In this document: positions 1 through 64,000 of the stretch, piece by piece
How the letters are laid out: the number at the start of each line of letters is the position of its first letter
Position numbering within the stretch: the first letter of the stretch is position 1
Source: Fidelibacterota bacterium
Lineage (GTDB): Bacteria > Fidelibacterota > UBA8477 > JABMPR01
Length of the DNA: 64,000 nucleotides
Assembly: GCA_016784025.1 (NCBI GenBank)
Contig: JADHVL010000001.1
Span: 73,753 to 137,752 of the forward strand
Direction of reading: 5' to 3'
Program-made: the position numbers and the translations under genes
Notes under the pieces: model-generated
What the model was told of the DNA's origin: nothing
Databases searched by the model: none
Seen by the model: only the letters and a program-made list of their open reading frames with translations

Positions 1-1380
1 GAATACTCCGATGGTATGGTCTGGATGAAGTCGGGTTATGGGATTCAGATTGATAATTGTTTGTTTCATCACTTCAGCTTTACCGGAATGGCACAAATGG
101 TTCTCATGGCCAACTCAAACAAGAACAGCCTCATGCAAAACTGCACCTTCCATACGAATGGCTCGAAGGTAATGGTGAAACACACTTCAATGGATGTAAC
201 AATGTGTAGCTTTTCAAAGTTTGGATATCTTCAATATGATGGTTGTGCCATGCAGTGTGCTGGTGGGGATGGACCCGGAGGTGGGAGTGATGGCAGGATT
301 CGTAGCTTCAACTGGCATTTCCAGGCCTTCAAGACGGGTTGTCGATGGGATGGGAATAGTGGCGTTAATGGTACTGACCACCATTTTGTCTCCTGGAAAG
401 TACCTGCCTCCATGCAGATCAAGGGTGATTATCATCATGTGATCAATAATACATCCCTGGAGATTCAGTCTGATGGTGAGCCAGGCATAAAAGTGCTGAC
501 TCCCACCGGGACTGACAACAATTCACATTCAAACATACATAACAATCTGGCCCAAGCCATATCATCGGATCGCCAGATATATCTCCCACTTACAGGAAAT
601 GAGAGTCATAACTGGAATGGATATATCACCGAGGAAAATGCAAGTTTACAGGTTCGGGATGTGCATAATTTTGATTTCAGACCCCGTTTCGACAGTGAAC
701 TCATAGATGCAGGCAGGGAATACGGAAGTATAACAGATGGATATGTGGGTGAGGCTCCAGACATCGGAGCGTACGAATATGGTGATATCAATTACTGGAT
801 TCCCGGCTATATGTATCCTCATGCATCGACACCCATTCCTCCAGATGCGTCGAACCATGTAATGAACGATGCAGACCTGATGTGGTTGAAGGGTAGGGAG
901 GCAACTAGTTTTAGCGTTTTTTTTGGAGAAAGCCCTGGTGATTTAGAACATGTCAGCACACAGGCGAATAATATCTATGAGCCCGGTTTGCTGGAAGAAG
1001 GACAATATTTCTGGCGAGTCGATTGTGTCACACCAGCTGGTGTTGTGATAGGAGAAGTATGGAGCTTCCAGGTAGGTACAACTGCAGCTGCAACTGGTGA
1101 CAGTGGAAATCACCCATTCCGATTCAATTTGGAAAAAAATTATCCCAATCCCTTTAATCCCAAAACCAGGATATCATTTTCCATCCCTGAGATGGATATG
1201 ACCAGCTTGATCTTGTTCAATATTCAAGGACGGTATATACGTACTCTGGTTGATGAGGAACTGATGAGGGGGGACCATTCATATGATTTGTACGCTGATG
1301 ATCTGGCATCGGGCATTTACTTTATTCAACTGGAAAGCGGCAATTCAAGGGCTGTCCAAAAATGTATACTCATAAAATAA
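1..1380 (+). CDS. 5'-truncated secreted right-handed beta-helix (pectate-lyase-fold) protein with T9SS-type C-terminal sorting domain
   Basis: The frame is open to base 1; the ORF track starts at internal Met 16. It aligns with the C-terminal ~450 aa of the downstream paralogue (IDNCLFHH, NWNGYITE, FDFRPR..LIDAG, APDIGAYEYG, YWIPG, STPIPP module). It ends in NYPNPFNPKTRISF...GIYFIQL...K, a type-A T9SS CTD signature. Confidence 0.7.
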   Translation, partial: EYSDGMVWMKSGYGIQIDNCLFHHFSFTGMAQMVLMANSNKNSLMQNCTFHTNGSKVMVKHTSMDVTMCSFSKFGYLQYDGCAMQCAGGDGPGGGSDGRIRSFNWHFQAFKTGCRWDGNSGVNGTDHHFVSWKVPASMQIKGDYHHVINNTSLEIQSDGEPGIKVLTPTGTDNNSHSNIHNNLAQAISSDRQIYLPLTGNESHNWNGYITEENASLQVRDVHNFDFRPRFDSELIDAGREYGSITDGYVGEAPDIGAYEYGDINYWIPGYMYPHASTPIPPDASNHVMNDADLMWLKGREATSFSVFFGESPGDLEHVSTQANNIYEPGLLEEGQYFWRVDCVTPAGVVIGEVWSFQVGTTAAATGDSGNHPFRFNLEKNYPNPFNPKTRISFSIPEMDMTSLILFNIQGRYIRTLVDEELMRGDHSYDLYADDLASGIYFIQLESGNSRAVQKCILIK

Positions 1381-3824
1381 TCCGATCTATAACCCTCCTT
1401 TTGTGGCTGATGACATGTTTGAATGCTACCGAATATTATGTAGCTGAACATGGCGATAATAACTCTGACGGTTCCATCAATATGCCCTTCCTGACCATTC
1501 AGAGGGCTGTCAATGAAATGACCAGTGGTGATATTTGCTACCTGAGAGAGGGGAGACATTATGGATTCACCACTATGGAAAACAAATCCAATCTTACCTT
1601 CAAGAGCTATCCTGGTGAAACGGGTATCATTGACGGGACAAAACTGATTACATCAGAATGGGTTCAACATCAGGGCAGCATTTACAAAACCACCGTCTCG
1701 GATACCATCTGGCAGCTTTTTGTCAATGATCGCATGATGCAAATGGCGCGTTGGCCAAACCTGGCTAATCCCACCAATCCAGATTACTCAAGTGGAGGAC
1801 ACCCCAATCCCAATTTTCCAGAACCGGGCAGTTTTTGGGACCAAGACTCCTGGGCTCATTGTACGAATGCATCATCTTTTGTTCATCAAGTGGGCGGTTA
1901 TGTCGTCAATGATGAGAGTGTCTATAGCCTGGCAAGTCTTAATGTTGATTTGACGGGAGCGCTGGCTGTTGGTAAACTGACGACTTCAGAGCATATCATT
2001 GTTGAGGAAGTTACGAGTCATTCACCTGGAACCAGCAGCTTTGAATGTACGGCAGACTATCTGGATGTTGATCGGGATTCAGATGGTGAAGCAGCGCGGT
2101 ACTGGTTTGAAGGGAAACTAGGTCTTCTGGATAGTCCCGGTGAATGGTTTTTTGATGCCAGCACCATGGAGATCTATGTGTGGTGCGAGGACAACGGGAA
2201 TCCAGCCTATCATGATGTTCGTGGCAGAACGCTGGATCGGGTTCTGGAAATGCTAAATTCCAACAATATTGTTTTCGAGGATCTACACATTTTTGCTGGA
2301 AATATGCTCCTGGTTCAAGGTGATCATCGCACCTTCAATCGATGCACTTTTAGCTATCCTTCTTATTCAAAACGTATGTTGGGTGTGCGTGAACAGCCCC
2401 TGAATATTGATCTGGATGGGGGGCAGGACGATACCTTTTATGATTGTGTCTTCGAGTATTCAGAAAATTGTGCCATTACCTTCCATAGTGCAGGGACAAG
2501 ACGGTATCGGATTGAGAACTGTCTCTTCCACCACATCCTGTGGGGTCAGGGTCGACAGGGTGCGGTTTATGGTCGTAAATCCGAAGATGACATTTTCAGA
2601 CGGAATACCATTCATACTATCGGGAAAGGTAATGGTCTCAAAGGAGGCAAGGCTGATCTGATCGAATTAAACAATATATACAACATTCATTACAGTATTG
2701 ATGGCTCAAATATTCAGATAGCTCCAGGTCAACAACCTGGGATGATCATTGGTTATAACTGGTGCTATGATACCAATAGCCACAATGTGATCCGTTTTGA
2801 TGGTGATCCAGGTGCTTATGATGGCACGATCCATCATTGCATTTCCATGAATGGTAATCGTGGTCTCAGAGTTAAGGGAACCGCTCACTTTATATACAAC
2901 AATACGGCCTTTGGTTGTGAACCGCGGAATGATATTCAGATCTCCATCGACAAAGGGGGCAACGATAGCACTTACACGCGCAATAACGCTGCGACCAAGC
3001 TTTCAGGAAGCAACAATGGCTTTACTGCTATCCCGGGTTTTCATGACCACAATTGGAATGGGTATGAAACCGGGACCGACTTGCGGGATGAGTTACGTGA
3101 TCCTTACAATTTTGATTTTCGACCCAAAGCGGGGTCAGCCCTTATTGATGCTGGCGTGGTCATTCCAGGGATAACAGAGGACTTTGTGGGAAATGCCCCG
3201 GATATCGGTGCCTATGAGTATGGTGACGATAACTACTGGATTCCAGGTAGACTCATTCATCAAGCCTCTACACCGATTCCACCGAATGGGGCTGAGAATG
3301 TAAAGACTGATGCCGATTTGATGTGGCTAAAGAGTCTCGATGCTACCAGCTTCAGGGTGTTCTTTGGGTCAGAGCCTGGACAACTCACAGAAGTGAGCTT
3401 GCAGACTAATAATATTTTTGATCCCGGTCTCCTGGTGGCAGGACAAAACTATTATTGGCGGATAGACTGCAATACGCCTGCAGGATTAATGACAGGGGAG
3501 GAATGGAATTTCCTTGTTGGTTCCTCACCATCTGATCTGAATGAGGGGACTGAATCACCATTCAAATTTCAATTAAATGATAATTACCCCAATCCTTTTA
3601 ATGCTCAGACCAGGATTCAATTCACTTTGCCCCAGGCTGGACCGGTAAAAATGCAATTGTTTAACCTGAGGGGTGGATTGGAGTTAACCCTGATTGACCG
3701 ATCCATGGTCATGGGACATCATAGTGTTGAATTACAGGCAGATCGATTGGCTTCCGGGGTGTATTTGTATCGCTTGAGTGCTAAAGGCTTCTCTGGGACA
3801 AAGAAACTCGTCTTAATCAAATAG
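1362..3824 (+). CDS. Secreted right-handed beta-helix protein (unclassified glycan-active candidate) with T9SS CTD
   Basis: 820 aa with a signal peptide (LLLWLMTCLNA). N-terminal YYV..G.D.N.G....PF.TIQRAV pattern and NCxF/HH repeat turns are typical of parallel beta-helix proteins. Conserved tail NWNGY..DFRP..LIDAG..APDIGAYEYG. CTD NYPNPFNAQTRIQF. Overlaps the upstream stop by 19 nt. Confidence 0.75.
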   Translation: MYTHKIIRSITLLLWLMTCLNATEYYVAEHGDNNSDGSINMPFLTIQRAVNEMTSGDICYLREGRHYGFTTMENKSNLTFKSYPGETGIIDGTKLITSEWVQHQGSIYKTTVSDTIWQLFVNDRMMQMARWPNLANPTNPDYSSGGHPNPNFPEPGSFWDQDSWAHCTNASSFVHQVGGYVVNDESVYSLASLNVDLTGALAVGKLTTSEHIIVEEVTSHSPGTSSFECTADYLDVDRDSDGEAARYWFEGKLGLLDSPGEWFFDASTMEIYVWCEDNGNPAYHDVRGRTLDRVLEMLNSNNIVFEDLHIFAGNMLLVQGDHRTFNRCTFSYPSYSKRMLGVREQPLNIDLDGGQDDTFYDCVFEYSENCAITFHSAGTRRYRIENCLFHHILWGQGRQGAVYGRKSEDDIFRRNTIHTIGKGNGLKGGKADLIELNNIYNIHYSIDGSNIQIAPGQQPGMIIGYNWCYDTNSHNVIRFDGDPGAYDGTIHHCISMNGNRGLRVKGTAHFIYNNTAFGCEPRNDIQISIDKGGNDSTYTRNNAATKLSGSNNGFTAIPGFHDHNWNGYETGTDLRDELRDPYNFDFRPKAGSALIDAGVVIPGITEDFVGNAPDIGAYEYGDDNYWIPGRLIHQASTPIPPNGAENVKTDADLMWLKSLDATSFRVFFGSEPGQLTEVSLQTNNIFDPGLLVAGQNYYWRIDCNTPAGLMTGEEWNFLVGSSPSDLNEGTESPFKFQLNDNYPNPFNAQTRIQFTLPQAGPVKMQLFNLRGGLELTLIDRSMVMGHHSVELQADRLASGVYLYRLSAKGFSGTKKLVLIK

Positions 3825-3881
3825 TCATAATTTGTAATAGGACAATGGCATGAGTCATGCTTGTTATTGGAGATGTCAAAA

Positions 3882-3896
3882 GTATATTAAGTATAC
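3882..3896. promoter_or_regulatory. Palindrome GTATA-TTAAG-TATAC, candidate operator/promoter element
   Basis: Perfect 5-bp inverted repeat with a 5-nt spacer, 126 nt upstream of the ATG at 4022. It is one of five such sites in intergenic DNA of this window. Confidence 0.5.
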
Positions 3897-4021
3897 TTAA
3901 CAAAATGTATTGCACAATATGAAAATTTGGATGCTAGAAAACATTTAAACCAGCCTTCTTCGAATACACGAAGGTTATAATATTTATTGGTAACCCAATA
4001 AGCGGTATAAGTGAGGCCTTA

Positions 4022-6943
4022 ATGAGAAGCATAAAAGCTTTCTTTCTGATCATAATCCTGATGACAAGTTGGGTATTTGCCGGCGTAACAGGTAAACTGG
4101 CAGGTGTCGTCATTAACCAGGAAACGAAAGAACCATTAATTGGTGCTTCCATTGTGGTCCCAACCACCTGGGTTGATGAATTTCAGGTGGAAATGCTCCA
4201 TCCTTTTGGGGCCGCAGCCAATGAAAAGGGCCAATATTTTATACTGAATCTTGAACCAGGCGATTATGACATGAAAGTCATGATGATGGGATACGCTACT
4301 GAGCTTAGAACCAGAGTTCGTGTAGATGCAGACCGTACAACCTGGGTGAATTTTGAGCTCAAACCTGAAGCCATTTTAGGAGAGGATGTAGTTGTTACCG
4401 CCTATCGGGCTGATGACATCCAAGTTGATCTTACCGCGACACGTCAAAATTATGCCATGTCTGAAATGGAAAACAATACAGCGATGTACGAAATTGACGA
4501 TGTAATAGCGTTACAGGCTGATGTTGTCGACGATCATTTTCGAGGGGGCCGTGAGAATGAGACCCTGTATCTGGTTGATGGCGGAACCATTGTAGACCCC
4601 ATGGAAAATGGTAAAGCCTACACACCTCTGGTAATCAGTATGGAACAGGTTCAAGTCGTCACGAGTGGATTTAGTGCTGAATATGGGAACACGCAGTCAG
4701 GCGTGGTGAACATGATACCAAAACAGGGTAAAAATAAGTGGCGTACGAATGTTCAGGTTGTTTATACCGCTCCACATGATTTGTATTGGGGTGGGAGCGT
4801 TTTCGATACCTCCAGGACTCCGTGGAACCTGTTTGCAAGTGGTCCCGATTTTTGGCTCACTTCAGTTACAGACGGTGAGAATCCCTATTTTCAAGAAACT
4901 GGTGGTGGCAAGTACAATGCACACACCTATGACGATACACTCAAGCAAGCCGCGCTGGCATATGCGCAATTCCGAAGTTTCTCCCGTCTGCTTGGTGGGA
5001 ACTATAATGATCTCTGGCAGGACATGAGAGTGAACTTTAGCAGCGGGGGTCCCATCACTGAGAATACCCGTATCTTTATGGCCCTGGGTAATCATTCAAA
5101 ACCCAATATCATGCCCTCCGAAGAACCGGATGTTCGACGCGATATCATGGTAAATCTTACCCACGATATAAGCAGTACCAACAAGCTGGTGATGGGTTAT
5201 GACTACAACTATAACTTTAGTAATACCATTGGTGTGAATAATTCGAGAGATCTCTTCTTCAGGGAAGAGGGCAACTCAAAAAGGATTCGGACCACCCAGA
5301 ATGTTCGTCTTCGCTGGGAACATGTTTTTTCTAAAGCTGCTTTTATGGATATAAATTTTCGGATCCTCTATAACCGTTCCTGGCAGCTCGCACCTATTCG
5401 TGATCCCTCTCAGCAAATACCACAATACGGTCCTGCCAATGCGATACCGTTCTTTTCACGATTAGGTCTCAATGGGATGTATAGTGATGAATTCGCCAAT
5501 TCCAGAAACCGCAATCAAAACATCACCTATTCTCTACTTGGACAGGTCTCCAATCAGATTACCAATTACAATCTGCTCAAGTTTGGCTTGCAGGTCTTTG
5601 CCTATGATATCAACAATTATAATGAAAATAATGTAACAAGTCAGACCAACTATGAGCTGAATGAATATAAAGTGAGACCGGTTGAAGGCGCACTTTACCT
5701 GGAAGACAAACTCGAGTTTGAGGGTATGATAGCCAATCTTGGTTTGAGATGGGATTTTTACGATTTTAATACGAGTTACTTCACGGATCGCTTCTCACCG
5801 ACACGCAATCCGGATTTTAATCCTGACCTACCCTACTTTGAGCAAACAGATTATTTGGACATAGAGAATGCCCTGCGTGAAGACACCAAGCCATTCTCTA
5901 GACTTCAACCCCGCCTGGGAATTGCTTTTCCCATTAATCTGGCGTCAGTAGTGCATATGAATTATGGTCAATTCGTCCAACGACCTGGCTTGAAGTATGT
6001 CTATGAACGTCGTATTGAAGAAACGGGTCGTGTAAACAGTCTGGGCAACCCTCGACTGCGTCCAGAGAAAACAAACTCTTATGACATTGGTGTCGTCCAG
6101 GGCTTTCCCTTTGGTATCAGGGTTGACCTGAGTCTCTATTACAAAGATGTAAAGGATCTCATCCAGGCTGTCACCTATATCGATGAAGAGACCAACGTCT
6201 ACCGCACCTATGACAATCGGGACTATGCCAATATCAAGGGCTTTCATGCCAGCATTGAAAAACGGAGTAAGCTTTTTACGGCAATTGTCCGCTATCGATA
6301 CCAAAAAGCAACGGGGAAATCAGCGACTCCTTTTGATGCACCTGTAACCTATCTGGAGCTGGACAGACTCTCCGGGCGAATAGATGTCGAATTACCCGAT
6401 CCAGAAGATATTCCTATGGACTATGAGCGTACACACCGTCTGGTTACCAGCTTTAATGTAAAAAGTCCCAAAAAATTCGGTCCTAAAATGTTTGGATCGC
6501 GACCGCTGGGTAGTTGGAACTTGAATATTCGTAACGACTGGATGACTGGCCGTCCCTACACTTTTGATCCTGAAATTGCGGGACAACGCTATAATCGCAG
6601 AACGCCAGATGAAAACAAGCTCCAGGCTCGTCTCCAGAAGACATTCCATATGAGAGCATACGAATACACGGTCTATTTCGAGGGTATGAATTTGCTGAAT
6701 GATAAGGTATTCAACTATTCAATATTCAGGGGGGATAGCGAGCGCAAATCTGATCTCCATGATTATGGCGTTGAAGGTGAATGGGAAAATATCTATGACG
6801 AAAATGGGGAATTGGTGGAGCAAATCTGGCATGATGGAGCCAGGGTTTATACCCTGAACGTGGATTACCCATATATCGAAGAAGCAGTCATATATAAGAA
6901 CAGCCCAGCCTATTACAGGATGGGTGTGAATATAAAGTTTTAG
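4022..6943 (+). CDS. TonB-dependent receptor-type outer-membrane barrel with N-terminal carboxypeptidase-regulatory-like domain (cassette 1, gene 1)
   Basis: 973 aa with a signal peptide. N-terminal GKLAGVVINQETKEPLIGASIVV...YFILNLEPGDYDMKVMMMGY (CarbopepD_reg-like). Plug-like LYLVDGG..VQVVTSGFSAEYGNTQSGVVNMIPKQG. Long barrel ending in aromatic ...YRMGVNIKF. RBS GTGAGG upstream. Confidence 0.85.
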   Translation: MRSIKAFFLIIILMTSWVFAGVTGKLAGVVINQETKEPLIGASIVVPTTWVDEFQVEMLHPFGAAANEKGQYFILNLEPGDYDMKVMMMGYATELRTRVRVDADRTTWVNFELKPEAILGEDVVVTAYRADDIQVDLTATRQNYAMSEMENNTAMYEIDDVIALQADVVDDHFRGGRENETLYLVDGGTIVDPMENGKAYTPLVISMEQVQVVTSGFSAEYGNTQSGVVNMIPKQGKNKWRTNVQVVYTAPHDLYWGGSVFDTSRTPWNLFASGPDFWLTSVTDGENPYFQETGGGKYNAHTYDDTLKQAALAYAQFRSFSRLLGGNYNDLWQDMRVNFSSGGPITENTRIFMALGNHSKPNIMPSEEPDVRRDIMVNLTHDISSTNKLVMGYDYNYNFSNTIGVNNSRDLFFREEGNSKRIRTTQNVRLRWEHVFSKAAFMDINFRILYNRSWQLAPIRDPSQQIPQYGPANAIPFFSRLGLNGMYSDEFANSRNRNQNITYSLLGQVSNQITNYNLLKFGLQVFAYDINNYNENNVTSQTNYELNEYKVRPVEGALYLEDKLEFEGMIANLGLRWDFYDFNTSYFTDRFSPTRNPDFNPDLPYFEQTDYLDIENALREDTKPFSRLQPRLGIAFPINLASVVHMNYGQFVQRPGLKYVYERRIEETGRVNSLGNPRLRPEKTNSYDIGVVQGFPFGIRVDLSLYYKDVKDLIQAVTYIDEETNVYRTYDNRDYANIKGFHASIEKRSKLFTAIVRYRYQKATGKSATPFDAPVTYLELDRLSGRIDVELPDPEDIPMDYERTHRLVTSFNVKSPKKFGPKMFGSRPLGSWNLNIRNDWMTGRPYTFDPEIAGQRYNRRTPDENKLQARLQKTFHMRAYEYTVYFEGMNLLNDKVFNYSIFRGDSERKSDLHDYGVEGEWENIYDENGELVEQIWHDGARVYTLNVDYPYIEEAVIYKNSPAYYRMGVNIKF

Positions 6944-6975
6944 CGCACCTTGTTGCTGAAAGGGCAAATAGAATT

Positions 6976-9339
6976 ATGGTGAAAATAGGAAGAACTGGGT
7001 TTGCGCTGATAATGATTCTTTCACTCATGGCAACATCGCTGTGGGCTCAAAGACGTGAATACAAGGTCATGCGCAGAGGCATGATGCGTGAATCACTCTA
7101 CAATAACGGAATTATCAGTACACCGTTTCATAATGATGGGATGGATATCGTGGATCACCCTCAGATGGAATGGCCCAAATATTCAAGTACGGTAGAGGGG
7201 ACCATTATTTATGATGGCCAACACAATACCATGGGTGGTGGTATACATATCTCAGGAAACATACATGACAAACCCTTTCAGGATGAACGTCACTTTTCCT
7301 TTTGTGGTCTTGTGGGAGGGGGCGGACCCGAGGAGACCATCGGTATCTGGAATTTCCCGGTAGAATTTCGTCGTATTGAAAATTATCCCATCCTGGCTGA
7401 TGGAAGTCTAAATCTGGAATATGATCCTGAAGAGGCAGAGGAAATCATTTACGCTAAATGGGCAACCAGTATGGGTGTCACAATCACACGGGTATCCAGA
7501 GCCTGGAGCTATCCTGACTATGACGATATGATTATCCATGAATACGAATTGGTGTTTGACGGAAATACCGATAGTGACCCTACTACTATTGAAGAAGTTG
7601 TCATCGAGCGCGGCTCTGGGGGAATAACCACACTCGATACCGTTCAAGTCTGGGAGGACTTTGTCGTATTCTTCGGTCAGAGCTGGGGTCCAAACATGTT
7701 TGCCTACCAGCGTCAACCTGAATATGGTGGGATATGGAATTGGAAACCGGGACTCATCAGCGATGGAAATCACCAGAGTTTTGACCATAAATTATGGACA
7801 CTTTTCAATTTTGATACTCAAACCAACGGTTCCTTAAACCGTAAGGCAAAACCTGAACCCAATCTGGATCTTTTTGAGGAATGGGCCAGAACCGGTAAAA
7901 ATGGTGGTGGGCTGCTAGCACCACAGGCAGTAGGTATGAGCATGCTGTACTACGACACAAAGCATCTCTCAGCAATCAATATTGCAACCGACACATCAGT
8001 CTATGACGGGGAAACCTCCTATGCCTGGAAAGCCAATGATCACGAACTGTTTCAGTTTCCAGATGAGCCGGATTCCAATGTATTCCGCATCAAGCAACCC
8101 TGGGAAATATACAAGAACAAAGGCTGGTTTGGCCTGAACAAGCTTTACGAAGGAGCTTCCAGTGAGACCGAGAAGCGAGGTAATCCTTTCGGTACAAGTT
8201 ATCTGGATGATCCACGAGTTGGTGAGACCTGGGTCGGTAGGGGAGCCTTCTCGTCTCAAAAGGCTAATGCCATGCCTCTCCAGGCCTTCGCATTTGGACC
8301 CTATACCATTCATCGCGGAGATACCGTTGAATTCAGTATGGCTCAAGTTGTGGGTTACGGAACCGATTCTCGTGAGATTATGGGAGGGGGATCCCATGAT
8401 CAAAGCGTCTTGTTTATGAAACCTGTTCACATTGATTCCTTTGATGTCATTCTTAAAAATGATGAGGGGAATGATGTACTCATGACCAGTCATTATATCT
8501 CTGATTACGGATACCCCGACTATGTCAATTCAGATGTGATCACAATTCAGGATGTATCACGCAAAGCCTATGAGATGTACACTGGAGATTCACTTGCACG
8601 AGTTGAAAGCTGGGGAACCGATGAATTCCGATATTGGCCTGAGAATAATGCAAGAGATGGAAAATATGTTGTTCAGGACATTCCCTGGCCTGCACCCGTG
8701 ATAGACGTTGCCAATACAGCCCTCCAGGGCGTGAGAGTTGCCTGGAATCGGGAGGTGGAGGATTTTCCGTATACAGTGAATGACCTTGGCGGATTCAATC
8801 TATATCGAGCCTATAATCCGCTTGGTCCCTGGAAATTGCTTGTCTCCAAGATAGTCGGAGATGTGAACTCAGATAACTCCTACGAATTCTTTGATGAAGA
8901 CACGACCTTGAAAATGGGTGAAGCTGTGTTTTACGCAGCGACAAGTTTTGATACTGAGGGCTTTGAATCTGGAAAATCCAATATCTTTCCTGATCCAGAT
9001 AATGCAGATGCACCGGCCTTCAGAAGAAGTCAGGGAGCAGTCGAGGAACTGGGTGATATTGTTGTGACACCCAATCCCTTCTTTGAAAAGTCTGGCTTCT
9101 CCGGAACTGGTGAAGATAATATGATTGGATTCTATGGATTGCCTGCAGTATGCACGATCAGGATCTATTCCTATTCTGGACAGCTGGTGGAAACACTGGA
9201 ACACGATTCTGATGCCTACAGTCATCAGTACTTTCAAGTAAGTCGAAACGATCAAATCATTGCAGCCGGTCTCTATTTCTTTTCAGTTTCAACCCCCGAC
9301 GGACAGACCACCGGCGGTAAATTTTTTATTATTAAGTGA
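6976..9339 (+). CDS. Orphan secreted protein with variant T9SS-like C-terminal domain (cassette 1, gene 2)
   Basis: 787 aa with a signal peptide (MILSLMATSLWAQ). I recognise no catalytic or binding domain. The C-terminus VVTPNPFFEKSGF...CTIRIYSYSGQLVETLEH...GLYFFSVSTPDGQTTGGKFFIIK resembles a CTD but deviates from the NYPNPFNP consensus. A paralogue lies at 33259..35538. Confidence 0.6.
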   Translation: MVKIGRTGFALIMILSLMATSLWAQRREYKVMRRGMMRESLYNNGIISTPFHNDGMDIVDHPQMEWPKYSSTVEGTIIYDGQHNTMGGGIHISGNIHDKPFQDERHFSFCGLVGGGGPEETIGIWNFPVEFRRIENYPILADGSLNLEYDPEEAEEIIYAKWATSMGVTITRVSRAWSYPDYDDMIIHEYELVFDGNTDSDPTTIEEVVIERGSGGITTLDTVQVWEDFVVFFGQSWGPNMFAYQRQPEYGGIWNWKPGLISDGNHQSFDHKLWTLFNFDTQTNGSLNRKAKPEPNLDLFEEWARTGKNGGGLLAPQAVGMSMLYYDTKHLSAINIATDTSVYDGETSYAWKANDHELFQFPDEPDSNVFRIKQPWEIYKNKGWFGLNKLYEGASSETEKRGNPFGTSYLDDPRVGETWVGRGAFSSQKANAMPLQAFAFGPYTIHRGDTVEFSMAQVVGYGTDSREIMGGGSHDQSVLFMKPVHIDSFDVILKNDEGNDVLMTSHYISDYGYPDYVNSDVITIQDVSRKAYEMYTGDSLARVESWGTDEFRYWPENNARDGKYVVQDIPWPAPVIDVANTALQGVRVAWNREVEDFPYTVNDLGGFNLYRAYNPLGPWKLLVSKIVGDVNSDNSYEFFDEDTTLKMGEAVFYAATSFDTEGFESGKSNIFPDPDNADAPAFRRSQGAVEELGDIVVTPNPFFEKSGFSGTGEDNMIGFYGLPAVCTIRIYSYSGQLVETLEHDSDAYSHQYFQVSRNDQIIAAGLYFFSVSTPDGQTTGGKFFIIK

Positions 9340-9351
9340 TGTGAGTGGAGT

Positions 9352-10419
9352 ATGAACATGAATAGAAAAATTGGCAGAACGAACCATGTCATGATCTGTC
9401 TGGCACTTTTCCTTTCCTCCCTGACAGCACAGGAGAAAGTGGGAACAACAGCATTTCAATTCCTGAAAGTCAATCCCACTGCCAGATCCGCGGCTATGGG
9501 TGATGCCACCTCATCGTTTGTTGATGGTGCATCCGCCATGTTTATCAATCCTGCAGGTCTAATGAATATTGACAAATTTGATATTTCAGCCTCTTATTTC
9601 AATTATTTCTTCGATGTAAAAACTTCAGCTTTTTCAGCAGCCTACAGCATCCCCAATTTTGGAACAGTTGGTGTGCTGGCTCAACTCACCGATTATGGTG
9701 AAATGAATGTTACTTCAGTTGAGGCTATGGGCTATCAAAATGGAGAGTTTAATCCAGGTTTTACCGGTGAGACATTCAATCCCGGACACCAGATCCTAGG
9801 TCTATCCTATGCCAATACACTTACAAACAAGTTTGCATTTGGTGTGACCGCGAAACACATCAAGGAAAATGCCGATTATTCCTGGAATGGCAGTGAGATG
9901 TCAGCTTCACTCATTGCCTTTGATACAGGACTGCAATACAGGACAGGTTATGAGTCTGTAAAAATTTCAATGGTCCTACGACATTTTGGTAAGGATGTAA
10001 GCTTTATAGAATATGAAGACACCCTGCGAATCTTTCATGATAGCACCTATACGGATGAAATCAGAACGGTAACCGGTAAACAATATCCCTTGCCCCAGAT
10101 TCTGGTTATGGGCATTTCAGGCTACATTTTTGGTCCAAAAGATGCGATTATCGCTACACCAGGCTCCAAATCAAGTCTACTATTCTCAGTGGATATGATG
10201 GCTCCCCGTGATTACGATCAGCAATTTAATTTTGGATTGGAATATGATTTTTCTAATCTTCTCTACTTACGGTCTGGCTACAAGCTGAACTACGATACAG
10301 AGAATTGGAGTCTTGGTTTTGGTCTCCATTATAAAGGTGTGCAGGTAGACTACTCGTTCAATAATTACGATTCATACCTTGGAACCATCAATCGATTTAC
10401 ACTTGGAATAGCCCTCTAA
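9352..10419 (+). CDS. PorV/PorQ-family outer-membrane beta-barrel (cassette 1, gene 3)
   Basis: 355 aa with a signal peptide. N-terminal GTTAFQFLKVNPTARSAAMGDA....ASAMFINPAGL matches the hallmark start of PorV/PorQ-family proteins. Alternating beta-strand pattern to the C-terminus. Confidence 0.7.
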   Translation: MNMNRKIGRTNHVMICLALFLSSLTAQEKVGTTAFQFLKVNPTARSAAMGDATSSFVDGASAMFINPAGLMNIDKFDISASYFNYFFDVKTSAFSAAYSIPNFGTVGVLAQLTDYGEMNVTSVEAMGYQNGEFNPGFTGETFNPGHQILGLSYANTLTNKFAFGVTAKHIKENADYSWNGSEMSASLIAFDTGLQYRTGYESVKISMVLRHFGKDVSFIEYEDTLRIFHDSTYTDEIRTVTGKQYPLPQILVMGISGYIFGPKDAIIATPGSKSSLLFSVDMMAPRDYDQQFNFGLEYDFSNLLYLRSGYKLNYDTENWSLGFGLHYKGVQVDYSFNNYDSYLGTINRFTLGIAL

Positions 10420-10438
10420 AGGTGCTCAGGATAATTTT

Positions 10439-11962
10439 ATGAAAGTACGTCATATACTTGTATCAATGGTTACGCTCTTAGCCCTACTTGTCCTTTCTGA
10501 CAGAGCGTTAGCACAGGGGAATGGGGCAGATCTTGGATTTCAGGGCCTGGGGCAAATCAGTCCCCAGAGCGTGAGAGGACTGGCTACTGGAAATGCATAT
10601 ACTGCCAGATCAGGTGATATTGAATCGATCTATTTTAATCCAGCTGGATTGAATGGAATCCAGGGATTTCAAGTCTCCTACTCTGCCAAAACCACCGAGA
10701 CAACCCTGTGGGAAAATAAAATGTGGGGAGATCAAGAATCTACACCCTTGCTTAGTATGATTATGGATTATCGTTTCGAAATTGATCCTGGACAATATGG
10801 CGTGACTGACGATTCACTCTGGTTGTTGATGGATATTGAGGATATAGGTATTCCTGAGCAAGGAGTTTATCATTACGAGCGGAGTGCTGCAAGTTGGATT
10901 GAAGAACGCTCAAAGCAGCTGCCCTTTAACTCAATCTCTGCTGTTTTACCAGTCACTCTATTCGATCAAGATTTTGTACTGGGTGGCTCTTATTCCAGTC
11001 AGTATAATGTGGATGATTATGATCGTAATGACAGTCATACCGATCCCTTCCTGGCCAACCGACCCTATATGCACTATAACTATGAAACGTCTGACGATAC
11101 TGCTCATGTTGTTTGGTCAAAATTCACCAGAAACCGTCAAGGTGTCATCAATTCAATGCGGTTTGCCCTGGGCTATAGTCTTGGGGAGGTCATTCAACTT
11201 GGTCTAGGGGTGAATAGTCTGTCAGGTGATACTGAGGATGAATTAATCCTCGATAAAATTGCATCCCTCGATTTATGGTCAAAAAGCTTTGTATTTACCC
11301 ACGATTCACTGGTGACCCGAACTTCTGGAACTTCAAGTTTTAGTGGTTTTAATCTGGATATGGGATTCATCTTTGATTTTTCCACAATAGATTTTGGACT
11401 GCATATCAAGCTACCCTATCGTCTGAATCGTGACTGGAGCTATACAAGGCAAATCACATCTCTTGATTCGATCTCATCAACACCTTCAAACGGTCAGGAT
11501 TTTGTGGACATTCCTGCCTCAGGTGCAGTTGGTATAAATATCCAAGCCACACAAGATTTGAGTATTGCCTTTGACATGGGCTTAATACCATACGAGTCAG
11601 CCACTTTTGAATATGCGGACTTTGGATATGGGGATATTGTCTCTGACTCGACTCAGTACCAATGGGTGGATGTATTGAGTTATCAAGTAGGTTTGACATA
11701 TGAGTTTTCAGACTTCTTGACACTAATGGGTGGGTATCGTTCAACGCCACTTCCTTATGTACCCTGGGGAGTTGCAGACAAATCTGAAGGTCCACGATCC
11801 ATGGGTCTGACCACAGGGATATCCATCTCTGTTATGAATATTCAGCTTGATGTTGCTTATGAATACCAGGAGTTAAAGTACTTAGAACCAGCTTATGCCT
11901 ACCTTAATTTCGTTACTCAGCTGAGGAACACATTCCTTGTTGGTTTGACATATGGGTTTTGA
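10439..11962 (+). CDS. FadL/PorV-like outer-membrane beta-barrel (cassette 1, gene 4)
   Basis: 507 aa with a signal peptide ending ALAQG. N-terminal RGLATGNAYTA..GDIESIYFNPAGL motif, as in FadL/UPF0164-type barrels. C-terminal beta-signal ...FLVGLTYGF. Confidence 0.6.
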   Translation: MKVRHILVSMVTLLALLVLSDRALAQGNGADLGFQGLGQISPQSVRGLATGNAYTARSGDIESIYFNPAGLNGIQGFQVSYSAKTTETTLWENKMWGDQESTPLLSMIMDYRFEIDPGQYGVTDDSLWLLMDIEDIGIPEQGVYHYERSAASWIEERSKQLPFNSISAVLPVTLFDQDFVLGGSYSSQYNVDDYDRNDSHTDPFLANRPYMHYNYETSDDTAHVVWSKFTRNRQGVINSMRFALGYSLGEVIQLGLGVNSLSGDTEDELILDKIASLDLWSKSFVFTHDSLVTRTSGTSSFSGFNLDMGFIFDFSTIDFGLHIKLPYRLNRDWSYTRQITSLDSISSTPSNGQDFVDIPASGAVGINIQATQDLSIAFDMGLIPYESATFEYADFGYGDIVSDSTQYQWVDVLSYQVGLTYEFSDFLTLMGGYRSTPLPYVPWGVADKSEGPRSMGLTTGISISVMNIQLDVAYEYQELKYLEPAYAYLNFVTQLRNTFLVGLTYGF

Positions 11963-11998
11963 AGCAGAGCAGGGAAACAACGATCAGAGGAAACATAA

Positions 11999-13909
11999 GT
12001 GTTTAAACGACTATTTATACTCATATCGATCAGCCTGACGTTGGGATTTTCCCAATGGGCTGAAGTTTCAGTGTCCAACCAGGGTGAAATTATTGAAGTC
12101 TGCACCCTCAATGATGGATTGGCATTTGCAGTTGTCCACAGTAACAGTGGTACAGAGGTCATCAAAACCACTGATTATGGTCAAAGTTGGATAGCAACAT
12201 CTAACCCCATTGATTGGATGAATGACGCCAAGACGATTGCCTTTAAAAATGAAAATGTGGGACTAGTTGGTGGTACAAATGGGATGTACATTTGGACTCT
12301 AGACGGTGGAACCAACTGGCAACAAAGTCAATTCGGGAATCAGGATGATATTACCTCAGCTCGCTGGATTGATACATCAGAATTGATTATCGCAACGGAA
12401 AACGGTTATGTCTGGTCAACCGACTATTTTGGAGCTGGTTGGGCTGTTAGTACGAGTCTAGAAGCAGCGTTGAATGAAATCAGTGCAAGAGCGAAGGCTT
12501 ATTCGCTAGAGATCATCGATCCGAACAACTGGCTTATCTGCGGCAAGAAAGGTGCAGTGCTTAAAACCAATGATCATGGGATGACCTGGACAGAATGTAA
12601 CCATTCCGCAGGAAAACCAATATTTTATGATATCTCAGCCCTAGATCTTGACAATTGGGTAGTTGTTGGGAATAATGGAAAGATGCTAAAAACTACGAAC
12701 GGGGGTACCAGTTTTTCCCTCATATATCCTGATCAGTCTCAATCGGTCACCTATGAAGCAGTGAGTTATTATGATCTTGATCATGTGATGGTTGGTGGTC
12801 AAGATGACTCAAATTCAGGAATCATTCAATCCTCTTCAGATGGTGGTCTCAACTGGACAGATGAACCTTATACACCGGGTAGTGAAAACACGATCATGAT
12901 TCATGATATCCACATGTACCGACACGACCATGCGATTGCTGTGGGCGACTTCAATCATAATAATCAATCAGCAGATTCTCGCATTTATCTCTATGGTGAA
13001 GCCCTGTTTTATGGTGACATTAATGGAGACAGCCAACTGGATGTGACAGACCTGACTCGGATGATAGAGCTGATTACCTATACAGGCGATCCCGGGCTGG
13101 AAACTGAATTGCGGGTTATGGATATGAATCGAGATGATTCAAATGATATTCTTGATGTGGTAATGCTTATTGAAAGCATTCTTGAGACACAAACGATGGC
13201 CAAGCAGACTGTTTTAGGCACCACCTTTTCTTCACAATCAATAACTCAGATTCATACCATTCTGGAATGGCAAAATGTCCCTGTTCACATCTCATATAAT
13301 GGTATGATATCAGGATTTCAAACAGATGTCAGTTATGATCCAACAGTTTTTGAAATCGGAATACCTGAATTAGCTCCAGGTAACGAGTCTGCCTCAATTT
13401 ATCATCGGACAGGAACTGGAAGTATGCGTGTACTGGGTGTGAATATTGGGGGTGGTCAGATTGATGTTGAATCGGGACTTCTGATGCAAATTCCCATACA
13501 GGCTATTGATGATTCCTATACGGGGCCAATAGAATTTAGTATTGATAATCTGATCCTGGCAGGACCAGGGGGGACTGAAATCCAGGCCGATATACTTTTG
13601 GGTGTTGACGATTCTAAGCCAGTGAATCCCCAGGTAAACAGATTACATCAAAACTTCCCCAATCCTTTTAATCCAAGCACCAGTATCCAATTTGCGATTT
13701 CACATGCTGGACCTGTTTCTCTGGTGGTATTTGACACGCAGGGGAAGCAAGTCGCAACCCTCAAGAATGGTCACCTTTCTACGGGTCATCATCAGGTTAG
13801 TTGGGATGGACTGAACAATAGGGGATATTCTGTAGATACGGGTATCTATTTTTGCCAGTTGAATTCATCAACTGGCTTAAAGACCATCAAAATGTTGCTG
13901 GTAAGATAG
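11999..13909 (+). CDS. BNR/Asp-box (Ycf48-like) beta-propeller protein with dockerin, cohesin-like module and T9SS CTD
   Basis: 636 aa, GTG start, signal peptide. Repeated SxDxGxTW-type blades (TTDYGQSW, TLDGGTNW, TNDHGMTW, TTNGGTSF, SSDGGLNW). Two EF-hand-like dockerin segments (GDINGDSQLDVTDL.., MDMNRDDSNDILDV..). Cohesin-like ISGFQTDVSYDPTVFEI region. CTD NFPNPFNPSTSIQF. Confidence 0.7.
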   Translation: MFKRLFILISISLTLGFSQWAEVSVSNQGEIIEVCTLNDGLAFAVVHSNSGTEVIKTTDYGQSWIATSNPIDWMNDAKTIAFKNENVGLVGGTNGMYIWTLDGGTNWQQSQFGNQDDITSARWIDTSELIIATENGYVWSTDYFGAGWAVSTSLEAALNEISARAKAYSLEIIDPNNWLICGKKGAVLKTNDHGMTWTECNHSAGKPIFYDISALDLDNWVVVGNNGKMLKTTNGGTSFSLIYPDQSQSVTYEAVSYYDLDHVMVGGQDDSNSGIIQSSSDGGLNWTDEPYTPGSENTIMIHDIHMYRHDHAIAVGDFNHNNQSADSRIYLYGEALFYGDINGDSQLDVTDLTRMIELITYTGDPGLETELRVMDMNRDDSNDILDVVMLIESILETQTMAKQTVLGTTFSSQSITQIHTILEWQNVPVHISYNGMISGFQTDVSYDPTVFEIGIPELAPGNESASIYHRTGTGSMRVLGVNIGGGQIDVESGLLMQIPIQAIDDSYTGPIEFSIDNLILAGPGGTEIQADILLGVDDSKPVNPQVNRLHQNFPNPFNPSTSIQFAISHAGPVSLVVFDTQGKQVATLKNGHLSTGHHQVSWDGLNNRGYSVDTGIYFCQLNSSTGLKTIKMLLVR

Positions 13910-14002
13910 CAACCTCAGGATACTGCTCTGAATTGATCTGAATCGAGCTGGATTCATTGACATATCGTCATGAAGTTTGACTTGCTTTTTTATGAAATAT
14001 AG

Positions 14003-14017
14003 GTATACTAAATATAC
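14003..14017. promoter_or_regulatory. Palindrome GTATA-CTAAA-TATAC, candidate operator/promoter element
   Basis: Perfect inverted repeat 114 nt upstream of the ATG at 14131. The 16-nt core GTATACTAAATATACA is identical to the site at 17713. Confidence 0.5.
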
Positions 14018-14130
14018 ACAAGATTGAAAAGTTAATGGATTTCACATATTACTATTTTTTGAATAGCAAAAGTGTCTAGAGCTGACAACTCGAGGTCAAA
14101 TATTTATTCAACATTATAAGGAGAAGGTGT

Positions 14131-15705
14131 ATGCTTAAAAAGTTACTCGTCTTAACAATCCTAAGCCTCTCATTTGGTTTTGCACAATGGGTGGAAGTTG
14201 TGATTGAACCGCTGGGAAAGATGAATCAAATTCAAGTATTGGATGATGGTCTGGCTTATGTGGCTCTGGGTGGAACTGGCCATAGTGGTGCTCTGAAAAC
14301 TACTGATTATGGAGCAACCTGGGATACACTAAATTATTATGCTGGCGAAGGCGCATCTTCCTTTTTGACGGTTGCTTTTAATAGTGCAGGTGTCGGATTT
14401 GTAGCTGGTCCAATCGGTTACATGGAAGTCAGTCTAGATGGTGGAGAAACATGGTCATCAGATATCAGCCCTGGCGGTCCTAATAAAATTAATAAAGTTC
14501 AGTGGGTCACTGAGACCAGATTTGTAGCCGCTGATTTTAAGGGTATTCTGTATTATACTGAAGATAATGGAGCGACCTGGACCGAGGATTATGCTCTCAA
14601 TACTGCATTGCTTGGTGTCCATGGCAGTGCCAATATTACAGCCCTTGAAATCGTGGATGAAAACAATTGGCTGGCCTGTGGTAAAAAAGGAGCGATCCTG
14701 AAATCCACAGACGGTGGTGTTTCCTGGACATCAGTAACGCATACTGTCGGGACGATCTTCTTCCAGGATATAACCGCAGTTGATGCAAATAACTGGTATG
14801 TAGTGAGTAACCAGGGTAAAGTTTTGTTTACCAGTGATGGCGGTCCAAATATTGCTGATACAGGTGCCAATCCGGAAGCCACAATTGACTGGTACTGTAT
14901 CGATAATTATGGCGCCAATGATATTATTCTTGGTGGAAAGTATATTGATGGTAACGGGGTTATCATGTCCTCAGCAGATGGTGGAACAACCTGGGTTGCT
15001 GAAACATATGCTGGAGCAGATTTATACAATTATAGTGCCCGTGATATCCACATGTTCAGTGCGACTGACGCTATTGTAGTCGGTGATGTTGGAACGACTG
15101 ATGGTTATGTTTATATCCTTGGTAATCCAGGTTCTGGAACTGGAAACGTTGCACCAACAGCCAACGCTGGTGATGATCAGATTGTTGATGAAGCAGGACC
15201 GGATCTTGGAGCAACTATCACACTTGACGGCTCTGGATCTTCAGATTCAGACGGAACCATCACAGCCTGGGATTGGTCTTGGGAAGGTGGCACAGCCTCA
15301 GGTGAAACTGCAGACGTTGAGCTAGCTGCAGGAACCTACACGGTAACACTCACAGTAACAGATGATGGTGGAGAAACAGCTACTGATGAAGTGAGTATTA
15401 CGGTTAACGTAGTTGTTTCTGTTGACGGTCGAATGAGTCCAATGACATTTGCTCTACATGCAAACTATCCTAACCCCTTCAATCCTTCCACGCAGATTAA
15501 TTATGATTTGACCGAAAGTGGTATAGTTGATTTGACCATTTACGATGTAAATGGTATCGAGGTTAGTAAGCTGGTACAGGGTTATCAAAGCGCTGGATCA
15601 CATTCATTAACCTTCAGTGCGAACAGCCTACCATCTGGTGTCTATGTTGCCAGATTAACTTCAGGTATGAATACTATGACCAGGAAAATGATCCTGATGA
15701 AATAA
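14131..15705 (+). CDS. BNR/Asp-box beta-propeller protein with PKD domain and T9SS CTD
   Basis: 524 aa, AAGGAG RBS, signal peptide. Blades KTTDYGATW, SLDGGETW, TEDNGATW, STDGGVSW, SADGGTTW. PKD-like ITLDGSGSSDSDGTITAWDWSW...TYTVTLTVTDDGG. CTD NYPNPFNPSTQINY. Confidence 0.75.
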   Translation: MLKKLLVLTILSLSFGFAQWVEVVIEPLGKMNQIQVLDDGLAYVALGGTGHSGALKTTDYGATWDTLNYYAGEGASSFLTVAFNSAGVGFVAGPIGYMEVSLDGGETWSSDISPGGPNKINKVQWVTETRFVAADFKGILYYTEDNGATWTEDYALNTALLGVHGSANITALEIVDENNWLACGKKGAILKSTDGGVSWTSVTHTVGTIFFQDITAVDANNWYVVSNQGKVLFTSDGGPNIADTGANPEATIDWYCIDNYGANDIILGGKYIDGNGVIMSSADGGTTWVAETYAGADLYNYSARDIHMFSATDAIVVGDVGTTDGYVYILGNPGSGTGNVAPTANAGDDQIVDEAGPDLGATITLDGSGSSDSDGTITAWDWSWEGGTASGETADVELAAGTYTVTLTVTDDGGETATDEVSITVNVVVSVDGRMSPMTFALHANYPNPFNPSTQINYDLTESGIVDLTIYDVNGIEVSKLVQGYQSAGSHSLTFSANSLPSGVYVARLTSGMNTMTRKMILMK

Positions 15706-15831
15706 TATGATCTATTGTTCCAAAGTTTGATGGTGAGGGGATAGAGTCTTGTGGGCTTTATCCCCTCATTTTGTTTAAGCAAGAAGATAATATTACTCAA
15801 AACAGATATAAATCGAGACAAGGGAGGAAAT

Positions 15832-17400
15832 ATGCTTAGACGATTAATGGTATCAACACTCTTACTGCTAACATTTGTGTTTGCCCAATGGACAGAAACT
15901 GAAATTGTGCCAGATGGGCGGTTGCAGGAGATAAGTATCCTGGATGATGGAACCGCCTACATTGCCATCGGTAATCAGGCAGATACACCCTATGGTGGTG
16001 TTTTGAAATCCACTGATTGGGGCGCAACCTGGGGCGAACTGGATTGTCCGGCAGCAACGACTCCAACCGGGATGCTTTCTGTTGATTTCTGGGATGCGAA
16101 TCTTGGAATTGTCACCGGCAAAGATCATATCGTCATGATAACTCGTGATAGTGGTGCCAGTTGGGAAACACCTGCGTTTGAGTCAGTAAATTCATTCTGG
16201 GTCGCAAAATGGTTGAGCGCTACCACAGTCGTTACAGTTGGGGATAGTGGAAAAGTCTTTATCAGCGAAGATGCAGGAGTGAATTGGACTACACAGCTCG
16301 GGCTTAGAGACATATGCCAGACAGTACATTCAAAAGCAGGCTGTTTCGATATGGCCTTTATTGATGAAAACAACTGGGTAAGTGTCGGCAAAAAAGGAGC
16401 TATGGCAAAAACTACAGATGCCGGTGCTACCTGGACTTTGCTTGCTCACACACTTGGGACACCTGTTTTTCAGGATATCGATTTCATCGACGCAGATAAC
16501 TGGATGATAGTTGGAACAAATGGATCTGCCTTAAAAACGACCGATGCAGGTGCCAGTTTCACAGTCATGTCCATCAACGCTGCTGCAAGATTTGAGGCTC
16601 TGGATTATCTGGATGCTAACAATGCCATGATAGGTGGACATGATGGGGGAGCTCCTACTGGCATTATTTATCAAACGACTGATGGTGGTGCCACCTGGAC
16701 AGATGCGAGCATACCAGCCACTACCGGTAATTCGGTTCGCGCCATCCACATGTTTGATGCAGCTACAGTGATTGCCCTGGGTGACTTAAACCCGGGTGGA
16801 CGAATATTTACTCTGGGCGTTCCAGGTTCTGGAACTGGAAATATTGCTCCAACAGCCAGTGCTGGTGTAGACCAGACTGTTGATGAAGCCGGACCAGGAC
16901 TTGGCGCCACAATCACTCTTGATGGTTCTGGATCATCGGATTCTGATGGTACAATCACAGCCTGGGATTGGTCCTGGGATGGTGGTACAGCTTCTGGTGA
17001 AACAGCTGATGTTGAATTTGCAGCGGGAACATATGCTGTGACACTCACAGTTACAGATGATGGTGGTGAAACAGCTACCGATGAAGTGATTATAGTAATC
17101 AACGTGGTCGTATCTGTTGATGGCCGAATGAGCCCACAGGCATTTGCACTGCATGCAAATTATCCTAACCCCTTCAATCCGACCACTCAGATTAGCTATG
17201 ATTTGGCTGAGAGTGGCTTGGTTGATTTGACGATTTACGATGTAAATGGCATCGAGGTTAGCAAGCTGGTACAGGGTTATAAAAGCGCAGGACATCACAC
17301 ATTGACTTTTTCAGCAGATAACCTGCCCTCTGGGATTTATGTTGCCAGATTATCTTCAGGTATTAAAAGTATGACCAGGAAAATGATTCTGATGAAGTAA
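15832..17400 (+). CDS. BNR/Asp-box beta-propeller protein with PKD domain and T9SS CTD (tandem paralogue)
   Basis: The ORF track begins at GTG 15751. I prefer ATG 15832, which has GGGAGG 6 nt upstream and gives a normal signal peptide (MLRRLMVSTLLLLTFVFAQW). Same architecture as 14131..15705. Confidence 0.75.
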   Translation: MLRRLMVSTLLLLTFVFAQWTETEIVPDGRLQEISILDDGTAYIAIGNQADTPYGGVLKSTDWGATWGELDCPAATTPTGMLSVDFWDANLGIVTGKDHIVMITRDSGASWETPAFESVNSFWVAKWLSATTVVTVGDSGKVFISEDAGVNWTTQLGLRDICQTVHSKAGCFDMAFIDENNWVSVGKKGAMAKTTDAGATWTLLAHTLGTPVFQDIDFIDADNWMIVGTNGSALKTTDAGASFTVMSINAAARFEALDYLDANNAMIGGHDGGAPTGIIYQTTDGGATWTDASIPATTGNSVRAIHMFDAATVIALGDLNPGGRIFTLGVPGSGTGNIAPTASAGVDQTVDEAGPGLGATITLDGSGSSDSDGTITAWDWSWDGGTASGETADVEFAAGTYAVTLTVTDDGGETATDEVIIVINVVVSVDGRMSPQAFALHANYPNPFNPTTQISYDLAESGLVDLTIYDVNGIEVSKLVQGYKSAGHHTLTFSADNLPSGIYVARLSSGIKSMTRKMILMK

Positions 17401-17427
17401 AATTAGAGTCATTCATTTTGACTTATC

Positions 17428-17466
17428 AGAGGCTGATTGCTGCAGAGTGGTCAGCCTCTTTTTGTT
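17428..17466 (+). terminator. Rho-independent terminator after the BNR-PKD gene
   Basis: AGAGGCTGA (17428-17436) pairs with TCAGCCTCT (17451-17459) and is followed by TTTTGTT, 28 nt after the stop at 17400. Confidence 0.7.
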
Positions 17467-17483
17467 CAGGGAGGAAAAGCCCC

Positions 17484-17660
17484 GGACATTGAGCATGCCT
17501 GCACTGAGCGATGTCGAAGTGTCGAAATGTCTTGGACCTTGGCATGATACCCTCCGACTTCGAGAGCCTCAGTCTCCGAAATCCCCTGGACATTGAGCTC
17601 GTCGAAATGTCCTTTGCCCTGGTGATTTCCTCTCCGACTTCGACAGGCTCAGCCTCCGAA
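17484..17660. repeat. Array of small hairpin repeats with conserved TGAGC(T/C)(T/C)GTCGAA core, in alternating orientation
   Basis: Units: 17484-17531 (GGACATT..ATGTC, expanded loop), 17556-17574 (reverse core TTCGAGAGCCTCA), 17588-17612 (GGACATT GAGCTCGTCGA AATGTCC, 7-bp stem), 17638-17652 (reverse core CTTCGACAGGCTCAG). Confidence 0.65.
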
Positions 17661-17712
17661 ACATTCCTGACATTACCTACGCAGTTATACCTTGCGATGA
17701 TTGAAAAATATA

Positions 17713-17727
17713 GTATACTAAATATAC
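17713..17727. promoter_or_regulatory. Palindrome GTATA-CTAAA-TATAC, candidate operator/promoter element
   Basis: Perfect inverted repeat 99 nt upstream of the ATG at 17826, immediately downstream of the hairpin-repeat array. Confidence 0.5.
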
Positions 17728-17825
17728 ATAATAGAGATTTTGCTTCTATGACAACAATGAGAATTATGAGTAAATCTAAAAAAATCATAAAGACAATAAT
17801 AATAGTATGATAGGATGATATTATC

Positions 17826-19193
17826 ATGTTGAATCAACTACATGATTTATGGAAACTGATCATACTTGCCTCAATAACGATTCCAATCTGCGCTCAGTGG
17901 AATGAAGTCTCTGTCCCAGAGGGTAGTATCAAGCTGAATGAGATTTCTATTCTGGATGACGGATTAGCTTTCATTGCATTGGGGGGAGCTCAAAATGGTG
18001 TCACCGAGGGTGGTGTTCTGAAAACATTGAATTATGGTGAGAGCTGGCAGCTGATAGCCAGTCCTGCCAGTGACTTCAGAAAATCCATGGTAACGGTTTC
18101 CTTCAAGAATGAACTGACCGGCTTTGTTGGTGGATCCGTAGAATTATTTTTGCGTACCATGAACGGTGGAGCAAGCTGGACCTATGATGCCTTTGATACA
18201 CCCGAATCCATTAGACGTGTCAGATGGTTAAATGACACCACTGTGGTAGTAATGGACAAGGCAGGAACACTTTGTTTTAGTTCCGATCTTGGGGAAAGCT
18301 GGGATATCGATACAACTCTGGCAGCTGCTGTTTCCAATTTCCATCAACGGGCCAATACCATGGCATTTGAAATTATCGATGAGTACAATTGGATTGCAGC
18401 CGGTAAGAAGGGTGCCTTGTTAAAAACGTCCAATGGGGGACAGAGTTGGTCAAACCTTTATCATCTGGCCGGAACCCCCGTCTTTCAAGACATAGATGCC
18501 CTTGATGTAAACAACTGGATCGTGGTAGGCACGAGTGGTTCCGCGCTCATGACCCAGGATGGAGGCGATCATTTCACCGAGCTTAATCTTGATCCTAACT
18601 ACACTGCTAAATTTCAGGCAGTTAGCTATGCTGATTCAGACAATATTATGATCGGCGGTATTACCGTATCCAGTACAGGATACGGTGTCATCAAGTCCAC
18701 TGCCGATGGAGGAATGACCTGGGAAGATGAAAATTTCGGTGGCAGTGATATCTATGGATTTGCCATCAGGGATCTTCATATGTACGAGCCAGGTCTGGCC
18801 ATTGCTATCGGAGATGCAAATCCAGGTGGTAAAGTCTACCTCCTCGGAGAGCATATTTATTATGGCGATGTTAATGCAGATAGCCTTTTGAATGTCCTTG
18901 ACTTGCAACGTCTCATGGAAATCGTGACCTTTGCAGGTGATGCTGCAAATGAAGACGAACTTCGCATTATTGATATGAATAGAGATTTCTCATATGATGT
19001 CCTGGATGCTGTGTTGTTGATTGAAGCAATTATGGCATTCAATGAGTCTACTGATAGCACATCACGATCAATTGGTTCAGTTGGACGTAGCGATAGTGAT
19101 TTGAACAGTGATGATGGGATTTCACTGGATCAGACAAAAGGTCACAGACTGAAAAGAATATTTGCTAACCACATGAGAAAAACCAGACTTTAA
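17826..19193 (+). CDS. BNR/Asp-box beta-propeller protein with dockerin, lacking T9SS CTD
   Basis: 455 aa. Blades LNYGESW, TMNGGASW, SSDLGESW, TSNGGQSW, TQDGGDHF, TADGGMTW. Dockerin segments GDVNADSLLNVLDL.. and IDMNRDFSYDVLDA... Ends in a Ser/Asp-rich tail with no NYPNPFNP signature. Confidence 0.65.
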   Translation: MLNQLHDLWKLIILASITIPICAQWNEVSVPEGSIKLNEISILDDGLAFIALGGAQNGVTEGGVLKTLNYGESWQLIASPASDFRKSMVTVSFKNELTGFVGGSVELFLRTMNGGASWTYDAFDTPESIRRVRWLNDTTVVVMDKAGTLCFSSDLGESWDIDTTLAAAVSNFHQRANTMAFEIIDEYNWIAAGKKGALLKTSNGGQSWSNLYHLAGTPVFQDIDALDVNNWIVVGTSGSALMTQDGGDHFTELNLDPNYTAKFQAVSYADSDNIMIGGITVSSTGYGVIKSTADGGMTWEDENFGGSDIYGFAIRDLHMYEPGLAIAIGDANPGGKVYLLGEHIYYGDVNADSLLNVLDLQRLMEIVTFAGDAANEDELRIIDMNRDFSYDVLDAVLLIEAIMAFNESTDSTSRSIGSVGRSDSDLNSDDGISLDQTKGHRLKRIFANHMRKTRL

Positions 19194-19218
19194 TTAATCC
19201 GCTTTAATTGGAGATGTT

Positions 19219-19569
19219 ATGATGAGCAATAGAAAAAGGTTTGGGAAAGTTGTTGAATTAAGGGAAGAGAAAATTCAAGAATACAAAGATCTCCATGCCA
19301 GTTCCAATGCTGGTGTGCGACACCTCCTATCAAAATACAATATTCACAACTACACGATCTACCTCCATCAATTGGATGATGGTAAATACTACCTGTTCAG
19401 CCATTTCGAATACTCAGGAGAGGATTTTGAAAAGGATATGGAATTATTGAGCGAGGAACCAGAGAACGTGGCCTGGTGGAAGCTCACTGATCCCTGTCAG
19501 GTTCCCATCAAGAATCGGCAAACGGGTGAACAATGGGCACGCATGGAAGAAGTTTATCATAACGATTAA
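19219..19569 (+). CDS. rhaM: L-rhamnose mutarotase family protein (RhaM/YiiL-like deoxyhexose mutarotase)
   Basis: 116 aa. The pattern ..V.L...KI.EY..LH......V...L.K.NIHNYTIYL...........FEY.G.DF..DM......P....WW..T.PC matches the RhaM fold family (HNYxIY, WW). Confidence 0.65.
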   Translation: MMSNRKRFGKVVELREEKIQEYKDLHASSNAGVRHLLSKYNIHNYTIYLHQLDDGKYYLFSHFEYSGEDFEKDMELLSEEPENVAWWKLTDPCQVPIKNRQTGEQWARMEEVYHND

Positions 19570-19635
19570 TCCCTGGTGGATTATCTTTTGAAAATTGATT
19601 TAAGCAATGGCACAATGATTAATCAAGGAGGAGTT

Positions 19636-21084
19636 ATGCGGAGAAATATCCCATCAAAACTAATGATTCTAGGACTCTTACTTTTTGCCCCAATTCTCAC
19701 AATGGGTCAGGCGGAGTTATTGCTGAACAATAGCTTTGAAACCTGGGACATAGCCGGGACAGACGGACCTCCAGACTACTGGAGAATCAACAATACTGAG
19801 AGAGTTAGTGCCAGCCAGGAGACGGAACTTGTTTATGATGGCGATTATAGTATCCGCCTCGATTATTTTAACACGGCAAATGGTGAGTTGATCCAGGATG
19901 ATGTACCCATCACGGGTGGCCAGGAGTATGTTTTCTCAATGTGGGCTCTGGATACAGACTCCACTATGTTCACAAAATTCCTTATTAAGTGGTTTGATGC
20001 AACAGGGAGTGCCTGTGGATCGACACATAACTCGGATCCCAGCCGGGATTCACTTGAATGGCAGGAAATCACCACGGGTGTCTTGGTGGCACCTGATTGT
20101 GCCACAAATATTCAATTTAAAATTAGAACGGTTGATGTGGATAGCTCCTGGACTGGGACTGGCTTCGTACACGTTGATAAAGCCTCAGTTATTATTCCCG
20201 GCGCTACCGGAATACCTGGCTGCACCGATGTGACAGCATGTAACTATGATCCGCGAGCTACAGAAGATGATGGGAGCTGCTTATACACCTGTACCTTCAT
20301 CGAACAAAACGGTAGCTTCGAGACCTGGGCAGATTCTGGTGATGCTGGACCTCCCGATTTCTGGGCTTTAAATAATCCAGAGGCTTTTACCGTATCAAAA
20401 GGAACGGAGCAGGTATTGGAGGGCGATTATTCTGCTGAAGCAAATGTGACCTCAGACGATGGTAATCGTGAAATGAATCAAAACTTCATTCCTGTTTTTG
20501 AAGGAGGAGAATATGAGTTTTCCAGCTGGTTTTACGACAGCGATCCCGGTGTGAAGATAAAACTATTGCTACGTTGGGATGATGTCGATTCGTTGTCAAT
20601 CGGATCAAGCCTGAATACAGCATTCACCACCGATTTACCTATCTGGCAAACCATTTCAACAGGTCTGCAAACTGCACCTGAAGGAGCGGTGTTCGCCAGC
20701 ATTAAAATCCGCTACATTTCCGATGATGGTTATGATGGGGATGCCACAACCTATGTTGATGGGGTTCGATTCAAGTCTATGGGTGATCCATCATCTATTG
20801 CTGAAAGCCGTTCACTCCCGGTGGGATTCAGACTGCTGAATAATTATCCAAATCCCTTCAATCCATCCACCATGATCCCCTTTGAATTGTATGAGAATTC
20901 GATTGTGGAGCTAGCTGTTTTTGATATGCAGGGAAATCATATGGAAACATTGGTGCATGGATCAATGGACGCCGGGTATCACGAGCTGAGCTTCTCACCT
21001 GATAATCTTGCCACCGGTATGTATTTTTATCGCCTCAGGGTGGGTACTCAGACGCTCAGTCAGAAATTGGTATATCTGAAGTAA
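19636..21084 (+). CDS. Secreted protein with two CBM-like jelly-roll modules, a Cys-rich linker and T9SS CTD
   Basis: The ORF track starts at GTG 19576. ATG 19636 has AGGAGG upstream and gives a signal peptide (LGLLLFAPILTMGQA). Internal duplication NNSFETWD..GPPDYW.. / NGSFETWAD..GPPDFW... Linker CTDVTACNYDPRATEDDGSCLYTC. CTD NYPNPFNPSTMIPF. Confidence 0.6.
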   Translation: MRRNIPSKLMILGLLLFAPILTMGQAELLLNNSFETWDIAGTDGPPDYWRINNTERVSASQETELVYDGDYSIRLDYFNTANGELIQDDVPITGGQEYVFSMWALDTDSTMFTKFLIKWFDATGSACGSTHNSDPSRDSLEWQEITTGVLVAPDCATNIQFKIRTVDVDSSWTGTGFVHVDKASVIIPGATGIPGCTDVTACNYDPRATEDDGSCLYTCTFIEQNGSFETWADSGDAGPPDFWALNNPEAFTVSKGTEQVLEGDYSAEANVTSDDGNREMNQNFIPVFEGGEYEFSSWFYDSDPGVKIKLLLRWDDVDSLSIGSSLNTAFTTDLPIWQTISTGLQTAPEGAVFASIKIRYISDDGYDGDATTYVDGVRFKSMGDPSSIAESRSLPVGFRLLNNYPNPFNPSTMIPFELYENSIVELAVFDMQGNHMETLVHGSMDAGYHELSFSPDNLATGMYFYRLRVGTQTLSQKLVYLK

Positions 21085-21128
21085 GCGATGATTCAAATTC
21101 AAAGTATCGTTACCGCAGGGACTCAGCA

Positions 21129-23276
21129 ATGATCCGTTTCAGTCCTTTTTTCCTGATGTGTGTGTTGGGATTGACCAACTTGAATGCGAATGAGTTTTAT
21201 GTCGCCCCATCAGGTTCCAATACCAATGCAGGTACGCTTGAATCACCCTTTGCAACCATACAATATGCTGTCAATACAAGCCAAACAGGAGATGTATGTA
21301 TCATTCGTGGGGGTACTTATCACGAAGAGGTTCAAATCTCAGGTAAATCACAACTCTCAGTTCGTCCCTTTCAAGATGAAGTTGTGATCCTGGACGGTAC
21401 AATCCCCATTAGTTCAAACTGGACAATTCATCAGGGATCCATCTACAAAACAACCCTGAATGAAGATATCTGGCAACTCTTTGTCGACCAGGATGAAATG
21501 GTCATGGCCAGATGGCCGAATGCCCGCTTTGATGATGGTTCGGTCTGGAATCAGGAGGAAAACTGGGCACATGGCGATGAGAACGCCAGTACCAACGGCT
21601 TCGAGGTGGATGATCCCCATGGTGATATCTCCTTAGCTGACCTTTCATTTAGCGTTGAAGGGGCACTTGCGATTCTGAATACGGGATCCTTTCGCTCCTA
21701 TACCAAAGAAGTGACAGATCATTCTCAGGGGAGTAGTACCTTCGGCTTTGACCCCGTACCTGAATCTGCTTATCGTACCAAGCACCATTATTATTTCCTG
21801 GAGAAAAAACTTGAATTTCTGGATCAAGCTGGTGAATGGTTCTATGATCATGAGACCATGGAACTCTATTTTTGGGCTCCAGAGGATGCCAACCCGAATG
21901 ACCTGAATGTTCGCGGGAAAACCCAAGCTTACTTTTTTGATGTTAGCAATTCCAACGTCTTCAAAATCAAGAGGTTTAATTTCTTTGGGACGACCATTAA
22001 AATAAACAACTCAAACTATTCTGAAGTGGACAGCTGTAATTTCTTATATCCCAGCTGCTACAAGCGAATGTTGGGTGTGACCGGTGTAGAACCTGAAATG
22101 ACCAGGATCAGTAGCAGCAGTGACTGTTTGGTGAAAAGATGTGCTTTCCAGTACACTGACGGGAGCGCGATTGAAACGGATGGTGGGAATAACACTATCC
22201 AAAATTGCTACTTTTACCACATCGATTATACAGTCACGGATCTATCATCTGTCATGACCACCATGAAAATGGGAGGAAGTGATAACATATTCCGTCAAAA
22301 TACGGTTCATAAGACGGGCGCTTCATCAGGGATTAATCCAGGAAACACAGCTCTAGTGGAGTATAATGACATGTATGATACGGGCTATCTCCAGAGCGAT
22401 GGGGCCATCATTCATTATATGGAAAATCAGCAAATCGATTCTGAGACCGCCTATAATTGGGTTCACGATAGTCCAAAATATGGAATTCGATACGATGGGG
22501 ATGGAGATGGTCACAGCGGGACTATGCATCATAATGTAACCTGGAATATCAAGTCAGGACATATGCTCAAAGGGCATGATCATCGGGTGGTCAATAACAC
22601 CAGCTTTAATAATTCAAACAATAGCATTATTGTCCTTATTGACCTTGGAGGAAATGAAGGAACCATCACGCGTAACAATGCTGCTGACAAAATTGCGGGG
22701 CATCGTTCGAGCTCCTATGAGTTATTTCCTGTACCAGGAATCTATGATCATAACTGGAATGGATATATCACAGAGGATTCCGTTGAGGACTATCTGGTTG
22801 ATCCACAGAACTATGATTTCAGACCCGTAGAAGGATCACCATTCATTGATGCAGGTGTTGAGATATCTGGAATCACCGATGGTTACCTGGGAGAGGCTCC
22901 TGATCTGGGGGCTTATGAATATGGAGGGGATTTTTGGAAAGCGGGTATCACCTGGGAGTTACAGGCGTTCCCAGTTGGGATTGATGCCAACGAAAACAGG
23001 GCGATTATCCCGGGTCAGATCAGATTGGAACAGAACTACCCCAATCCTTTTAATGGGAATACACAGATCAGATTCAGACTTGAGGATACGGAAAGTATCA
23101 GATTAAGTGTTTATTCGCTCACCGGACAACTTGTTGAGAATCTCATTGATCAAACCTTCACCAGGGGGGAGCATTCAATTGAATGGAATCCCCTGAACAT
23201 GAGTTCTGGTGTATACATGATACGACTTGAATCCGCTGGGATAGTGCAGGTGAAAAGATGTTTACTTCTAAAATGA
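21129..23276 (+). CDS. Secreted right-handed beta-helix protein with T9SS CTD (paralogue of 1362..3824)
   Basis: 715 aa. N-terminal FYVAPSGSNTNAGTLESPFATIQYAVN..GDVCIIRGGTYHE. Shared blocks WQLFV.....MARWPNA, FLYPSCYKRMLGV, NWNGYITE, DFRP..GSPFIDAG, APDLGAYEYG. CTD NYPNPFNGNTQIRF. Confidence 0.75.
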   Translation: MIRFSPFFLMCVLGLTNLNANEFYVAPSGSNTNAGTLESPFATIQYAVNTSQTGDVCIIRGGTYHEEVQISGKSQLSVRPFQDEVVILDGTIPISSNWTIHQGSIYKTTLNEDIWQLFVDQDEMVMARWPNARFDDGSVWNQEENWAHGDENASTNGFEVDDPHGDISLADLSFSVEGALAILNTGSFRSYTKEVTDHSQGSSTFGFDPVPESAYRTKHHYYFLEKKLEFLDQAGEWFYDHETMELYFWAPEDANPNDLNVRGKTQAYFFDVSNSNVFKIKRFNFFGTTIKINNSNYSEVDSCNFLYPSCYKRMLGVTGVEPEMTRISSSSDCLVKRCAFQYTDGSAIETDGGNNTIQNCYFYHIDYTVTDLSSVMTTMKMGGSDNIFRQNTVHKTGASSGINPGNTALVEYNDMYDTGYLQSDGAIIHYMENQQIDSETAYNWVHDSPKYGIRYDGDGDGHSGTMHHNVTWNIKSGHMLKGHDHRVVNNTSFNNSNNSIIVLIDLGGNEGTITRNNAADKIAGHRSSSYELFPVPGIYDHNWNGYITEDSVEDYLVDPQNYDFRPVEGSPFIDAGVEISGITDGYLGEAPDLGAYEYGGDFWKAGITWELQAFPVGIDANENRAIIPGQIRLEQNYPNPFNGNTQIRFRLEDTESIRLSVYSLTGQLVENLIDQTFTRGEHSIEWNPLNMSSGVYMIRLESAGIVQVKRCLLLK

Positions 23277-23335
23277 TTATGCGTATAGGATTTGAATAAT
23301 CTCCGCAATGAGTCATGAATTTCAAATATGCAGCA

Positions 23336-23409
23336 TGCTTCGAGAACCTCAGCAAGACAGCTCTGGTATACCAAATCACTCAGCTTGTCTCCCTGAGCTT
23401 GTCGAAGGG
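23336..23409. repeat. Two members of the TGAGCTTGTCGAA hairpin family plus a partial duplicate
   Basis: 23336-23354: TGC TTCGAGAACCTCA GCA (reverse core). 23391-23409: CCC TGAGCTTGTCGAA GGG. 23379-23389: CTCAGCTTGTC is a near-copy of the core's left part. Confidence 0.55.
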
Positions 23410-23521
23410 TAAAGCGGATCGAAGTTAAAGGCTGGTACAAAAGAACGTAATAAAGAGAGTAATAAATATACCACAAGTGCACACCAAGTAAACACAATGC
23501 AGAAATGCTATTCAAAATAGG

Positions 23522-25039
23522 ATGCTCAACATGAAAAAGACTCTCAATAGACGGCAGTTTTTAAGCAAGGCGGGTGTTGGATTGGCTGCCTTATCAATTC
23601 CACAATTAGCACATTCTGGAATCTTTGGTAAGAAAAGCAAATCTGGCAAGCGACCAAATATTGTGCTGATCATGTCGGATGATGTGAGCCCTGATCTTTA
23701 TGGATGTTATGGAAACACAGAGGTAAGGACTCCGAATATTGATAGAATTGCCCGAGAAGGCGTACAATTTGATACAGCCTGGTCCTGTGCGATTTGCAGC
23801 CCGACAAGAGCCATGATCATGACGGGTCGCTATGCTAATCGGACTGGTTTCTATCATAATAATTTCAAGTATCCTGTTTCAGAAAACAGCGAAGATCTGC
23901 ATGCTCATCATCACAGCTTTGGTAAATTGGCCCAACAGGCCGGGTATGCCACGGCCATCGCTGGGAAATGGCATCTTGGAAAAGGCACTCCTTATTCCCA
24001 AACGGGTGGATTTGATGAATACTGTCTGTGGGAATCCAGGGGAGAAATTAAAAAGCTGAAAGGTTCGCCAGAACATACTGGGGCCTGGGAGGATGAATCA
24101 ACCACATCCAGATACTGGCATCCCGGTATTGTCCAGAATCATAAACTTCTGAAAACCAAACCTGATGAATATGGACCACAGATATTCACAGATTTCGTCT
24201 GTGATTTCATGGACAGAAATAAAAAGGGACCTTTCTTGGCCTATTACCCTATGGTAGCGCCACATGGTACTCGAAAGGGACCTGCCACCACACCCCTGCG
24301 CGGAAAACAGGGCGAGATGGGTGAGGGGCTGGAATCAGGAGAGAAGCGAGCTCGATTTGCTGCTATGAATGAGTATATCGATGTTCTGGTGGGGCAAATT
24401 ATTAAACAGGCCGAGGATCTGGGTATCCTGGATAATACGATCATTATTTACTGCTCTGATAATGGAACGGGGTCCACAGCAAAATCCAGAGGAGTTGAGC
24501 GGGGATGTCGAGTGCCATTTGTGGCATTTGGTGGTCCAGTGAAGCAACGGGGTCTGACAGCAGAAATGACTGACCTCTCGGATATTCTTCCCACAGTAGT
24601 TGATTACGCTGGTGAGAATCTACCCCGTGGCTATGAAGTGGATGGCAAGAGCCTGAAACCCTTCCTCAATGGCGAAACTGATGAACACCGGGATTGGATT
24701 TATAGTGCTGTGGGAACGACACAACTCATGCGCACCAGGCGATATCTACTTGAGGCACTAAATCCGATTTTGGATATGCCGCGTGGTCGTTTTTATGATT
24801 GCGGTGATAGCCGAGACGGACAGGGATATAAAAATGTAACGGATTCTTCTGATCCCGAAGTTATAAAAGTCAGGAAATATTTTGATAAGGTGTTGGAGAA
24901 GTATCCACCGATACAGAAAGACGATCCTTTCTTCAAGACCAAAAAGGGCAAAAAGGTATGGAAATATTTTTCAAATGAAAAGTATGCCAAAAAGCATTTG
25001 CACAACCATCGGGATTATCAATTTTATGATGAAAGTTAG
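23522..25039 (+). CDS. Formylglycine-dependent sulfatase with Tat-type signal
   Basis: 505 aa. Signal NRRQFLSKAGVGLAAL. PNIVLIMSDD, then C-S-P-T-R in AICSPTRAMIMTGRY (the CxPxR sulfatase signature). Confidence 0.85.
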   Translation: MLNMKKTLNRRQFLSKAGVGLAALSIPQLAHSGIFGKKSKSGKRPNIVLIMSDDVSPDLYGCYGNTEVRTPNIDRIAREGVQFDTAWSCAICSPTRAMIMTGRYANRTGFYHNNFKYPVSENSEDLHAHHHSFGKLAQQAGYATAIAGKWHLGKGTPYSQTGGFDEYCLWESRGEIKKLKGSPEHTGAWEDESTTSRYWHPGIVQNHKLLKTKPDEYGPQIFTDFVCDFMDRNKKGPFLAYYPMVAPHGTRKGPATTPLRGKQGEMGEGLESGEKRARFAAMNEYIDVLVGQIIKQAEDLGILDNTIIIYCSDNGTGSTAKSRGVERGCRVPFVAFGGPVKQRGLTAEMTDLSDILPTVVDYAGENLPRGYEVDGKSLKPFLNGETDEHRDWIYSAVGTTQLMRTRRYLLEALNPILDMPRGRFYDCGDSRDGQGYKNVTDSSDPEVIKVRKYFDKVLEKYPPIQKDDPFFKTKKGKKVWKYFSNEKYAKKHLHNHRDYQFYDES

Positions 25040-25051
25040 TCTTATTCCCCT

Positions 25052-25387
25052 ATGAAGCTCATTCAACTGAAAAGTCTTGATCATCAGCCTGTCTCCCATA
25101 ACCCGCGGATTAAGAAGCAGGTTATGTTGGAGTATCATGAAATGGGTAACATTTCAACTCTGGCTCAATCGGTCTTTCCGCCAGGTGAAAGGGTGGGGGA
25201 ACACGTACATGAAGACCTGATTGAGATATTTATGGTCCTCAGCGGATCTGGAGTGATCACCATAGAGGAAAACGATTATGATCTCTTGACCGGTGTGACC
25301 GTGGTAGTTGAAGCGGGGGAAAGGCATGCACTTGAGAACACTGGATCAGAAGAATTGGTGTTACAGTATTTTGGAATAAGTTTATAG
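25052..25387 (+). CDS. Cupin-domain protein
   Basis: 111 aa. GERVGEHVHEDLIEIFMVLSG.G....E......L..G..VVVEAGERHALENTG matches the two-motif cupin_2 pattern G(X)5HxH...G(X)5PxG(X)2H(X)3N. Confidence 0.7.
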   Translation: MKLIQLKSLDHQPVSHNPRIKKQVMLEYHEMGNISTLAQSVFPPGERVGEHVHEDLIEIFMVLSGSGVITIEENDYDLLTGVTVVVEAGERHALENTGSEELVLQYFGISL

Positions 25388-25551
25388 GTTTTATTGGCAG
25401 TTGATACCGTTGAAACAGTTAATAAGTTGATAAATATTATCATCAATAATTTTCCACTACTACTGTTTTATTTTTCAACATAAATTAGCCTACCCTAATA
25501 ACTAAAGGCTTCCTGGGGAGGGAAAAATTTCGATTTTGCTGGATTGTATTC

Positions 25552-25566
25552 GTATAATTAGTATAC
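25552..25566. promoter_or_regulatory. Palindrome GTATA-ATTAG-TATAC, candidate operator/promoter element
   Basis: Perfect inverted repeat 72 nt upstream of the ATG at 25638. Confidence 0.5.
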
Positions 25567-25637
25567 TATTACCATTAAATATATGTAGTACAGCTATAGT
25601 AATCTGTTCAAGAATTTAATTCGAAGGAGAGAGAACC

Positions 25638-28600
25638 ATGTTTAGAAAGCTAACCATTTGTAGTTTGATTCTGGTTATGACTGTTTTTTGCAGTCTGGGT
25701 CAGGCAATAACCCATAACGTTGCAGTTGGCGAGAGTATTAATACCGCTATTGCTGGAGCTGCAGCAGGTGACACTGTCAGTGTAGCCGAAGGAGTATTCA
25801 CTGAACTGGTAACAGTGGGTGTGGATGTTGTGCTCATGGGTGCTGGACCTGATCTGACCATTATTCAGGGACAGGAAGTAGATCCAGTTGTGAATCCAGA
25901 TCTTGCCACCACCCTGGCCAATCATGTTGTTACTATTACTGGAGCTGCCAAGGTACAGGATTTAACTGTACGGCATGGTACCTATGGCTCAAGCAATGGT
26001 TCCGGAATTTCCACAAGTGGTGATGGAGCACATTTGTTCAATCTTCACGTTACCAAGAATTTAATCAATGCCGCCAAAAAGGGAGCTGGAATCCTTTTAG
26101 ATGGCCAAAATAATCTCGTTGAGAGTTGTACAATTGATAGCAATGAGTGCATTAGTCGAGGTGGCTCGGGACTATTTGCTGCCCAGAGAAATGGTCATCA
26201 GATAATTAATACGACGATTACCAACAATATCGGTACTGATGGTGCCCTGGAATTTTGGGGAAATTCAGACCAAACCGCTGAGATCATCAATTGCACAATA
26301 AGTGGCAACGAAGGTGGTGGGCTGCTTATTAGTGAACGGCGTGCTGGTGTCACTGGCTATATAAAAAATAACATCATCGCCAATAATACAGTATATGATG
26401 TGCTCGTCACTCATAAAGTAGAGGGTGTAAACACAGCGGATCTTGTCGGTGACAACAACATAATTGGTGATTCGACGGGATTGACCATCGAGTTGGGAAG
26501 CTATTCAAACATCTACGGTACTACAGATCTTAACCTGGCTACCATTCTTGCAGATAATAGTACACAGTATGGAACTCAAACTCTAGCATTGAATCCTGGA
26601 AGTATTGCCATTGATGCTGGAGATGCAACCGCCATTAATGGTGTTGATGTTCCACTCAATGATCAGAGAGGCTACCCCAGAATAAGTCCTATTGATATTG
26701 GCGCTTTTGAATATGGTGCTGATGGAGCTGGCGTTTTGGTCATCAGTGCACCCAATGGTGGCGAAATCTGGTTACAGGGAACTGCACATGATATTACCTG
26801 GTCCAGCGATAATGTAACAAACGCAAAACTAGAGTACTCAACAGATGCAGGAGCTACCTGGGTAGAAATAGCTGCCTCAGTAGATGCCAGTCTGGGAACC
26901 TATGCCTGGACACTTCCTATCGCGGATTCACCTACCTGTCTGGTTAAGATTACAGATGTTGATGATGCCACTGTCTCAGATGAATCTGATGCAGCTTTCT
27001 CAATCGTATCACCTTATGTCACTCTCACCGCTCCAAATGGTGGCGAAGAATGGCAAGTGGGAATGGATTACGAGATTACCTGGGATTATGGATTTATTTC
27101 CAATGTACAGATCGAGTATACCAGTGATGGTTCAACCTGGACTGAACTTGCTGCTACTGTAGACGCAACTCTAGGTACTTATACCTGGACAATTCCTAAC
27201 GACCTATCTGCCATTTGTAGTGTTCGTCTTACAGTAGTGGAAAATGGAACTGTATCCGATGCAAGTGATGCAGTCTTCTCGATAGTATTACCAGTCATTT
27301 CAATCGCCGATGCCCGTGCTGATGCAAATGCCGACCTGGTACCAGATAATCTTGGAAATTTAGTTCACGTAATCGGTGTAGTAACCTCACCTGACTATGG
27401 TGGCTATTACCGGGCTTATCATATTGGAGATGAAACCGCCGGAATCGTGCTGCATGCCTCTGGTACTGACCTTGAACTCCGGGTAGGAGATGAGGTCGAG
27501 GTCTTTGGTGAGGTCAGTCAATACAATGGTTTGACCCAACTTGAGGTAACTGCTGCTGACGTGACTGTCCTGAGTACACATAATGCCCGGACTGCTACAC
27601 TTATCACGCTGGATCAATTAGGTGAAGCAACTGAAGGATCCTTCGTGAAAGTGGATGACGTCTACCTCGTTGAGCCAGGCTTGTGGCCTGCTCATGGTGA
27701 TAGCGAAAGTCTTGATCTGACGGATGGAACCAATACGGTTACCCTGAGAATTGACAGTGATACACATCTGGATGGCTGGTATCCACCACAGGGACTTATG
27801 AGTATTCGTGGTGTCGTGTCTCAGTACGATTCAAGTGATCCACGTGATGGCGGCTATCAGTTGATGGGAACTCTCCGCCATGACTTTGTAGATATGGGAG
27901 CTGGCGGTAATGAAATTGAAGTCGCTGCAGGTATGTATGCCATATCAAACGCTCTGGCTACAGCTGGTGCAAGAGACATTCTTGTCCTGACAACCGATGG
28001 GGGTTTGTACACAGATACCACCTTTATAGTGAATAAGCCCATCACAATCAAAGCCGCTGACGGTCTTCTGGAGAAACCTGTACTGGAATTTGCCTACGGA
28101 GAAGGGGATACCACTGAGAACCTGATTCGTGCCTGGGCAGATCTGACTCTGGAGGGACTTGTTCTAGGTCAGCCTGATCTGACAACAGCTACCGACACAA
28201 TGGGTATTTTTGTTGTGTACAGTGATACACTCATGGATTGGGGACAACCAGGTATCAACAATCTTGTTGTCAATGATTGTGATTTCAGGAATGCTGACAA
28301 AGCCATCAGGCAGCAATTCTTGGAAAACACTTCGGATGGTACCACTCTGGATACACTGAGTATTACCAACAGTACTTTTTCAAATTTCTTGTTGGCCAGA
28401 CCCCTTGATTTTACTGGAGATAGTAACAATCCGAGCGAAATCTATACCATTCCTGCAGCCTCATATGTCCTCATAGAGGATTGCTCGTTCAGGAATATGA
28501 TCCTGCCAATAAGAATAGCGAACTATGACGATGGTAGCAGACCATCCTTGGTTACAATCAATCATTGTACCTTTTATAATACAGCCAATAACCATTGTAT

Positions 28601-30140
28601 GAAAATTTTTGGCAGTGACGAGGGATCATTTGTTGGAAACCTGATTTTCTCCAATGTTCAACGTTGGAATGTGACCAAAAATATAGTTGATCCAATTGAT
28701 GCCTATCCAGATTCACTCCATTATAGTGGCTGGTTTAATTTCGATTCACGCAACAATGATATGGTCGCTGCTGCAAGCAATTGTATCGGTGTGGCTGACC
28801 CCATGTTTGCCGATCCTCTGGCAGGTGATTTCCGTCTCGCAGTCGGATCCGCCTATATCGGTGCTGCCAGTGATGGTGACAATATTGGTGATCGCAACTG
28901 GGGTACCTTTGTATCGAATACTGCACCTGTGATCACAGACATTCCAGCTCAATTCACTGGTGAAGATACAATTCTGGTAGTTCCTATTGTTGTTGTTGAT
29001 GCTGAAGGGGATGCCTTACAGTATTCCGCGACTTCAGATGAAGCCAATGTAGTACCATCATTCCTGGTTGATGCCATGCTTACCCTGACACCTGCTGCAA
29101 ATTGGAGTGGTTCAGCTAATATCTCCGTTGTTGTAAGCGATGGTGTATTGGCGGACACGGCTAACTTTGTGCTCGTCGTTGGCCCAATCGATGACTTACC
29201 TGTAGTTGTCAGTCCCTTTGCAGATGTAATGGTTGATGAAGATGCTGCTGACCTGACTATTGGTGATCTCGATACCGTCTTTGTTGATGTAGATGAATCA
29301 CTTGGTTTTGAAGGTGTGAGTCTCAATGAAGATCTGGTGACTGCAAATATCACCGATGGTGTTGTTACATTACACTTTGTTGCGAATGCATGGGGGAGCA
29401 CTGAAGTTGTATTCATTGCTTCCAATCCCGTGACACGTGAAACAGCTTCAGATACCATGATGGTAACTGTAAATGCAATCAATGATGCTCCAACAGATTT
29501 CGCCTTGAATACACCAGAAGATGCTACTACGGTTACGATCACAGCAGCTTCATTGGGCGATACACTATGGTTTACCTGGACTGACCTTATCGATGTGGAT
29601 GGTGATGAGCTTGAGGTTACACTTGATGGCTCAGAAGCGTTAGGTTTCTTGAGCACCGACGTCATGTTCATGGGCGATTCGGCTGCCTACATCACCTATT
29701 CAGCCCTGGCAGATGCCCTTCCAGATAATGGTGTGGTATCAGGAAGTTGGACCCTGTCGATATCTGATAATATCTCTGATCCTGTAGGCGCATCGAATGG
29801 TCCACTTTCACTGAGTATCGATGCCACAGCTGTTGGTCTTCATGCATCAGGCATGATTCCTGATGAGTTTGTGCTTGAAGCGAATTATCCCAACCCCTTC
29901 AACCCTGCAACCACACTGAGCTTTGGTATTCCGGAAGCCTCACAGGTTGTATTGAGTATTTATGATCTCAAGGGTCGTATGGTATCAACGATTGTAAATG
30001 ATAATAAAGAAGCAGGTTATCATACAGCAATCTGGAATGGTACAAATCAAAATGGACAACCTGTTGGTGCTGGTATGTATATTTACCGCATCCAGGCAGG
30101 ATCATTTGGGCAAGCCCGGAAAATGATCCTTCTCAAATAA
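25638..30140 (+). CDS. Giant multidomain surface protein: two beta-helix modules, tandem Ig-like repeats, OB-like module, cadherin-like repeats, T9SS CTD
   Basis: 1500 aa, AAGGAG RBS, signal peptide. N-terminal beta-helix ending in LNDQRGYPR..IDIGAFEY. Two ~90-aa repeats (APNGGE.W..G....ITW). Second beta-helix (KPITIKAADGLLEKPVLEF). Acidic cadherin-like repeats. CTD NYPNPFNPATTLSF. Confidence 0.75.
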   Translation: MFRKLTICSLILVMTVFCSLGQAITHNVAVGESINTAIAGAAAGDTVSVAEGVFTELVTVGVDVVLMGAGPDLTIIQGQEVDPVVNPDLATTLANHVVTITGAAKVQDLTVRHGTYGSSNGSGISTSGDGAHLFNLHVTKNLINAAKKGAGILLDGQNNLVESCTIDSNECISRGGSGLFAAQRNGHQIINTTITNNIGTDGALEFWGNSDQTAEIINCTISGNEGGGLLISERRAGVTGYIKNNIIANNTVYDVLVTHKVEGVNTADLVGDNNIIGDSTGLTIELGSYSNIYGTTDLNLATILADNSTQYGTQTLALNPGSIAIDAGDATAINGVDVPLNDQRGYPRISPIDIGAFEYGADGAGVLVISAPNGGEIWLQGTAHDITWSSDNVTNAKLEYSTDAGATWVEIAASVDASLGTYAWTLPIADSPTCLVKITDVDDATVSDESDAAFSIVSPYVTLTAPNGGEEWQVGMDYEITWDYGFISNVQIEYTSDGSTWTELAATVDATLGTYTWTIPNDLSAICSVRLTVVENGTVSDASDAVFSIVLPVISIADARADANADLVPDNLGNLVHVIGVVTSPDYGGYYRAYHIGDETAGIVLHASGTDLELRVGDEVEVFGEVSQYNGLTQLEVTAADVTVLSTHNARTATLITLDQLGEATEGSFVKVDDVYLVEPGLWPAHGDSESLDLTDGTNTVTLRIDSDTHLDGWYPPQGLMSIRGVVSQYDSSDPRDGGYQLMGTLRHDFVDMGAGGNEIEVAAGMYAISNALATAGARDILVLTTDGGLYTDTTFIVNKPITIKAADGLLEKPVLEFAYGEGDTTENLIRAWADLTLEGLVLGQPDLTTATDTMGIFVVYSDTLMDWGQPGINNLVVNDCDFRNADKAIRQQFLENTSDGTTLDTLSITNSTFSNFLLARPLDFTGDSNNPSEIYTIPAASYVLIEDCSFRNMILPIRIANYDDGSRPSLVTINHCTFYNTANNHCMKIFGSDEGSFVGNLIFSNVQRWNVTKNIVDPIDAYPDSLHYSGWFNFDSRNNDMVAAASNCIGVADPMFADPLAGDFRLAVGSAYIGAASDGDNIGDRNWGTFVSNTAPVITDIPAQFTGEDTILVVPIVVVDAEGDALQYSATSDEANVVPSFLVDAMLTLTPAANWSGSANISVVVSDGVLADTANFVLVVGPIDDLPVVVSPFADVMVDEDAADLTIGDLDTVFVDVDESLGFEGVSLNEDLVTANITDGVVTLHFVANAWGSTEVVFIASNPVTRETASDTMMVTVNAINDAPTDFALNTPEDATTVTITAASLGDTLWFTWTDLIDVDGDELEVTLDGSEALGFLSTDVMFMGDSAAYITYSALADALPDNGVVSGSWTLSISDNISDPVGASNGPLSLSIDATAVGLHASGMIPDEFVLEANYPNPFNPATTLSFGIPEASQVVLSIYDLKGRMVSTIVNDNKEAGYHTAIWNGTNQNGQPVGAGMYIYRIQAGSFGQARKMILLK
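26738..27287 (+). repeat. Tandem duplication of a ~90-aa Ig-like domain inside the 1500-aa gene
   Basis: ISAPNGGEIWLQGTAHDITWSSDNVTNAKLEYSTDAGATWVEIAASVDASLGTYAWTLP.. is followed by LTAPNGGEEWQVGMDYEITWDYGFISNVQIEYTSDGSTWTELAATVDATLGTYTWTIP... Boundaries are approximate. Confidence 0.6.
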
Positions 30141-30168
30141 GTTGAGATAAAGGTTCAAAATTAAATAG

Positions 30169-30201
30169 GGGGCAGTCTTATTATTAGACTGCCTCTTTTT
30201 T
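30169..30201 (+). terminator. Rho-independent terminator after the 1500-aa gene
   Basis: GGGGCAGTCT (30169-30178) pairs with AGACTGCCTC (30186-30195), with loop TATTATT. A T-run follows to 30201. Confidence 0.8.
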
Positions 30202-30342
30202 GAAATTCATTAAATATTTGGTTTCCTCCTTTTTGAGGAACTCCAGAATTTGTCTTAAATGGGGTCTTATCGTAGTACAGATAATGCCCCTGAATGAATC
30301 GTATCCAAAGATTTATCACCTGGAATTTTAAGGAGAGGCAAT

Positions 30343-33249
30343 ATGCCACAATCCAGAATAATGACTAAGCTTATTAAAGGTGCCATACTATTGGCTTTGA
30401 TCATTCAAACCACAGTATTGGCTGATCAAACGGGTAAAATTTCTGGAATTGTTCGGGATATTGAAACTGAGGAAGGGCTGATTGGTGCCAACGTTGTCAT
30501 TAATGAGCGTTGGGTGGGGGGAGAGATCGAACCCATAAGTAGACCCAGGGGAGCCGCCACAGATTTGGATGGCCGCTTCTATATCATTAATCTTGAACCA
30601 GGTTTTTACAATGTGGAAGTCCATATGATGGGCTATCAGTCAAAAATGATTGAAAGGGTGCGCATAGACGTCGATAAAACTACTGAATTATTCTTTGATG
30701 TCAGTTCCGAAGCACTCCTTATGGATGATATTTTAGTTACTTCCTTCCGCTCAGATATGATCCAGCGGGATCTTACTGCGACCAAGCAGAATTACATCAT
30801 GTCAGAACTTGAAGAAGTCGCTGGAATAAGTGATGTTCAGGACATAATCGACTTAAACGCCGATATCGTTGACGATAATGTTCGAGGGGGTCGTGAAGCG
30901 GAAACTCAATACCTGATTGGTGGAGCCAGTATTGTAAACCCTCTATCGAATAAGGCTTCCTTTAAGCCCATGACATCAGGTTTGCAGGCTGTTGAAGTAT
31001 TTACCTCAGGTTTTTCAGCTGAATATGGAAACGCCCAATCCGGTGTCATTAATATGGTTCCCAAAACAGGCGGTAAACGCTGGAGTACCAAGGTTAATTA
31101 TTCCGGAACATTACCTCATTATAATCACTGGGGCGGATCGGCCTGGAGTGAGGATACCAGACCTCACGATCTGTTTGGCGGAGACGCTGAGAATTGGCTT
31201 CAGGTCAGTCAACAGGATTCCAGTCAATCCCTGATAAACTGGAATAGTAACGGCTCCTATGCCAATTACGTGGATCTTGAAAATGCTACCCATGAGGACA
31301 GTCTCAAAGTGGCCGAGTTTGCTCGGGCTCAATACCTGGCTTTTGCCAGACAGATTGGGTTGGCCTATGATGAAGTGACTGATTACCGGATTGATCTTTC
31401 TACTGGAGGACCTGTATCTGATAAGACAAGAATCTTTCTGGCCGTCAGACAACAGGTAGATGGTACCAAAGTTTTGACAGCCTTTCCAAATAAATCAAGA
31501 CAACTGATGACAAACTTTTCATGGGCTCCCTCTGTGGAAAACAAGTTCATCATCTCCATGAATTATTATACCTCCGAGAAACTCAACTGGAGCGTGGGGA
31601 GTAGGTATGTCAAAATCTTCAATCCTGACTATGGTCCCCATCGTGATCGAAACCAGGCTGCGGATTATGGACTTCGCTGGGAACATATATTTAGTCAAAA
31701 ATCCTATATGGAGATGAACCTGAGGAGTTTCACTACGGATTATGCTCACAGATATCCTATCCGTGATCCTGAATGGATGGGTTCAAATTGGGGTAGCAAT
31801 TTTAATACACCGATCTGGTTGCCTGGCGATCTGAATAATAAGGTTCTTGAGAATAACTATTCTGCCGAGAAGACCAAGACAGTGAGGTTTTATGGTTCCT
31901 GGAATAAGCAACTCAATATCAATAATTTGATGAAAGCTGGTTGGCAGCTGTTTACGTATGATCTGCACACAGAGCGGTCGGCTTCAGCCAGTTCACCCAA
32001 TGCCCAAATTCTGACATACCACGAGAAACCCTATGAGGGAGCATTCTATGTTCAGGACAAGATGGAGTTTGAGGGCCTGGTTGCGAATATTGGACTACGA
32101 TTTGACTTCTATAATTATAATTACAAGTATTTCACAAATCTTTTTCATCCCACAGCCAATCCAAATTATGATTCCAGTTTACCACCTGGCTTGCGAGGCC
32201 CTTTTAACGATCCTGAATTAGCAGAAACAAGCCAAACCGAATTGGTCTACCATCTGCAACCCAGGATGGGGTTTTCTTATCCGGTCAATGAGCGATCGGT
32301 GATTCATGTGAATTATGGAAGTTTTACGCAGCGTCCCAATTTTGACAAAATCTATCGACGCTACTATGATATTACAGGCAACGAGGTCGATGAACTGGGT
32401 AATGCCCGTCTGAAGCCAGAGCGAACCAACGCCTATGATTTTGGATTGGTCCAAGGACTTCCCTTTGGTTTCAGGATTGATGTCTCAACCTATTATAAGG
32501 ATGTGAAAAACCTGGTTCAGACAGTCTTTTACGAAGACTCAACAGGGTCAGACTATAAAGGATTTGCCAACCTGGATTACGCCAATATCAAAGGATTCAG
32601 TATGAACCTTGTGAAAAAAACGGGTAATCTAAAAGTGAGCGTGCGCTACAATTTTCAGAAAGCCGTAGGTAAAAATCCGACACCTTTTGATGCAACACTC
32701 TCTTATAAGGAAGGATCTGACGGGCGTTATGATTTTGATCATGAGAATAATCGAGCACCTGAACCTGAAGATGTGATCATGAACTATAATCGGCGAAACA
32801 GAATTATCACTAACATTCAATATAAAACACCTACAGAATTTGGACCACAGATCTTTGGAGGACTACCTTTCTCAGGTATCTCAATGAATGCTAAACTCAC
32901 ATATCAGGAAGGAAGACCATATACGTACTACGGACCCGATGAATCAATCGGTCCTCAGTTTAATAAAGTCGGTCCAGATGAGCATAATCTCCAATTTATG
33001 TTTGCTAAAAATATGCGCTTTGGTAAACAGAAGCTGGCCCTGAACCTTACCATCTTTAATGTTCTGAATGAGAAGGTGTTCGCCTATTCCTTGTTTAAAG
33101 ATTTTGAAGCGGTTGAAGAATATGAAGCAGGCGACATTGATGCTGTGATGGTTGAAAGTGATTATTCACCCATGGATTTCCCCCAGCACATCCGCTACTA
33201 TCAAAATGCACCTCGCTACTATCGCCTTGGCGTTCAGTGGACTTTTTAA
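30343..33249 (+). CDS. TonB-dependent receptor-type outer-membrane barrel with carboxypeptidase-regulatory-like domain (cassette 2, gene 1)
   Basis: 968 aa, AAGGAG RBS. Collinear with 4022..6943 (GKISGIVRDIETEEGLIGANVVI, FYIINLEPGFYNVEVHMMGY, VEVFTSGFSAEYGNAQSGVINMVPKTG). C-terminal ...YRLGVQWTF. Confidence 0.85.
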   Translation: MPQSRIMTKLIKGAILLALIIQTTVLADQTGKISGIVRDIETEEGLIGANVVINERWVGGEIEPISRPRGAATDLDGRFYIINLEPGFYNVEVHMMGYQSKMIERVRIDVDKTTELFFDVSSEALLMDDILVTSFRSDMIQRDLTATKQNYIMSELEEVAGISDVQDIIDLNADIVDDNVRGGREAETQYLIGGASIVNPLSNKASFKPMTSGLQAVEVFTSGFSAEYGNAQSGVINMVPKTGGKRWSTKVNYSGTLPHYNHWGGSAWSEDTRPHDLFGGDAENWLQVSQQDSSQSLINWNSNGSYANYVDLENATHEDSLKVAEFARAQYLAFARQIGLAYDEVTDYRIDLSTGGPVSDKTRIFLAVRQQVDGTKVLTAFPNKSRQLMTNFSWAPSVENKFIISMNYYTSEKLNWSVGSRYVKIFNPDYGPHRDRNQAADYGLRWEHIFSQKSYMEMNLRSFTTDYAHRYPIRDPEWMGSNWGSNFNTPIWLPGDLNNKVLENNYSAEKTKTVRFYGSWNKQLNINNLMKAGWQLFTYDLHTERSASASSPNAQILTYHEKPYEGAFYVQDKMEFEGLVANIGLRFDFYNYNYKYFTNLFHPTANPNYDSSLPPGLRGPFNDPELAETSQTELVYHLQPRMGFSYPVNERSVIHVNYGSFTQRPNFDKIYRRYYDITGNEVDELGNARLKPERTNAYDFGLVQGLPFGFRIDVSTYYKDVKNLVQTVFYEDSTGSDYKGFANLDYANIKGFSMNLVKKTGNLKVSVRYNFQKAVGKNPTPFDATLSYKEGSDGRYDFDHENNRAPEPEDVIMNYNRRNRIITNIQYKTPTEFGPQIFGGLPFSGISMNAKLTYQEGRPYTYYGPDESIGPQFNKVGPDEHNLQFMFAKNMRFGKQKLALNLTIFNVLNEKVFAYSLFKDFEAVEEYEAGDIDAVMVESDYSPMDFPQHIRYYQNAPRYYRLGVQWTF

Positions 33250-33258
33250 GGGACTCCT

Positions 33259-35538
33259 ATGAAGAATTATTTATATAACCAGAATTCTACTGAGAGTGCT
33301 ATTTCAAAATGCTTAAAGTTGGTATTGCTTATCACATTCCTGATGAGTTTTACATCAACATTATGGGCACAACGTGAACGTCTGGTTCATGATCGTGGCA
33401 CTCTCCATGAGACGTTTTATAACACGGGGGTTTTCGTGGCTCCATTCAAAAATAATGGAATTGAATCTACCAATACTCCCATGACTGAATGGCCAGCCTG
33501 GTCCAGGACTGTGATTGACAATATTGAATATTATGGTCAACACAACGGTCTGGGAGGGGGTATCCATATTGGTGTGAACCATCCAGGAAAGTTAGGTGTA
33601 GATCAAAAACACTTTTCCTTTGCCGGGATGGTTGGTTCAGGTGGTCCAGAGATGGAATATGAAGTTTGGTGCTGGCCTCTTGAATTCTGGAAAGAAACCA
33701 ACTATCCACTGCAGGATGATGGTAGTCTCAATCCGGATTTTGATCCCAATGAGGCCGAACAACTCATTCATACCAGATTTGCTACCAGTGTTGGTATGAC
33801 CGTGACGCGGGTCACTCGCCAATACAGCTATCCCAGGCTGGATGATATCATCTTCCACGAATACGAATTAGAATTTACTGGAAATACCGATTATGATGAA
33901 ACCACTATTGAGCAGGATTCAGTAGATACCTATGTGGATGCCCTGTTTGCATTTCATATGGCCATACCACCTAACATGATGAGCTTTCAGAGAACATTTG
34001 GGTCATGGTACTGGAAACCGGGCATTTTCAGAGGTGATGTATACAACAGCTTTGATACTGATTATGCGATGTTTTATTGTCAAAGCATCAGCACCCAGCA
34101 AGACCACTCCAAACCTTATCATCCTGAACCAGATGAAGATCTGTTCTGGGAGTTTGCGTCTACCGGTTTAAATGGTGGTGGATTGCTGGCACCCCAGGCT
34201 GCTGGTCATACTGCCCTGCATTGGGATAGGGAACATCTAACAGTTCTAGATACGACAGACACTACTTTTCATCTGACCACCATGGAGTATGCACAACATG
34301 CGTCCGACTTTGAATGGGATGAAGGCTTAACCATTAAGCAACCCTGGGGAATTATCCAGAATGCTGGTTGGTTTGTTTCTACTGGGCTCATCAATAAACC
34401 ACACTACAAGACGCATAACCGGGCCCAGGGTAAATTTCCCGAACTTGATGCGCCTGATCCAAATGAGCATCCAATGTTTTGGGTGGGAAGACCCAAGTTT
34501 ACACCTAGAAGTGCAGAAGCACCGGCCTCGTCTTTTATTTGTGGTCCTTATACCATCAACCGCGGTGATAAACTGAATTTTAGTTTTGCACAGGTTGTTG
34601 GATACGGCTCAGAACCAGGAAAAAGGGTATTTGGAGGTGGGCAGAAATCAGATCTATGGGGGACAGCCCCTGATATCAATGCTGAACTCACAGTAGGGGA
34701 TAGTACTTTCAGATATCTGGATACTTTTGGATATCCCGATTATGTAAATGCAGAAACCGGTGTTATCTCTGTACAGGATGTAGCTCGGGAAGCGTGGAAA
34801 GCCTATACTGGCTGGGATATTGAGCATGATTCCCTCTGGGCTGAAGATTCTGTGGTTTGTTGGCCAGATTGGACCGAGCCCCACGGCTTGTATGATGTCT
34901 ATATTCCAGTTCCAGCTCCAGGCTTAAAAGTGAGCAATGATGAAGAGGCCAATGTACACGTGACATGGTCTAGAGCTGTGGAAGATTTCACGCATGCTTC
35001 TTCCGCCCTGGACTCATTCTATGTGTTTAGAAGTTTCAATCGGCTGGGACCATGGAAACGTCTGGTCACTATTGCAGCCGGGGATGTCAATTCAGAGGAT
35101 TACTATGAATACATCGATGACAATCTGGACTTCGCCTTTACAGATGTAGCCTTCTATGCAGTGACCTCAGTTGATGTCAACGGAAATCAGAGTGGCAAAA
35201 CAAATATGACTCAACATCGAAGGGATATTGGACCTGAGGGTGATCTTGAAAATATTTTTATTGTCCCCAATCCCTTTATCCTGGAGAGTGGTTTTCAAAA
35301 TGCGGCACTTGCGAATGCAGTCAGCATTTTCGGACTTCCCGAGAAATGCTCTATCCGTGTCTATAGTTTTGCTGGCCAAAGGGTTCAGAGTATTGAGCAT
35401 GACAATTCTGAGAGTGGATCGCTCACATTTAATCTGGTAAATGAGAACAACATGCTCCTGGCTCCAGGTGTTTATTTTGTTGCCATTCAAACTCCAGAGG
35501 GACAACAGGCCATGACAAAATTTGTGATTATTCGCTAA
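33259..35538 (+). CDS. Orphan secreted protein with variant T9SS-like C-terminal domain (cassette 2, gene 2)
   Basis: 759 aa. Collinear with 6976..9339 (YYGQHNGLGGGIHIG, HFSFAGMVGSGGPE, DDIIFHEYELEFTGNTD, GGGLLAPQAAG, FAQVVGYGS). C-terminus IVPNPFILESGF...CSIRVYSFAGQRVQSIEH...GVYFVAIQTPEGQQAMTKFVIIR. Confidence 0.6.
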   Translation: MKNYLYNQNSTESAISKCLKLVLLITFLMSFTSTLWAQRERLVHDRGTLHETFYNTGVFVAPFKNNGIESTNTPMTEWPAWSRTVIDNIEYYGQHNGLGGGIHIGVNHPGKLGVDQKHFSFAGMVGSGGPEMEYEVWCWPLEFWKETNYPLQDDGSLNPDFDPNEAEQLIHTRFATSVGMTVTRVTRQYSYPRLDDIIFHEYELEFTGNTDYDETTIEQDSVDTYVDALFAFHMAIPPNMMSFQRTFGSWYWKPGIFRGDVYNSFDTDYAMFYCQSISTQQDHSKPYHPEPDEDLFWEFASTGLNGGGLLAPQAAGHTALHWDREHLTVLDTTDTTFHLTTMEYAQHASDFEWDEGLTIKQPWGIIQNAGWFVSTGLINKPHYKTHNRAQGKFPELDAPDPNEHPMFWVGRPKFTPRSAEAPASSFICGPYTINRGDKLNFSFAQVVGYGSEPGKRVFGGGQKSDLWGTAPDINAELTVGDSTFRYLDTFGYPDYVNAETGVISVQDVAREAWKAYTGWDIEHDSLWAEDSVVCWPDWTEPHGLYDVYIPVPAPGLKVSNDEEANVHVTWSRAVEDFTHASSALDSFYVFRSFNRLGPWKRLVTIAAGDVNSEDYYEYIDDNLDFAFTDVAFYAVTSVDVNGNQSGKTNMTQHRRDIGPEGDLENIFIVPNPFILESGFQNAALANAVSIFGLPEKCSIRVYSFAGQRVQSIEHDNSESGSLTFNLVNENNMLLAPGVYFVAIQTPEGQQAMTKFVIIR

Positions 35539-35558
35539 ACGCGACCCAGGGAGAAAGA

Positions 35559-36533
35559 ATGATGAAATTGAATCAAATCAAATCAATAGTCATGCCCTTG
35601 TGTCTGTTGTTAGCGTTTTCAACAATTGATGCTCAGACAACAAAAGAGGGGACAACCGCATTTCAATTCTTGAAGGTAAAACCAGATGCCCGGGCAAATG
35701 GAATGGGAGAGGCCTTCACGGCAGTGGCTGATAATGCTGATGGTGTCTATTACAACCCTGCTGGGCTAACCGACGCAGGCAAATATGAATTGTCTATGTC
35801 TATGTACAACTATTTTGCCGATGTCCGGAACATGGGAGGTGTGGCTCTAGTGGGAACTCGGTTAGGCACCTTTGCCATACAGTATCAATACAATGATATT
35901 GGTCAAATACTACATACAACCAATGTAACCAGCCTTGCGGATTACCAGGCACTCTCAAGTTCTCAGGATTATTTTAGTCCCAATCATCTTATGCTGGGTC
36001 TTACTTATGCCAGAGCCGTGACTGATAAATTCAGCTTTGGTATCACTACCAAGTTTGTACAGGAAGACTTGATCTATTCTAAAGAGGATCAAATCCTTTT
36101 TGATGGTGGTGTGCTCTATCGTTCAGGTTGGAGAACATTACGTACCAGTGCGGTCGTTCGTCATTTTGGAGATGACATCGTATTTGAAGAGAAAGGCTTT
36201 TCAGCACCTCAGGTCCTCATTCTCGGTTTTGGTGTTGAATGCTTTGGTCCTGAAGGTGGCTTGATCGGGACAAATTCGTTTCAGAGGCTTACACTTGCTG
36301 CAGATCTTCTGGCACCGCGTGATTATGATCAACAGTATAACATCGGTGCAGAGTGGGCTTTGAAAGAAAGGCTGTTCCTGCGCGGAGGATATAAAATTAA
36401 TTATATCACTGAGGGACTCAGCCTGGGAGCTGGAGTATCCCTGGGAAATTTTAAATTCGATTATGCATATAATGATTATGATGACTTCCTGCAATATGTT
36501 CAGCGTTTTAGTCTGAGCTATGTGATGAGATAG
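35559..36533 (+). CDS. PorV/PorQ-family outer-membrane beta-barrel (cassette 2, gene 3)
   Basis: 324 aa. GTTAFQFLKVKPDARANGMGEAFTAVADNADGVYYNPAGL is the hallmark N-terminus. Paralogue of 9352..10419. Confidence 0.7.
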   Translation: MMKLNQIKSIVMPLCLLLAFSTIDAQTTKEGTTAFQFLKVKPDARANGMGEAFTAVADNADGVYYNPAGLTDAGKYELSMSMYNYFADVRNMGGVALVGTRLGTFAIQYQYNDIGQILHTTNVTSLADYQALSSSQDYFSPNHLMLGLTYARAVTDKFSFGITTKFVQEDLIYSKEDQILFDGGVLYRSGWRTLRTSAVVRHFGDDIVFEEKGFSAPQVLILGFGVECFGPEGGLIGTNSFQRLTLAADLLAPRDYDQQYNIGAEWALKERLFLRGGYKINYITEGLSLGAGVSLGNFKFDYAYNDYDDFLQYVQRFSLSYVMR

Positions 36534-36545
36534 ACTGGATATAAG

Positions 36546-38063
36546 ATGAATAAAATTAAATCAATCGTCGTGATATTAACGCTAGTAAGCATTGCTTCTT
36601 TCCCTCTGGTGCTTATGGGGCAAGGGAATGGAGAAATGATTCTCTTGCATGGGATGGCAAACCTTGAAACCGAAACACCCTGGACTCTGGCAAGAGCCGG
36701 TGCAGGAGTTGCTGGGGATGGATCTCTGAATGATATCTTTCGCAATCCAGCAGGATTGGTCGGATTGAAGGGCTTTCAATTTCAATTTAATGGTCATCTC
36801 TCGCGACGAAATCAATTTGAAAATATGGTCATGATGGAAGATCGAGTTGACCCAATTATTCTGCGATTTATCGACCGGACCTATCAGCCCCTGCACAGCA
36901 ACAATGGTGTATGGGTAAATGATCTTTTCGCGGGAATGACTGTCGATGATATTACCGTAGATGATACAGGACTTGATTTCTGGCATCGCGGAGCTGGAGA
37001 CTGGCAGGAACAACTTGTCTCAGCTGGTGTCTCAAATGTGAGTCTGGGATTACCCGTTGAAGTTTTTGGTGGACGAACCATTGCATTTGGCCTCGCTTTT
37101 CGAAACCAGAATATCTACGATTACGATCGGAATGAAGCTTATCTCAATCCAGTAATAGGGGATTGGTCTGATCAAGGTCTTGAAACTGACGGTGATACTT
37201 TGGATTTGCATCAGTTCGAATACATCCGTAAAAGAGATGGTGATCTGACCATGCTTCAGGCGACAGTTGCTATTGAGTTGCTTGATTGGATGAACTTCGG
37301 GATTGGGCTAAAATCAGTTTCAGGAAACACTGCTGATAACATATCCTGGGCGCATTACGGTGATTACAGATGGCGTACTAATGGTGGATTTTCCTTTACA
37401 TATGACGATACCTCAGCGGCTTTAGCAAATTTTACTGAGAGTGAATGGTCCTCAAACATGATTGATCTGTCAGTTCAGTTTCATACACCAGATTTTTCAG
37501 CAGGATTTCAATTCGACCTTCCAACCAAAATGATACGGGACTATTCTGATGAGGATTGGTTCATCCAACCTGATGATTCCATGTTTGTATTGGATAGTGC
37601 TGATTTGACTATGGAAGTATCAATGCCCTTGAAAACCAGCTTTGGAATTGCCGTGAAACCTAAAGATGCGCTGGAAGTGTTTTTCGACCTCGTCTGGAAT
37701 CCTTTATCAGAGTCAGCGATCGATATGGGCGATACCAGTCTGGCACTGGATGGGTACCAGCCCTGGATTGATACCTTCACCATGAAGTTGGGGATTGTAT
37801 ATAAAATTGATGAGTATGCTAGAGTTGCAGCTGGATACCAGACAGGAACTCGTGAATTTCATGGTTGGCGTTCACCCTTCATTGATAGGGGACCAGAGCA
37901 AGATATGTTTACTGCAGGAATCTCGGTAGATGCGCTTATGGGGACAATCGATATTGGATACTCCTGGCAAACACTGAAGTATATTGATTACTTTGCTACC
38001 AGTATGCACTATGTGACCCAAAAGCACAATCGGATCATGCTGGGGTATACTCTTAAGCTCTAA
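36546..38063 (+). CDS. FadL/PorV-like outer-membrane beta-barrel (cassette 2, gene 4)
   Basis: 505 aa with a signal peptide. ARAGAGVAGDGSLNDIFRNPAGL motif. C-terminal ...IMLGYTLKL. Same position and size as 10439..11962. Confidence 0.55.
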   Translation: MNKIKSIVVILTLVSIASFPLVLMGQGNGEMILLHGMANLETETPWTLARAGAGVAGDGSLNDIFRNPAGLVGLKGFQFQFNGHLSRRNQFENMVMMEDRVDPIILRFIDRTYQPLHSNNGVWVNDLFAGMTVDDITVDDTGLDFWHRGAGDWQEQLVSAGVSNVSLGLPVEVFGGRTIAFGLAFRNQNIYDYDRNEAYLNPVIGDWSDQGLETDGDTLDLHQFEYIRKRDGDLTMLQATVAIELLDWMNFGIGLKSVSGNTADNISWAHYGDYRWRTNGGFSFTYDDTSAALANFTESEWSSNMIDLSVQFHTPDFSAGFQFDLPTKMIRDYSDEDWFIQPDDSMFVLDSADLTMEVSMPLKTSFGIAVKPKDALEVFFDLVWNPLSESAIDMGDTSLALDGYQPWIDTFTMKLGIVYKIDEYARVAAGYQTGTREFHGWRSPFIDRGPEQDMFTAGISVDALMGTIDIGYSWQTLKYIDYFATSMHYVTQKHNRIMLGYTLKL

Positions 38064-38073
38064 CAAGACCCTC

Positions 38074-38180
38074 GGACATTGAGTTCACTTGTCAGGTCAC
38101 AGTTCGCAGAACGACGACTGATCGAAATGTCCAGTCCTTCGGCTGGTTAAACTCCGACCTCGACAGGCTCAGTATCCAGA
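38074..38180. repeat. Hairpin-family members downstream of cassette 2
   Basis: 38074-38131: GGACATT GAG[44-nt loop]TCGA AATGTCC has the same 7-bp stem as 17588-17612 but an expanded loop. 38152-38180: CTCCGACCTCGACAGGCTCAGTATCCAGA carries the reverse core. Confidence 0.55.
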
Positions 38181-38220
38181 ATCAATTCACCCCGAATTCA
38201 CTTGAAAACCCTTTGTTATA

Positions 38221-38236
38221 GTATATATTAGTATAC
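38221..38236. promoter_or_regulatory. Palindrome GTATA-TATTAG-TATAC (6-nt spacer), candidate operator/promoter element
   Basis: Inverted repeat directly upstream of the sulfatase gene, and downstream of the hairpin repeats as at 17.7 kb. Confidence 0.45.
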
Positions 38237-38274
38237 CAATTATACCTAAAGTGAATGAGGGATACAATTATTCC

Positions 38275-39822
38275 ATGTCACATCAATTAAAAACTGAATC
38301 CAAATCAATGTCTCGCCGCGAATTCATGGCGGGGATTATTGCAGCTGGAAGCCTTGTCGCCTGTGGTGGTAGTTCTGTGCTCAGGAGCACAAAAAAAACA
38401 CCTGAAATTAGAAAACGACCCAACATAATTCTAATGATGACAGACGATATGGGTTGGGGTGATGTTGGCTGGAATGGAAATACTATTATTAAAACTCCCA
38501 ATCTGGATAGCCTAGCTACTGCCGGAGTTCGTTTGGATCGTTTTTATTCAGGTGCACCGGTTTGCTCGCCTACACGCGCTACTTGCCTTACAGGACGCCA
38601 TTATTTTAGATATGGGATATGGAAAGCAAACCAGGGTGCGCTTCCGGTACAAGAAGTTACGCTTCCCAAATTGCTCAAACAAGCAGGGTATGCCACCGGT
38701 CACTATGGAAAATGGCATATGGGTAGCCCAAACCGTAATTATACAGGCAAAAATTCAGGCGATAAACATCTCGCCCTGCCGGAATGGTTTGGGTACGATG
38801 AATATTTTGTCACCCATCATGCCGTAGCCACCTGGGATCCTTACGGACCTAAAGGCGAACGAGCCGCAACGACTGAAAACCCGTATTGGCAAAATGGTGA
38901 ACGCGTACTAGAGAATGTTAGCGGTGATGATAGTCGTATCATGATGGATAGAATCCTACCCTTTGTTAATCAAGCCGTTGAGGATGAGAAACCATTTTTT
39001 ACAGTGGTCTGGTTCCATGCTCCACACACCCCCATCAAAGCTGGACCTGAATATCGCGAGATGTACAGCAAGTACTCAGAACTTGAGCAGAATTATTATG
39101 GTTGCATTACTGCACTGGATGATCAGGTCGGTCGGTTAAAAAATGAATTAGCAAAACTCGGTGTGCTTGATGATACCATGTTATGGTTTTGTAGCGATAA
39201 TGGACCTGAACGCAGGAATCCAGGAATAACTGGGGGCCACCGTGGGAGAAAACGAAGCCTATTCACCGGAGGGGTAGGATCACCGGCCTTTATGCATTGG
39301 CCAAATGGTCCTGGAAAGGCCGGGAGCATAATGGATAGACCAGCATCTACACTGGATTATCTGCCCACTATTCTCGAAACAGTTGGTGTTAAATATCCAG
39401 ATACACGTCCTCTGGATGGATTGAATATTCTGCCACTTCTGGCTGGGACACAATCCAAACGAGATAAACCGATTCCCTTCAGATATCAGTCTGCAAAGGG
39501 AACTATGTTTGATTCGCCTACAGCGGGAATGATTGATGATCAGTTTAAATTTCTGACCAACTATTCTGATTCAGGTGAAGAAGATTTATTGTTTGACCTC
39601 TATGCAGATCGTTTTGAAGAAAATAATGTTATTAAGGATCATCCAGAACACGCTCGGAAGTTAAAAAAGGAGTTATCTGCCTTCTTAACCTCTGCTGAAA
39701 ATAGCCATGCCGGGGGAGACTATGCTGATCCTGATTTTGAACCCCTGGGCAAGTGGAGTCCCACGCTTGGTGGTTGGAAAGTCAGCAACAGACAAAGAAA
39801 TAAGAAGAAAAAGAATAACTAG
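38275..39822 (+). CDS. Formylglycine-dependent sulfatase, Tat signal plus lipobox
   Basis: The start is uncertain: the ORF track gives GTG 38251, and ATG 38275 and ATG 38308 are also possible. SRREFMAGIIAAGSLVACGG, PNIILMMTDDMGWGD, and C-S-P-T-R in PVCSPTRATCLTGRH. Confidence 0.85.
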   Translation: MSHQLKTESKSMSRREFMAGIIAAGSLVACGGSSVLRSTKKTPEIRKRPNIILMMTDDMGWGDVGWNGNTIIKTPNLDSLATAGVRLDRFYSGAPVCSPTRATCLTGRHYFRYGIWKANQGALPVQEVTLPKLLKQAGYATGHYGKWHMGSPNRNYTGKNSGDKHLALPEWFGYDEYFVTHHAVATWDPYGPKGERAATTENPYWQNGERVLENVSGDDSRIMMDRILPFVNQAVEDEKPFFTVVWFHAPHTPIKAGPEYREMYSKYSELEQNYYGCITALDDQVGRLKNELAKLGVLDDTMLWFCSDNGPERRNPGITGGHRGRKRSLFTGGVGSPAFMHWPNGPGKAGSIMDRPASTLDYLPTILETVGVKYPDTRPLDGLNILPLLAGTQSKRDKPIPFRYQSAKGTMFDSPTAGMIDDQFKFLTNYSDSGEEDLLFDLYADRFEENNVIKDHPEHARKLKKELSAFLTSAENSHAGGDYADPDFEPLGKWSPTLGGWKVSNRQRNKKKKNN

Positions 39823-39851
39823 TCACCGAATCAAGAAATTGAGGAAATGAA

Positions 39852-41462
39852 ATGAGATCATTAATTACCAGAGTCGCCATTGCATCAATTCTAGTGCTCA
39901 TATTGCTAACTGCCTGTATGCCTCCTAAAGCTACTCCAGAGCCAACTTCTGAAGCTCCGATAGCTCCTACGGTAGCACCAAAAGTCATGACAGGTGCGTA
40001 TGAACCTAACTGGGAATCCCTGGCACAAAATGATATCCCTGAATGGATAAAAGATGCCAAGTTTGGTGTTTACACCCATTGGGGCGTGTACTCGGTCATT
40101 GCTAAAGGTGGAGCTGGTGCACCACTAAAATCAATCTACAAAGAGGGTCAGGGTAAAAAAGAAACCTATGATCACTATCTAAAGAATTTTGGTAAAGCTG
40201 AAGATGTTGGCTATGTAGATATCATTCCCATGTTTACTGCTGAGAAATTCGATGCAGAGGAGTGGGTGGATGTCATGGCGGATGCCGGAGCCAAATTTGG
40301 TGGCATCTGTGTTGTTCATCACGATGGCTTTCTGCTCTGGGATTCGAAAGTAAATCGCTGGAACTCAAAAAATATGGGTCCTAAAAGAGACATCTTTGGT
40401 GAAATTACCAAAGCAGTCCGTGCTCGCGGAGATATGAAACTGGCGGCAACCTTTCATCATGGCCGAACCTATGGATTTGCCACAGGTGGAAAACTGGATA
40501 TTTGGACTGAAGAAGAAAGAGCCAAATTTGACCTGTTCGATCCTCAGTACAAAGATTTTTACTGGCATGATGGTCATTCTGACCGTGCAGAATTTTCCAA
40601 ACAATGGCGTGCAAAGGTCATCGAGGTTGTAGATAAATATGATCCTGATTTTCTGTGGTTTGATGGTTTGAATACTTCAATGAAAAATGACACACCTCCC
40701 GTCTCATATGTTCAGGACGCTATCTCTCACTTCTTCAATAAAGCCGAGAAATCGGGGAAAGAGGTTGTGGTTGCCAACAAAAACGCAGGGGGCAAGTTCA
40801 ATTTTCCAGATGATTTCGGACTTCTCAGTTATGAAAATGGTCGTGATATGGCCGGCGATGTACAACCCTGGTTCCTCATCGATCGTGCCATTGGTTATCC
40901 CTGGGCTTATGAAGCAGACAAGAAATATAGAGATGGTCCAGAGTATCATACTCGCAGTCTCATCGATCTGGTGAGTCGTGGTGGAGTATTTCTGCTATCC
41001 CTGACTCCAAAAGGTGATGGCTCTATCCCAGCACGTGAAAAAGAGATCATGGCCGGAATTGGCGATTGGTTGGAAATTAATGGAGAAGCGATATATAATA
41101 CCCGTCCCTGGAAGCTATATGGGGAAGGACCTACAGATCTGACTGCCATGAAAAAAACCGGCAAGGGTACCTTGAAGCCAGGTTGGAATTATCGCAAAAA
41201 ACTCACTTCTCAGGATATTAGATTTACACAATCAAAAGATGGCAAAACCCTCTACGCAACGGCTTTGGAATGGCCTGAAAATGGCAAAATAGTTGTCACT
41301 TCACTCAGGGATGGTTCTGAGCTATACCCAGGAAAGATCAACTCAGTTGAAATGTTGTCCAGTTCGGAAAAAGTTAAATGGTCCAGGACATCAGAGGGAC
41401 TGGAGATTCAATTTCCTCAGGAAAAGCCGTGCACCACAGCTTACGCATTTAGAATTAATTAA
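39852..41462 (+). CDS. GH29-type alpha-L-fucosidase, lipoprotein
   Basis: 536 aa. Lipobox LLTAC. FGVYTHWGVYSV, KFGGICVVHHDGFLLWDS, DFLWFDG and SKNGVFLLSL-type blocks are typical of GH29. Confidence 0.8.
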   Translation: MRSLITRVAIASILVLILLTACMPPKATPEPTSEAPIAPTVAPKVMTGAYEPNWESLAQNDIPEWIKDAKFGVYTHWGVYSVIAKGGAGAPLKSIYKEGQGKKETYDHYLKNFGKAEDVGYVDIIPMFTAEKFDAEEWVDVMADAGAKFGGICVVHHDGFLLWDSKVNRWNSKNMGPKRDIFGEITKAVRARGDMKLAATFHHGRTYGFATGGKLDIWTEEERAKFDLFDPQYKDFYWHDGHSDRAEFSKQWRAKVIEVVDKYDPDFLWFDGLNTSMKNDTPPVSYVQDAISHFFNKAEKSGKEVVVANKNAGGKFNFPDDFGLLSYENGRDMAGDVQPWFLIDRAIGYPWAYEADKKYRDGPEYHTRSLIDLVSRGGVFLLSLTPKGDGSIPAREKEIMAGIGDWLEINGEAIYNTRPWKLYGEGPTDLTAMKKTGKGTLKPGWNYRKKLTSQDIRFTQSKDGKTLYATALEWPENGKIVVTSLRDGSELYPGKINSVEMLSSSEKVKWSRTSEGLEIQFPQEKPCTTAYAFRIN

Positions 41463-41471
41463 GAGGCCGAT

Positions 41472-43076
41472 GTGATCATGCCAATTACGAGTAAACTCAC
41501 GAAACTGCTTTCGGTTGTTATATTTCTTGGAATCATAGCATCCTGCGCCCCCGAAAAAGCTGAGCAGACTGTTGTACCAGAACCTGTGATCGCCCAAGAA
41601 CAGGTTAGCGGACCATACGAACCCAATTGGGAATCTCTATCTCAGGATGAAATTCCAGAATGGATGAAAGATGCCAAATTTGGTGTCTATACCCATTGGG
41701 GTATCTACTCCGTTGTGGCCAATGGTGGTCCCGCAGCACCGCTCAAATCAATGTATAAACGTGAGTTCAATAAACCTGAGATCCATGACTACATGACCGA
41801 GACCTATGGGAAACCTGAAGACTTTGGTTATATCGACCTCATTCCGCAATTCACTGCAGATAAATTTGATGCTGAAGAATGGGTGGATGTCATGGCTGAT
41901 GCTGGTGCCAAATTTGGTGGTATCTGTGTCGTTCACCATGATGGTTTCCTTTTATGGGATAGCAAAGTCAATCGCTGGAATTCTAAGAATATGGGACCCA
42001 AACGTGATATTTTTGGGGAAATCACAAAGGCAGTGCGGGCCAGGGGAGATATGAAGCTTGCTGCAACATTCCATCATGGACGGACCTACGGTTTTGCAAC
42101 AGGTGGCAAGATGGATAAATGGACGGAAGAGGATCGCAAAAAGTTTGATCTCTTTGATCCACAATACAGTGATTTTTACTGGCACGATGGTCATTCAACA
42201 CGCGAAGATTTCTCAAATCAATGGCGCGCTAAAATTATCGAAGTTGTAGATAATTACCAGCCTGACTTTATCTGGTTTGATGGACTCAATACCTCTATGA
42301 AGAATGATACACCGCCCGTTTCCTATGTCCAGGAAGCCATCGCACATTTTTTTAATACTGCAGCTGCACGTGGACAGGAAGTCGTCGTGGCCAACAAGCA
42401 TGCTGGAAAATTTAACTTCCCAGCTGAATTTGGTTTGCTGAGTTATGAAAATGGAAGAGATATGCTCGAGGATGTGGAACCCTGGTTTCTTATTGACCGA
42501 GCCATTGCTTATCCCTGGGCTTATGAGCACAATAAAAATTATAAGGACAAAGCTGATTATCACACCCGTAGCCTGATTGACCTGGTCAGTCGTGGTGGCG
42601 TGTTCTTGCTTTCCCTGACACCCAAAGGCGATGGATCCATCCCTGAGGAGGAAAAGGAAATCATGGCTGGCATTGGTGCCTGGCTGAAAGTTAATGGCGA
42701 AGCCATATACAGCACCAGACCCTGGAAAATATTTGGTGAAGGTCCCACAAAGCTGGCCACCATGAAACCCACCCAGAAAGGTGTCATGAAACCAGGTTGG
42801 AATTATCGTCAGGAATTTTCACCGCAGGATATCAGATTTACCCAATCCAAGGATGGGAAGACTCTGTATGCCACAAGCCTGAACTGGCCGGAAAGTGGAA
42901 AAATAATTGTTCATTCATTGAGTGAAGGATCCGATTACTTCCCTGGTGAAATCAGCAGTGTTGAGATGTTAGGAAATAAAGATAAAATTAAATGGAGCAG
43001 AACTGGATCGGGTCTTGAAATTACCTTTCCTGATGAAAAGCCCTGTGATATCGCCTATTCATTTAGGATTCAATAA
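41472..43076 (+). CDS. GH29-type alpha-L-fucosidase, lipoprotein (tandem paralogue)
   Basis: 534 aa (GTG 41472 or ATG 41478). Lipobox IIASC. Same GH29 blocks. An 83-aa stretch is identical to the upstream paralogue. Confidence 0.8.
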   Translation: MIMPITSKLTKLLSVVIFLGIIASCAPEKAEQTVVPEPVIAQEQVSGPYEPNWESLSQDEIPEWMKDAKFGVYTHWGIYSVVANGGPAAPLKSMYKREFNKPEIHDYMTETYGKPEDFGYIDLIPQFTADKFDAEEWVDVMADAGAKFGGICVVHHDGFLLWDSKVNRWNSKNMGPKRDIFGEITKAVRARGDMKLAATFHHGRTYGFATGGKMDKWTEEDRKKFDLFDPQYSDFYWHDGHSTREDFSNQWRAKIIEVVDNYQPDFIWFDGLNTSMKNDTPPVSYVQEAIAHFFNTAAARGQEVVVANKHAGKFNFPAEFGLLSYENGRDMLEDVEPWFLIDRAIAYPWAYEHNKNYKDKADYHTRSLIDLVSRGGVFLLSLTPKGDGSIPEEEKEIMAGIGAWLKVNGEAIYSTRPWKIFGEGPTKLATMKPTQKGVMKPGWNYRQEFSPQDIRFTQSKDGKTLYATSLNWPESGKIIVHSLSEGSDYFPGEISSVEMLGNKDKIKWSRTGSGLEITFPDEKPCDIAYSFRIQ

Positions 43077-43114
43077 AATCAGATGATTACAATAGTGACA
43101 CAAAGGAGAGTTGT

Positions 43115-44827
43115 ATGAAGAAAATGTTAATGTGCATTCTAGTGATAGCCATGACAGTGCCTGCACTGGCTACAGATATCATGGTCCAACCCGGAGAAAA
43201 CACCATCAAGGCTGCACTTGTCACAGCTGCAGCAGGTGACAGGCTCATTCTTGAGCAGGAGGGTGTCTATGCCAATGATCCTTTGTTCATTTATGTGCCA
43301 CTTACAATAAAAGCGGCTGAAGGTCTAACTAGCAAACCAGTGATTTCTTTTCTCTGGAATGCTGACACTGCGGTCGCTCAAACTCAGGAAGCAACTCTAT
43401 TCTTCACTTATGCCTCCTTGACCGTTGCTGATATTGAGTTAACGATGGATGGTGAACCCGAAGCAAAAACAACTCGTATGTTTCGCAATCGGGCTAATGT
43501 TGATGTGAACTGGAAGTTTTATAACCTGGACATGCACCATGCCCATCAACTCACAATGAGCGTCACTGGAGTTCCAGATACACTTATTCTTGCTGATGGT
43601 TCAATGTTTTTTGATGGAATTGATTATGTAGATAACGCTGGTGTTTTCATTGATGGTGTTCAAGTAGCTGCGGACGGAGCTCAGGGTGTCCTGGATACTC
43701 TAATCTTTGATGGATGTAACATATCAGATCTTGATGGTACCGGGGGTCGGAAAATTAATCATTCAGACGACAACCGCGGGCTCAGGTATTTATTTCAGTT
43801 TACAAATAGTTCGGTCTGGAATACAACCAACTCAGCAATTTTCCTCAAAATGCAGGATCCAGATGGTATTGCAGATGGAAGGGTAATTATAGATCACAGC
43901 ACCTTTGACCACATTGGAATCCCAGGTGAAAATCATGATGGTTTTGTCGTCAAATTTGCATCTACAGATTCCTATGTTAAAAATTCAACATTTACAAATG
44001 TGGCGGATGAACCCTGTAAAACAACAGGTGGAACAACAACTAGTGCTGTAGCTGTTGACTATTGCAACTGGTTCAATAATGGGATCGACGGTGTTACCCC
44101 TGTTGGAGGTACACAGGGTGCAAATAATCTGCAGCTCGATCCACTATTTGTAGATGCGGATAATGGAGATTTAACCCTACAGGCTGGTTCACCCCTGATT
44201 GGAGCTGGAGAGGGCGGCACATCAATTGGTGATCCTCGCTGGGCTCCAACCGCTACACCCGTAGACCCAACATCAACATTCACAACAGATGTGAATTCAG
44301 GGGATGCACCACTCACAGTTACATTCACCAATACATCAGATCTGGGATCAGGCACTCTGGTTTCATATGCCTGGACTTTTGGTGATGGAGGAACCTCCTC
44401 CGATGAGAATCCTGTCTATGAATACACAACACATGGTGTTTACAATGCTGTTCTTGTCGTTGAAACTTCAGTTGGTTCCTCTACATCAGAGGCTACAGTT
44501 ATCACAGTAAATGAGGTAGTTTCTGTTAATCAGCAAACACTCACTCCCGATACATATAGTCTGAGTCAGAACTATCCCAATCCGTTCAATCCAAGCACTT
44601 CAATTGAGTTTGGTGTACCGGAACAGGGCCAGATTTCAATTCTCATATATAATGATCTGGGTCAGCTTGTACGCACCCTTGGTTCAAATGTTGTCAGCTC
44701 TGGATTTCATACTGTTACCTGGGATGGAACGGATAATTCAGGGGCATTTGTTCCAAGCGGCGTTTACATCTATCAATTGTCTGCACCCGGAGTATCGCTA
44801 ACGAATAAAATGGTGCTAATGAAATAG
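43115..44827 (+). CDS. Secreted beta-helix-like protein with PKD domain and T9SS CTD
   Basis: 570 aa, AAGGAG RBS, signal peptide. The N-terminus resembles the second helix module of the 1500-aa protein (PLTIKAAEGLTSKPVISF). PKD motif YAWTFGDGGTS. CTD NYPNPFNPSTSIEF. Confidence 0.7.
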   Translation: MKKMLMCILVIAMTVPALATDIMVQPGENTIKAALVTAAAGDRLILEQEGVYANDPLFIYVPLTIKAAEGLTSKPVISFLWNADTAVAQTQEATLFFTYASLTVADIELTMDGEPEAKTTRMFRNRANVDVNWKFYNLDMHHAHQLTMSVTGVPDTLILADGSMFFDGIDYVDNAGVFIDGVQVAADGAQGVLDTLIFDGCNISDLDGTGGRKINHSDDNRGLRYLFQFTNSSVWNTTNSAIFLKMQDPDGIADGRVIIDHSTFDHIGIPGENHDGFVVKFASTDSYVKNSTFTNVADEPCKTTGGTTTSAVAVDYCNWFNNGIDGVTPVGGTQGANNLQLDPLFVDADNGDLTLQAGSPLIGAGEGGTSIGDPRWAPTATPVDPTSTFTTDVNSGDAPLTVTFTNTSDLGSGTLVSYAWTFGDGGTSSDENPVYEYTTHGVYNAVLVVETSVGSSTSEATVITVNEVVSVNQQTLTPDTYSLSQNYPNPFNPSTSIEFGVPEQGQISILIYNDLGQLVRTLGSNVVSSGFHTVTWDGTDNSGAFVPSGVYIYQLSAPGVSLTNKMVLMK

Positions 44828-44857
44828 CGTTTCATGTACTTTCTCACTTGGTTTGAT

Positions 44858-44889
44858 CGTGAAAGGGTGTGGAACAACGCCCTTTCACG
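44858..44889 (+). terminator. Perfect 10-bp hairpin after the PKD protein gene (terminator-like, no U-tract)
   Basis: CGTGAAAGGG (44858-44867) pairs with CCCTTTCACG (44880-44889) across a 12-nt loop. It contains the GTG at 44869 that the ORF track uses as a start. Confidence 0.4.
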
Positions 44890-44940
44890 AGAGGAAGTAA
44901 GAATTTAATAATTCAAATCGCTCAATTAAGGCCTTCCACG

Positions 44941-47364
44941 GTGACAACTGATCCCATTACGCCAATCCGAATTAATACAATCACCGTGCATACTCTATTC
45001 ATTCTGGGACTCCTGTTTGCAACATTTTCACAAATCCAAGCTCAGGAAAGGGAAAATGAATTCAGGGGAGTGATTAAAGGTCAACTACTTGATGCATCGA
45101 ATCAGCAACCCATAATTGGCGCAAATATCCTGGTATATTCGCATGAGGATTCGGTTTTAATTTCAGGTACTACTTCAGATTTAAAAGGTGAGTTCATCAT
45201 ATCAAATCTTCCATTTTCTATATTTAATCTTGAAATCAAATATATGGGGTACGGGTCGTTAAAACTTGAAAACCAATCCACGTCACCCATCCCGGTGGAC
45301 ATCGGTGTTGTCTACCTCGAGCAAATATCCATTGATACACAAGAAGTGCTGGCTACTGCACAAGCACCAGAAGTGAGATTCGAGCCGGGGAAAACAGTGA
45401 TTACTGTTGGTGATTCTGCTGCAGTAGAGGGGGAGTCCGCTGCAGACCTGCTGGAAAATGCCCCCAGTGTTTCTATTGAAGACGGCGAATCAGTAAGCAT
45501 TCGAGGGCAGAACGCAGCCATTTATATTGACGGTGTCAAAACAAATCTCGAAGATGTACTATCCCAAATTCCTGCAGGCTCAATTGAATCCATAGAAGTC
45601 ATTCCGAATCCTTCAGCCAAGTATGAATCTTCTGCAGGTGGTGTTATTGACATTAAGCTCAAAAAGCATAAAAGGAAGGGTAGCAACGGTCGTTTTCGGG
45701 TTGGTTATCATGATTCTGGTGACTATCAGATATCTGCAAATGCCTCTACAAATGTGAAGGGATTTAACGCATTTGGTGAATTCTCAGACAGACTATTTAC
45801 GCGATCAAGTGAGACCCGGTATTGGAGAGAAACCTATTCAGACAATCCGTGGTTTCTGAATCTGTCAGGGGGGAATGACAAGCAGAGTCTAACGCGACAA
45901 TATCGAATGGGCACAAGATGGTCTCCCTCTAATAGACATGCCTTTAAGCTCACCTATCTAAAAAATTTACGATTGAAAGATCAAACAGGCTCAACAGTCT
46001 CTGATCGTCTTGATAGTACCCAAACGCTCCAAAGATATACAGAAAAGGATAAAGAATCCTCAGATACAAGAGAACGAGACGAAATTTCACTGATCTATAA
46101 TTTTGATGCAAAAAAAACTCGATCCAATTTGAATGTGCTATTCACTCACTCGCTCACAGCCTCGCAGCGTGATGGTAGTGATTATAAGCAGAACTATGAT
46201 CCGGAGGGATTTGTCTCAGGTAATCTGAAGAGTGACTCTCTGCGAAGTGAGGATGATCGGGGTCAAACAACGATTAAAATAGATTGGTCCCTGCCTTCAC
46301 TTGGGGATCATGAAGTCGATCTGGGATATCAATTTCGCTCTGATGACAATTCACTTCAGAATAATTATTATTCGTTATTAGTAGATGAATCGGATTGGGA
46401 TGAGGACAGCCTCCGGGGAGGACCCTTTTCATACGCTGAAATAATGCATGGATCTTATATCACCTACCGCTACTCAACTAAACGATACCAGCTGAACCTG
46501 GGAACACGTCTGGAATCAATTACCAATGAATCGGTCCATAACGATACAGGGACGGTAAATAATAGATATGACCAAATCCTGCCCTCACTTCAGTTAATCA
46601 GGATGATTACACCACTACAAACACTGCAATTTAGTTATTCCCGTCGAATATCATCACCAGCCTACAACAGGTTGAATCCCCAGGTCATCAACACCTCAAC
46701 CTATTTCTTAAAAACGGGTAATCCTTATTTGAAGCCTGAGCAAATTGATAACTATGAGTTGCAGTATATCTGGAGAAACGATAAGCACAATGTGAGCAGC
46801 TCAATATTTTATCGAGAAATTGATGACATCATTGGCAACCAGATTGAAATTGTTGCTGATAGTATAACCCACATATATCCAGATAATCTCTCCTCAGGTG
46901 AAGCAATTGGTGGAGATGTTAACTGGGTTTACAAGCCTGCCACATTCATGAAAATATCCAGCAGTATTGTACACTTTAACAGCATGCTGTTGAGTGAAGG
47001 GATTGAGTCCCTGAAGAAACGCCAAAAGGTTACCACTTCAGCAAAAATCAAACTTGACCTGAACTTGAACAAGAAATACTTCTTGCAAATCATTCACAAG
47101 TACGATTCCCCCCGTATTACCTGGCAGGGGAGCAATGCCACCCGGCAATTCACGGATGTTTCGCTTAAGACTTATCTGTGGGATCGTAAGGTGAGTATGA
47201 GTATGAAAGTATCGGATGTGTTTGATACGCTTAGAGATGAAAAAGAAATTGATTATCGAACAGACTTCTTCGCTAGAAACATCTCTGAGTATGATTCCAG
47301 ACGATTAATTATGTCCATATCATATACGTTTAATAACAAATGGAAGAAAAATGATAAAAAGTAA
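44941..47364 (+). CDS. TonB-dependent receptor-like outer-membrane beta-barrel family protein
   Basis: The ORF is open from 44869, but that GTG sits in a hairpin loop. In-frame GTGs at 44941 and 44986 precede the hydrophobic signal LFILGLLFATFSQIQAQ, so the start is uncertain. CarbopepD_reg-like GVIKGQLLDASNQQPIIGANILV, plug-like SIRGQNAAIYIDGV, long barrel. Confidence 0.7.
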   Translation: MTTDPITPIRINTITVHTLFILGLLFATFSQIQAQERENEFRGVIKGQLLDASNQQPIIGANILVYSHEDSVLISGTTSDLKGEFIISNLPFSIFNLEIKYMGYGSLKLENQSTSPIPVDIGVVYLEQISIDTQEVLATAQAPEVRFEPGKTVITVGDSAAVEGESAADLLENAPSVSIEDGESVSIRGQNAAIYIDGVKTNLEDVLSQIPAGSIESIEVIPNPSAKYESSAGGVIDIKLKKHKRKGSNGRFRVGYHDSGDYQISANASTNVKGFNAFGEFSDRLFTRSSETRYWRETYSDNPWFLNLSGGNDKQSLTRQYRMGTRWSPSNRHAFKLTYLKNLRLKDQTGSTVSDRLDSTQTLQRYTEKDKESSDTRERDEISLIYNFDAKKTRSNLNVLFTHSLTASQRDGSDYKQNYDPEGFVSGNLKSDSLRSEDDRGQTTIKIDWSLPSLGDHEVDLGYQFRSDDNSLQNNYYSLLVDESDWDEDSLRGGPFSYAEIMHGSYITYRYSTKRYQLNLGTRLESITNESVHNDTGTVNNRYDQILPSLQLIRMITPLQTLQFSYSRRISSPAYNRLNPQVINTSTYFLKTGNPYLKPEQIDNYELQYIWRNDKHNVSSSIFYREIDDIIGNQIEIVADSITHIYPDNLSSGEAIGGDVNWVYKPATFMKISSSIVHFNSMLLSEGIESLKKRQKVTTSAKIKLDLNLNKKYFLQIIHKYDSPRITWQGSNATRQFTDVSLKTYLWDRKVSMSMKVSDVFDTLRDEKEIDYRTDFFARNISEYDSRRLIMSISYTFNNKWKKNDKK

Positions 47365-49525
47365 ATCTATGATTATATCCAGCATCCTCAGGGCTTTGTT
47401 GTTGTTGGTCCTGGCTCAACCCGCATTGGCGGAAAATGTATATCTATCAGTAGATGGTAGCGATCGTAACAAGGGCGATATAAAGGCACCCTTCGCAAGC
47501 CTGAAAAAAGCATTCCTGACCATGCAGGCTGGAGATACCTGTTTTGTAAGAGAGGGTTCTTATCATTTTGAGAGCCAATTAAAAAACATTGAAGGTTCAA
47601 AAGAAACGCCACTGGTAGTTCTAGCTTATCCTGGGGAAAAGGTTGTCATTGATGGAACAATCCAGGTCAAGGGTCGCTGGAAAAAACATCAGAAAAACAT
47701 CTATAAGTTGAAAGTAAAACAGGATATCTGGCAGCTCTTCTGGAACGATGAAATGGTCGTTCCTGCAAGATGGCCTAATGCACAGTATGCCGATAATTCT
47801 GTTTGGGATCAGAAGAAAACCTGGGCTAAGGGACTTCATAAGCAGGACACCAGGGAAAAACTTTATAATGATCCTGAAACACCCCATCAGTTAAAAGATC
47901 TCGATTTTTCCATAACTGGGGCCATGGCAATTCTCAATGTGGGCTCATTTACAACGACTACCCGTATGGTTCAGTCACACGAAAAAGGTGAAAACCATTT
48001 TAGTTTTAAAAAAGTGAAGGGCTATCGACCCAAACATCATTACTACTATCTTGAAGGGAAACTGGAGTTTTTAGACTCAGAGAATGAATGGTTCTACGAT
48101 AAGAAATCTCGAACGATCTATCTCTGGCAACCCGGTGGAGGCAAACCCAAAGCTGATCTCCGTGGCAAGGTCCAGACTTATGCAGCTGATTTTAACAATA
48201 GTCACTTCATCACCATCAAGGGGATTGACTTTTATGGGACAACCTTAAAATTTACGAATTGTACGAACATTCAACTGGAAGATTGTGATTTCCTGTATCC
48301 AAGCTATACCCGGAGACTGCTGGGTGATGAAGTCCATGAGGAATCCACTGCATTTTTTCAGAAAAATCCCAAAAAAGCAGCCAATAACACCATCCTGAAC
48401 TGTTCTTTTGCCTATACAGATGGACACGCTCTCTATATGGAAGGCACCCACAATCGGGTGGAGAATTCTCTTTTTCATGACATCGATTATTCAGTATCCG
48501 GTACACCCGGACTCCAGGTATCCATCCTCCTGAAAGGCAAGCACAATATATTTCGGAGAAATACGGTTCATACATGTGCCGCATCCTCAACCATAAGTGC
48601 CGGGGGCATCCCATTAGTAGAATTGAATCATGTATGGAATACGGGCTTTTTGCAGAGTGATGGTTCTATCACCCAGGTGAAGATCACTGGCCAGACCGGA
48701 TCAATCATACGTAATAACTGGTTCCGAAATACGGTTAAAAGTGGTGCTCGGTTTGACTCACCCATTCCACCCGTACGCTGGGGAAATGGCGGTCAGATGA
48801 ATCATAATGTCATGTGGGAATCTGAACGAGGAATCATGATCAAAGGTGAGCGACATTTCTGTTTTAACAACACCACATTTGAAATGGGATTAAATGGAAT
48901 CATTATCCTAGATGATTCTGGTGTGAAGGGAGGGGCGAATAAGGGCACTGTCACTCGCAACAACCTTTCTGGTAAACTCTCAGGTCATCGCAAGAATTAC
49001 ACACCGGTACCTGGAATTGTAGATCACAACTGGAACGCTTATGAAAATAAGGGCGATTACCACAAACAACTCAGGGATCCGGATAACTGGGATTTCAGAC
49101 CAAAGGCTGGCGCTGAAATTATTGATGGGGGAGCTGTTGTTAAAGATCGCTCTGAAAAATATATAGGGAATGCACCTGATATTGGCGCATATGAATTTGG
49201 CGAGAAGAATTATTGGATTCCAGGTAGACAAGAAACAACCAGCAGCATACCCATTCCTCGAGACAAAAATATTGCAGCAAAATCGGATGCTGATATCATG
49301 TGGTTACCTGCCTATAAAAGCAAGACAAGTCTGGTTTATTTTGGTGAATCCATTGATGTGGTCCAGAAAGCTACAAAAAAGTCGAAGGAATATAAGGGCT
49401 CACAGAACAATAATATCTTTACTCCAGGTCCATTAAAGTCGGGAAAAACCTATTTCTGGAGAATAGACAGCATCGTTGGAAAAAAGGTCATAAAAGGACC
49501 CGTCTGGAGCTTCACAGTTGAGTAA
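47351..49525 (+). CDS. Right-handed beta-helix protein, paralogue of 1362..3824 and 21129..23276, without T9SS CTD
   Basis: 724 aa with a signal peptide (LLLLVLAQPALA). Shared blocks VYLSVDGSDRNKGDIKAPFASLKKAF, WQLFWNDEMVVPARWPNA, FLYPSYTRRLLG, NWNAY, DFRPKAGAEIIDGG, APDIGAYEFG, YWIPG. It keeps the SIPIP..FWRID module but ends without a NYPNPFNP domain. Confidence 0.75.
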   Translation: MIKSKSMIISSILRALLLLVLAQPALAENVYLSVDGSDRNKGDIKAPFASLKKAFLTMQAGDTCFVREGSYHFESQLKNIEGSKETPLVVLAYPGEKVVIDGTIQVKGRWKKHQKNIYKLKVKQDIWQLFWNDEMVVPARWPNAQYADNSVWDQKKTWAKGLHKQDTREKLYNDPETPHQLKDLDFSITGAMAILNVGSFTTTTRMVQSHEKGENHFSFKKVKGYRPKHHYYYLEGKLEFLDSENEWFYDKKSRTIYLWQPGGGKPKADLRGKVQTYAADFNNSHFITIKGIDFYGTTLKFTNCTNIQLEDCDFLYPSYTRRLLGDEVHEESTAFFQKNPKKAANNTILNCSFAYTDGHALYMEGTHNRVENSLFHDIDYSVSGTPGLQVSILLKGKHNIFRRNTVHTCAASSTISAGGIPLVELNHVWNTGFLQSDGSITQVKITGQTGSIIRNNWFRNTVKSGARFDSPIPPVRWGNGGQMNHNVMWESERGIMIKGERHFCFNNTTFEMGLNGIIILDDSGVKGGANKGTVTRNNLSGKLSGHRKNYTPVPGIVDHNWNAYENKGDYHKQLRDPDNWDFRPKAGAEIIDGGAVVKDRSEKYIGNAPDIGAYEFGEKNYWIPGRQETTSSIPIPRDKNIAAKSDADIMWLPAYKSKTSLVYFGESIDVVQKATKKSKEYKGSQNNNIFTPGPLKSGKTYFWRIDSIVGKKVIKGPVWSFTVE

Positions 49526-49565
49526 AAACTATCTGGACGCGCGGAGCCTACCTGGGATCACGAGC

Positions 49566-49704
49566 GTCTCCCTGAGGCTCTCGAAGGGGGAGACGTATAG
49601 AGATTATCATCCTTCGAGAACCTCAGGATGACAAACTGATGCAGCACAAAGATTGACAAATAGAGCACACACCCTAAACCGGACACTGAGCTTGTCGAAG
49701 TGTC
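49566..49704. repeat. Three hairpin-family members with different stems
   Basis: 49566-49594: GTCTCCC TGAGGCTCTCGAA(GG)GGGAGAC. 49607-49631: TCATCC TTCGAGAACCTCA GGATGA (reverse core). 49682-49704: GACAC TGAGCTTGTCGAA GTGTC. Confidence 0.65.
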
Positions 49705-49745
49705 AACACCACTCAAATTTTACATGATATGATTGTAAGGCATGA

Positions 49746-51395
49746 ATGCAGAAAATGAGAGATATGATGAATACTAAATCAACATCCCTATCCCGCAGAA
49801 AATTCATGAAGCAGATCGCAATAGGTGGCCTTGCTCTGGCAGGTTCATCCCCCTTGCTTTCTTGTATCTCCAGCAAGAAGTCCCTTAAGAAGAAACCTAA
49901 TATCCTGTACATCATGTCAGATGATCATGCGGCGAATGCCATCAGTGCCTACAAGGGCTGGTTGAGCGAAACACTTCCAACCCCCAATATTGATCGTATC
50001 GCCAGTCAGGGAATGCGATTTGATAATTGCTTTTGTACCAATTCAATCTGTACTCCAAGCAGAGCCAGTATTCTCACCGGACAATATGGTCATTTAAATG
50101 GAGTAAGAACTCTGGATGATCCATTGCCAGCAGGCACCAAGCATGTTGCGCATGAATTGCAGAAATCTGGCTATGAGACCGCCATTATCGGTAAATATCA
50201 CCTCCACGGGGATCCCCAGGGTTTCGATCACTGGAATGTCCTCACGGGTGTGCTGGGGCAGGGAACCTACTTCGATCCGGTCATGAAAAATCAGGACGGT
50301 GACGAAAAGGTCCATCCAGGGTATGCCACTGATGTGGTCACCGATGAAACATTGAAGTGGCTCGAGGCTAGAGATGAAGAAAAACCATTCTTTCTTCTCT
50401 GTCAGCACAAAGCACCCCACGGTCTCTGGGAATACCCTCCACACTATGAACATCTGCTTGATGACATCGAAGTACCTGAACCTCCCAGCTTCTGGGAAGA
50501 TAAATCTCACCGGTCCGAATCAACCCAGGGCTATGGTTCCAATCTGTATAAGCTCGGGAAGCGTATGGAGAGGGGCAGCGCGGGCAAGGAATGGCCCACA
50601 GGTGCTCTGGATGCCTCAGGAATGGACGCAGATCAAATAAAGAAGGCTGGATACCAGAAATACATACGGGACTATCTCCGTTGTGTTGCGGCCATTGATG
50701 AAAATGTTGGTCGTATACTTGATTATCTGGACCAGAGTGGTTTGGCTGAAAATACAGTGGTTATTTATACCTCCGATCAGGGTCAATTTCTTGGAGAACA
50801 CGATTACTACGACAAACGTTGGATGTATGAAGATTCCCTGAGAATGCCGTTCCTGATTCAATATCCTGGTGTAACTCAGCCCGCAAGTTTCGATGAAAGT
50901 CTCATACTAAATATTGATTTTGCACCCCTGTTTCTGGATATAGCCGGTGGAGAAAAATCTATGGGGATGCAGGGTCAATCATTTCTTCCTCAATTAGGTG
51001 GGGAAGTTCCAGGTGACTGGCGGAAATCCATGTACTATCGCTACTGGATGCATATGGCTCACCATAACGTCCCCGCTCACTATGGGATCAGGACGGAGCG
51101 CTATAAACTTATCTTTTTCTATGGCCTGGGTCTGGGTCTGGTTGGTGAAAAAACATCCGAAACCATGGATAAAACAACCGAAGCCCTGGATCACTATCGA
51201 CCCAGTCCTCCAGGATGGGAACTCTATGATCTGAAAGAAGATCCGGGTGAGTTGAACAATGTCTATGATGATCCTCAATACTCAGATGTGATCAAAAAAC
51301 TCAAAGTTGAATTACTAGCGTTGAAAGAGCAATATGGTGACACAGATGATATATATCCAGACCTGATGAAAGTCAGACACGAAGCCTGGGATTAG
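49746..51395 (+). CDS. Formylglycine-dependent sulfatase, Tat signal plus lipobox
   Basis: 549 aa. SRRKFMKQIAIGGLALAGSSPLLSC, PNILYIMSDDH, and C-T-P-S-R in SICTPSRASILTGQY. Confidence 0.85.
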   Translation: MQKMRDMMNTKSTSLSRRKFMKQIAIGGLALAGSSPLLSCISSKKSLKKKPNILYIMSDDHAANAISAYKGWLSETLPTPNIDRIASQGMRFDNCFCTNSICTPSRASILTGQYGHLNGVRTLDDPLPAGTKHVAHELQKSGYETAIIGKYHLHGDPQGFDHWNVLTGVLGQGTYFDPVMKNQDGDEKVHPGYATDVVTDETLKWLEARDEEKPFFLLCQHKAPHGLWEYPPHYEHLLDDIEVPEPPSFWEDKSHRSESTQGYGSNLYKLGKRMERGSAGKEWPTGALDASGMDADQIKKAGYQKYIRDYLRCVAAIDENVGRILDYLDQSGLAENTVVIYTSDQGQFLGEHDYYDKRWMYEDSLRMPFLIQYPGVTQPASFDESLILNIDFAPLFLDIAGGEKSMGMQGQSFLPQLGGEVPGDWRKSMYYRYWMHMAHHNVPAHYGIRTERYKLIFFYGLGLGLVGEKTSETMDKTTEALDHYRPSPPGWELYDLKEDPGELNNVYDDPQYSDVIKKLKVELLALKEQYGDTDDIYPDLMKVRHEAWD

Positions 51396-51425
51396 ATCGT
51401 AATTTGAATCAATGAAGGAAAGAAC

Positions 51426-53663
51426 ATGAAACTAAAAGTTATTCTATTAGCCCTAGTCATACTGCTCAATAGTTGTGATGAAAAATCTATCTCAATATAC
51501 ATCTCACCCGATGGTGCTGACGCGAATGCAGGGAGTATCGAAGCCCCTGTTGCTACCATGACAAAAGCTAAGTTCTTGGTGCAGGAAGCCCTGGAACAAG
51601 GGTACACAGGCGATATCTCGGTCGTTCTAAAGGGGGGTGTATACCGTCTGGATGAAACACTGGTTCTGGGATTGAAGGATGGTGCCAGTGAGGGTCAAAC
51701 GATCAGTTGGGAAGCAGCAGATGGTGAACAGCCAGTTATCACTTCCACCAAAGTACTTTCCGGGTGGCAAAAACTTTCTGGCTCAGTTGAGGGTTTACCA
51801 ACCGTTGCTGAGGGGAAAATATATGTTGTTGATTTGAAAGGTCAGGGTCCAGAATCCTGGAATTTTAAAACTCTGTATGATGGAGAAACACTTCTACCCA
51901 GAGCCAGGACCAAAGGCTTTCAGCCCACGACAGCCTGTCCCACACCCACTTTGGCAAACCGCTGGGAAGATCTCCAAACCCTCCATTTTCCAGAAGGAAC
52001 CATCCGAAATTGGTCCAATCTATCAGATGTTGAAATATTTATTCGACCGACCCATCAGTGGCTGGTCAACTATTTGACTCTTGAAAGTGTTGATGAAGAA
52101 AATCTGGTGGCAAAAACAACCATTCCCGGCACTTACCGACTCTGTCAGGTGAAGAACAAACCATGGAAAGAAACCTGCTGGGTTGAAAATGTCTTTGAAG
52201 GACTTGACCAACCTGGTGAATGGGTTTTGGACTCTAAAGCTGGTAAACTTTACCTGTGGCCAACGAAAGGCGATCCTGGTGATAATATTCAGGCACCAAC
52301 CCTACCGACATTGGTACGGGTAGAAGGCAAAAATGTCTACGAAGTTGAGGGGGATATACCCGTAAAAGGAATCCAATTCAAGGGCTTAACTTTCACTGGT
52401 ACAGATCGTGACACCTGGACAAAAGAAGATCGCGGAATCCAGCACGACTGGGATATGTATGACAAAGACAATACACTGCTTCGTTTCAGATCTGCAGCGG
52501 ATTGTAAAGTCATAGCATGTGATTTTCGAAACGCCGGGAGTGGGGGTATACGAATAGATCTTTACGGTCAGAATATAGAGATCCGTTCCAATAAGATTCA
52601 TAACCTGGGCGGTACGGGCATTCTACTGTCAGGCTATGGACCTGGGGTAAAAGATGTAAACTTTGGCCACAGTATCGTGGATAACGAGATGTCCAGGATT
52701 GGTCAACTCTATCTACATAGTCCTGGAATTTTTGTCTGGCAATCCGGTGAAAATAAAATTCTGAATAATTACATTCACGACTTGCCTTACGATGCCATTG
52801 TTCTCAGTGGTGTCCGTCCCCGTTATTTCGGCATCATGGATCCAGTGAAGTGGACCGGCTACGCTATTCCCAGAAGAATTCGTGAAAATATGCAGGTGAT
52901 CCGCTGGGAAGAGACCGGTGATCCCAAAACAGCTGAGGATGCTCTGAAATTCGCCCATGCGCGCAATAATCTGGTACAGGATAATGAATTTCACAATGTC
53001 ATGGAAGTCCTGGGAGATGGAAATGCCATTTATCTATCCTGCGCAGGGAAAGGCAATATAATCAAGCGTAACCTGATCTATAAGACCACCAAAGCAGCCA
53101 ACGAAATACGCTTTGATGATGATCAGGAAGAATCCTATGTGGAACAGAATATTGTCTTTGGAAATGGTATCAAACTGAAACACACCAACTACATACTCAA
53201 CAACGTCATTATTGGTGGAGGGATATCCATCAGACCTGAGACTGCAGTCGGTGCAAAAGTGAACAAGAATATCACCTACGGTATCGGTACTCCCGTCAGA
53301 TTTTATAACACAAATGTTGAAAAGAAGCTGAAGGGACTACTGGACCTGGCAAATCCTGATTACAATCTCTTTTATGCTGATAATGTGGAAGCCGGTCGCA
53401 AATCACTTCAGCAAGTTCAGGCTCTGGGTCATGAAGCTCATGGAATATTTGGTGATCCCCTGTTTAAAGATTTAGCCAGGGGAGATGTTCGTCTTACTGA
53501 GTATTCACCAGCACGATCATTGGGCATTGCATCTATAGATATCATGAAAATTGGATTACTTAATGAGCCCAGTTTTGAAAGAATCTGGAAAAATAACACT
53601 GAACTCTGGAGCGCAGAATCTCTGGAAGACCATTCAGGAGAAAATCTGCAACTTGTGAAATAG
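51426..53663 (+). CDS. Right-handed parallel beta-helix repeat lipoprotein
   Basis: 745 aa. Lipobox LLNSC. PbH1-like repeats (CDFRNAGSGGIRIDLYGQNIEIRSNKIHNLGGTGILLSG, NNYIHDLPYDAIVLSG). No CTD. Confidence 0.7.
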   Translation: MKLKVILLALVILLNSCDEKSISIYISPDGADANAGSIEAPVATMTKAKFLVQEALEQGYTGDISVVLKGGVYRLDETLVLGLKDGASEGQTISWEAADGEQPVITSTKVLSGWQKLSGSVEGLPTVAEGKIYVVDLKGQGPESWNFKTLYDGETLLPRARTKGFQPTTACPTPTLANRWEDLQTLHFPEGTIRNWSNLSDVEIFIRPTHQWLVNYLTLESVDEENLVAKTTIPGTYRLCQVKNKPWKETCWVENVFEGLDQPGEWVLDSKAGKLYLWPTKGDPGDNIQAPTLPTLVRVEGKNVYEVEGDIPVKGIQFKGLTFTGTDRDTWTKEDRGIQHDWDMYDKDNTLLRFRSAADCKVIACDFRNAGSGGIRIDLYGQNIEIRSNKIHNLGGTGILLSGYGPGVKDVNFGHSIVDNEMSRIGQLYLHSPGIFVWQSGENKILNNYIHDLPYDAIVLSGVRPRYFGIMDPVKWTGYAIPRRIRENMQVIRWEETGDPKTAEDALKFAHARNNLVQDNEFHNVMEVLGDGNAIYLSCAGKGNIIKRNLIYKTTKAANEIRFDDDQEESYVEQNIVFGNGIKLKHTNYILNNVIIGGGISIRPETAVGAKVNKNITYGIGTPVRFYNTNVEKKLKGLLDLANPDYNLFYADNVEAGRKSLQQVQALGHEAHGIFGDPLFKDLARGDVRLTEYSPARSLGIASIDIMKIGLLNEPSFERIWKNNTELWSAESLEDHSGENLQLVK

Positions 53664-53672
53664 GATCCCAAC

Positions 53673-55214
53673 ATGAACCGAATAGGAATAATTAGTCTGA
53701 TCTGTGTAAGCTGTATTGGATTTGTCCTGAATTGTCAGACCAAAACATTACCTGTACCAGAGACCGCCACCGTGGAGCCTTTCGAGGATAGCTGGGAATC
53801 CCTGGTGAAACACGAAGACCCCGTCTGGTTCAGAGATGCAAAATTTGGAATCTATACCCATTGGGGTGTTTATTCGGTACCAGCGTGGGGTCATGAATGG
53901 TACCCTCGCAAGATGTATATCGAGAAAGACCACCGACGTGGGAATTATTTTACGCATCATGCTGAAACCTGGGGTGATCAAACTGAGTTCGGTTATAGCG
54001 ATTTTGTACCTCTGTTTACAGCTGAAAAATTTGATGCTGAGGAATGGGCAGATCTGTTCAAGCGTTCTGGTGCCCAGTTTGCCGGACCGGTCGCCGAGCA
54101 TCATGATGGTTTTGCCATGTGGGATAGCGATCTCACCGAGTGGGACGCTGTCGATAAAGGTCCCAAACGAGACATCGTTGGTGAACTTGCCACAGCTATC
54201 CGTGCCCAGGATATGAAATTCATGGCTTCACTGCACCATGCCCGAAAATGGTGGTATTTCGAGCCGTCTTTTCGTGAGGATCACCGCTTTGATACACAGA
54301 ATCCTGAATTAGCTGGGCCCTATGGAATGTTTCCGCCCATCCATGAGGCAGGGGATGCACCAACACCAGCCTATATGAAAGCCTGGGAAGAGAAGACCGT
54401 GGAAGTTATAGATAAATATGCACCCGACCTTCTCTGGTTTGATTCGGGTCTTGAGCGTGAAAAATTCTGGCGTGAATCCCGAGATGAATTTCAGGCTTAT
54501 AAGAAGCGTTTTCTTGCCCACTATTACAATGATGCTGTCAGCAAGGGAAAAGAAGTTGGTGTTGCCTATAAACATAATGATCTACCTGTTGGAGCTGGAA
54601 TCCTGGATTTTGAACGAGGGCGCATGGATAGTCTGGCATCCTTCCCCTGGTTGACAGATACTTCAATTGACAACGTTTCCTGGAGTCATGTCGAAAATTC
54701 AGATTATCGTTCAGTCAACGAGCTCATCGATGTGTTGGTAGATATTGTGAGTAAGAATGGCTGTCTCTTACTGAACGTGGGTCCACGGGCAGATGGATCT
54801 ATCCCTGAAGGAGCTCAGGAAACCCTGCTAGGAATGGGAGAATGGCTTAGAATCAACGGTGAAGCAATTTTTGGTACTAGACCCTGGGTTAAATACGGGG
54901 AAGGTCCTACGAAGGAAATCGGTGGGGCGTTCAGTGAACGGAAAAACAAAGTGAGTTATGTTCCACAGGATATTCGCTTTACTACGAGAGATGATGTGCT
55001 CTATGCCATTGCCATGGGATGGGATGATTCAGGACAGCTCAACATCAACTCATTGGCGAAAGGTGCAGAACACGTTAAACCTATACGCGGAATATCACTA
55101 CTGGGTTATGATGGGGATATCAGCTGGGAAGCCACGACTGAACAATTGGCCATCCAACTCCCAAAAAAGCAAATAGGGCAGCATGCTTTTGTGTATAAGA
55201 TTGATTTTAAGTAG
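53673..55214 (+). CDS. GH29-type alpha-L-fucosidase, lipoprotein
   Basis: 513 aa. Lipobox VLNC. FGIYTHWGVYSVPAWG, QFAGPVAEHHDGFAMWDS, DLLWFDS, SKNGCLLLNVGP. Confidence 0.8.
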   Translation: MNRIGIISLICVSCIGFVLNCQTKTLPVPETATVEPFEDSWESLVKHEDPVWFRDAKFGIYTHWGVYSVPAWGHEWYPRKMYIEKDHRRGNYFTHHAETWGDQTEFGYSDFVPLFTAEKFDAEEWADLFKRSGAQFAGPVAEHHDGFAMWDSDLTEWDAVDKGPKRDIVGELATAIRAQDMKFMASLHHARKWWYFEPSFREDHRFDTQNPELAGPYGMFPPIHEAGDAPTPAYMKAWEEKTVEVIDKYAPDLLWFDSGLEREKFWRESRDEFQAYKKRFLAHYYNDAVSKGKEVGVAYKHNDLPVGAGILDFERGRMDSLASFPWLTDTSIDNVSWSHVENSDYRSVNELIDVLVDIVSKNGCLLLNVGPRADGSIPEGAQETLLGMGEWLRINGEAIFGTRPWVKYGEGPTKEIGGAFSERKNKVSYVPQDIRFTTRDDVLYAIAMGWDDSGQLNINSLAKGAEHVKPIRGISLLGYDGDISWEATTEQLAIQLPKKQIGQHAFVYKIDFK

Positions 55215-55243
55215 AAGTTAGTAATTAAAGGGAAGATAGACTT

Positions 55244-56065
55244 ATGATAAAAACTTTAATATCAAAACAAGCTAGAATTTTCATAGCGTTATCAGTTCTC
55301 ATCAGTGTCTTTTGGTTGAACGCTTGCATGGAATCAACAGCGGGTACAGTGACGGCAGCACCCGAGGTAAAAAATCAAAAGCCTGCAGCACTATCCAGCG
55401 AAAAAACTATTTACACGGATCAGGAATTGTGGACTTCAAGTTTGAAAAAGAAGCAGCTCAAACAACCCGCCTTTGCTTTTGTGAAAGCAGATCCATCCTT
55501 GCCTAACGTTCTGCTAATGGGCGGACCAATATCAGTCGGCTACACACCCTCAGTTCGTGAAGAATTGGCTGGTTTAGCAAATGTTTATCGCATTCCTGCA
55601 AGTGGAGGGGATACCAAATCAGCCCTGAAAAATCTTGAGAAATGGCTGGCAGGTAGTCATTGGAAAGTCATTCATTTTAACTGGGGTATGAATGATCTTA
55701 AAAGAAGAAAGAAAACTGAATCGGGTGAAACACCACCAAACCGTGTGATGGTTGAACAATACGCCAATAACCTGGAACAAATCGTTTCAAAATTAGAAAA
55801 ATCTGCTGAATCACTCATCTGGGCCTCCACAACGATTATCCCGGATAGCGCAAAAAGTCGCGTTGCAGGTGATGAAGTTATCTACAATCAGGCTGCGCTT
55901 GAAGTGATTGAAAAACATCCTGCTGTCAAACTTGATGATCAGTACTCTCTTTCCAGGAATAACCCTGAGGATCAAAAACCCGGGAGCGTCAGCTTTAAAA
56001 AAGAAGGTCAACAACGACAGGGTCTTCAAGTGGCTAATAGCATTAAGAATGTATTAGGTGAATAA
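55244..56065 (+). CDS. SGNH/GDSL-like hydrolase lipoprotein (possible carbohydrate esterase)
   Basis: 273 aa. Lipobox WLNAC. Block-III-like HFNWGMNDL. The block-I region LLMGGPISVGY deviates from GDS and I could not find a clear DxxH, so the assignment is weak. Confidence 0.4.
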   Translation: MIKTLISKQARIFIALSVLISVFWLNACMESTAGTVTAAPEVKNQKPAALSSEKTIYTDQELWTSSLKKKQLKQPAFAFVKADPSLPNVLLMGGPISVGYTPSVREELAGLANVYRIPASGGDTKSALKNLEKWLAGSHWKVIHFNWGMNDLKRRKKTESGETPPNRVMVEQYANNLEQIVSKLEKSAESLIWASTTIIPDSAKSRVAGDEVIYNQAALEVIEKHPAVKLDDQYSLSRNNPEDQKPGSVSFKKEGQQRQGLQVANSIKNVLGE

Positions 56066-56106
56066 CATAACTAGCTGTGTATCAGCTAAATAGAAAGATC
56101 ATATAA

Positions 56107-57531
56107 ATGAAATACACACTGTTTTCAATTCTCCTCATTATAAGCTTCATTATGATCGGGTGTGCACCGACACAAGTCGAGGTAACACCAGAAACGACAC
56201 CCATTCCCTTAGAAGATCGTCGTGCTACCACTGAAACCATGGAGAAATGGAATGATTGGAAGTTTGGTCTCTTTGTTCATTGGGGACCCTGGTCACAAAC
56301 CGAGATTGGAGCAATCTGGAAGATTGTTAAAACCGACACACCTGAAGAACGGGAACAAAGATTCGAACTTTATAAAACGTTCGATCCAGTAAACTTTGAT
56401 GCCAGTGAGTGGGCTCAGATTGCCAAAGACGCTGGCATGAAATACATGGTTTTCACGACCAAACATCACGACGGTTTCTGTAATTTTGAAACAGCGGTTA
56501 CAGATTTTAAAATTACCAACCCAGACTGCCCCCATAGTAGATCAGCAAATCCTGACATAACGGGTGAGCTGGTTAAGGCATTTCGCAATGAGGGCATGGG
56601 CATCGGGCATTATTACTCTCATATCGATTGGTACCACCCCCAGGGCAAATATTTTTCAAGACGTCACTGGGAGTACGATGAGTCCAAAATTGATTCGGAT
56701 CCAGAGGCATGGAAGAAATTCGTTGGATTTGAGAAAACCCAGGTTAAAGAATTAATGACCCAGTACGGTGATATCGATATCATGTGGTTTGATATTCGTT
56801 GGCCAGGTTCCACTCGCAACGATAATGGTATTCATCATCGGATCAAACATCCCGTCGTTAAAGAAGATGTTATAGATATGGTTACCATGATGAGAGATCT
56901 GCATCCTGGACTTATCATTAACGATCGTGGTGTACACAGTTATGGCGATTTTGCCACTCCCGAACAGAAAATTCCCGAAGTTGCTCCAAAAGGCTATTGG
57001 GAAACCAATATGACAGTCTCTGATCCCAATCGACGTAAGGCAGGCGGTTTCTGGTACAAAGGACCTGATGCACTTTACAAATCTCAGGAAGAACTTCTCA
57101 GAGTTATGGCGGAAGTCTTTTCCAAGGGCGGTAACTTTCTACTCAACGTAGGACCACAACCCGACGGGAAGATTCCAGCAGGGGAAGTCGCAGCCTTGAA
57201 GGGAATCGGAGATTGGTTGGAAGTAAATGGGGAGGCCGTCTATGGTAGTAAACGTAGTCCACTTTCAGTAGTACCTGAATGGGGCTTCATCACTCGCAAA
57301 GCCAATACACTTTATTTATATGTATTCGATTGGCCTGGTGAGGGAGCCCAGATAACTCTAGGCGTATCCAATAAAGTGCTGAGTACCAGGTTGTTAGGGA
57401 GTGATCATCAAGTAGATACCAGCATATCTGAGGCTGGTGTAAATATCATCTTCCCCAAAGAAAAATTGCATCCTGTAGTTTCCGTAGTGGCTATCGAGCT
57501 GGATGGGAATGCAGTAGAAATAATGCCATAA
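56107..57531 (+). CDS. GH29-type alpha-L-fucosidase, lipoprotein
   Basis: 474 aa. Lipobox IMIGC. FGLFVHWGPWS, KYMVFTTKHHDGFCNFET, IMWFD, SKGGNFLLNVGP. Confidence 0.8.
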   Translation: MKYTLFSILLIISFIMIGCAPTQVEVTPETTPIPLEDRRATTETMEKWNDWKFGLFVHWGPWSQTEIGAIWKIVKTDTPEEREQRFELYKTFDPVNFDASEWAQIAKDAGMKYMVFTTKHHDGFCNFETAVTDFKITNPDCPHSRSANPDITGELVKAFRNEGMGIGHYYSHIDWYHPQGKYFSRRHWEYDESKIDSDPEAWKKFVGFEKTQVKELMTQYGDIDIMWFDIRWPGSTRNDNGIHHRIKHPVVKEDVIDMVTMMRDLHPGLIINDRGVHSYGDFATPEQKIPEVAPKGYWETNMTVSDPNRRKAGGFWYKGPDALYKSQEELLRVMAEVFSKGGNFLLNVGPQPDGKIPAGEVAALKGIGDWLEVNGEAVYGSKRSPLSVVPEWGFITRKANTLYLYVFDWPGEGAQITLGVSNKVLSTRLLGSDHQVDTSISEAGVNIIFPKEKLHPVVSVVAIELDGNAVEIMP

Positions 57532-57552
57532 TTGATTCTCAGGACTTTTTGA

Positions 57553-59076
57553 TTGAATAATTCGACTTCAAAAAATCTGGTCGAAATGATCAGTATACGT
57601 AAAGAATTCCCAGGGGTTCTAGCTCTGGATGATGTTGATTTTGACGTGAGGGCAGGCGAAGTACATGCCCTTCTGGGTGAAAATGGAGCAGGCAAAAGCA
57701 CCTTGATAAAAGTCTTGAGTGGCGCTCAACCTTGTGAGAGTGGGAAAATAACCATCGGAGGTGAGGAGATTGTGATCTCAGATCCACGGATAGCACTCTC
57801 CATGGGTCTTCGCTTTATTTATCAGGAGATCAATCTGGTTCCAGATATTGATATCGCTAGAAACATGTTTCTGGGAGCGGAACCCACTCATTCAGGCTTG
57901 TTAGCTACGGTTGATCATTCCATGCTATATACTAGGACAGCAGAGCTTTTGGAATCATTCCATATTGATTTGAATCCGCGGACAATTGTATCTGACCTGA
58001 GTGTCACCCAGCAGAAGATGGTGGAAATTGCTCGTGCACTCATCTCGAAAGCGAAAGTGATTATCCTTGATGAGCCCACTGACGTGCTTGAAGACAGATC
58101 AAGGCAGGATCTCTTTGAGGTGATTCGAAAGCTAAAGCATGAGCAGGCTGTGGGCTTCATATATATATCCCATCGTTACCAGGAAGTCTATGAGATCGGG
58201 GACAGAGTTACCATTCTACGTGATGGTCACAAAATGGGTACCTGGGATATAGATGATCTCTCAATGGACCAATTGATTGAAAAGCTGGTTGGGGGAGACG
58301 CAACTCACAATTTCCCCGATTTACCCTCGCCCCAGAATGATATTGCTCTGAGAGTAACTAAGCTGTGTAGCGGTACGCGCTGTCGTGGAAATTCATTTGA
58401 TCTGAAAAAAGGTGAGATATTGGGGGTCACCGGTCTCATGGGCTCAGGCAAGACAGAGCTTGGTCGTGCCATTGCAGGTATCGACCCCATATCCTCTGGA
58501 CATATAGATATTCATAATAAACCAGCCGGAGAGCAGAACCCACGCCATCGAATCAAGGCTGGGATTGTATATCTCACAGAGGATCGTAAACAGGAAGGTC
58601 TTATCATTGATCAAAGCATTCGCGACAATTATGCCCTACCAAATATAGATCGGTTATCATCGCATAACCTACTGTCACATAGTGAGATAGATGCGGAAGT
58701 TGATGTAAAGATAAATGAGTTTAACATCAAAACAGTGGATCGAAATTCTCTGGCTGGACACCTGTCTGGTGGGAATCAGCAGAAGCTCATGCTGGCCAGG
58801 TGGTTAGGAACCCAGTGCAAGGTCTTCATCATCGATGAACCAACCCGGGGGATCGATATCAAGGGTCGCTTTGAAGTCTATCGGTTTATGGTTGAACTCC
58901 TTAATCAGGGGGTTTCCATTCTTATGCTGACGTCTGACTATGCGGAAGCCCTGGCCATGAGTCATAGAGTTTTAGTTCTGCATAGGGGCGAAATTGCTGA
59001 TGTCGTTGATCCTGAAAATACCAGCGAAGAGCAGGTATTAAAAATTGCCATTGGAGCGGAAGGTTTAGACGTATGA
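57553..59076 (+). CDS. Sugar ABC transporter ATP-binding protein (RbsA/MglA-like, two ABC domains)
   Basis: 507 aa (TTG 57553 or ATG 57586). Walker A GENGAGKST, signature LSVTQQKMVEIARAL. Second half GLMGSGKTE, LSGGNQQK. Confidence 0.85.
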   Translation: MNNSTSKNLVEMISIRKEFPGVLALDDVDFDVRAGEVHALLGENGAGKSTLIKVLSGAQPCESGKITIGGEEIVISDPRIALSMGLRFIYQEINLVPDIDIARNMFLGAEPTHSGLLATVDHSMLYTRTAELLESFHIDLNPRTIVSDLSVTQQKMVEIARALISKAKVIILDEPTDVLEDRSRQDLFEVIRKLKHEQAVGFIYISHRYQEVYEIGDRVTILRDGHKMGTWDIDDLSMDQLIEKLVGGDATHNFPDLPSPQNDIALRVTKLCSGTRCRGNSFDLKKGEILGVTGLMGSGKTELGRAIAGIDPISSGHIDIHNKPAGEQNPRHRIKAGIVYLTEDRKQEGLIIDQSIRDNYALPNIDRLSSHNLLSHSEIDAEVDVKINEFNIKTVDRNSLAGHLSGGNQQKLMLARWLGTQCKVFIIDEPTRGIDIKGRFEVYRFMVELLNQGVSILMLTSDYAEALAMSHRVLVLHRGEIADVVDPENTSEEQVLKIAIGAEGLDV

Positions 59077-60017
59077 AAGAACAAATATTAGCTCAAACCA
59101 GAAAGGGACTTCAGGCTGGGCTGGGTCTCCTACTAATCACCATTGTCTTTATGATTCTTGCTCCCAGCTATCGCCAGTTCGATAATTTTGCTGGTATTTT
59201 CGCCCAATCGGCAGTGCTGGCAATCATGGCTCTGGGAACAACAATTGTACTCATCTCAGGTGGTCTGGATTTATCAGTGGGATCGATTCTAGCACTATCT
59301 GCAGTTGTAGCAGGTCGAGTTCTGAGTGGAGGTGATCCCGTATGGATGGCCATTCTGGCTGGTGTCAGCGCAGGTGCTTTCATCGGGCTGATTAATGGAT
59401 TTACAGTTGTTACAACTAAAGTACCACCCTTCATTGCCACCATGGGTATGATGATGATTGCCCGAGGGCTGGCTGAAATGTTGGGCCGGGGCAGGGATAT
59501 GTCCTATTTCCCTGAATCTTTCAAAATGCTGGGATCAGGGTGGATTGTACCCAGTCTGATTGCCGGGCTGGCTCTGGCTGCAACTATGTTCATGCTTGGC
59601 AAAACTAAATTAGGATTCCACAGTTTTGCCATTGGAGGCAATGAGGAAGTCGCCCGACTATCGGGTGTGCCCATTCTCAGAAATAAATTGATTTATTACA
59701 GTATTGGTGGCTTCCTGGCTGGACTGGCCGGTGTTGTAGAAGCCGCCAGACTCAATTATGTAGAACCGAATTATGGAATAGGTTGGGAATTGCAGGCGAT
59801 TGCCGGTGCGGTTATCGGCGGCACCAGTCTGTTTGGTGGCATGGGAGGGGTTGGGAGGACTATAATTGGTGTCCTCATCATTCGCTCATTATATGCGGGC
59901 CTGGTCCAGATTGGTGTCGATTCATACTGGCAGCAGGTTGCCATCGGTGCAGTTATAATTATAGCTGTCTGGATAGATACAGTTAATCGTAAACGAGCCG
60001 TCGAAAAAAGCAGATAG
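59073..60017 (+). CDS. Sugar ABC transporter permease (RbsC-like)
   Basis: 314 aa, very hydrophobic. GGLDLSVGSILAL and GG.S..GG.G motifs are typical of the BPD_transp_2 ribose-type permeases. The ATGA overlap with the upstream gene suggests translational coupling. Confidence 0.8.
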   Translation: MKEQILAQTRKGLQAGLGLLLITIVFMILAPSYRQFDNFAGIFAQSAVLAIMALGTTIVLISGGLDLSVGSILALSAVVAGRVLSGGDPVWMAILAGVSAGAFIGLINGFTVVTTKVPPFIATMGMMMIARGLAEMLGRGRDMSYFPESFKMLGSGWIVPSLIAGLALAATMFMLGKTKLGFHSFAIGGNEEVARLSGVPILRNKLIYYSIGGFLAGLAGVVEAARLNYVEPNYGIGWELQAIAGAVIGGTSLFGGMGGVGRTIIGVLIIRSLYAGLVQIGVDSYWQQVAIGAVIIIAVWIDTVNRKRAVEKSR

Positions 60018-60033
60018 TATAAGGAGTCATACA

Positions 60034-60984
60034 TTGAAATCGATAATTAGAAAAGTTCTATTGGGACTGCTTGTAAGTATTTTCATGTTTTCATGTGGGG
60101 AGAAGGAGATAGCGTCTAAGAACATTGAATCAGATAACACCCACACAATTGCCTATATCGGTTATTCCTCCACCAATCCCTTCTGGAATGCACTGGCGTC
60201 AAGTGCACAGGAGTCTGCTAAATCGCTGAATGTCAAGTTTTTAGACTTGACCGCTTCAACCCCTGAAATGGCCCAGCAGAAGATGGCAATTGATAATGCC
60301 ATTATCAAACGAGTGGATGGGCTTGTAGTTGGGGCGGTGGATTCAAGAGGGTTGGGAGACTCATTTGATAAAGCGCAAAAAGCTGGTATCCCAATTGTCA
60401 CCGTAGATACGCGAGTCGACCATCCTGCCGTTGTGAGTCATATTGCCACTGACAATATCGCTGCAGCCCGCCTGGCTGGTGAATTCATCGCAAACAAGCT
60501 TAACAATAAGGGCAAAGTTCTGGTACTTGGCGGATCAACTGGTTCACAAACTGCCGATGATCGTCAGAAAGGTGTTGAAGAGATTCTTGAACAGCACGAG
60601 GGAGTGGAGGTGATATTCAGAGTCGCCAATTGGGATGCCAAACAGGCCAATGAAATCACCAATAATATTTTGAGTTCACATGATGATCTGGGTGCTGTTT
60701 TCGCAGCCTGCGACCCCATGATATTTACGGCCATGCAGGCAGTGAAAAGCAAAGAGATGCTAGGTGATGTTGTGTTGGTCGGGTTTGATGCAATTCCCGC
60801 CGTGCTCAAGGCCATTAATCAAAACGAGATTGATGCTACTGTACGTCAGGATCCAGGTCGAATGGGTCTAGAAGGCGTAAAATTATTGGTGAGTCATCTC
60901 AATGGTGAACAAACTCCTGCATACATCCCCATTTCGGCAGAAATAGTGCATCATGAGAATATCAAGGAATACATTTCTCAATAA
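60034..60984 (+). CDS. Sugar ABC transporter substrate-binding lipoprotein (RbsB-like)
   Basis: 316 aa. TTG start 7 nt after AAGGAG. Lipobox MFSCG. IAYIGYSSTNPFWNAL... and VDGLVVGAVDS are typical of periplasmic-binding-protein type I sugar binders. Confidence 0.75.
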   Translation: MKSIIRKVLLGLLVSIFMFSCGEKEIASKNIESDNTHTIAYIGYSSTNPFWNALASSAQESAKSLNVKFLDLTASTPEMAQQKMAIDNAIIKRVDGLVVGAVDSRGLGDSFDKAQKAGIPIVTVDTRVDHPAVVSHIATDNIAAARLAGEFIANKLNNKGKVLVLGGSTGSQTADDRQKGVEEILEQHEGVEVIFRVANWDAKQANEITNNILSSHDDLGAVFAACDPMIFTAMQAVKSKEMLGDVVLVGFDAIPAVLKAINQNEIDATVRQDPGRMGLEGVKLLVSHLNGEQTPAYIPISAEIVHHENIKEYISQ

Positions 60985-61238
60985 AGTTTTATAACTCAAA
61001 GGTCAACGAACCAAATCAAGTGGATAATTCTACTCAAATATGATTCTCAGATCGGAACCTGTGAATCTATATGCTCCATCCGGAAATACATTTTCACAAA
61101 ACGATACTAAGATGAGAACTGTGTCAAAATAATGTCAAAGAATATGGCATGTGGTGGCGTGAAATGTCTCAAAAAGTGCCACTGTGTGCACTAGCATATC
61201 AGCGTGTTAATGACACCTAAGTTATTGTAAAACAAGAG

Positions 61239-61325
61239 CGGAGAGGGAGGGATTCGAACCCCCGGTACCCGAAGGTACGCTGCATTTCGAGTGCAGTGCA
61301 TTCAGCCGGACTCTGCCACCTCTCC
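61239..61325 (-). tRNA. tRNA-Ser (anticodon CGA), class II with long variable arm
   Basis: The reverse complement reads GGAGAGG-TG-GCAGAGTCCGGCTGAATGC-A-CTGCA-CTCGAAA-TGCAG-CGTACCTTCGGGTACC-GGGGG-TTCGAAT-CCCTC-CCTCTCC-G. All four stems pair, the T-loop is TTCGAAT, and CCA is not encoded. Confidence 0.9.
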
Positions 61326-61327
61326 GA

Positions 61328-61358
61328 GCAAAAGTTCATACTGCGTATGAACTTTTGC
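61328..61358. other. Perfect 14-bp hairpin abutting the tRNA 5' end
   Basis: GCAAAAGTTCATAC (61328-61341), loop TGC, GTATGAACTTTTGC (61345-61358). It lies 2 nt from the mature tRNA 5' end. There is no U-tract on either strand. Confidence 0.6.
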
Positions 61359-61403
61359 GAGTCACGTCGTAGCTCGTTAGAGCGAAGACGGACAAAAAAA
61401 TAT
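61355..61403. repeat. Copy 1 of a ~47-nt direct repeat containing a conserved imperfect hairpin
   Basis: TTGCGAGTCA CGTCGTAGCTC gtta GAGCGAAGACG GACAAAAAAATAT (hairpin 61365-61390). Confidence 0.6.
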
Positions 61404-61440
61404 TTACAAAGAACGAAACTCCTACCTGCGGTAAGACCAA

Positions 61441-61487
61441 TTGCGAGTCACGCCGTAGCCTGCAAGGCGAAGGCGGACAACAAATAT
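61441..61487. repeat. Copy 2 of the ~47-nt direct repeat
   Basis: TTGCGAGTCA CGCCGTAGCCT gca AGGCGAAGGCG GACAACAAATAT (hairpin 61451-61475). Confidence 0.6.
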
Positions 61488-61565
61488 CAAAAAAACGATG
61501 AACCTACAACTCAATAAAAATAAGCTCTATCAGGCAACAACGCCTTAAGAATCGAGATATAGCTT

Positions 61566-62060
61566 TTACTTACGGGTCGCCTTAAAAAAACTATCCAAAA
61601 TGCCCTTGCATTTGCTCTCAAGTATCCCACCGATAATTTCAACTTTGTGATTAAGGAATTTTCCTGAACAAAGTTGAACCGCACCCCCGCAACCTCCATG
61701 TTCATGGTCATCAGCACCAAATACCACCTTGGGAATCCTGGCATTCAGAATAGCCCCAGCACACATGGGGCAGGGTTCCAGGGTCACATAAATGGTTGCA
61801 TCCTTCAAACGCCAATCCTCAATGTGATTGGCAGCGGCTGTTATCGCCAGAATTTCTGCGTGGGCCGTAGGATCCTTGAGAGATTCGCGCTGATTGTGGC
61901 CTTTGCCAACGATCTGATTGTTCAAAACCACCACGGCTCCAACTGGAACTTCCTTGCGAGCAAATGCTTTTTCTGCTTCTCTAAAGGCCTGTTCCATCCA
62001 ATGTGCATGGGAATCAGTGTTTAAGAGGGAAATGCCTTGAGTATCTTGATCCATATCCAC
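61566..62060 (-). CDS. tadA: tRNA adenosine(34) deaminase
   Basis: 164 aa. HAEILAI and TLEPCPMCAGAI zinc-binding CDA motifs, with typical TadA size and layout. Confidence 0.85.
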   Translation of the reverse strand: MDMDQDTQGISLLNTDSHAHWMEQAFREAEKAFARKEVPVGAVVVLNNQIVGKGHNQRESLKDPTAHAEILAITAAANHIEDWRLKDATIYVTLEPCPMCAGAILNARIPKVVFGADDHEHGGCGGAVQLCSGKFLNHKVEIIGGILESKCKGILDSFFKATRK

Positions 62061-62061
62061 A

Positions 62062-62694
62062 TCAATTTTTATTTAGTGCTGGATTGAAAGGGTGGGCCTT
62101 GATCTGTCCGTGTGAAAGTTCATGAAGATCCCATGAGAAGGCATCCGCCTTATCTTTCTTTATCCTCAACCGAATCTTTACACTTTCACCATAATCCTGA
62201 TCAAGCAGTCGGGCTTCGTAGGTTTCAATCAGTCGATACACCAGATTGGCATGCTCAAAATCACATTCACACTCCAATGAGATCCGGGGAACAAAGGTCC
62301 TTTTCCTTAGCAGCGGCAGAGCTTCATGAACAACGCCACCATAGGCACGCATCAAACCGCCTTTGCCCAGCTTGGTGCCACCAAAATATCGAGTTACTAC
62401 AGCCAGAACGTTAGTCAGATTCGCACCAACTAAAGTTTGATAAATAGGTTTTCCCGCTGTTCCTGCTGGCTCACCATCATCGCTGACACGCCAGATTTCT
62501 TCGTCTCCAACGCCAATACGCCAGGCAAAACAATGATGATTTGCGGTATACTCCCGTTTCTTAACCTCAGTGAGCAATAACGGAATTTCCTCTTCAGTTT
62601 TGAGAGGGAAGATGTCGGCAATAAATCTGGAAGCTTTTATTTTGGACTGGTGCTGGCAAGTTTCAATGGGTTGAACCCAACTTGTTTCGCTCAT
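62062..62694 (-). CDS. yigZ: YigZ/IMPACT-family (UPF0029) protein
   Basis: 210 aa. SKIKASRFIA, HHCFAWRIG, DDGEPAGTAGKPI, VVTRYFGGTKLGKGGLMRAYG are hallmark YigZ blocks. Confidence 0.8.
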   Translation of the reverse strand: MSETSWVQPIETCQHQSKIKASRFIADIFPLKTEEEIPLLLTEVKKREYTANHHCFAWRIGVGDEEIWRVSDDGEPAGTAGKPIYQTLVGANLTNVLAVVTRYFGGTKLGKGGLMRAYGGVVHEALPLLRKRTFVPRISLECECDFEHANLVYRLIETYEARLLDQDYGESVKIRLRIKKDKADAFSWDLHELSHGQIKAHPFNPALNKN

Positions 62695-64000
62695 CTCAAC
62701 ACCGTAATTTTTCTTGTCATCACCGCATCGGCTGTCTCTATCTGAACAAAATAGAATCCAGCGGGGCTGGATATGGGTACCTGCAAATCAATCAATTTTA
62801 CACCTTCGGAACGTTGCATGCGTTTGCTGTACACTGTTTGTCCGAGGAGGTTGAAAATTTTCAAATCTACCCAGCCTGGTTCAGCCAGTGTGAAGCTTAA
62901 TTGCGGTTGGGCAATCCGGGGTATAGTTGGATTTGGCCACAGAGTTTGAATAAGATTTTCAAGAGGGGGAGTGCTTCCCTCAAAAGTGAGCGTATAGGTA
63001 AAATCTGAATTGCGGTTGCCATTTACCATGGGAAATATAAGGTAATCCAGGCTACTCACATTTTCACAAAGGGTCAAATAATCTCCTATAGCCGATTTAA
63101 GCGAAGATCCATTCTCAAAACTGTGATAGGTAAGTAGAACTCGCTGATCTACCGTCAACTCGTCTCCCCGGACATGAAAATTACTATAACTGGGGATGGT
63201 GAACTTGCGAAAGGATATCTCAAATGGATCCATGAAGAAATCGAACTCAATGGGATAAGTGAGGGGTAAAGCATATTCATGAAGCCCGACTTCACTCAAG
63301 TCTGCTGCATCTGGATAATACATATTGTTGACAGCCCTGGAACCTGTAAAAACGTTATAGAGTGCATATTTCCCTAAAGCATCAGATAAACTGGAATTCC
63401 AGGTAGATGAGCTGAGCACAATATCCAGATTATCTGTCGCCTCTCGGCCAGACAATTCCTCCCAGATATCCAGCATGATATGTTTCCCATCGGTAGTACC
63501 ATATTCTATGTCAAGGATTTGACCGAATAGACCATGACCATAGGAAAAAGCGAATCCATATCTATCATCATTGAGGTTGGGAAAATTGGTTTGTCTGAAA
63601 TTATCTTCAACATAGGCATGATAATCATCGATCCCTGGATAGCACTTTTCTTCCATCCAGGTACTGGAGATTTCGTACCAGTATGCATTGGAGGATACCG
63701 GTGCAAAGGGATATGCATATCTCAACTGCACCATATGGAAGAATTCATGGGCGATAGTGACACGGAGGGCGGCAAGTCCACTGGTAGCATAACTACTCTC
63801 AGTGTAATCATTGTCAATAACAAGATAGGTCATTGATGGTGCAGAATTTCCAAAATAGGTCATTCCATAATAGGACCCATTCCAATCCCTTATATATACA
63901 TCCAACTCATCTCCATCTATGCCATTGTCAGGCAGAGGAGGGAGGAAACCAAGATTATTCACCAACACGGTATAGGCTGAGTCTGCTGCCAGAGCAGCTT
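62691..64000 (-). CDS. Secreted zinc metalloprotease-like protein (HEFFH) with T9SS-like CTD, 5' end outside or near window edge
   Basis: HExxH in VTIAHEFFHMVQL. C-terminal LWPNPT...LKIFNLLGQTVYS...GFYFVQIETADAVMTRKITVLR is CTD-like. The ORF track starts at 63968, but the frame appears open to base 64000. A 4-nt overlap (ATGA) with yigZ. Confidence 0.6.
   Translation of the reverse strand, partial: AALAADSAYTVLVNNLGFLPPLPDNGIDGDELDVYIRDWNGSYYGMTYFGNSAPSMTYLVIDNDYTESSYATSGLAALRVTIAHEFFHMVQLRYAYPFAPVSSNAYWYEISSTWMEEKCYPGIDDYHAYVEDNFRQTNFPNLNDDRYGFAFSYGHGLFGQILDIEYGTTDGKHIMLDIWEELSGREATDNLDIVLSSSTWNSSLSDALGKYALYNVFTGSRAVNNMYYPDAADLSEVGLHEYALPLTYPIEFDFFMDPFEISFRKFTIPSYSNFHVRGDELTVDQRVLLTYHSFENGSSLKSAIGDYLTLCENVSSLDYLIFPMVNGNRNSDFTYTLTFEGSTPPLENLIQTLWPNPTIPRIAQPQLSFTLAEPGWVDLKIFNLLGQTVYSKRMQRSEGVKLIDLQVPISSPAGFYFVQIETADAVMTRKITVLR

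Follow-up and report, generated by a model that had tools for sequence, protein, structure and literature searches.

A Four-Gene Array of Single Ycf48-Like Propellers Beside a TonB Uptake Cassette: Candidate Binding Subunits in a Fucoidan-Type Locus of a Marinimicrobia Bacterium

Introduction

Fucoidan is among the most recalcitrant algal polymers and is relevant to marine carbon storage. To our knowledge, how bacteria that lack SusD, Marinimicrobia among them, take hold of it at their surface is not known. In an uncultured ocean bacterium of this group (Marinimicrobia/SAR406), four consecutive genes, here called A to D, encode propeller proteins in a DNA stretch of 64,000 nucleotides (the window, in which all positions are given). 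They raise the question of what four such proteins do beside an uptake cassette of the outer membrane. A first-pass annotation had left two answers, non-catalytic glycan binders or an unrecognised enzyme family.

The Four Genes and Their Locus

All four open reading frames are found on the + strand at the positions first assigned to them (Table 1), and Pfam agrees with their initial description as BNR/Ycf48-like propeller paralogues with differing tails. They are real genes and diverged copies of one another, with overall identities of 32-39%. Sequence identical to the array recurs in metagenome runs of six or more studies, and the four genes stand in unchanged order in a sister species, which rules out an assembly artefact. 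For gene C, ATG 15832 is likely the true start, because the alternative GTG (15751) lies within the hairpin of 15732-15770. The first-pass annotation had chosen the same start; its length of 523 aa, however, has to be corrected to 522 residues plus the stop.

Table 1. Positions of the array, its modules and the preceding cassette in the window.
Feature	Position (nt)	Strand	Description
Upstream outer-membrane cassette	4022..11962	+	TonB-dependent receptor (973 aa), 787-aa partner, PorV-like barrel (355 aa), FadL-like barrel (507 aa)
Gene A	11999..13909	+	636 aa; signal peptide, seven-bladed propeller, dockerin, divergent cohesin, T9SS CTD (modules predicted)
Propeller domain of A	12053..13003	+	aa 19-335; PSII_BNR 38.1 bits; aligned with modelled paralogue C
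Type-I dockerin of A (predicted)	13010..13183	+	aa 338-395; Pfam Dockerin_1
Divergent cohesin module of A (predicted)	13277..13633	+	aa about 427-545
T9SS type-A C-terminal sorting domain (CTD) of A	13655..13909	+	TIGR04183
Gene B	14131..15705	+	524 aa; signal peptide, propeller (aa 19-335), then PKD, CTD
PKD of B	15145-15405	+	aa 339-425
CTD of B	15466-15705	+	aa 446-524
Terminator-like hairpin 3' of B	15732..15770	+	18-bp stem and T-run
Gene C	15832..17400	+	522 aa; signal peptide, propeller (aa 19-333, modelled), then PKD, CTD
PKD of C	16840-17097	+	aa 337-422
CTD of C	17161-17400	+	aa 444-522
Terminator-like hairpin 3' of C	17428..17459	+	14-bp stem and T-run
Gene D	17826..19193	+	455 aa; signal peptide, propeller, dockerin, 53-aa tail, no CTD
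Propeller of D	17895-18857	+	aa 24-344
Dockerin of D (predicted, borderline)	18861-19031	+	aa 346-402

The locus comprises four GH29 fucosidases, three sulfatases (in the scanned set), GH141-like beta-helix proteins, a CBM4_9 protein, two TonB cassettes, a sugar ABC transporter and a gene of the L-rhamnose-mutarotase family, which begins 25 bp after D. On the other side of the array, only 36 bp separate the stop of the last barrel gene of the cassette from the start of A, and no terminator is predicted at this junction. Gene content and spacing agree with the initial view of a fucoidan-type locus in which the array directly follows an outer-membrane cassette. Where the genus has related cassettes, this slot is occupied by T9SS-anchored beta-helix/DUF5123 or PL6-like surface proteins.

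Fold and Family of the Propellers

The PSII_BNR family (PF14870) matches A, B, C and D with 38.1, 46.2, 55.6 and 54.2 bits, respectively (gathering score 27), and Asp-box-like motifs are found six times in A, C and D and five times in B. In an AlphaFold2 model of the C propeller (pLDDT 88.6, pTM 0.87), seven four-stranded blades form a ring closed by the N-terminal strand. The best 12 Foldseek matches of this model in the PDB are all Ycf48 (TM 0.72-0.80, E about 1e-15), followed by GH74 halves, DAIP and sortilin. Ycf48 is also the top PDB sequence match (E 7e-10 to 2e-8), at about 17% identity. According to the model, the domain is a single seven-bladed propeller with a Ycf48-like fold, and the array proteins are a novel variant of a known fold superfamily.

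With Ycf48/HCF136 (PDB 2xbg, 5oj3, 5ojr), the array proteins share the single Asp-box propeller of seven blades and its closure by an N-terminal strand. They differ by their T9SS, dockerin or PKD tails and by their place in an outer-membrane uptake locus. Orthology with this photosystem II (PSII) assembly factor can be rejected, since the NCBIfam Ycf48 equivalog (PRK13684) gives 43-64 bits, far below its cut-off of 326, and the 86%-complete genome has no match to Photo_RC (PF00124; PSII D1/D2 reaction centre), for which a Synechococcus control was positive. A conserved arginine patch of Ycf48 reportedly binds the C-terminus of D1; no Arg is invariant across eight aligned array sequences, and on this comparison of the array proteins with one another a shared patch is unlikely.

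Several glycoside hydrolase families had also to be considered. GH33 sialidases have a six-bladed propeller with a RIP/FRIP motif and an Arg triad. As first noticed, a motif of the sialidase type is missing, RIP/FRIP being absent from all four proteins; moreover, none of them matches PF13088 (BNR_2), no sialidase appears among the top 50 fold matches and the modelled propeller has seven blades, so that GH33 is rejected. In GH74, two tandem seven-bladed propellers form a cleft, each supplying one catalytic Asp. The GH74 xyloglucanases (PDB 2cn3, 6p2o, 5fkq) resemble the array proteins by their Asp-box seven-bladed propellers and are second-tier fold matches (E about 1e-10 to 1e-9). However, no match is seen at the sequence level (no GH74 chain in a phmmer search of the PDB at E<=1), and each array protein has one propeller, the remainder being dockerin, cohesin, PKD or CTD. 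GH74 is therefore rejected too. Membership in the F510_1955 family glycosylhydrolases (NCBIfam NF045728) is likewise rejected, with 33-45 bits versus an equivalog cut-off of 175. The name of this family stems from the in silico annotation of a protein whose function is unknown (PMC3948429). When checked against characterised GH families and a housekeeping Ycf48 orthologue group, as the first-pass annotation had advised, the array was thus assigned to neither.

Selection and Conservation of the Propeller Faces

Purifying selection acts on all four genes (dN/dS about 0.1). Against the orthologues of the sister species, dN/dS is 0.12-0.14 for A, 0.09-0.10 for B and 0.20 for D, and it ranges from 0.09 to 0.20 over propellers and tails; gene order has been kept since the species split, at a dS of about 0.8-2.6. 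On the top face of the propeller, as predicted from DSSP strand order and not from coordinates, the D-to-A loops are 68% identical between orthologues versus 21% between paralogues, the corresponding values for the strands being 79 and 40%. In B and C, the tails are 83-93% identical, whereas the propellers are 20-53% identical. All propellers are strongly acidic (pI 4.1-4.4). The motifs GKKGA and GD do not vary over the eight sequences. Of the polar residues on predicted top-face turns, only three are invariant, namely K187/K188 in GKKGA (blade 4) and D318 (blade 7). These three residues belong to different blades, and no shared catalytic constellation is found in the eight sequences.

These data bear on the possibility of an unrecognised family of fucoidan enzymes (hydrolase, lyase or esterase), in which the active site would be carried by the propeller face or created by dimerisation, in the manner of the GH74 cleft. 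Such an enzyme would suit a locus crowded with fucoidan enzymes, as well as the rank of GH74 xyloglucanases as best structural relatives after Ycf48, the weak, sub-threshold F510_1955 matches and the two invariant motifs; in relatives, moreover, the slot after the cassette is sometimes filled by PL6-like lyases. However, one propeller leaves no space for a second, the top-face turns bear no invariant acidic pair, K187/K188 and D318 being about three blades apart, the top-face loops vary among paralogues, and the PDB sequence search returned neither GH74 nor sialidases; the F510_1955 label itself is an in silico one. The single-propeller proteins among the top fold matches are binding proteins, and every characterised single propeller of Ycf48-like or DAIP type that we know of is one as well. 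An enzymatic activity is accordingly judged quite improbable. Between the two answers first proposed, the non-catalytic binder is now better supported, because the propeller is single and Ycf48-like, because its three invariant polar top-face residues are on different blades and because its loops are paralogue-specific.

Tails and Surface Display

[quoted passage not shown] The genome has a SprA_N match of 126.7 bits, that is, the T9SS translocon component SprA is present. PKD_4 is found in B and C (E 3e-12). A and D carry predicted type-I dockerins. Dockerin_1 (PF00404) reaches 31.2 bits in A with hmmscan (cut-off 22.9) and 35.9 bits in a six-frame genome scan; in D it is borderline, with 21.0 and 26.1 bits, respectively. 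The 53-aa tail that follows the dockerin of D is Ser/Asp-rich, then basic. The architecture of D is conserved in the sister species, with a tail identity of 72%. D is unlikely to be a lipoprotein, because the sister orthologue does not retain the Cys of the signal peptide. The genome also has four secretin ORFs, which prove nothing on how the CTD-less D crosses the outer membrane.

The module of A initially called cohesin-like scores 15.8-19.1 bits on its own against Pfam Cohesin (PF00963), under the cut-off of 24.1. Pfam Cohesin matches seven of the nine copies of the module in the genome, and a paralogous module in a C28 protein reaches 32.5 bits. A profile of the nine copies aligns near full length to 2vn5, and its top 17 PDB matches are all cohesins (E 1.8e-5 to 0.05). 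This almost exclusive match to cohesins upholds the initial call, and the module of A appears to be a real but divergent cohesin. It is part of a reusable dockerin-cohesin-CTD tail. In the genome as a whole, cohesin modules are borne by CTD proteins and by a lipoprotein, 14 of the 19 dockerin ORFs are CTD-less cargo, and display tails are also found on peptidases and lectin-like proteins.

A cellulosome-like system was inferred in Candidatus Stygibacter (Cloacimonadota), with dockerin-terminated S8 and C25 peptidases and glycan-active proteins, and cohesin-bearing proteins that attach to the surface by a T9SS CTD (PMC8542988). The present genome has matching cargo types. It differs in having propellers among its cargo and, with no giant scaffoldin, either single divergent cohesins (in the dockerin-cohesin-CTD tail or on the lipoprotein) or a two-cohesin CTD protein.

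The display modules also weigh on the idea that the four proteins are periplasmic Ycf48-like chaperones, which would aid the folding or insertion of the outer-membrane barrels of the cassette and would have no surface function. This idea draws on the role of Ycf48 as assembly factor of a membrane complex, on the lack of a CTD in D and on a Ycf48-like BNR protein of Proteobacteria that is co-fit with outer-membrane DUF1302/DUF1329 proteins and an RND exporter (bioRxiv 10.1101/072470). Yet the sorting domains of A, B and C, all above the cut-off, together with SprA, predict that these three proteins are sent to the surface; the PKD, dockerin and cohesin modules serve extracellular display; and four diversified paralogues would be unexpected for the chaperone of one cassette. 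We therefore regard a chaperone as very improbable.

Distribution and Distant Relatives

The array is present in 2 of 151 Marinimicrobia genomes, those of this species and of one sister species. Its linkage to a fucoidan locus thus represents a single evolutionary event. The superfamily is very large (more than 76,000 matches in a profile search). Outside the subfamily, the nearest relatives are uncharacterised double-propeller proteins named "YCF48-related / T9SS type A sorting domain," from Ignavibacteria, Calditrichia, Bacteroidota and Marinimicrobia (25-33% identity, E to 1e-49). They share with the array proteins the blade pattern, the CTD and, occasionally, a PKD or a dockerin, and many of them lie beside TonB-receptor cassettes. 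In contrast to the array proteins, they have at least two propellers (700-2100 aa), which match the array only in shifted blade registers; they are found outside fucoidan loci, and none is expanded to a four-gene array.

Distant BNR+CTD propellers adjoin TonB-receptor cassettes on the same strand in 12-14 of 42 loci examined, compared with a background of 4 of the 91 CTD ORFs in this genome. The gaps are often of 14-42 bp, and three phyla contribute TonB-adjacent cases, with Calditrichia, Ignavibacteria and no fewer than six genera of Marinimicrobia represented. For roughly two thirds of the distant relatives, the neighbourhood lacks a TonB receptor. The adjacent cassettes are of the DUF4876 type (TBDR-DUF4876-DUF6850, versus TBDR-partner-PorV-FadL beside the array). 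Cassettes of this type are iron-regulated in Bacteroidota, and their DUF4876 component was proposed to be a lid on the transporter. This suggests a family-wide link to transporters and not to glycans.

It may be asked, then, whether the four proteins are general adhesins, serving attachment to particles or cells, or generic cargo of the cohesin-dockerin layer, inserted by chance in this locus and devoid of any specific role toward fucoidan. The single linkage event, the unrelated contexts of most distant relatives, the generic tails shared with peptidases and lectin-like proteins and the strong terminators after B and after C, owing to which regulation need not be common with the locus, all fit this explanation. 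It is made unlikely by the terminator-free junction of A with the cassette and the proximity of D to the mutarotase gene, by the gene order kept under purifying selection over the above dS and by the repeated adjacency of relatives to TonB cassettes. If the proteins were ordinary adhesins after all, the array would be a tidy case of module shuffling and little more.

Proposed Role

On balance, the array probably encodes non-catalytic, surface-displayed binding subunits, accessory to the adjacent TonB uptake cassette of the fucoidan-type locus, to which we infer a functional coupling. Each protein would be exported by Sec, and signal peptidase I would cleave it just ahead of an invariant Gln. 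The T9SS would then carry A, B and C across the outer membrane and anchor them via their C-terminal sorting domains, whereas the CTD-less D would be held through its dockerin on a cohesin, either that of A or another of the genome. PKD or dockerin-cohesin segments would serve as stalks and connectors, and the working surface would be the predicted top face of the propeller, with its D-to-A and B-to-C loops.

SusE and SusF are surface, non-catalytic proteins encoded directly after the transporter genes, often as several diverged copies per Bacteroidota PUL. The proposed role is like theirs, the position after the transporter cassette being here the analogous feature. Nevertheless, their fold is unrelated (tandem Ig-like/CBM lipoproteins), and they have a lipid anchor in place of the T9SS CTD or dockerin.

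Because the top face is kept within orthologue pairs and differs between paralogues, each copy should hold a distinct ligand. By analogy with SusE/F or SGBPs, these ligands could tentatively be features of the heterogeneous fucoidan. Since the propellers are so acidic, simple electrostatic attraction to a sulfated fucan, itself a polyanion, is not favoured. Ycf48, which is not an enzyme, acts by binding to a partner that is a protein or a peptide (PMC8038367, PMC8909930), and by that analogy the ligands might instead be other proteins of the uptake and display complex, a somewhat less likely option; we lean slightly toward fucoidan features.

More speculatively, Ycf48-fold Asp-box propellers, exported by the T9SS and encoded at cassette edges, might be widespread and undescribed surface subunits of TonB transporters in those FCB phyla that lack SusD (Marinimicrobia, Calditrichota, Ignavibacteria). 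In the present lineage they would have been reduced to one propeller, expanded to four fucoidan specificities and wired into a T9SS-anchored cohesin-dockerin network, with D riding on the cohesin of A. If the propellers of the array do form a layer that captures substrate for a TonB cassette or organises it, a function would be given to a very large, unannotated T9SS group of "photosystem II assembly factor-like" proteins, and the Ycf48 fold would have been drawn on repeatedly, outside photosynthesis, to partner membrane complexes. The array would also offer four natural binding scaffolds, with differing faces, for fucoidan fractions.

Transcription of the Array

Runs labelled as metatranscriptomes, a label that is partly guessed, contain identical contigs spanning all four genes. 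In run X22, the depth of the RNA-labelled contig falls within 17280-17943, the region of the hairpin after C.

Architecture and genomic setting of the propeller array

The four open reading frames A to D are all present on the forward strand, as the first-pass annotation had described them (see the table of coordinates). In each, Pfam finds the propeller family PSII_BNR (PF14870) above threshold, and counting the motifs directly yields six Asp-box-like ones each in A, C and D and five in B. Overall, the paralogues are 32-39% identical. Pfam also assigns Dockerin_1 to A and D, PKD_4 to B and C, and a weak Cohesin match to A. The NCBIfam type-A T9SS C-terminal sorting domain (CTD) is found on A, B and C and is absent from D. 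A lipoprotein assignment for D was rejected because the cysteine of its signal peptide is not kept in the sister-species orthologue.

The proposal that the array lies in a fucoidan-type locus holds. It is surrounded by four GH29 genes, sulfatases, GH141-like beta-helices and two TonB-receptor/partner/PorV-like/FadL-like cassettes, and the window further encodes a CBM4_9 protein and a sugar ABC transporter. A starts 36 bp after cassette 1, and a mutarotase gene follows D after 25 bp. Upstream of cassette 1 are two T9SS-CTD proteins whose CTD is their sole Pfam domain.

Strong terminator-like hairpins are found 3' of B and 3' of C. The C-D spacer (425 bp) is repeat-bearing and may contain a promoter or regulator region for D; a direct repeat, a 21-nt repeat and a palindrome were seen in it. 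Metatranscriptomic-labelled runs contain identical contigs across A-D with a dip at this spacer, seen in the contig depth of the RNA-labelled run X22, and a 188-nt piece of B occurs in one rRNA-depleted RNA-seq run. The RNA-labelled runs support transcription of the four genes, short of proof. In another run, X23, contigs diverge from the window in the A tail (near 13649/13680) and, within the C-D spacer, at 17655; the unlike parts count 53-212 letters. These breaks may be strain-level structural variants at module boundaries.

Coordinates of the features discussed (window positions unless a contig of the source genome, C8 to C28, or a locus of a relative, L-number, is named)
Feature	Coordinates	Strand	Description
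A	11999-13909	+	636 aa
B	14131-15705	+	524 aa
C	15832-17400	+	522 aa from ATG
D	17826-19193	+	455 aa
T9SS-CTD protein	16-1380		454 aa
T9SS-CTD protein	1362-3824		820 aa
Cassette 1	4022-11962		973-aa receptor, 787-aa partner, PorV-like and FadL-like barrels
Second cassette	30343-38063
C-D spacer, repeat-bearing part	17474-17723
C-D spacer, direct repeat	17521-17594 / 17601-17674		~80 nt, 72% identical
C-D spacer, palindrome	17708-17723
Carrier of A-type tail	C21:7286-12697		unrelated 1803-aa protein
Carrier of parallel tail	C28:69987-73211		1074-aa LVIVD propeller
Carrier of parallel tail	C8:12683-15040		785-aa protein
Single cohesin-like module	C9:122407-122895		162-aa predicted lipoprotein
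Two cohesin-like modules	C10:15388-16731		447-aa protein with T9SS CTD
C orthologue, C' (sister species)	L004 10001-11839		612 aa, two PKD
TonB-DUF4876-DUF6850-propeller	L026 2462-10214		Calditrichia; propeller 25 bp from TonB cassette
TonB-DUF4876-DUF6850-propeller	L028 8001-18178		Ignavibacteria; 14-bp gap, propellers on both sides of TonB cassette
TonB-DUF4876-DUF6850-propeller	L069 365-8273
TonB-DUF4876-DUF6850-propeller	L076 3144-10953
TonB-DUF4876-DUF6850-propeller	L078 2380-10658
PorV-type cassette and propeller	L034		genus relative; 31-bp gap
Single PSII_BNR propeller	L027 10565-11575		Bacteroidota MAG; 336 aa, no CTD

Fold and conservation of the propellers

The propeller of C was modelled by AlphaFold from an 18-row alignment (pLDDT 88.6, pTM 0.87) and has seven four-stranded blades with N-terminal strand closure. 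In a Foldseek search of the PDB, the first 12 chains are Ycf48/HCF136 (E ~1e-15, TM 0.72-0.80, 16-17% identity), followed by GH74 halves, the dispase autolysis-inducing protein and sortilin Vps10 domains; no sialidase stands near the top of this ranking. A sequence search of the PDB matched the propeller only to Ycf48 and the tail to collagenase PKD domains. Orthology with Ycf48 was rejected, the equivalog scores being 43-64 bits against a cut-off of 326 and no D1/D2 gene being found in the source genome, a MAG that is 86% complete. A role as periplasmic chaperones appears very improbable.

The proteins are not GH74 enzymes, because each has one propeller only, nor GH33 enzymes, because they have seven blades and no RIP motif. 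The lack of a sialidase motif noted at first reading was borne out by direct count, RIP/FRIP being absent from all four proteins. Sub-threshold matches to 'F510_1955 glycosylhydrolase' were given no weight, since this name stems from an unverified annotation, made in silico, of a protein whose function is unknown (PMC3948429).

Conservation was studied on eight sequences (four paralogues in two species), with faces assigned from DSSP strand order. The invariant residues are mostly blade-scaffold glycines, tryptophans and aspartates, and no Arg is invariant across the eight. On the predicted top-face turns, the polar residues that do not vary are K187/K188 (GKKGA, blade 4) and D318 (GD, blade 7). 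Identity between orthologues and between paralogues is 68% and 21% in the D-to-A loops of the top face, 79% and 40% in the strands, and 79% and 50% in the Asp-box loops of the bottom face. Judged from these values, the putative working face is kept within each paralogue and differs between paralogues, the signature of diversified binding surfaces and not of a common active site. Weighing the invariant top-face residues against this pattern, we regard an unrecognised enzyme as quite unlikely. The propeller domains are also very acidic (pI 4.1-4.4), which calls for caution as to a simple charge-based binding of sulfated fucan.

Exchange of tails and a predicted cohesin-dockerin network

The tails of B and C share 83-93% of their residues (79-88% of their nucleotides), while their propellers share 20-53%. 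The two tails resemble each other less in the sister species, where C' carries a second PKD; the window C has one. The tail was therefore exchanged or converted after the species split. Moreover, the PKD and CTD of the window C are nearer to the B tail than to the tail of its own orthologue, which indicates that it was recently converted or replaced.

The A tail (299 aa: dockerin, middle module, CTD) matches that of the C21 protein over its full length at 43% identity, and a parallel version occurs in the C28 and C8 proteins. The dockerin-cohesin-CTD tail of about 300 aa exists in two sequence types, A/C21 and C28/C8, and such tails are reusable modules. Taken alone, the cohesin region of A has no PDB match, and no homologue beyond its orthologue among 5.8 billion proteins. 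Its identity was resolved through paralogous modules gathered from the source genome into a profile of nine copies, the top 17 PDB matches of which are cohesins. Pfam Cohesin is matched by seven of the nine copies, and a further module in the C28 protein exceeds its cut-off. The 'cohesin-like' call first made on A is therefore correct.

The source genome has 19 dockerin ORFs. Fourteen terminate in the dockerin without a CTD; among them are S8 and C25 peptidases, an M14 peptidase, ConA-like lectin domains, a GH130/GH32-like protein, a beta-helix protein and a PGA_cap-CBM4_9-PKD protein. Four bear the dockerin-cohesin-CTD tail. The remaining one, D, lacks a CTD as the cargo proteins do, but a conserved tail of 53 aa follows its dockerin. 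The predicted lipoprotein of C9 and the C10 protein are candidates for minimal scaffoldins serving the 14 proteins without a CTD. This network matches the system inferred in silico in Ca. Stygibacter (PMC8542988). SprA is present in the source genome, and four secretin ORFs leave open a T2SS-like route for the CTD-less cargo.

Recurrent adjacency to TonB cassettes

Within the genus, T9SS-anchored beta-helix/DUF5123/DUF4957 or PL6-like proteins come next after homologous cassettes (~30% identity). The slot after the cassette is therefore a place for surface proteins that meet the substrate. Independently of this, distant BNR+CTD double propellers stand directly after, sometimes before, TonB-receptor cassettes. 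TonB adjacency is seen at 11 of the 27 additional Marinimicrobia loci, which come from at least six genera in three families. A strict count (same-strand receptor within ~6 kb) gives 12 of 42 loci, and a looser one including DUF4876 genes at contig edges gives 14 of 42, many contigs being too short for a decision; the background among the CTD ORFs of the source genome is 4 in 91. Because several positive loci are orthologous, about nine cases are independent. Against this recurrence, that A-D are an unrelated adhesin or a hitch-hiker within the locus is held to be unlikely.

The order TonB receptor, DUF4876, DUF6850, Ycf48-like double propeller with CTD (the propeller sometimes first) is conserved in Calditrichia, Ignavibacteria and several Marinimicrobia genera. 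A 650-aa Fer4_5 protein adjoins the cassette in L026 and L028. The DUF4876 protein is the predicted lid of non-SusC TonB transporters (bioRxiv 10.1101/2023.03.17.533168), and the genes that iron limitation induces most strongly in P. gingivalis and B. thetaiotaomicron include those of TBDR-DUF4876 operons (PMC10434189). Thus, the family-wide partner is the transporter system, not glycans as such. In Proteobacteria, a Ycf48-like BNR protein is co-fit with outer-membrane DUF1302/DUF1329 proteins and an RND exporter (bioRxiv 10.1101/072470); the ddb DNA-uptake locus has no propeller component.

The best-supported reading, which we consider somewhat probable, is that A-D are non-catalytic, surface-displayed accessories of the TonB uptake cassette. 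A, B and C would be anchored by the T9SS and D through a dockerin-cohesin contact, and each paralogue would offer its own top face, four in all. As to the ligand, glycan capture is a possibility, put forward tentatively, and binding of a protein partner is a slightly less likely one.

The fold and superfamily are already known, and the idea of T9SS-linked cohesins and dockerins has its in-silico precedent. New are the single-propeller subfamily, expanded four-fold inside a fucoidan locus, the finding that tails swap as cassettes, and the repeated location of Ycf48-like T9SS propellers next to TonB cassettes. The literature searched contained no description of this location, and nothing on Ycf48 in polysaccharide utilization, on BNR propellers with fucoidan or on dockerins in Marinimicrobia.

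Maintenance and distribution

The window belongs to contig C16 of the 3.5-Mb MAG, in which A-D are the only family members. Close relatives occur solely in the sister species, 'Candidatus Neomarinimicrobiota bacterium SI053_bin15', which has the four genes in unchanged order, and in three metagenome contigs of that species. Between the window and the sister species, orthologue pairs show 68-84% identity and a dN/dS between 0.09 and 0.20 in propellers and tails alike, and identical sequence occurs in metagenome runs from at least six studies. The four genes are real and maintained.

Across the order (30 genomes) and the phylum (151 genomes), the array is restricted to the source genome and the sister-species genome, and scans of metagenomes and genome collections with the subfamily profile found nothing beyond the sister species. 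When 1.84 billion representatives were searched exhaustively by profile, the single full-length matches came from the subfamily itself only; the remaining ~76,000 are multi-propeller proteins scoring blade by blade. The best outside relatives (25-33% identity) are double propellers of 700-900 aa that carry a CTD. They stem from Ignavibacteria, Calditrichia and Bacteroidota, are annotated as 'YCF48-related' or 'T9SS type A sorting domain protein', and align to the subfamily in shifted blade registers. Next to the single propeller of L027 lie a BNR+CTD protein of 799 aa and two CTD-bearing M1 peptidases; thus, single-propeller forms exist elsewhere too, there in a peptidase context.

What the first reader, a model, noticed from the sequence alone, without database searches (positions are those of the whole stretch)
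13010..13610. Dockerin and cohesin-like module in one T9SS-exported protein
Seen directly:
- Two 22-residue segments have EF-hand-like spacing, GDINGDSQLDVTDLTRMIELI and MDMNRDDSNDILDVVMLIESI (D-x-N-x-D-x-x-x-D-x-x-D). This is the classic type-I dockerin duplication.
- It is followed by a ~120-aa region with ISGFQTDVSYDPTVFEI..., which resembles the cohesin core strand pattern (gfqfdl.yD...l).
- A second propeller paralogue (17826..19193) carries a dockerin but no cohesin and no CTD.

Inference: a minimal cohesin-dockerin pair could tether the CTD-less paralogue to the T9SS-anchored one. That would form a small cellulosome-like surface assembly in a Gram-negative fucoidan degrader.
Basis: partly seen in the sequence, partly recalled or inferred. 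Interest (0 to 1): 0.7.

Follow-up and report, generated by a model that had tools for sequence, protein, structure and literature searches.

The report
Dockerin-cohesin cassette on Marinimicrobia surface protein
A secreted protein of an uncultured marine bacterium (Marinimicrobia/SAR406) really carries a calcium-binding "plug" (dockerin) directly next to a divergent "socket" (cohesin) in front of its type IX secretion tag, a cassette shared by many proteins of this phylum and missed by routine annotation; what the socket actually binds (itself, the neighbouring paralogue, or other proteins) is still untested.

Summary
Gene 11999-13909 (+) encodes 636 aa: signal peptide, BNR/Ycf48-like propeller, type I dockerin (Pfam 31-37 bits, cut-off 22.9), short linker, cohesin, T9SS type A CTD.

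The cohesin misses Pfam's cut-off alone (15.8-19.3 vs 24.1 bits). It is still a real cohesin:
- A profile of 30 homologues hits almost only cohesins in the PDB.
- 22 of 30 homologues hit Pfam Cohesin (best 9e-17).
- The AF2 model (pLDDT 86) has cohesins as all top-50 PDB matches.

The 455-aa paralogue (17826-19193) has the same type of dockerin, no cohesin and no CTD.

Dockerin-cohesin-CTD is a recurrent C-terminal cassette of Marinimicrobia T9SS cargo, including proteins over 2000 aa. The two modules are always adjacent, and AF2 gives the tandem pTM 0.80, implying packing in cis. Stand-alone cohesin anchors and proteins ending in a dockerin also exist.

The most likely mechanism resembles Ruminococcus bromii Amy4: the cohesin binds dockerins of its own type, both its own and those of dockerin-only proteins. 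Exclusive tethering of the paralogue is one possibility among several. This is a non-cellulosomal cohesin-dockerin system, a new variant of a known kind. Binding partners are unproven.

The parts
11999..13909 (+). Gene for the 636-aa protein: signal peptide, propeller, dockerin, cohesin, T9SS CTD
   Evidence: ORF. The identical protein is called on at least 24 metagenome contigs. Domains.
11999..12055 (+). Predicted N-terminal signal peptide (MFKRLFILISISLTLGFSQ)
   Evidence: Read from the sequence. The hydrophobic N-terminus is conserved in the L004 orthologue. Inferred; no predictor was run.
12056..13003 (+). BNR/Asp-box beta-propeller (Ycf48/sortilin-like); catalytic or binding role unknown
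   Evidence: Pfam PSII_BNR 38.1 bits. The nearest PDB relatives are Ycf48 proteins, E about 2e-6.
13010..13189 (+). Type I dockerin, two F-hand repeats (residues 338-397)
   Evidence: Pfam PF00404 31.2 and 37.1 bits against cut-off 22.9. Family HMM 81.3 bits. AF2 gives three helices, H15-26, H34-40 and H50-61, at pLDDT above 90.
13190..13228 (+). Short dockerin-to-cohesin linker (…ETQTMAKQTVLGT…) with a conserved basic residue
   Evidence: Low pLDDT in the AF2 tandem model. A K/R lies at the equivalent place in all 20 aligned cassettes.
13229..13633 (+). Divergent cohesin module (residues about 411-545)
   Evidence: sub-threshold Pfam hit, cohesin-only profile matches to the PDB, and a cohesin fold with TM about 0.68.
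13655..13903 (+). T9SS type A C-terminal sorting domain
   Evidence: TIGR04183 36.8 bits against cut-off 23. Pfam FlgD_ig 39.8 and Por_Secre_tail 25.9 bits.
17826..19193 (+). 455-aa paralogue: signal peptide, propeller, dockerin, Ser/Asp-rich segment and basic tail. No cohesin, no CTD.
   Evidence: An orthologue with the same architecture is in L004 and L021.
18861..19037 (+). Dockerin of the 455-aa paralogue
   Evidence: Family HMM 69.5 bits. Pfam 23.9 bits for the isolated segment. It keeps all 15 positions that are invariant among clade dockerins.
14131..17400 (+). Two further propeller paralogues (524 and 549 aa) carrying PKD + T9SS CTD in place of dockerin-cohesin

Best explanation
The 636-aa protein is a T9SS-exported surface protein of a Marinimicrobia (SAR406) bacterium. 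Its C-terminus is a three-module cassette: a calcium-binding type I dockerin, a divergent cohesin about 13 residues further on, and a type A CTD.

After export and CTD processing the cohesin would be the module nearest the membrane. I propose that the cohesin binds dockerins of the local "Marinimicrobia type". That includes its own dockerin, either in cis or head-to-tail between copies. It also includes dockerins on proteins that have no anchor of their own, such as the adjacent 455-aa paralogue. Propeller proteins of this fucose/sulfated-glycan locus would then be held together at the cell surface. This is the behaviour shown experimentally for Ruminococcus bromii Amy4.

Shown here: the identity of the modules, their order, the recurrence of the cassette, and the existence of dockerin-only and cohesin-only partners.
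Inferred: every binding event, calcium dependence, surface anchoring, and the balance between self-binding and partner binding.
For: Module identity.

Cassette recurrence:
- All 20 of the homologous proteins that carry both modules have them adjacent. The 15 GTDB loci, almost all Candidatus Neomarinimicrobiota, show the same. Typical order is dockerin, 0-14 residues between profile envelopes, cohesin, then a T9SS CTD.
- The passengers are unrelated, for example RGI-lyase/fn3 in P0003 (2445 aa).

Same dockerin type on both paralogues:
- They are 54% identical. All 15 clade-invariant positions are kept, and the residues at loop positions 10/11 and helix positions 17/18 are nearly the same.

Partners acting in trans exist in this lineage:
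- A 243-aa SP-cohesin-CTD gene lies beside a gene for a protein ending in a dockerin (L025).
- P0013 (SP-cohesin-CTD) is a Marinimicrobia protein.
- P0014 (161 aa, cohesin behind a lipoprotein-type signal) is encoded in the same assembly (CAYVVT01) as a giant cassette protein.
- Many marine contigs carry runs of proteins that end in a dockerin.

Conservation of the pair: the dockerin-cohesin-CTD gene and the dockerin-only gene are both kept, in synteny, in a second species at about 74% identity.

Precedent: the Amy4 cohesin binds its own dockerin and those of Amy9 and Amy10 (PMC4611034).
Against: - No binding data exist, and no multimer model could be run.
- The AF2 tandem model has pTM 0.80 with a disordered linker. 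By my arithmetic this needs a fixed cis arrangement, which could leave the cohesin permanently occupied and unavailable to the paralogue.
- The cohesin is very divergent (12-22% identity to solved cohesins), so loss or change of dockerin binding cannot be excluded.
- The propeller has no demonstrated enzymatic role.
- Cohesin-only anchors were not shown in this organism itself. Only 64 kb was available.
Confidence: 0.45

Rival explanations
1. Cis clasp only. The dockerin binds the cohesin of the same polypeptide and forms a rigid, calcium-stabilised stalk or spacer between the passenger and the CTD (or A-LPS anchor). It recruits no other protein. The dockerin-only paralogue binds elsewhere or nowhere.
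For: - The two modules are strictly adjacent, with a short, bounded linker, in every cassette examined.
- The AF2 tandem has pTM 0.80 although residues 65-80 are below pLDDT 50. Independent domains would give about 0.57 by my estimate.
- The cassette sits on very different passengers, as a generic structural element would.
Against: - Free-standing cohesins and C-terminal dockerin-only proteins of the same families exist and must act in trans.
- Some relatives carry extra cohesins (cohesin x3-dockerin-cohesin-CTD in P0030), which implies multivalent recruitment.
- AF2 monomer models can place an intermolecular interface in cis.
- No coordinates or PAE could be inspected.
Confidence: 0.25
2. The cohesin of the anchored 636-aa protein is the dedicated receptor for the dockerin of the CTD-less 455-aa paralogue, giving a minimal two-component surface complex.
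For: - The two genes lie 4 kb apart on the same strand. Both are conserved, with the same architectures, in a second species.
- The 455-aa protein has a signal peptide but no anchor.
- Its dockerin is of the same type as the cassette dockerins.
Against: - The 636-aa protein's own dockerin is equally matched and tethered about 13 residues from the cohesin, so it has a large advantage in effective concentration.
- The cassette occurs on many proteins with no dockerin-only paralogue nearby.
- Alternative cohesin anchors exist in the lineage.
Confidence: 0.15
3. The cohesin-fold module no longer binds dockerins. It serves as an Ig-like spacer or a glycan-binding beta-sandwich, and the dockerin is merely a calcium-binding stabilising element.
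For: - The Pfam Cohesin score is below the cut-off.
- Identity to solved cohesins is only 12-22%.
- Many non-cellulosomal dockerins have no known partner (background knowledge).
Against: - Cohesin and dockerin co-occur and are co-conserved across a deep clade.
- The module is homologous to bona fide multi-cohesin scaffoldins. P0009 has six cohesins plus SLH, and was reached at phmmer E 7.7e-7 from this sequence alone.
- The dockerin's calcium ligands and helices are fully intact.
Confidence: 0.1

Closest known systems
Ruminococcus bromii Amy4 (amylosome; Ze et al. 2015, PMC4611034)
   Same: One secreted glycan-related protein carries both a cohesin and a dockerin. Its cohesin binds its own dockerin (multimerisation) and the dockerins of dockerin-only enzymes Amy9 and Amy10. 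Neighbouring or paralogous dockerin-only proteins exist in both systems.
   Different: Amy4 is from a Gram-positive Firmicute and is anchored through the sortase-linked Sca2. Amy4's dockerin is at its C-terminus, and no T9SS CTD is present. Its catalytic module (GH13) is known. Binding was measured for Amy4 and not here.
Archaeoglobus fulgidus non-cellulosomal cohesin/dockerin proteins (PDB 2xdh; Bayer 1999 and Voronov-Goldman 2011, as cited in PMC4611034)
   Same: It is a non-cellulosomal cohesin in an organism without a cellulosome. 2xdh is among the sequence-profile and structural matches. From memory, one ORF holds cohesin plus dockerin and the neighbouring ORF holds a dockerin only.
   Different: It is archaeal, with no T9SS and no glycan-utilisation locus. 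The gene-level details rest on my memory because the primary papers were not held.
Clostridium perfringens GH84C/NagJ-type and GH33 cohesins (PDB 2jh2, 2o4e, 2w1n, 2vo8)
   Same: They are the best structural matches (E 1e-4, TM 0.68-0.70). They are single cohesins on secreted glycan-active proteins rather than on scaffoldins. Their known role is to pair enzymes (background knowledge).
   Different: They are from a Gram-positive pathogen, with cohesin and dockerin on different enzymes. Identity is 12-18%, and there is no T9SS.
Cellulosome-like system proposed for Cloacimonadota 'Ca. Stygibacter' (Williams et al. 2021, PMC8542988)
   Same: The paper proposes a cohesin-bearing protein attached to the cell surface through a conserved C-terminal domain (citing the T9SS review of Lasica et al. 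2017), together with signal-peptide enzymes that end in dockerins.
   Different: There, a 3755-aa scaffoldin carries tandem cohesins and CBMs, and the enzymes are separate. Here there is one cohesin fused directly behind a dockerin on each cargo protein, and no scaffoldin in the window.
Classical clostridial cellulosome (type I cohesin-dockerin, e.g. 1ohz, 1g1k)
   Same: Both modules are homologous to it. The dockerin has duplicated F-hands that are nearly symmetrical, as in dual-binding-mode enzyme dockerins.
   Different: Here there is no multi-cohesin scaffoldin, no CBM3, and no dockerin on a recognised CAZyme in the window. The organism is Gram-negative with T9SS anchoring.

Membership tests
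Dockerin type I (Pfam PF00404) | Profile match above the curated threshold | tested here: met
   31.2 bits in the whole protein and 37.1 bits isolated, against cut-off 22.9. The paralogue scores 21.0 in the whole protein and 23.9 isolated, which is borderline.
Dockerin type I (Pfam PF00404) | Two ~22-residue F-hand repeats, each a 12-residue Ca2+ loop with D/N at positions 1, 3, 5, 9 and 12 followed by a helix | tested here: met
   DINGDSQLDVTD and DMNRDDSNDILD, read directly. AF2 gives helices H15-26 and H50-61 at pLDDT above 90.
Dockerin type I (Pfam PF00404) | Ca2+-dependent binding to a cohesin | not testable with these tools
   Needs ITC, ELISA or native PAGE.
Cohesin (Pfam PF00963) | Single-sequence profile match above the curated threshold | tested here: inconclusive
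   15.8-19.3 bits, E 0.017-0.0014, cut-off 24.1. It is the only family hit in the region. A curated threshold is a classification aid and does not define the fold.
Cohesin (Pfam PF00963) | Homology to bona fide cohesins at profile level | tested here: met
   The family profile (A1) hits almost only cohesins in the PDB (26 of 27 at E <= 1), with 1g1k at E 2e-5 over the full length. 22 of 30 members hit PF00963, best 9e-17. P0020 (66 bits) and P0030 (107 bits) are above the cut-off and have the same cassette. phmmer from this sequence reaches the six-cohesin scaffoldin P0009 at E 7.7e-7.
Cohesin (Pfam PF00963) | Nine-stranded flattened beta-sandwich (jelly-roll) fold | tested here: met
   The AF2 model has pLDDT 85.8, pTM 0.79 and nine strands. 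All top-50 Foldseek PDB hits are cohesins, with TM up to 0.70.
Cohesin (Pfam PF00963) | Binds a dockerin on the 8-3-6-5 face | not testable with these tools
   No multimer prediction or coordinates were available. The only indirect hint is pTM 0.80 for the tandem.
T9SS type A C-terminal sorting domain (TIGR04183 / PF18962) | Profile match above the threshold at the extreme C-terminus | tested here: met
   TIGR04183 36.8 bits against 23. The Pfam model scores 25.9 against 27, just below. PorV-like genes lie in the same window.
Cellulosome (multi-enzyme scaffoldin system) | Scaffoldin with several cohesins integrating dockerin-bearing enzymes | tested here: not met
   A family-HMM scan of all six frames finds one cohesin and two dockerins in 64 kb, and both dockerins sit on propeller paralogues. 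Multi-cohesin relatives exist elsewhere (P0009, P0030) but not in this window.
Cellulosome (multi-enzyme scaffoldin system) | Dockerins carried by recognised carbohydrate-active enzymes | tested here: not met
   None of the fucosidases, sulfatases or beta-helix proteins in the window has a dockerin. The propeller matches only Ycf48/BNR-type models.
Self-complementary cohesin+dockerin protein (Amy4-like) | Cohesin and dockerin in one polypeptide | tested here: met
Self-complementary cohesin+dockerin protein (Amy4-like) | The cohesin recognises its own dockerin and those of partner proteins | not testable with these tools
   Indirect evidence only: AF2 tandem pTM 0.80, and the same invariant dockerin positions in the paralogue.

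The most novel reading that the evidence does not exclude
The dockerin-cohesin-CTD cassette may be a phylum-wide surface-assembly device of Marinimicrobia, working as a self-complementary or cleavable tether. Each T9SS cargo would bring its own membrane-proximal socket and a plug. Cargo would then either polymerise head-to-tail into a surface lattice, or be cut at the invariant K/R in the linker and stay docked non-covalently on its own anchored cohesin. The second mode would resemble SEA/GAIN-type cleaved-but-associated domains. Dockerin-only proteins and the small cohesin anchors (behind a lipoprotein-type signal, or with a CTD) would act as caps and bases. This would be a new organising principle for the outer surface of one of the most abundant uncultured lineages of the dark ocean.
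Probability: 0.15. Interest if true: 0.75.

Novelty: new variant of a known kind. Interest (0 to 1): 0.5.

Why it matters
Marinimicrobia (SAR406) are abundant in the deep ocean and in oxygen-minimum zones, and almost none have been cultured. How they hold degradative proteins on their surface is unknown.

This work shows three things:
- They carry a divergent cohesin family that public annotation does not see.
- The cohesin is fused in a fixed dockerin-cohesin-CTD cassette to many T9SS cargo proteins, including giant ones.
- It occurs here inside a fucose/sulfated-glycan utilisation locus.

If the modules bind as their homologues do, this is a T9SS-coupled protein-assembly system for attacking recalcitrant algal glycans such as fucoidan. 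It would bear on marine carbon turnover. It would also supply new orthogonal cohesin-dockerin pairs for Gram-negative surface display. The concept itself is not new: non-cellulosomal cohesin-dockerin pairs are known, and a CTD-bearing cohesin scaffoldin has been proposed for Cloacimonadota.

Tried and rejected
- Single-sequence search of the dockerin-cohesin region against the PDB gave only marginal dockerin hits and one spurious tail-sheath hit.
- The word-indexed homologue search with the dockerin-cohesin region found nothing. The same tool with a dockerin profile returned only short dockerin fragments, which were useless for a census of architectures.
A six-sequence sub-alignment worked.
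- Foldseek with the tandem model could not report on the interface, because it matches single chains only.
- Peer et al. 2009, the key survey of non-cellulosomal cohesins and dockerins, is not held in the library. Statements about it rest on how other papers cite it.
- No paper in the library links Marinimicrobia, SAR406 or Marinisomatota with dockerins.
- I considered that the 455-aa paralogue might be a truncated pseudogene that lost its cohesin and CTD, and rejected it. Its length and its C-terminal tail are conserved in a second species, and the next gene follows 26 bases later.
- I considered that the cohesin-like region might be a PKD or Ig spacer like those of the two other paralogues, and rejected it. 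No PKD or Ig family hits it, and the fold search returns only cohesins.
Full report
**What is at the coordinates.** ORF 11999-13909 (+) encodes a 636-aa protein. The identical protein has been called on at least 24 metagenome contigs, so the gene model is not peculiar to this window. From N to C the protein has:
- a hydrophobic signal-like N-terminus;
- a BNR/Asp-box propeller (Pfam PSII_BNR 38 bits; nearest PDB relatives are Ycf48 proteins, E about 2e-6);
- a dockerin (residues 338-397);
- a linker of about 13 residues;
- a cohesin (residues about 411-545);
- a T9SS type A sorting domain (TIGR04183, 36.8 bits against a cut-off of 23).

**Dockerin.** Pfam Dockerin_1 scores 31.2 bits in the whole protein and 37.1 bits for the isolated segment, against a cut-off of 22.9. 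Both 12-residue loops have the canonical D/N ligands at positions 1, 3, 5, 9 and 12. The two repeats are nearly symmetrical (VTDLTRMIELI and ILDVVMLIESI). AF2 models three helices there at pLDDT above 90.

**Cohesin.** On its own the segment reaches only 15.8-19.3 bits on Pfam Cohesin (cut-off 24.1), although Cohesin is the only family hit there.
- The word-indexed homologue search found nothing.
- An exhaustive phmmer of residues 396-552 against 1.84 billion cluster representatives found 34 proteins, including the protein itself.
- A 30-sequence alignment of the domain (A1), used as a profile against all PDB sequences, returned 27 hits. All but one weak flagellin-like hit are cohesins. They include the C. 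cellulolyticum cohesin 1g1k over its full length (E 2e-5), the C. perfringens NagJ cohesins, and the A. fulgidus non-cellulosomal cohesin.
- Scanned individually, 22 of the 30 members hit Pfam Cohesin, best E 9e-17. P0020 (66 bits) and P0030 (107 bits) are far above the cut-off and carry the same dockerin and CTD.
- The window's sequence alone reaches P0009 at E 7.7e-7. P0009 is a six-cohesin, SLH-anchored scaffoldin.
- An AF2 model built on A1 has pLDDT 85.8, pTM 0.79 and nine strands. All of its top-50 Foldseek hits in the PDB are cohesins. The best are the single cohesins of C. perfringens glycoside hydrolases (2jh2, E 1e-4, TM 0.68; 2vo8, TM 0.70).

I therefore treat it as a genuine, very divergent cohesin that curated thresholds miss. 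The precomputed Pfam record of the exact protein lists no cohesin. NCBI names for relatives are "FlgD Ig-like", "T9SS type A sorting domain-containing" or "choice-of-anchor J".

**The paralogue.** ORF 17826-19193 (455 aa) is 40% identical to the 636-aa protein from the signal peptide to the end of the dockerin, and then diverges.
- Its dockerin is borderline in Pfam (21.0-23.9 bits) but scores 69.5 bits on an HMM built from the family's dockerins.
- It keeps all 15 positions that are invariant in an alignment of ten clade dockerins.
- It has no cohesin and no CTD. It ends in a Ser/Asp-rich stretch and a basic tail, and the next gene, an RhaM mutarotase, starts 26 bases later.
- It is not a decayed copy. 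The orthologue in another species has the same length and the same tail.

**Organism and context.** A scan of one genome per GTDB species with the six closest cohesins gave 15 loci. Twelve are titled Candidatus Neomarinimicrobiota (Marinimicrobia/SAR406), one plain "bacterium", and three "uncultured Lentisphaeria". L004 (MAG SI053_bin15) is a syntenic orthologous locus. It has the PorV-like and FadL-like genes, a 637-aa dockerin-cohesin-CTD protein (74% identity in the cohesin), two PKD-CTD paralogues and the 455-aa dockerin-only paralogue.

The window itself is a large fucose/sulfated-glycan utilisation locus. It contains:
- four GH29 fucosidases and three sulfatases;
- several GH141-like or beta-helix proteins;
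- TonB-dependent receptors and PorV-like proteins;
- a mutarotase and an ABC sugar transporter;
- many other proteins with a T9SS CTD.

"Gram-negative fucoidan-type degrader with T9SS" is therefore a fair description.

**The key new fact: a recurrent cassette.**
- All 20 homologues that contain both modules have the dockerin immediately upstream of the cohesin, with 0-14 residues between the profile envelopes. A CTD-length C-terminal tail follows, and Pfam or the NxPNPF motif confirms the CTD in those checked.
- The same holds for all 15 GTDB loci, where the proteins are at least 1800-2200 aa.
- The passengers are unrelated to the propeller, for example RGI-lyase beta-sheet, fn3 and ASH domains in P0003.
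- The window contains exactly one cohesin and two dockerins.
- The linker always holds a K or R 6-10 residues after dockerin helix 3.
- An AF2 model of the tandem (213 aa, 20-sequence alignment) has pLDDT 82 and pTM 0.80, while the linker (residues 65-80) is below pLDDT 50.

With d0 of about 5.4 Å, two confidently folded but mutually unconstrained domains of 130 and 60 residues would give a pTM near 0.57. A value of 0.80 requires low predicted error between the domains. AF2 therefore predicts a defined dockerin-on-cohesin arrangement in cis. This is my inference from the summary numbers, because coordinates and PAE were not available.

**Evidence that the family also works in trans.**
- Cohesin-only proteins of the same family exist. 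There are SP-cohesin-CTD proteins of about 250 aa; P0013 is a Marinimicrobia protein with 16 cluster members. There are also 161-aa proteins with a lipoprotein-type signal followed by a cohesin (P0014, P0024, P0031).
- P0014 is encoded among housekeeping genes in assembly CAYVVT01. That is the same assembly that holds the giant cassette protein of L005.
- A metagenome scan with the dockerin profile found orthologues of both window proteins. It also found many proteins that simply end in a dockerin, often two or three in a row.
- In L025 a 243-aa SP-cohesin-CTD gene lies divergently next to a 501-aa gene for a protein that ends in a dockerin.
- Some relatives have several cohesins before the cassette (P0030: cohesin x3-dockerin-cohesin-CTD).

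**Mechanism.** Putting this together, the cohesin most likely binds dockerins of the local type. Its own dockerin is the closest candidate, either in cis or head-to-tail between molecules. The dockerin of the 455-aa paralogue is of the same type and could be recruited as well. This is exactly what was measured for R. bromii Amy4, whose cohesin binds its own dockerin and those of the dockerin-only amylases Amy9 and Amy10 (PMC4611034). I give this reading 0.45. The alternatives are:
- a cis-only structural clasp, 0.25;
- a cohesin fold that no longer binds dockerins, 0.10.

All binding steps, calcium dependence and A-LPS anchoring after CTD removal are inferred from what is known of the families. 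None was tested.

**Comparison with what is known.**
- Cohesin and dockerin modules outside cellulosomes are long known. Peer et al. 2009 is cited for this in PMC8542988 and PMC6487960, but the paper itself was not held.
- A cohesin scaffoldin attached to the cell surface through a conserved C-terminal domain, together with dockerin-tagged enzymes, has been proposed for Cloacimonadota (PMC8542988).
- Self-recognising cohesin+dockerin proteins are known (Amy4; A. fulgidus).

Three things are different here. The cassette is a fixed, directly adjacent dockerin-cohesin-CTD unit. It is spread across a whole uncultured phylum. Its cohesin clade is invisible to Pfam thresholds. I found no paper in the held library that connects Marinimicrobia, SAR406 or Marinisomatota with dockerins. 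It is not a cellulosome: the window holds no scaffoldin and no dockerin on a recognised CAZyme.

**Verdict.** This is a new variant of a known kind, of moderate interest (0.5). The most novel reading not excluded is that the cassette is a polymerising or cleavable self-tether that organises the Marinimicrobia surface proteome. I give that a probability of about 0.15.

Noticed in passing
window 19040-19190 (C-terminus of the 455-aa paralogue); L004 10831-12198: The dockerin-only paralogue ends in a Ser/Asp-rich stretch followed by a strongly basic tail, QTKGHRLKRIFANHMRKTRL. The tail is conserved in the orthologue of another species (QTKGHRMKRIFANRLRKFNI). Its function is unknown; it could be a membrane- or LPS-binding tail or a sorting signal.
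   Followed up: partly
window 13184-13222 and alignment A4: The short dockerin-to-cohesin linker contains a K or R 6-10 residues after dockerin helix 3 in all 20 aligned cassettes (MAK, LAK, LSK, GRS, ...). It could be a processing site or an interface contact.
   Followed up: partly
window 4022-11962 and 30343-38063: There are two paralogous four-gene modules. Each has a TonB-dependent receptor (973/968 aa), an unknown 787/759-aa protein, a PorV-like protein (355/324 aa) and a FadL/Toluene_X-like (507 aa) or unassigned (505 aa) protein. The unknown proteins are 40% identical to each other, have no Pfam hit, and have a C-terminus that looks like a T9SS CTD. This looks like a SusD-less uptake module specific to this lineage.
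   Followed up: partly
window 19219-60984: A large fucose/sulfated-glycan utilisation locus. It has four GH29 alpha-L-fucosidases (39852, 41472, 53673, 56107) and three sulfatases (23522, 38251, 49746). It also has GH141-like or beta-helix proteins, some with a T9SS CTD (21129, 25638, 47351, 51426), an RhaM-type mutarotase (19219), and an ABC sugar transporter with a periplasmic binding protein (57553-60984).
   Followed up: partly
window 14131-17400: Two further propeller paralogues carry a PKD domain where the 636-aa protein has dockerin-cohesin. The same propeller is therefore displayed with three different C-terminal solutions within 7 kb: PKD-CTD, dockerin-cohesin-CTD, and dockerin only.
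   Followed up: partly
L005, L009, L015 (GTDB genome contigs): Three MAGs carrying the Marinimicrobia-type cassette are titled 'uncultured Lentisphaeria', whereas all the others are Neomarinimicrobiota. This could be a taxonomic mislabel or a horizontal transfer.
   Followed up: no
L035 1-1380: A protein with a dockerin followed by a shortened (about 95 aa) cohesin-like segment (…GGVQMTLKHDADF…) and a CTD. It may be a reduced version of the cassette. The cohesin HMM did not score it.
   Followed up: no
window 17400-17826: A 426-bp gap lies upstream of the dockerin-only paralogue. The neighbouring paralogues are more tightly spaced. The 133-aa minus-strand ORF there looks spurious. It may hold a separate promoter for the dockerin-only gene.
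   Followed up: no

What the first reader, a model, noticed from the sequence alone, without database searches (positions are those of the whole stretch)
17484..17660. Intergenic array of hairpin repeats with a conserved loop and alternating orientation
Between the terminator at 17428 and the palindrome at 17713 lie at least four units built on the core TGAGC(T/C)(T/C)GTCGAA or its complement TTCGA(C/G)A(G/A)(G/C)CTCA. The best unit is GGACATT-GAGCTCGTCGA-AATGTCC (17588-17612, 7-bp stem). Forward and reverse units alternate, so neighbouring units could also pair with each other.

Related units occur at 23336-23409, 38074-38180 and 49566-49704, always between genes. Spurious ORFs across these regions translate to strings such as RLRLSKSEG, SEAEPVE and LRQAQGDKLSD.

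The function is unknown. Candidates are REP-like elements, RNA stability or termination elements, or recognition sites for a hairpin-binding protein.
Basis: seen in the sequence. Interest (0 to 1): 0.6.

Follow-up and report, generated by a model that had tools for sequence, protein, structure and literature searches.

The report
Hairpin repeats tied to Ssn nucleases
The intergenic hairpins are real and belong to a repeat family found in many bacterial phyla that flanks the genes of small single-strand-DNA nucleases (Ssn-type GIY-YIG); this array looks like two gene-less copies of such a nuclease cassette, and the published search motif for Ssn repeats misses the family.

Summary
The window holds at least 10 units at four intergenic sites. 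The genome holds about 160, against about 7 expected by chance.

Each unit is a hairpin with a variable, compensated stem and a conserved tip, Y-GAG-(S-NN(N)-S)-T-CGA-R. I infer that this tip folds as a closing Y:R pair, tandem G·A pairs, a G:C pair, a bulged T and an S:S-closed mini-loop.

The repeats are not linked to RAYT/IS200 genes. They are linked to small stand-alone GIY-YIG genes:
- The genome has eight such genes, 35-44% identical to the NTS-flanked Neisseria ssnA.
- There are 7 units within 200 bp of them, against 0.26 expected.
- In 80 homologous loci from about 10 phyla, unit density is 5.4/kb within 200 bp of the gene and 0.2/kb beyond.

The pair of hairpins in the array (CCC-GGACAT forward, GGAGGY reverse) flanks one Ssn paralogue in a sister species, and the forward hairpin precedes it in four species. 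The array is therefore best read as a tandemly duplicated, gene-less miniature of that cassette.

The published SRM pattern hits none of the 167 units. I class this as a new variant of the Ssn/SRM system of Chenal et al. 2025. Binding, cleavage and mobility are inferred, not shown.

The parts
17484..17532 (+). Composite hairpin. Outer stem GGACAT (17484-17489) / ATGTCT (17527-17532). The tip begins TGAGC (17490-17494) and ends TCGAA (17522-17526) and carries a nested unit.
   Evidence: Sequence. The nested screen lists it at C16 91242-91278, which is window 17490-17526.
17502..17521 (+). Nested small unit CAC-TGAGCGATGTCGAA-GTG inside the tip of the outer hairpin.
   Evidence: Weak covariance-model hit at 17502-17521, E 0.57.
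17551..17579 (-). Unit with a type-2 loop (TGAGGCTCTCGAA on the minus strand; loop 17559-17571) and a 3-bp abutting stem.
   Evidence: Covariance-model hit, 32.2 bits, E 1.6e-6. Generic regex hit at C16 91311.
17586..17614 (+). Best unit: CCC-T-GGACAT / TGAGCTCGTCGAA / ATGTCC. The 6-bp stem extends to 7 bp with the T:A closing pair.
   Evidence: Covariance-model hit, 30.5 bits. As DNA it folds to -4.9 kcal/mol, z -2.5.
17631..17659 (-). Unit CGGAGGC / TGAGCCTGTCGAA / GTCGG on the minus strand. It is the partner of the previous unit in an inverted dimer.
   Evidence: Covariance-model hit, 30.7 bits.
17521..17674 (.). Two tandem copies (74 nt each, period 80, 72% identical) of the two-hairpin module.
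   Evidence: the repeat finder family D1.
23331..23414 (.). Inverted dimer: a type-2 unit (-) at 23331-23359 and a type-1 unit (+) at 23386-23414 with the 5' arm TGTCTCCC.
   Evidence: 36.2 and 38.5 bits.
38074..38132 (+). GGACAT/ATGTCC hairpin whose tip between TGAG (38080) and TCGAA (38126) is expanded to 47 nt. This long-tip class recurs in the genome.
   Evidence: C16 111832-111878, with similar copies on C13, C9, C30, C34 and C35.
38151..38179 (-). Degenerate unit with loop TGAGCCTGTCGAG on the minus strand (38159-38171).
   Evidence: 1 mismatch. Partial covariance-model hit.
49565..49707 (.). Three units: 49565-49593 (+, CGTCTCCC / TGAGGCTCTCGAA / GGGGGAGA), 49605-49633 (-, type 2) and 49679-49707 (+, GGACAC / TGAGCTTGTCGAA / GTGTC).
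   Evidence: 35.1, 40.2 and 34.8 bits. The first two can also pair with each other, -12.5 kcal/mol.
17428..17466 (+). Context: intrinsic-terminator-like hairpin plus T-run of the upstream gene. The array begins after it.
17692..17719 (+). Context: promoter-like site of the downstream gene. The block 17683-17731 is 88% identical in the sister species G015. The array ends before it.

Best explanation
**What it is.** The array consists of copies of a very widespread family of hairpin DNA repeats. These repeats are the cognate, gene-flanking repeats of small Ssn-type GIY-YIG nucleases. They are a structural variant of the Ssn-related motifs (SRM/NTS) described in Neisseria.

**Unit structure.** Each unit has a stem that varies in sequence but stays complementary. 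The tip is conserved as Y-GAG-[S-NN(N)-S]-T-CGA-R. I infer that on single-stranded DNA the tip extends the stem by a Y:R pair, two sheared G·A pairs and a G:C pair. A bulged T and a tiny S:S-closed loop would follow.

**This array.** The pair CCC-GGACAT hairpin (+) and GGAGGY hairpin (-) matches the two ends of one resident Ssn paralogue's cassette (C11 type). The nuclease gene is missing and the module has been duplicated in tandem (80-nt period).

**Proposed mechanism (inferred).** When the DNA is single-stranded (replication, repair, uptake), the hairpin folds. The cognate Ssn binds it strand-specifically and nicks nearby. This activity, or hairpin-driven template switching, spreads units to gene 3' ends and into the tips of existing hairpins.

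**What is shown.** The repeat family, its structural covariation, its tight linkage to Ssn-type genes across phyla, and nesting.

**What is inferred.** Folding with G·A pairs, binding and cleavage by Ssn, and mobility.
For: **Family and structure**
- There are 231 generic-motif hits in the genome, 167 of them with a stem of 3 bp or more. A Markov control scaled to the genome gives about 46 and about 7.
- These tips are among the most recurrent loops of perfect-stem hairpins in an unbiased scan.
- On 150 units from this genome and other phyla, 79.9% of cells are paired against 59.4% in shuffles. The covariation score is 0.541 against 0.177, reached by 0 of 500 shuffles, and slid controls score 0.18 or less. 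The S5:S8 pair is CG in 80 units, GC in 68 and UG in 2.

**Link to Ssn-type genes in this genome**
- The genome has eight stand-alone GIY-YIG genes of 70-125 aa.
- 7 units lie within 200 bp of them against 0.26 expected.
- Three of the genes have a (+) unit upstream and a (-) unit downstream.

**Link across phyla**
- In 80 homologous loci there are 204 hits against 6 for the control pattern.
- Density is 5.4/kb within 200 bp of the gene and 0.2/kb beyond.
- 61 of 80 loci have a unit on one side and 40 of 80 on both.
- Orientation is mostly + upstream and - downstream.
- Loop class follows the nuclease tree: 12 changes against 25-31 in the shuffles printed.

**Homology to characterised Ssn**
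- A Neisseria gonorrhoeae gene flanked by canonical NTS repeats is 44% identical to two paralogues here (E 2e-19 and 1e-23) and 35% identical to the C11 type (E 2e-11).
- Chenal et al. 2025 (PMC11893778) showed that Ssn proteins bind and cut their flanking hairpin repeats only as ssDNA.

**The window's stem class and the C11-type paralogue**
- Orthologues in three sister species, and the gene in this genome, have a CCC-GGACAT hairpin 35-50 nt upstream.
- The G007 orthologue has a GGAGGT hairpin (-) just downstream.
- This is the same pair as window 17586-17659 without the gene.

**Copy number and distribution**
- Copy number varies from 6 to 89 within the genus and correlates with GIY-YIG count, rho 0.61.
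- The orthologous spacer in G015 lacks the array.
- Units are intergenic (151 of 167 in a genome that is 90% ORF) and favour convergent spacers.
- Of neighbouring units 150 nt or less apart, 45 of 53 are inverted.
Against: - No experiment or read data here shows folding, binding, cutting or movement.
- Metagenome contigs from four studies are identical over the array, so no insertion polymorphism was caught.
- The window's GGACAT class lacks the 5' (C/T)GTC tag. That tag is essential for Neisseria SsnA, and 106 of the 167 units in this genome carry it.
- The published SRM pattern matches none of the units.
- Type-1 loops have no adjacent Ssn gene in this genome; that link comes only from other genomes.
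- Some genomes have units but few GIY-YIG genes (G039: 26 and 1; G019: 17 and 0), or the reverse (G036: 0 and 7).
- The loop-versus-tree signal is confounded with host phylogeny.
- Nearest-neighbour folding gives only modest stability, z -2.5 for the best unit and about 0 for the composite ones.
- The C11-type protein is closer to UPF0213 proteins (1zg2, E 1.5e-17) than Neisseria SsnA is (E 0.17). It may therefore belong to a sister clade whose activity has not been tested.
Confidence: 0.75

Rival explanations
1. REP/REPIN-type elements mobilised by a RAYT (IS200-like Y1 transposase), as the first reader suggested checking.
For: The units are dispersed, intergenic and palindromic, mostly as inverted dimers. 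The genome encodes two Y1_Tnp proteins.
Against: Neither Y1 gene is flanked by these units. The C29 gene is flanked by a different palindrome family, GGATTCGAATCC. There is no GTAG tag. The units cluster 27-fold around GIY-YIG genes instead.
Confidence: 0.04
2. RNA-level elements: transcribed hairpins that act as terminators, 3'-end stabilisers or processing sites.
For: The units are enriched in convergent spacers and depleted in divergent ones: 42 and 10 observed against about 20 and 29 expected from spacer lengths. Tandem G·A motifs are also common in structured RNA (my own knowledge).
Against: Orientation relative to the upstream gene is unbiased, 52 against 44. Units come mostly as inverted pairs. 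This array lies after a terminator-like site and before the next promoter-like site. There is no Rfam match. Neisseria SsnA does not bind RNA (PMC11893778). The one metatranscriptome contig covers only the upstream gene, which is uninformative.
Confidence: 0.08
3. Passive by-products or binding sites of some other host factor (nucleoid protein, regulator, recombination hot spot). On this reading the GIY-YIG genes merely insert preferentially next to them.
For: The direction of causality between gene and repeat is not established. Some genomes have units with almost no GIY-YIG genes. Three other GIY-YIG genes in this genome sit next to tRNA or tmRNA genes, so such cassettes do choose specific targets.
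Against: The inverted arrangement, (+) upstream and (-) downstream at fixed short distances, holds across about 10 phyla. Loop type tracks the nuclease clade. Related proteins have demonstrated specificity for their own flanking hairpins.
Confidence: 0.1

Closest known systems
Ssn-related motifs (SRM), including the Neisseria NTS/dRS3 repeats, and their Ssn GIY-YIG ssDNA nucleases (Chenal et al., Nat Commun 2025, PMC11893778)
   Same: - Short hairpin repeats are present in tens to hundreds of copies and are almost all intergenic.
- They flank both sides of a ~90-100-aa single-domain GIY-YIG gene in an IS-like repeat-gene-repeat layout.
- The proteins are homologous, 35-44% identical to the NTS-flanked Neisseria gene.
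- Most family members carry the 5' (C/T)GTC tag.
   Different: - The tip is a conserved 13-14-nt module, Y-GAG...T-CGA-R, instead of a long stem with a 3-5-nt loop.
- The published degenerate SRM pattern finds 6 NTS in the Neisseria locus but 0 of the 167 units here, and no more hits in this genome than in a shuffle.
- The window's own units (GGACAT class) lack the GTC tag.
- Units nest inside each other's tips.
- There are eight paralogues in one genome, with different hairpin subtypes beside several of them.
- Some paralogues are closer to UPF0213 proteins than to SsnA.
CGTC-tagged REPs, families CGTC-1 to -4 (Di Nocera, De Gregorio and Rocco, BMC Genomics 2013, PMC3733652)
   Same: - A terminal CGTC/TGTC motif is present on most family members.
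- Inverted (head-to-head type) dimers predominate.
- Units prefer spacers between unidirectional and convergent genes.
- No dedicated tyrosine transposase is associated.
   Different: - Those families have 8-9-bp stems starting with AT, 4-5-nt loops and a CCA tail.
- Here the GTC is often part of the stem.
- The stem is only 3-8 bp before a conserved 13-14-nt tip.
- Hosts are mainly phyla outside the Alphaproteobacteria.
REP/BIME and REPIN elements with RAYT transposases
   Same: - Both are small, dispersed, hairpin-forming intergenic repeats in inverted doublets.
- Both are thought to act as single-stranded DNA.
- In both cases a small nuclease gene is flanked by its own repeats.
   Different: - There is no GTAG tag.
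- The associated enzyme has a GIY-YIG fold, not an HUH/Y1 fold.
- The RAYT-like genes of this genome are not linked to these units.

Membership tests
Ssn-related motifs (SRM/NTS) of Chenal et al. 2025 | Hairpin-forming inverted repeat of 20-50 nt present in many copies, mostly intergenic. | tested here: met
   About 160 copies are present. 151 of 167 lie outside ORFs. Stem covariation was reached by 0 of 500 shuffles.
Ssn-related motifs (SRM/NTS) of Chenal et al. 2025 | Found in the flanks, often on both sides, of genes encoding SsnA homologues. | tested here: met
   7 units lie within 200 bp of the genes against 0.26 expected in this genome. 61 of 80 loci have a unit on one side and 40 of 80 on both, and density is 27-fold higher near the gene.
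Ssn-related motifs (SRM/NTS) of Chenal et al. 2025 | Fits the published degenerate search sequence HGTCWYN(0-2)YYVSBRHN(0-5)WNVSBRGN(0-2)RNCYNB. | tested here: not met
   0 of 167 units overlap a match. The genome has 12 matches against 16 in a shuffle. The same pattern finds 6 NTS in the Neisseria control locus.
Ssn-related motifs (SRM/NTS) of Chenal et al. 2025 | Conserved unpaired 5' tag (CGTC/HGTC) that gives the repeat its orientation. | tested here: inconclusive
   GTC lies 5-7 nt before the tip in 106 of 167 genome units. 35 units, including the GGACAT units of this array, have YGG instead, preceded by a C-rich run.
Ssn-related motifs (SRM/NTS) of Chenal et al. 2025 | Bound, and cut nearby, by the cognate Ssn as single-stranded DNA only, on one strand only. 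| not testable with these tools
   This needs purified protein and oligonucleotides.
Ssn nuclease family (protein partner) | Single-domain GIY-YIG protein of about 90-100 aa. | tested here: met
   Eight genes of 70-125 aa exceed the PF01541 cut-off, with no other domain.
Ssn nuclease family (protein partner) | Homology to Neisseria SsnA. The paper's own criterion is E < 1e-10. | tested here: met
   tblastn hit to the NTS-flanked N. gonorrhoeae gene at E 2e-10 in a 7.3-Gb database. Pairwise comparisons give 44% (E 2e-19), 44% (E 1e-23) and 35% (E 2e-11).
Ssn nuclease family (protein partner) | Assignment to CDD family cd10448 rather than cd10456 (UPF0213). | not testable with these tools
   No CDD library is available. 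The closest solved structures are UPF0213 proteins: 1zg2 at E 1.5e-17 for the C11 type, but E 0.17 for the Neisseria protein.
CGTC-tagged REPs (Di Nocera 2013) | 8-9-bp stem beginning with AT, 4-5-nt loop, CCA tail. | tested here: not met
   Stems are 3-8 bp of variable sequence. The conserved tip is 13-14 nt. No CCA tail is seen.
REP/REPIN with RAYT | GTAG tag, and a RAYT gene flanked by the repeats. | tested here: not met
   There is no GTAG tag. The two Y1_Tnp genes (C47:134031, C29:61834) have no unit within 1 kb.
Any Rfam RNA family | Match to a curated covariance model. | tested here: not met
   Nothing reaches the gathering threshold in the window except a tRNA. Nothing relevant appears at E <= 1 in 17400-17830.

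The most novel reading that the evidence does not exclude
The Y-GAG...CGA-R hairpin with tandem G·A pairs may be the common recognition and mobility module of a large clade of Ssn/UPF0213 GIY-YIG nucleases found across bacterial phyla.

- Units of about 24 nt would then be among the smallest mobile DNA known. They would insert into the single-stranded tips of existing hairpins and into gene 3' ends.
- Hairpin-gene-hairpin cassettes of about 400 bp would be the autonomous form.
- This would make a GIY-YIG-driven, ssDNA-based counterpart of the REP/RAYT system. It would also give a function to the uncharacterised UPF0213 family.
Probability: 0.3. Interest if true: 0.8.

Novelty: new variant of a known kind. 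Interest (0 to 1): 0.55.

Why it matters
Ssn nucleases were described only in 2025 as the first site-specific nucleases that cut only single-stranded DNA. Each one comes with its own hairpin target.

- **The published definition misses this family.** A very widespread repeat family with a distinct, conserved tip escapes the published motif. Surveys based on that motif therefore under-count Ssn/repeat pairs. This genome would score as having no SRM although it has eight Ssn-type genes.
- **It yields ready-made test pairs.** The family offers enzyme and target pairs, with covarying positions that say which bases to mutate.
- **It explains common junk peptides.** It accounts for junk translations such as PELVEG, FDKL and SLSK seen across these repeats (earlier scan note e1-4516524; otherwise my own recollection).
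- **It bears on an open question.** The gene-less dimers and the nesting bear on whether Ssn cassettes are mobile elements and what moves CGTC-type REPs, a question left open since 2013.

Tried and rejected
- **Rfam.** Searches at the gathering and E-value thresholds found nothing relevant.
- **Literature by sequence.** A full-text search for the core sequence returned only unrelated primer matches. A search for Ssn-related terms returned only the 2025 paper. That paper's supplements are not held.
- **RAYT hypothesis.** Rejected.
- **Published SRM pattern.** It does not capture the family.
- **Distant-profile locus search.** I used 3 proteins instead.
- **Orthologous-site comparison.** Only one sister species (G015) aligns at the DNA level. 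Its gene order differs and its spacer holds other repeat remnants, so no clean empty site was obtained.
- **Population polymorphism.** Contigs of four metagenome studies are identical over 17200-18000, so no variant was seen.
- **RNA evidence.** The single small metatranscriptome covers only 17218-17377.
- **Replication-strand bias.** None is detectable, 39 against 33, with 95 units ambiguous in a fragmented assembly.
- **Automatic screen for nested units.** It was noisier than its control (146 against 184). Only recurrent, hand-checked cases are used.
- **Thermodynamic folding.** It does not single out the composite units, z about 0. The structural case rests on covariation.

Full report
**1. 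Observation**

The region reads as described. The core TGAGCYYGTCGAA occurs 5 times in the window with up to 1 mismatch, against 0.14 expected; no shuffle of 100 reaches 5.

In the whole 3.5-Mb assembly, where the window is C16:73753-137752, there are 50 exact and 24 one-mismatch copies. Nearly all sit between short complementary arms whose sequence differs from copy to copy, for example ggacat/atgtcc, ggaggc/gcctcc, gtcaccc/gggtgac and gtcttgc/gtatgac.

I also ran an unbiased scan for loops enclosed by perfect stems of 5 bp or more. It ranks these tips among the most recurrent in the genome, next to an unrelated GATTCGAATC palindrome family.

**2. Anatomy of the family**

A generic pattern, [TC]GAG-N3-4-[GC]TCGA[AG], gives 231 hits, 167 of them with an abutting stem of 3 bp or more. 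A first-order Markov control gave 13 and 2 per Mb, which scales to about 46 and about 7 for the genome.

The main tip types are:
- T-GAG-CYT-GTC-GAA (about 50 copies)
- T-GAG-GYT-CTC-GAA (about 50 copies)
- C-GAG-CGGA-GTC-GAG (33 copies)
- T-GAG-GGAA-CTC-GAA (5 copies)

Three things covary:
- the variable stem;
- the first and last tip bases (T..A or C..G);
- tip positions 5 and 8, or 5 and 9 in the 14-nt tips (C..G or G..C).

I tested this on 150 distinct units, 75 from this genome and 75 from other phyla:
- 79.9% of cells pair, against 59.4% in shuffles.
- The covariation score is 0.541 against 0.177, reached by 0 of 500 shuffles.
- Slid controls score 0.18 or less.
- The 5:8 pair is CG in 80 units, GC in 68 and UG in 2.

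The inner three stem pairs are paired by selection. The pair types, the outer pairs and the 5:8 pair are not constrained by the way the units were collected.

Both strands of the invariant part read 5'-YGAR-3' (TGAG and CGAA). From my own knowledge, this is the favoured context for tandem sheared G·A pairs in DNA. My inferred fold is: stem, Y:R, G·A, A·G, G:C, a bulged T, and an S:S pair closing a 2-3-base loop. This fold is an inference.

Nearest-neighbour folding, which does not model such motifs, gives only -4.9 kcal/mol (z -2.5) for the best unit.

**3. Distribution in the genome**

- The genome is about 90% ORF by a naive ORF tiling, yet 151 of 167 units lie outside ORFs. Most of the 16 exceptions lie in short spurious ORFs that span the repeats, such as the 133-aa ORF over this array.
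- Convergent spacers are over-represented and divergent ones under-represented.
- Orientation is unbiased relative to the upstream gene, 52 against 44.
- Orientation is also unbiased relative to local GC skew, 39 against 33.
- Of 53 neighbouring pairs 150 nt or less apart, 45 are inverted, typically 35-60 nt apart.
- A covariance model of the 13-nt-tip classes finds 125 copies in the genome and 8 strong copies in the window.

**4. The associated gene**

The two Y1-transposase (RAYT-like) genes are not flanked by these units.

Notes from earlier runs of this scan pointed to GIY-YIG genes and to the Ssn paper. I treated these as leads and tested them:
- The genome has eight stand-alone GIY-YIG genes of 70-125 aa.
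- 7 units lie within 200 bp of them against 0.26 expected, a Poisson probability of about 1e-8.
- The C11, C5 and C37 genes have a (+) unit upstream and a (-) unit downstream.

A scan of one genome per species found 594 homologues. The best 80 loci come, by record title, from these groups:
- Marinimicrobia
- Ignavibacteria
- Bacteroidota
- Nitrospirota
- Chloroflexota
- Deltaproteobacteria
- Planctomycetota (Brocadia)
- Nitrospinota
- Zixibacteria
- Cloacimonadota
- Alphaproteobacteria

In these loci:
- The motif occurs 204 times, against 6 for the reversed control pattern.
- Density is 5.4/kb within 200 bp of the gene and 0.2/kb beyond.
- 61 of 80 loci have a unit on at least one side and 40 of 80 on both.
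- Orientation is mostly + upstream and - downstream.

Tip class maps onto the nuclease tree with 12 changes, against 25-31 in the ten label shuffles printed out of 200. This signal is confounded with host relatedness.

Whole genomes of 14 of these organisms carry 22-121 copies, against 3-29 for the control pattern. N. gonorrhoeae, which uses NTS, has 7 against 4.

In 41 relatives, copy number ranges from 0 to 89 (6-89 within the genus) and correlates with GIY-YIG count, rho 0.61.

**5. Relation to Ssn**

Chenal et al. 2025 (PMC11893778) made three relevant findings:
- SsnA, a 94-aa GIY-YIG protein of N. meningitidis, binds the hairpin repeat NTS and cuts just upstream of it. It does so only on ssDNA and only on one strand.
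- Homologues in many phyla are flanked by related motifs (SRM).
- The repeat-gene-repeat layout resembles an insertion sequence.

A tblastn search of plasmid records hit a gonococcal chromosome filed as a plasmid. The hit is a gene flanked on both sides by canonical NTS repeats. Its product compares with the proteins here as follows:
- 44% identical to the C5 protein, E 2e-19;
- 44% identical to the C12 protein, E 1e-23;
- 35% identical to the C11 protein, E 2e-11.

The partner proteins are therefore Ssn homologues by the paper's own criterion.

The C11 type is closer to the UPF0213 structures (1zg2, E 1.5e-17) than the Neisseria protein is (E 0.17). I could not run CDD.

The published SRM pattern recovers 6 NTS in the Neisseria locus. 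In this genome it gives 12 matches against 16 in a shuffle, and it overlaps none of the 167 units.

The CGTC-REP families of Di Nocera et al. 2013 share the tag and the dimer habit. They have 8-9-bp stems and 4-5-nt loops. The family here is thus a variant not covered by either description.

**6. What the array itself is**

The window's units belong to the sub-class without a GTC tag. These have the form CCC-(N)-GGACAT...ATGTCC, paired with an inverted C(C/G)GGAGGY unit.

That sub-class accompanies the C11-type paralogue:
- In this genome and in G016, G007 and G013 (79-84% identical proteins), a CCC-GGACAT hairpin lies 35-50 nt upstream of the start codon. In G007 the upstream neighbour, a glycine-rich gene, is the same as here.
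- The tips of these hairpins differ: type 1, type 2 or nested.
- In G007 a GGAGGT hairpin in (-) orientation follows the stop codon.

Window 17586-17659 has the same two hairpins, in the same relative orientation, separated by 16 nt instead of a gene. This module is duplicated with an 80-nt period.

I therefore read the array as a gene-less miniature of the C11-type cassette, the relation a MITE has to its insertion sequence. This is an inference from architecture.

**7. Nesting**

In several hand-checked cases the part between YGAG and CGAR holds a complete second unit of about 24 nt:
- window 17490-17526;
- C14 11930 and C47 30016;
- C18 22450;
- C30 5662 and C47 112908, where removing TGTCAYAC-tip-GTG restores an intact type-2 tip;
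- a triple nest at C22 7775.

A recurrent 47-nt tip class includes window 38080-38126. The automatic screen as a whole was no better than its control, so I rely only on these recurrent cases.

More diverged C11-like genes are flanked by GGACAT-CGAG-[small hairpin]-CGAG-ATG.. units, so the YGAG...CGAR frame is kept while the tip varies.

**8. Turnover**

The only alignable sister genome (G015) keeps the terminator and the promoter block. Between them it has different repeat remnants, including a TCGAAATGTC half-unit, and no array.

Within the present-day population the array is fixed. Contigs from four studies match with no differences.

**9. RNA or DNA**

This array lies between a terminator-like site (17428-17459 plus T-run) and a promoter-like site (17692-17719). 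Orientation is unbiased and Rfam has no match. The only RNA data set is uninformative. These points favour a DNA-level element but do not exclude transcription of other copies.

**10. Verdict**

The units are real structured repeats and belong to a family found in about 10 phyla. They are the partner repeats of Ssn-type GIY-YIG nucleases rather than of RAYTs.

The kind of system is known since 2025. This motif class, its conserved tip, its nesting and the gene-less dimers appear undescribed in the literature I could search. Function at this locus is probably none beyond persistence of the element. Biochemical recognition and mobility remain to be shown.

Noticed in passing
G000 C29:61700-62450 (outside the window; locus L002): A 169-aa Y1-transposase (RAYT-like) gene is flanked on both sides by a different palindrome family, CCAGGCYGGGATTCGAATCCCRGCCTGG. 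Its GATTCGAATC core is the most frequent perfect-stem hairpin loop in the genome (15 or more copies). This is probably a separate REP/RAYT pair.
   Followed up: partly
G000 C14:11245-11517, C47:149447-149686, C9:9901-10113 (loci L004, L009, L010): Three other small GIY-YIG genes lie directly beside tRNA-Arg(CCG), tRNA-Leu(CAA) and the tmRNA gene. The C14 and C47 genes are bracketed by direct repeats of about 60-95 nt. At C14 the repeat includes the 3' end of the tRNA, as if a cassette had inserted at the tRNA 3' end.
   Followed up: partly
G000 C22:6337-6778: Five same-orientation units (GGTGGT / TGAGCTTGTCGAA / ACCTCC) form a tandem array with a 103-104-nt period. Elsewhere inverted dimers are the rule.
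   Followed up: no
window 17683-17731 and 38215-38250: An AT-rich palindromic block (ATATAGTATACTAAATATACAT) lies upstream of the propeller-paralogue gene. It is 88% identical in sister species G015, although the spacer around it has turned over, and a similar block precedes the gene after 38180. It may be a shared promoter or operator of these paralogues.
   Followed up: partly
L092 (G015:C139), reverse strand 2700-2830: The orthologous spacer of the sister species carries CGTCATCCTGAGCACCGCGTAGGATC. This tip starts with TGAG but does not fit the T-CGA-R ending of the units here, so the superfamily may be broader than the pattern I used.
   Followed up: no
L093-L095, L101 (G016, G005, G018, G004): C11-like nuclease genes of about 71% identity are flanked by two further repeat types: GGACAT-CGAG-[CCCGTAGGG-type mini hairpin]-CGAG-ATG.. 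and CACC-TCGATACATTC...GAAYACTCGGTG. Both keep the GAG...CGA frame.
   Followed up: partly
L015, L019, L036 compared with G012:C8 and G007:C2: MAGs titled 'uncultured Lentisphaeria' have contigs of exactly the same length (106769 and 119164) as contigs of genomes placed in the window's own genus. The NCBI label probably mis-assigns Marinimicrobia MAGs, so I did not count Lentisphaerae as a separate phylum.
   Followed up: partly
G000 C5:29053, C26:85837: A few well-formed units lie well inside long ORFs of 426 and 393 aa on the opposite strand. They may be intragenic insertions or ORF-calling artefacts.
   Followed up: no
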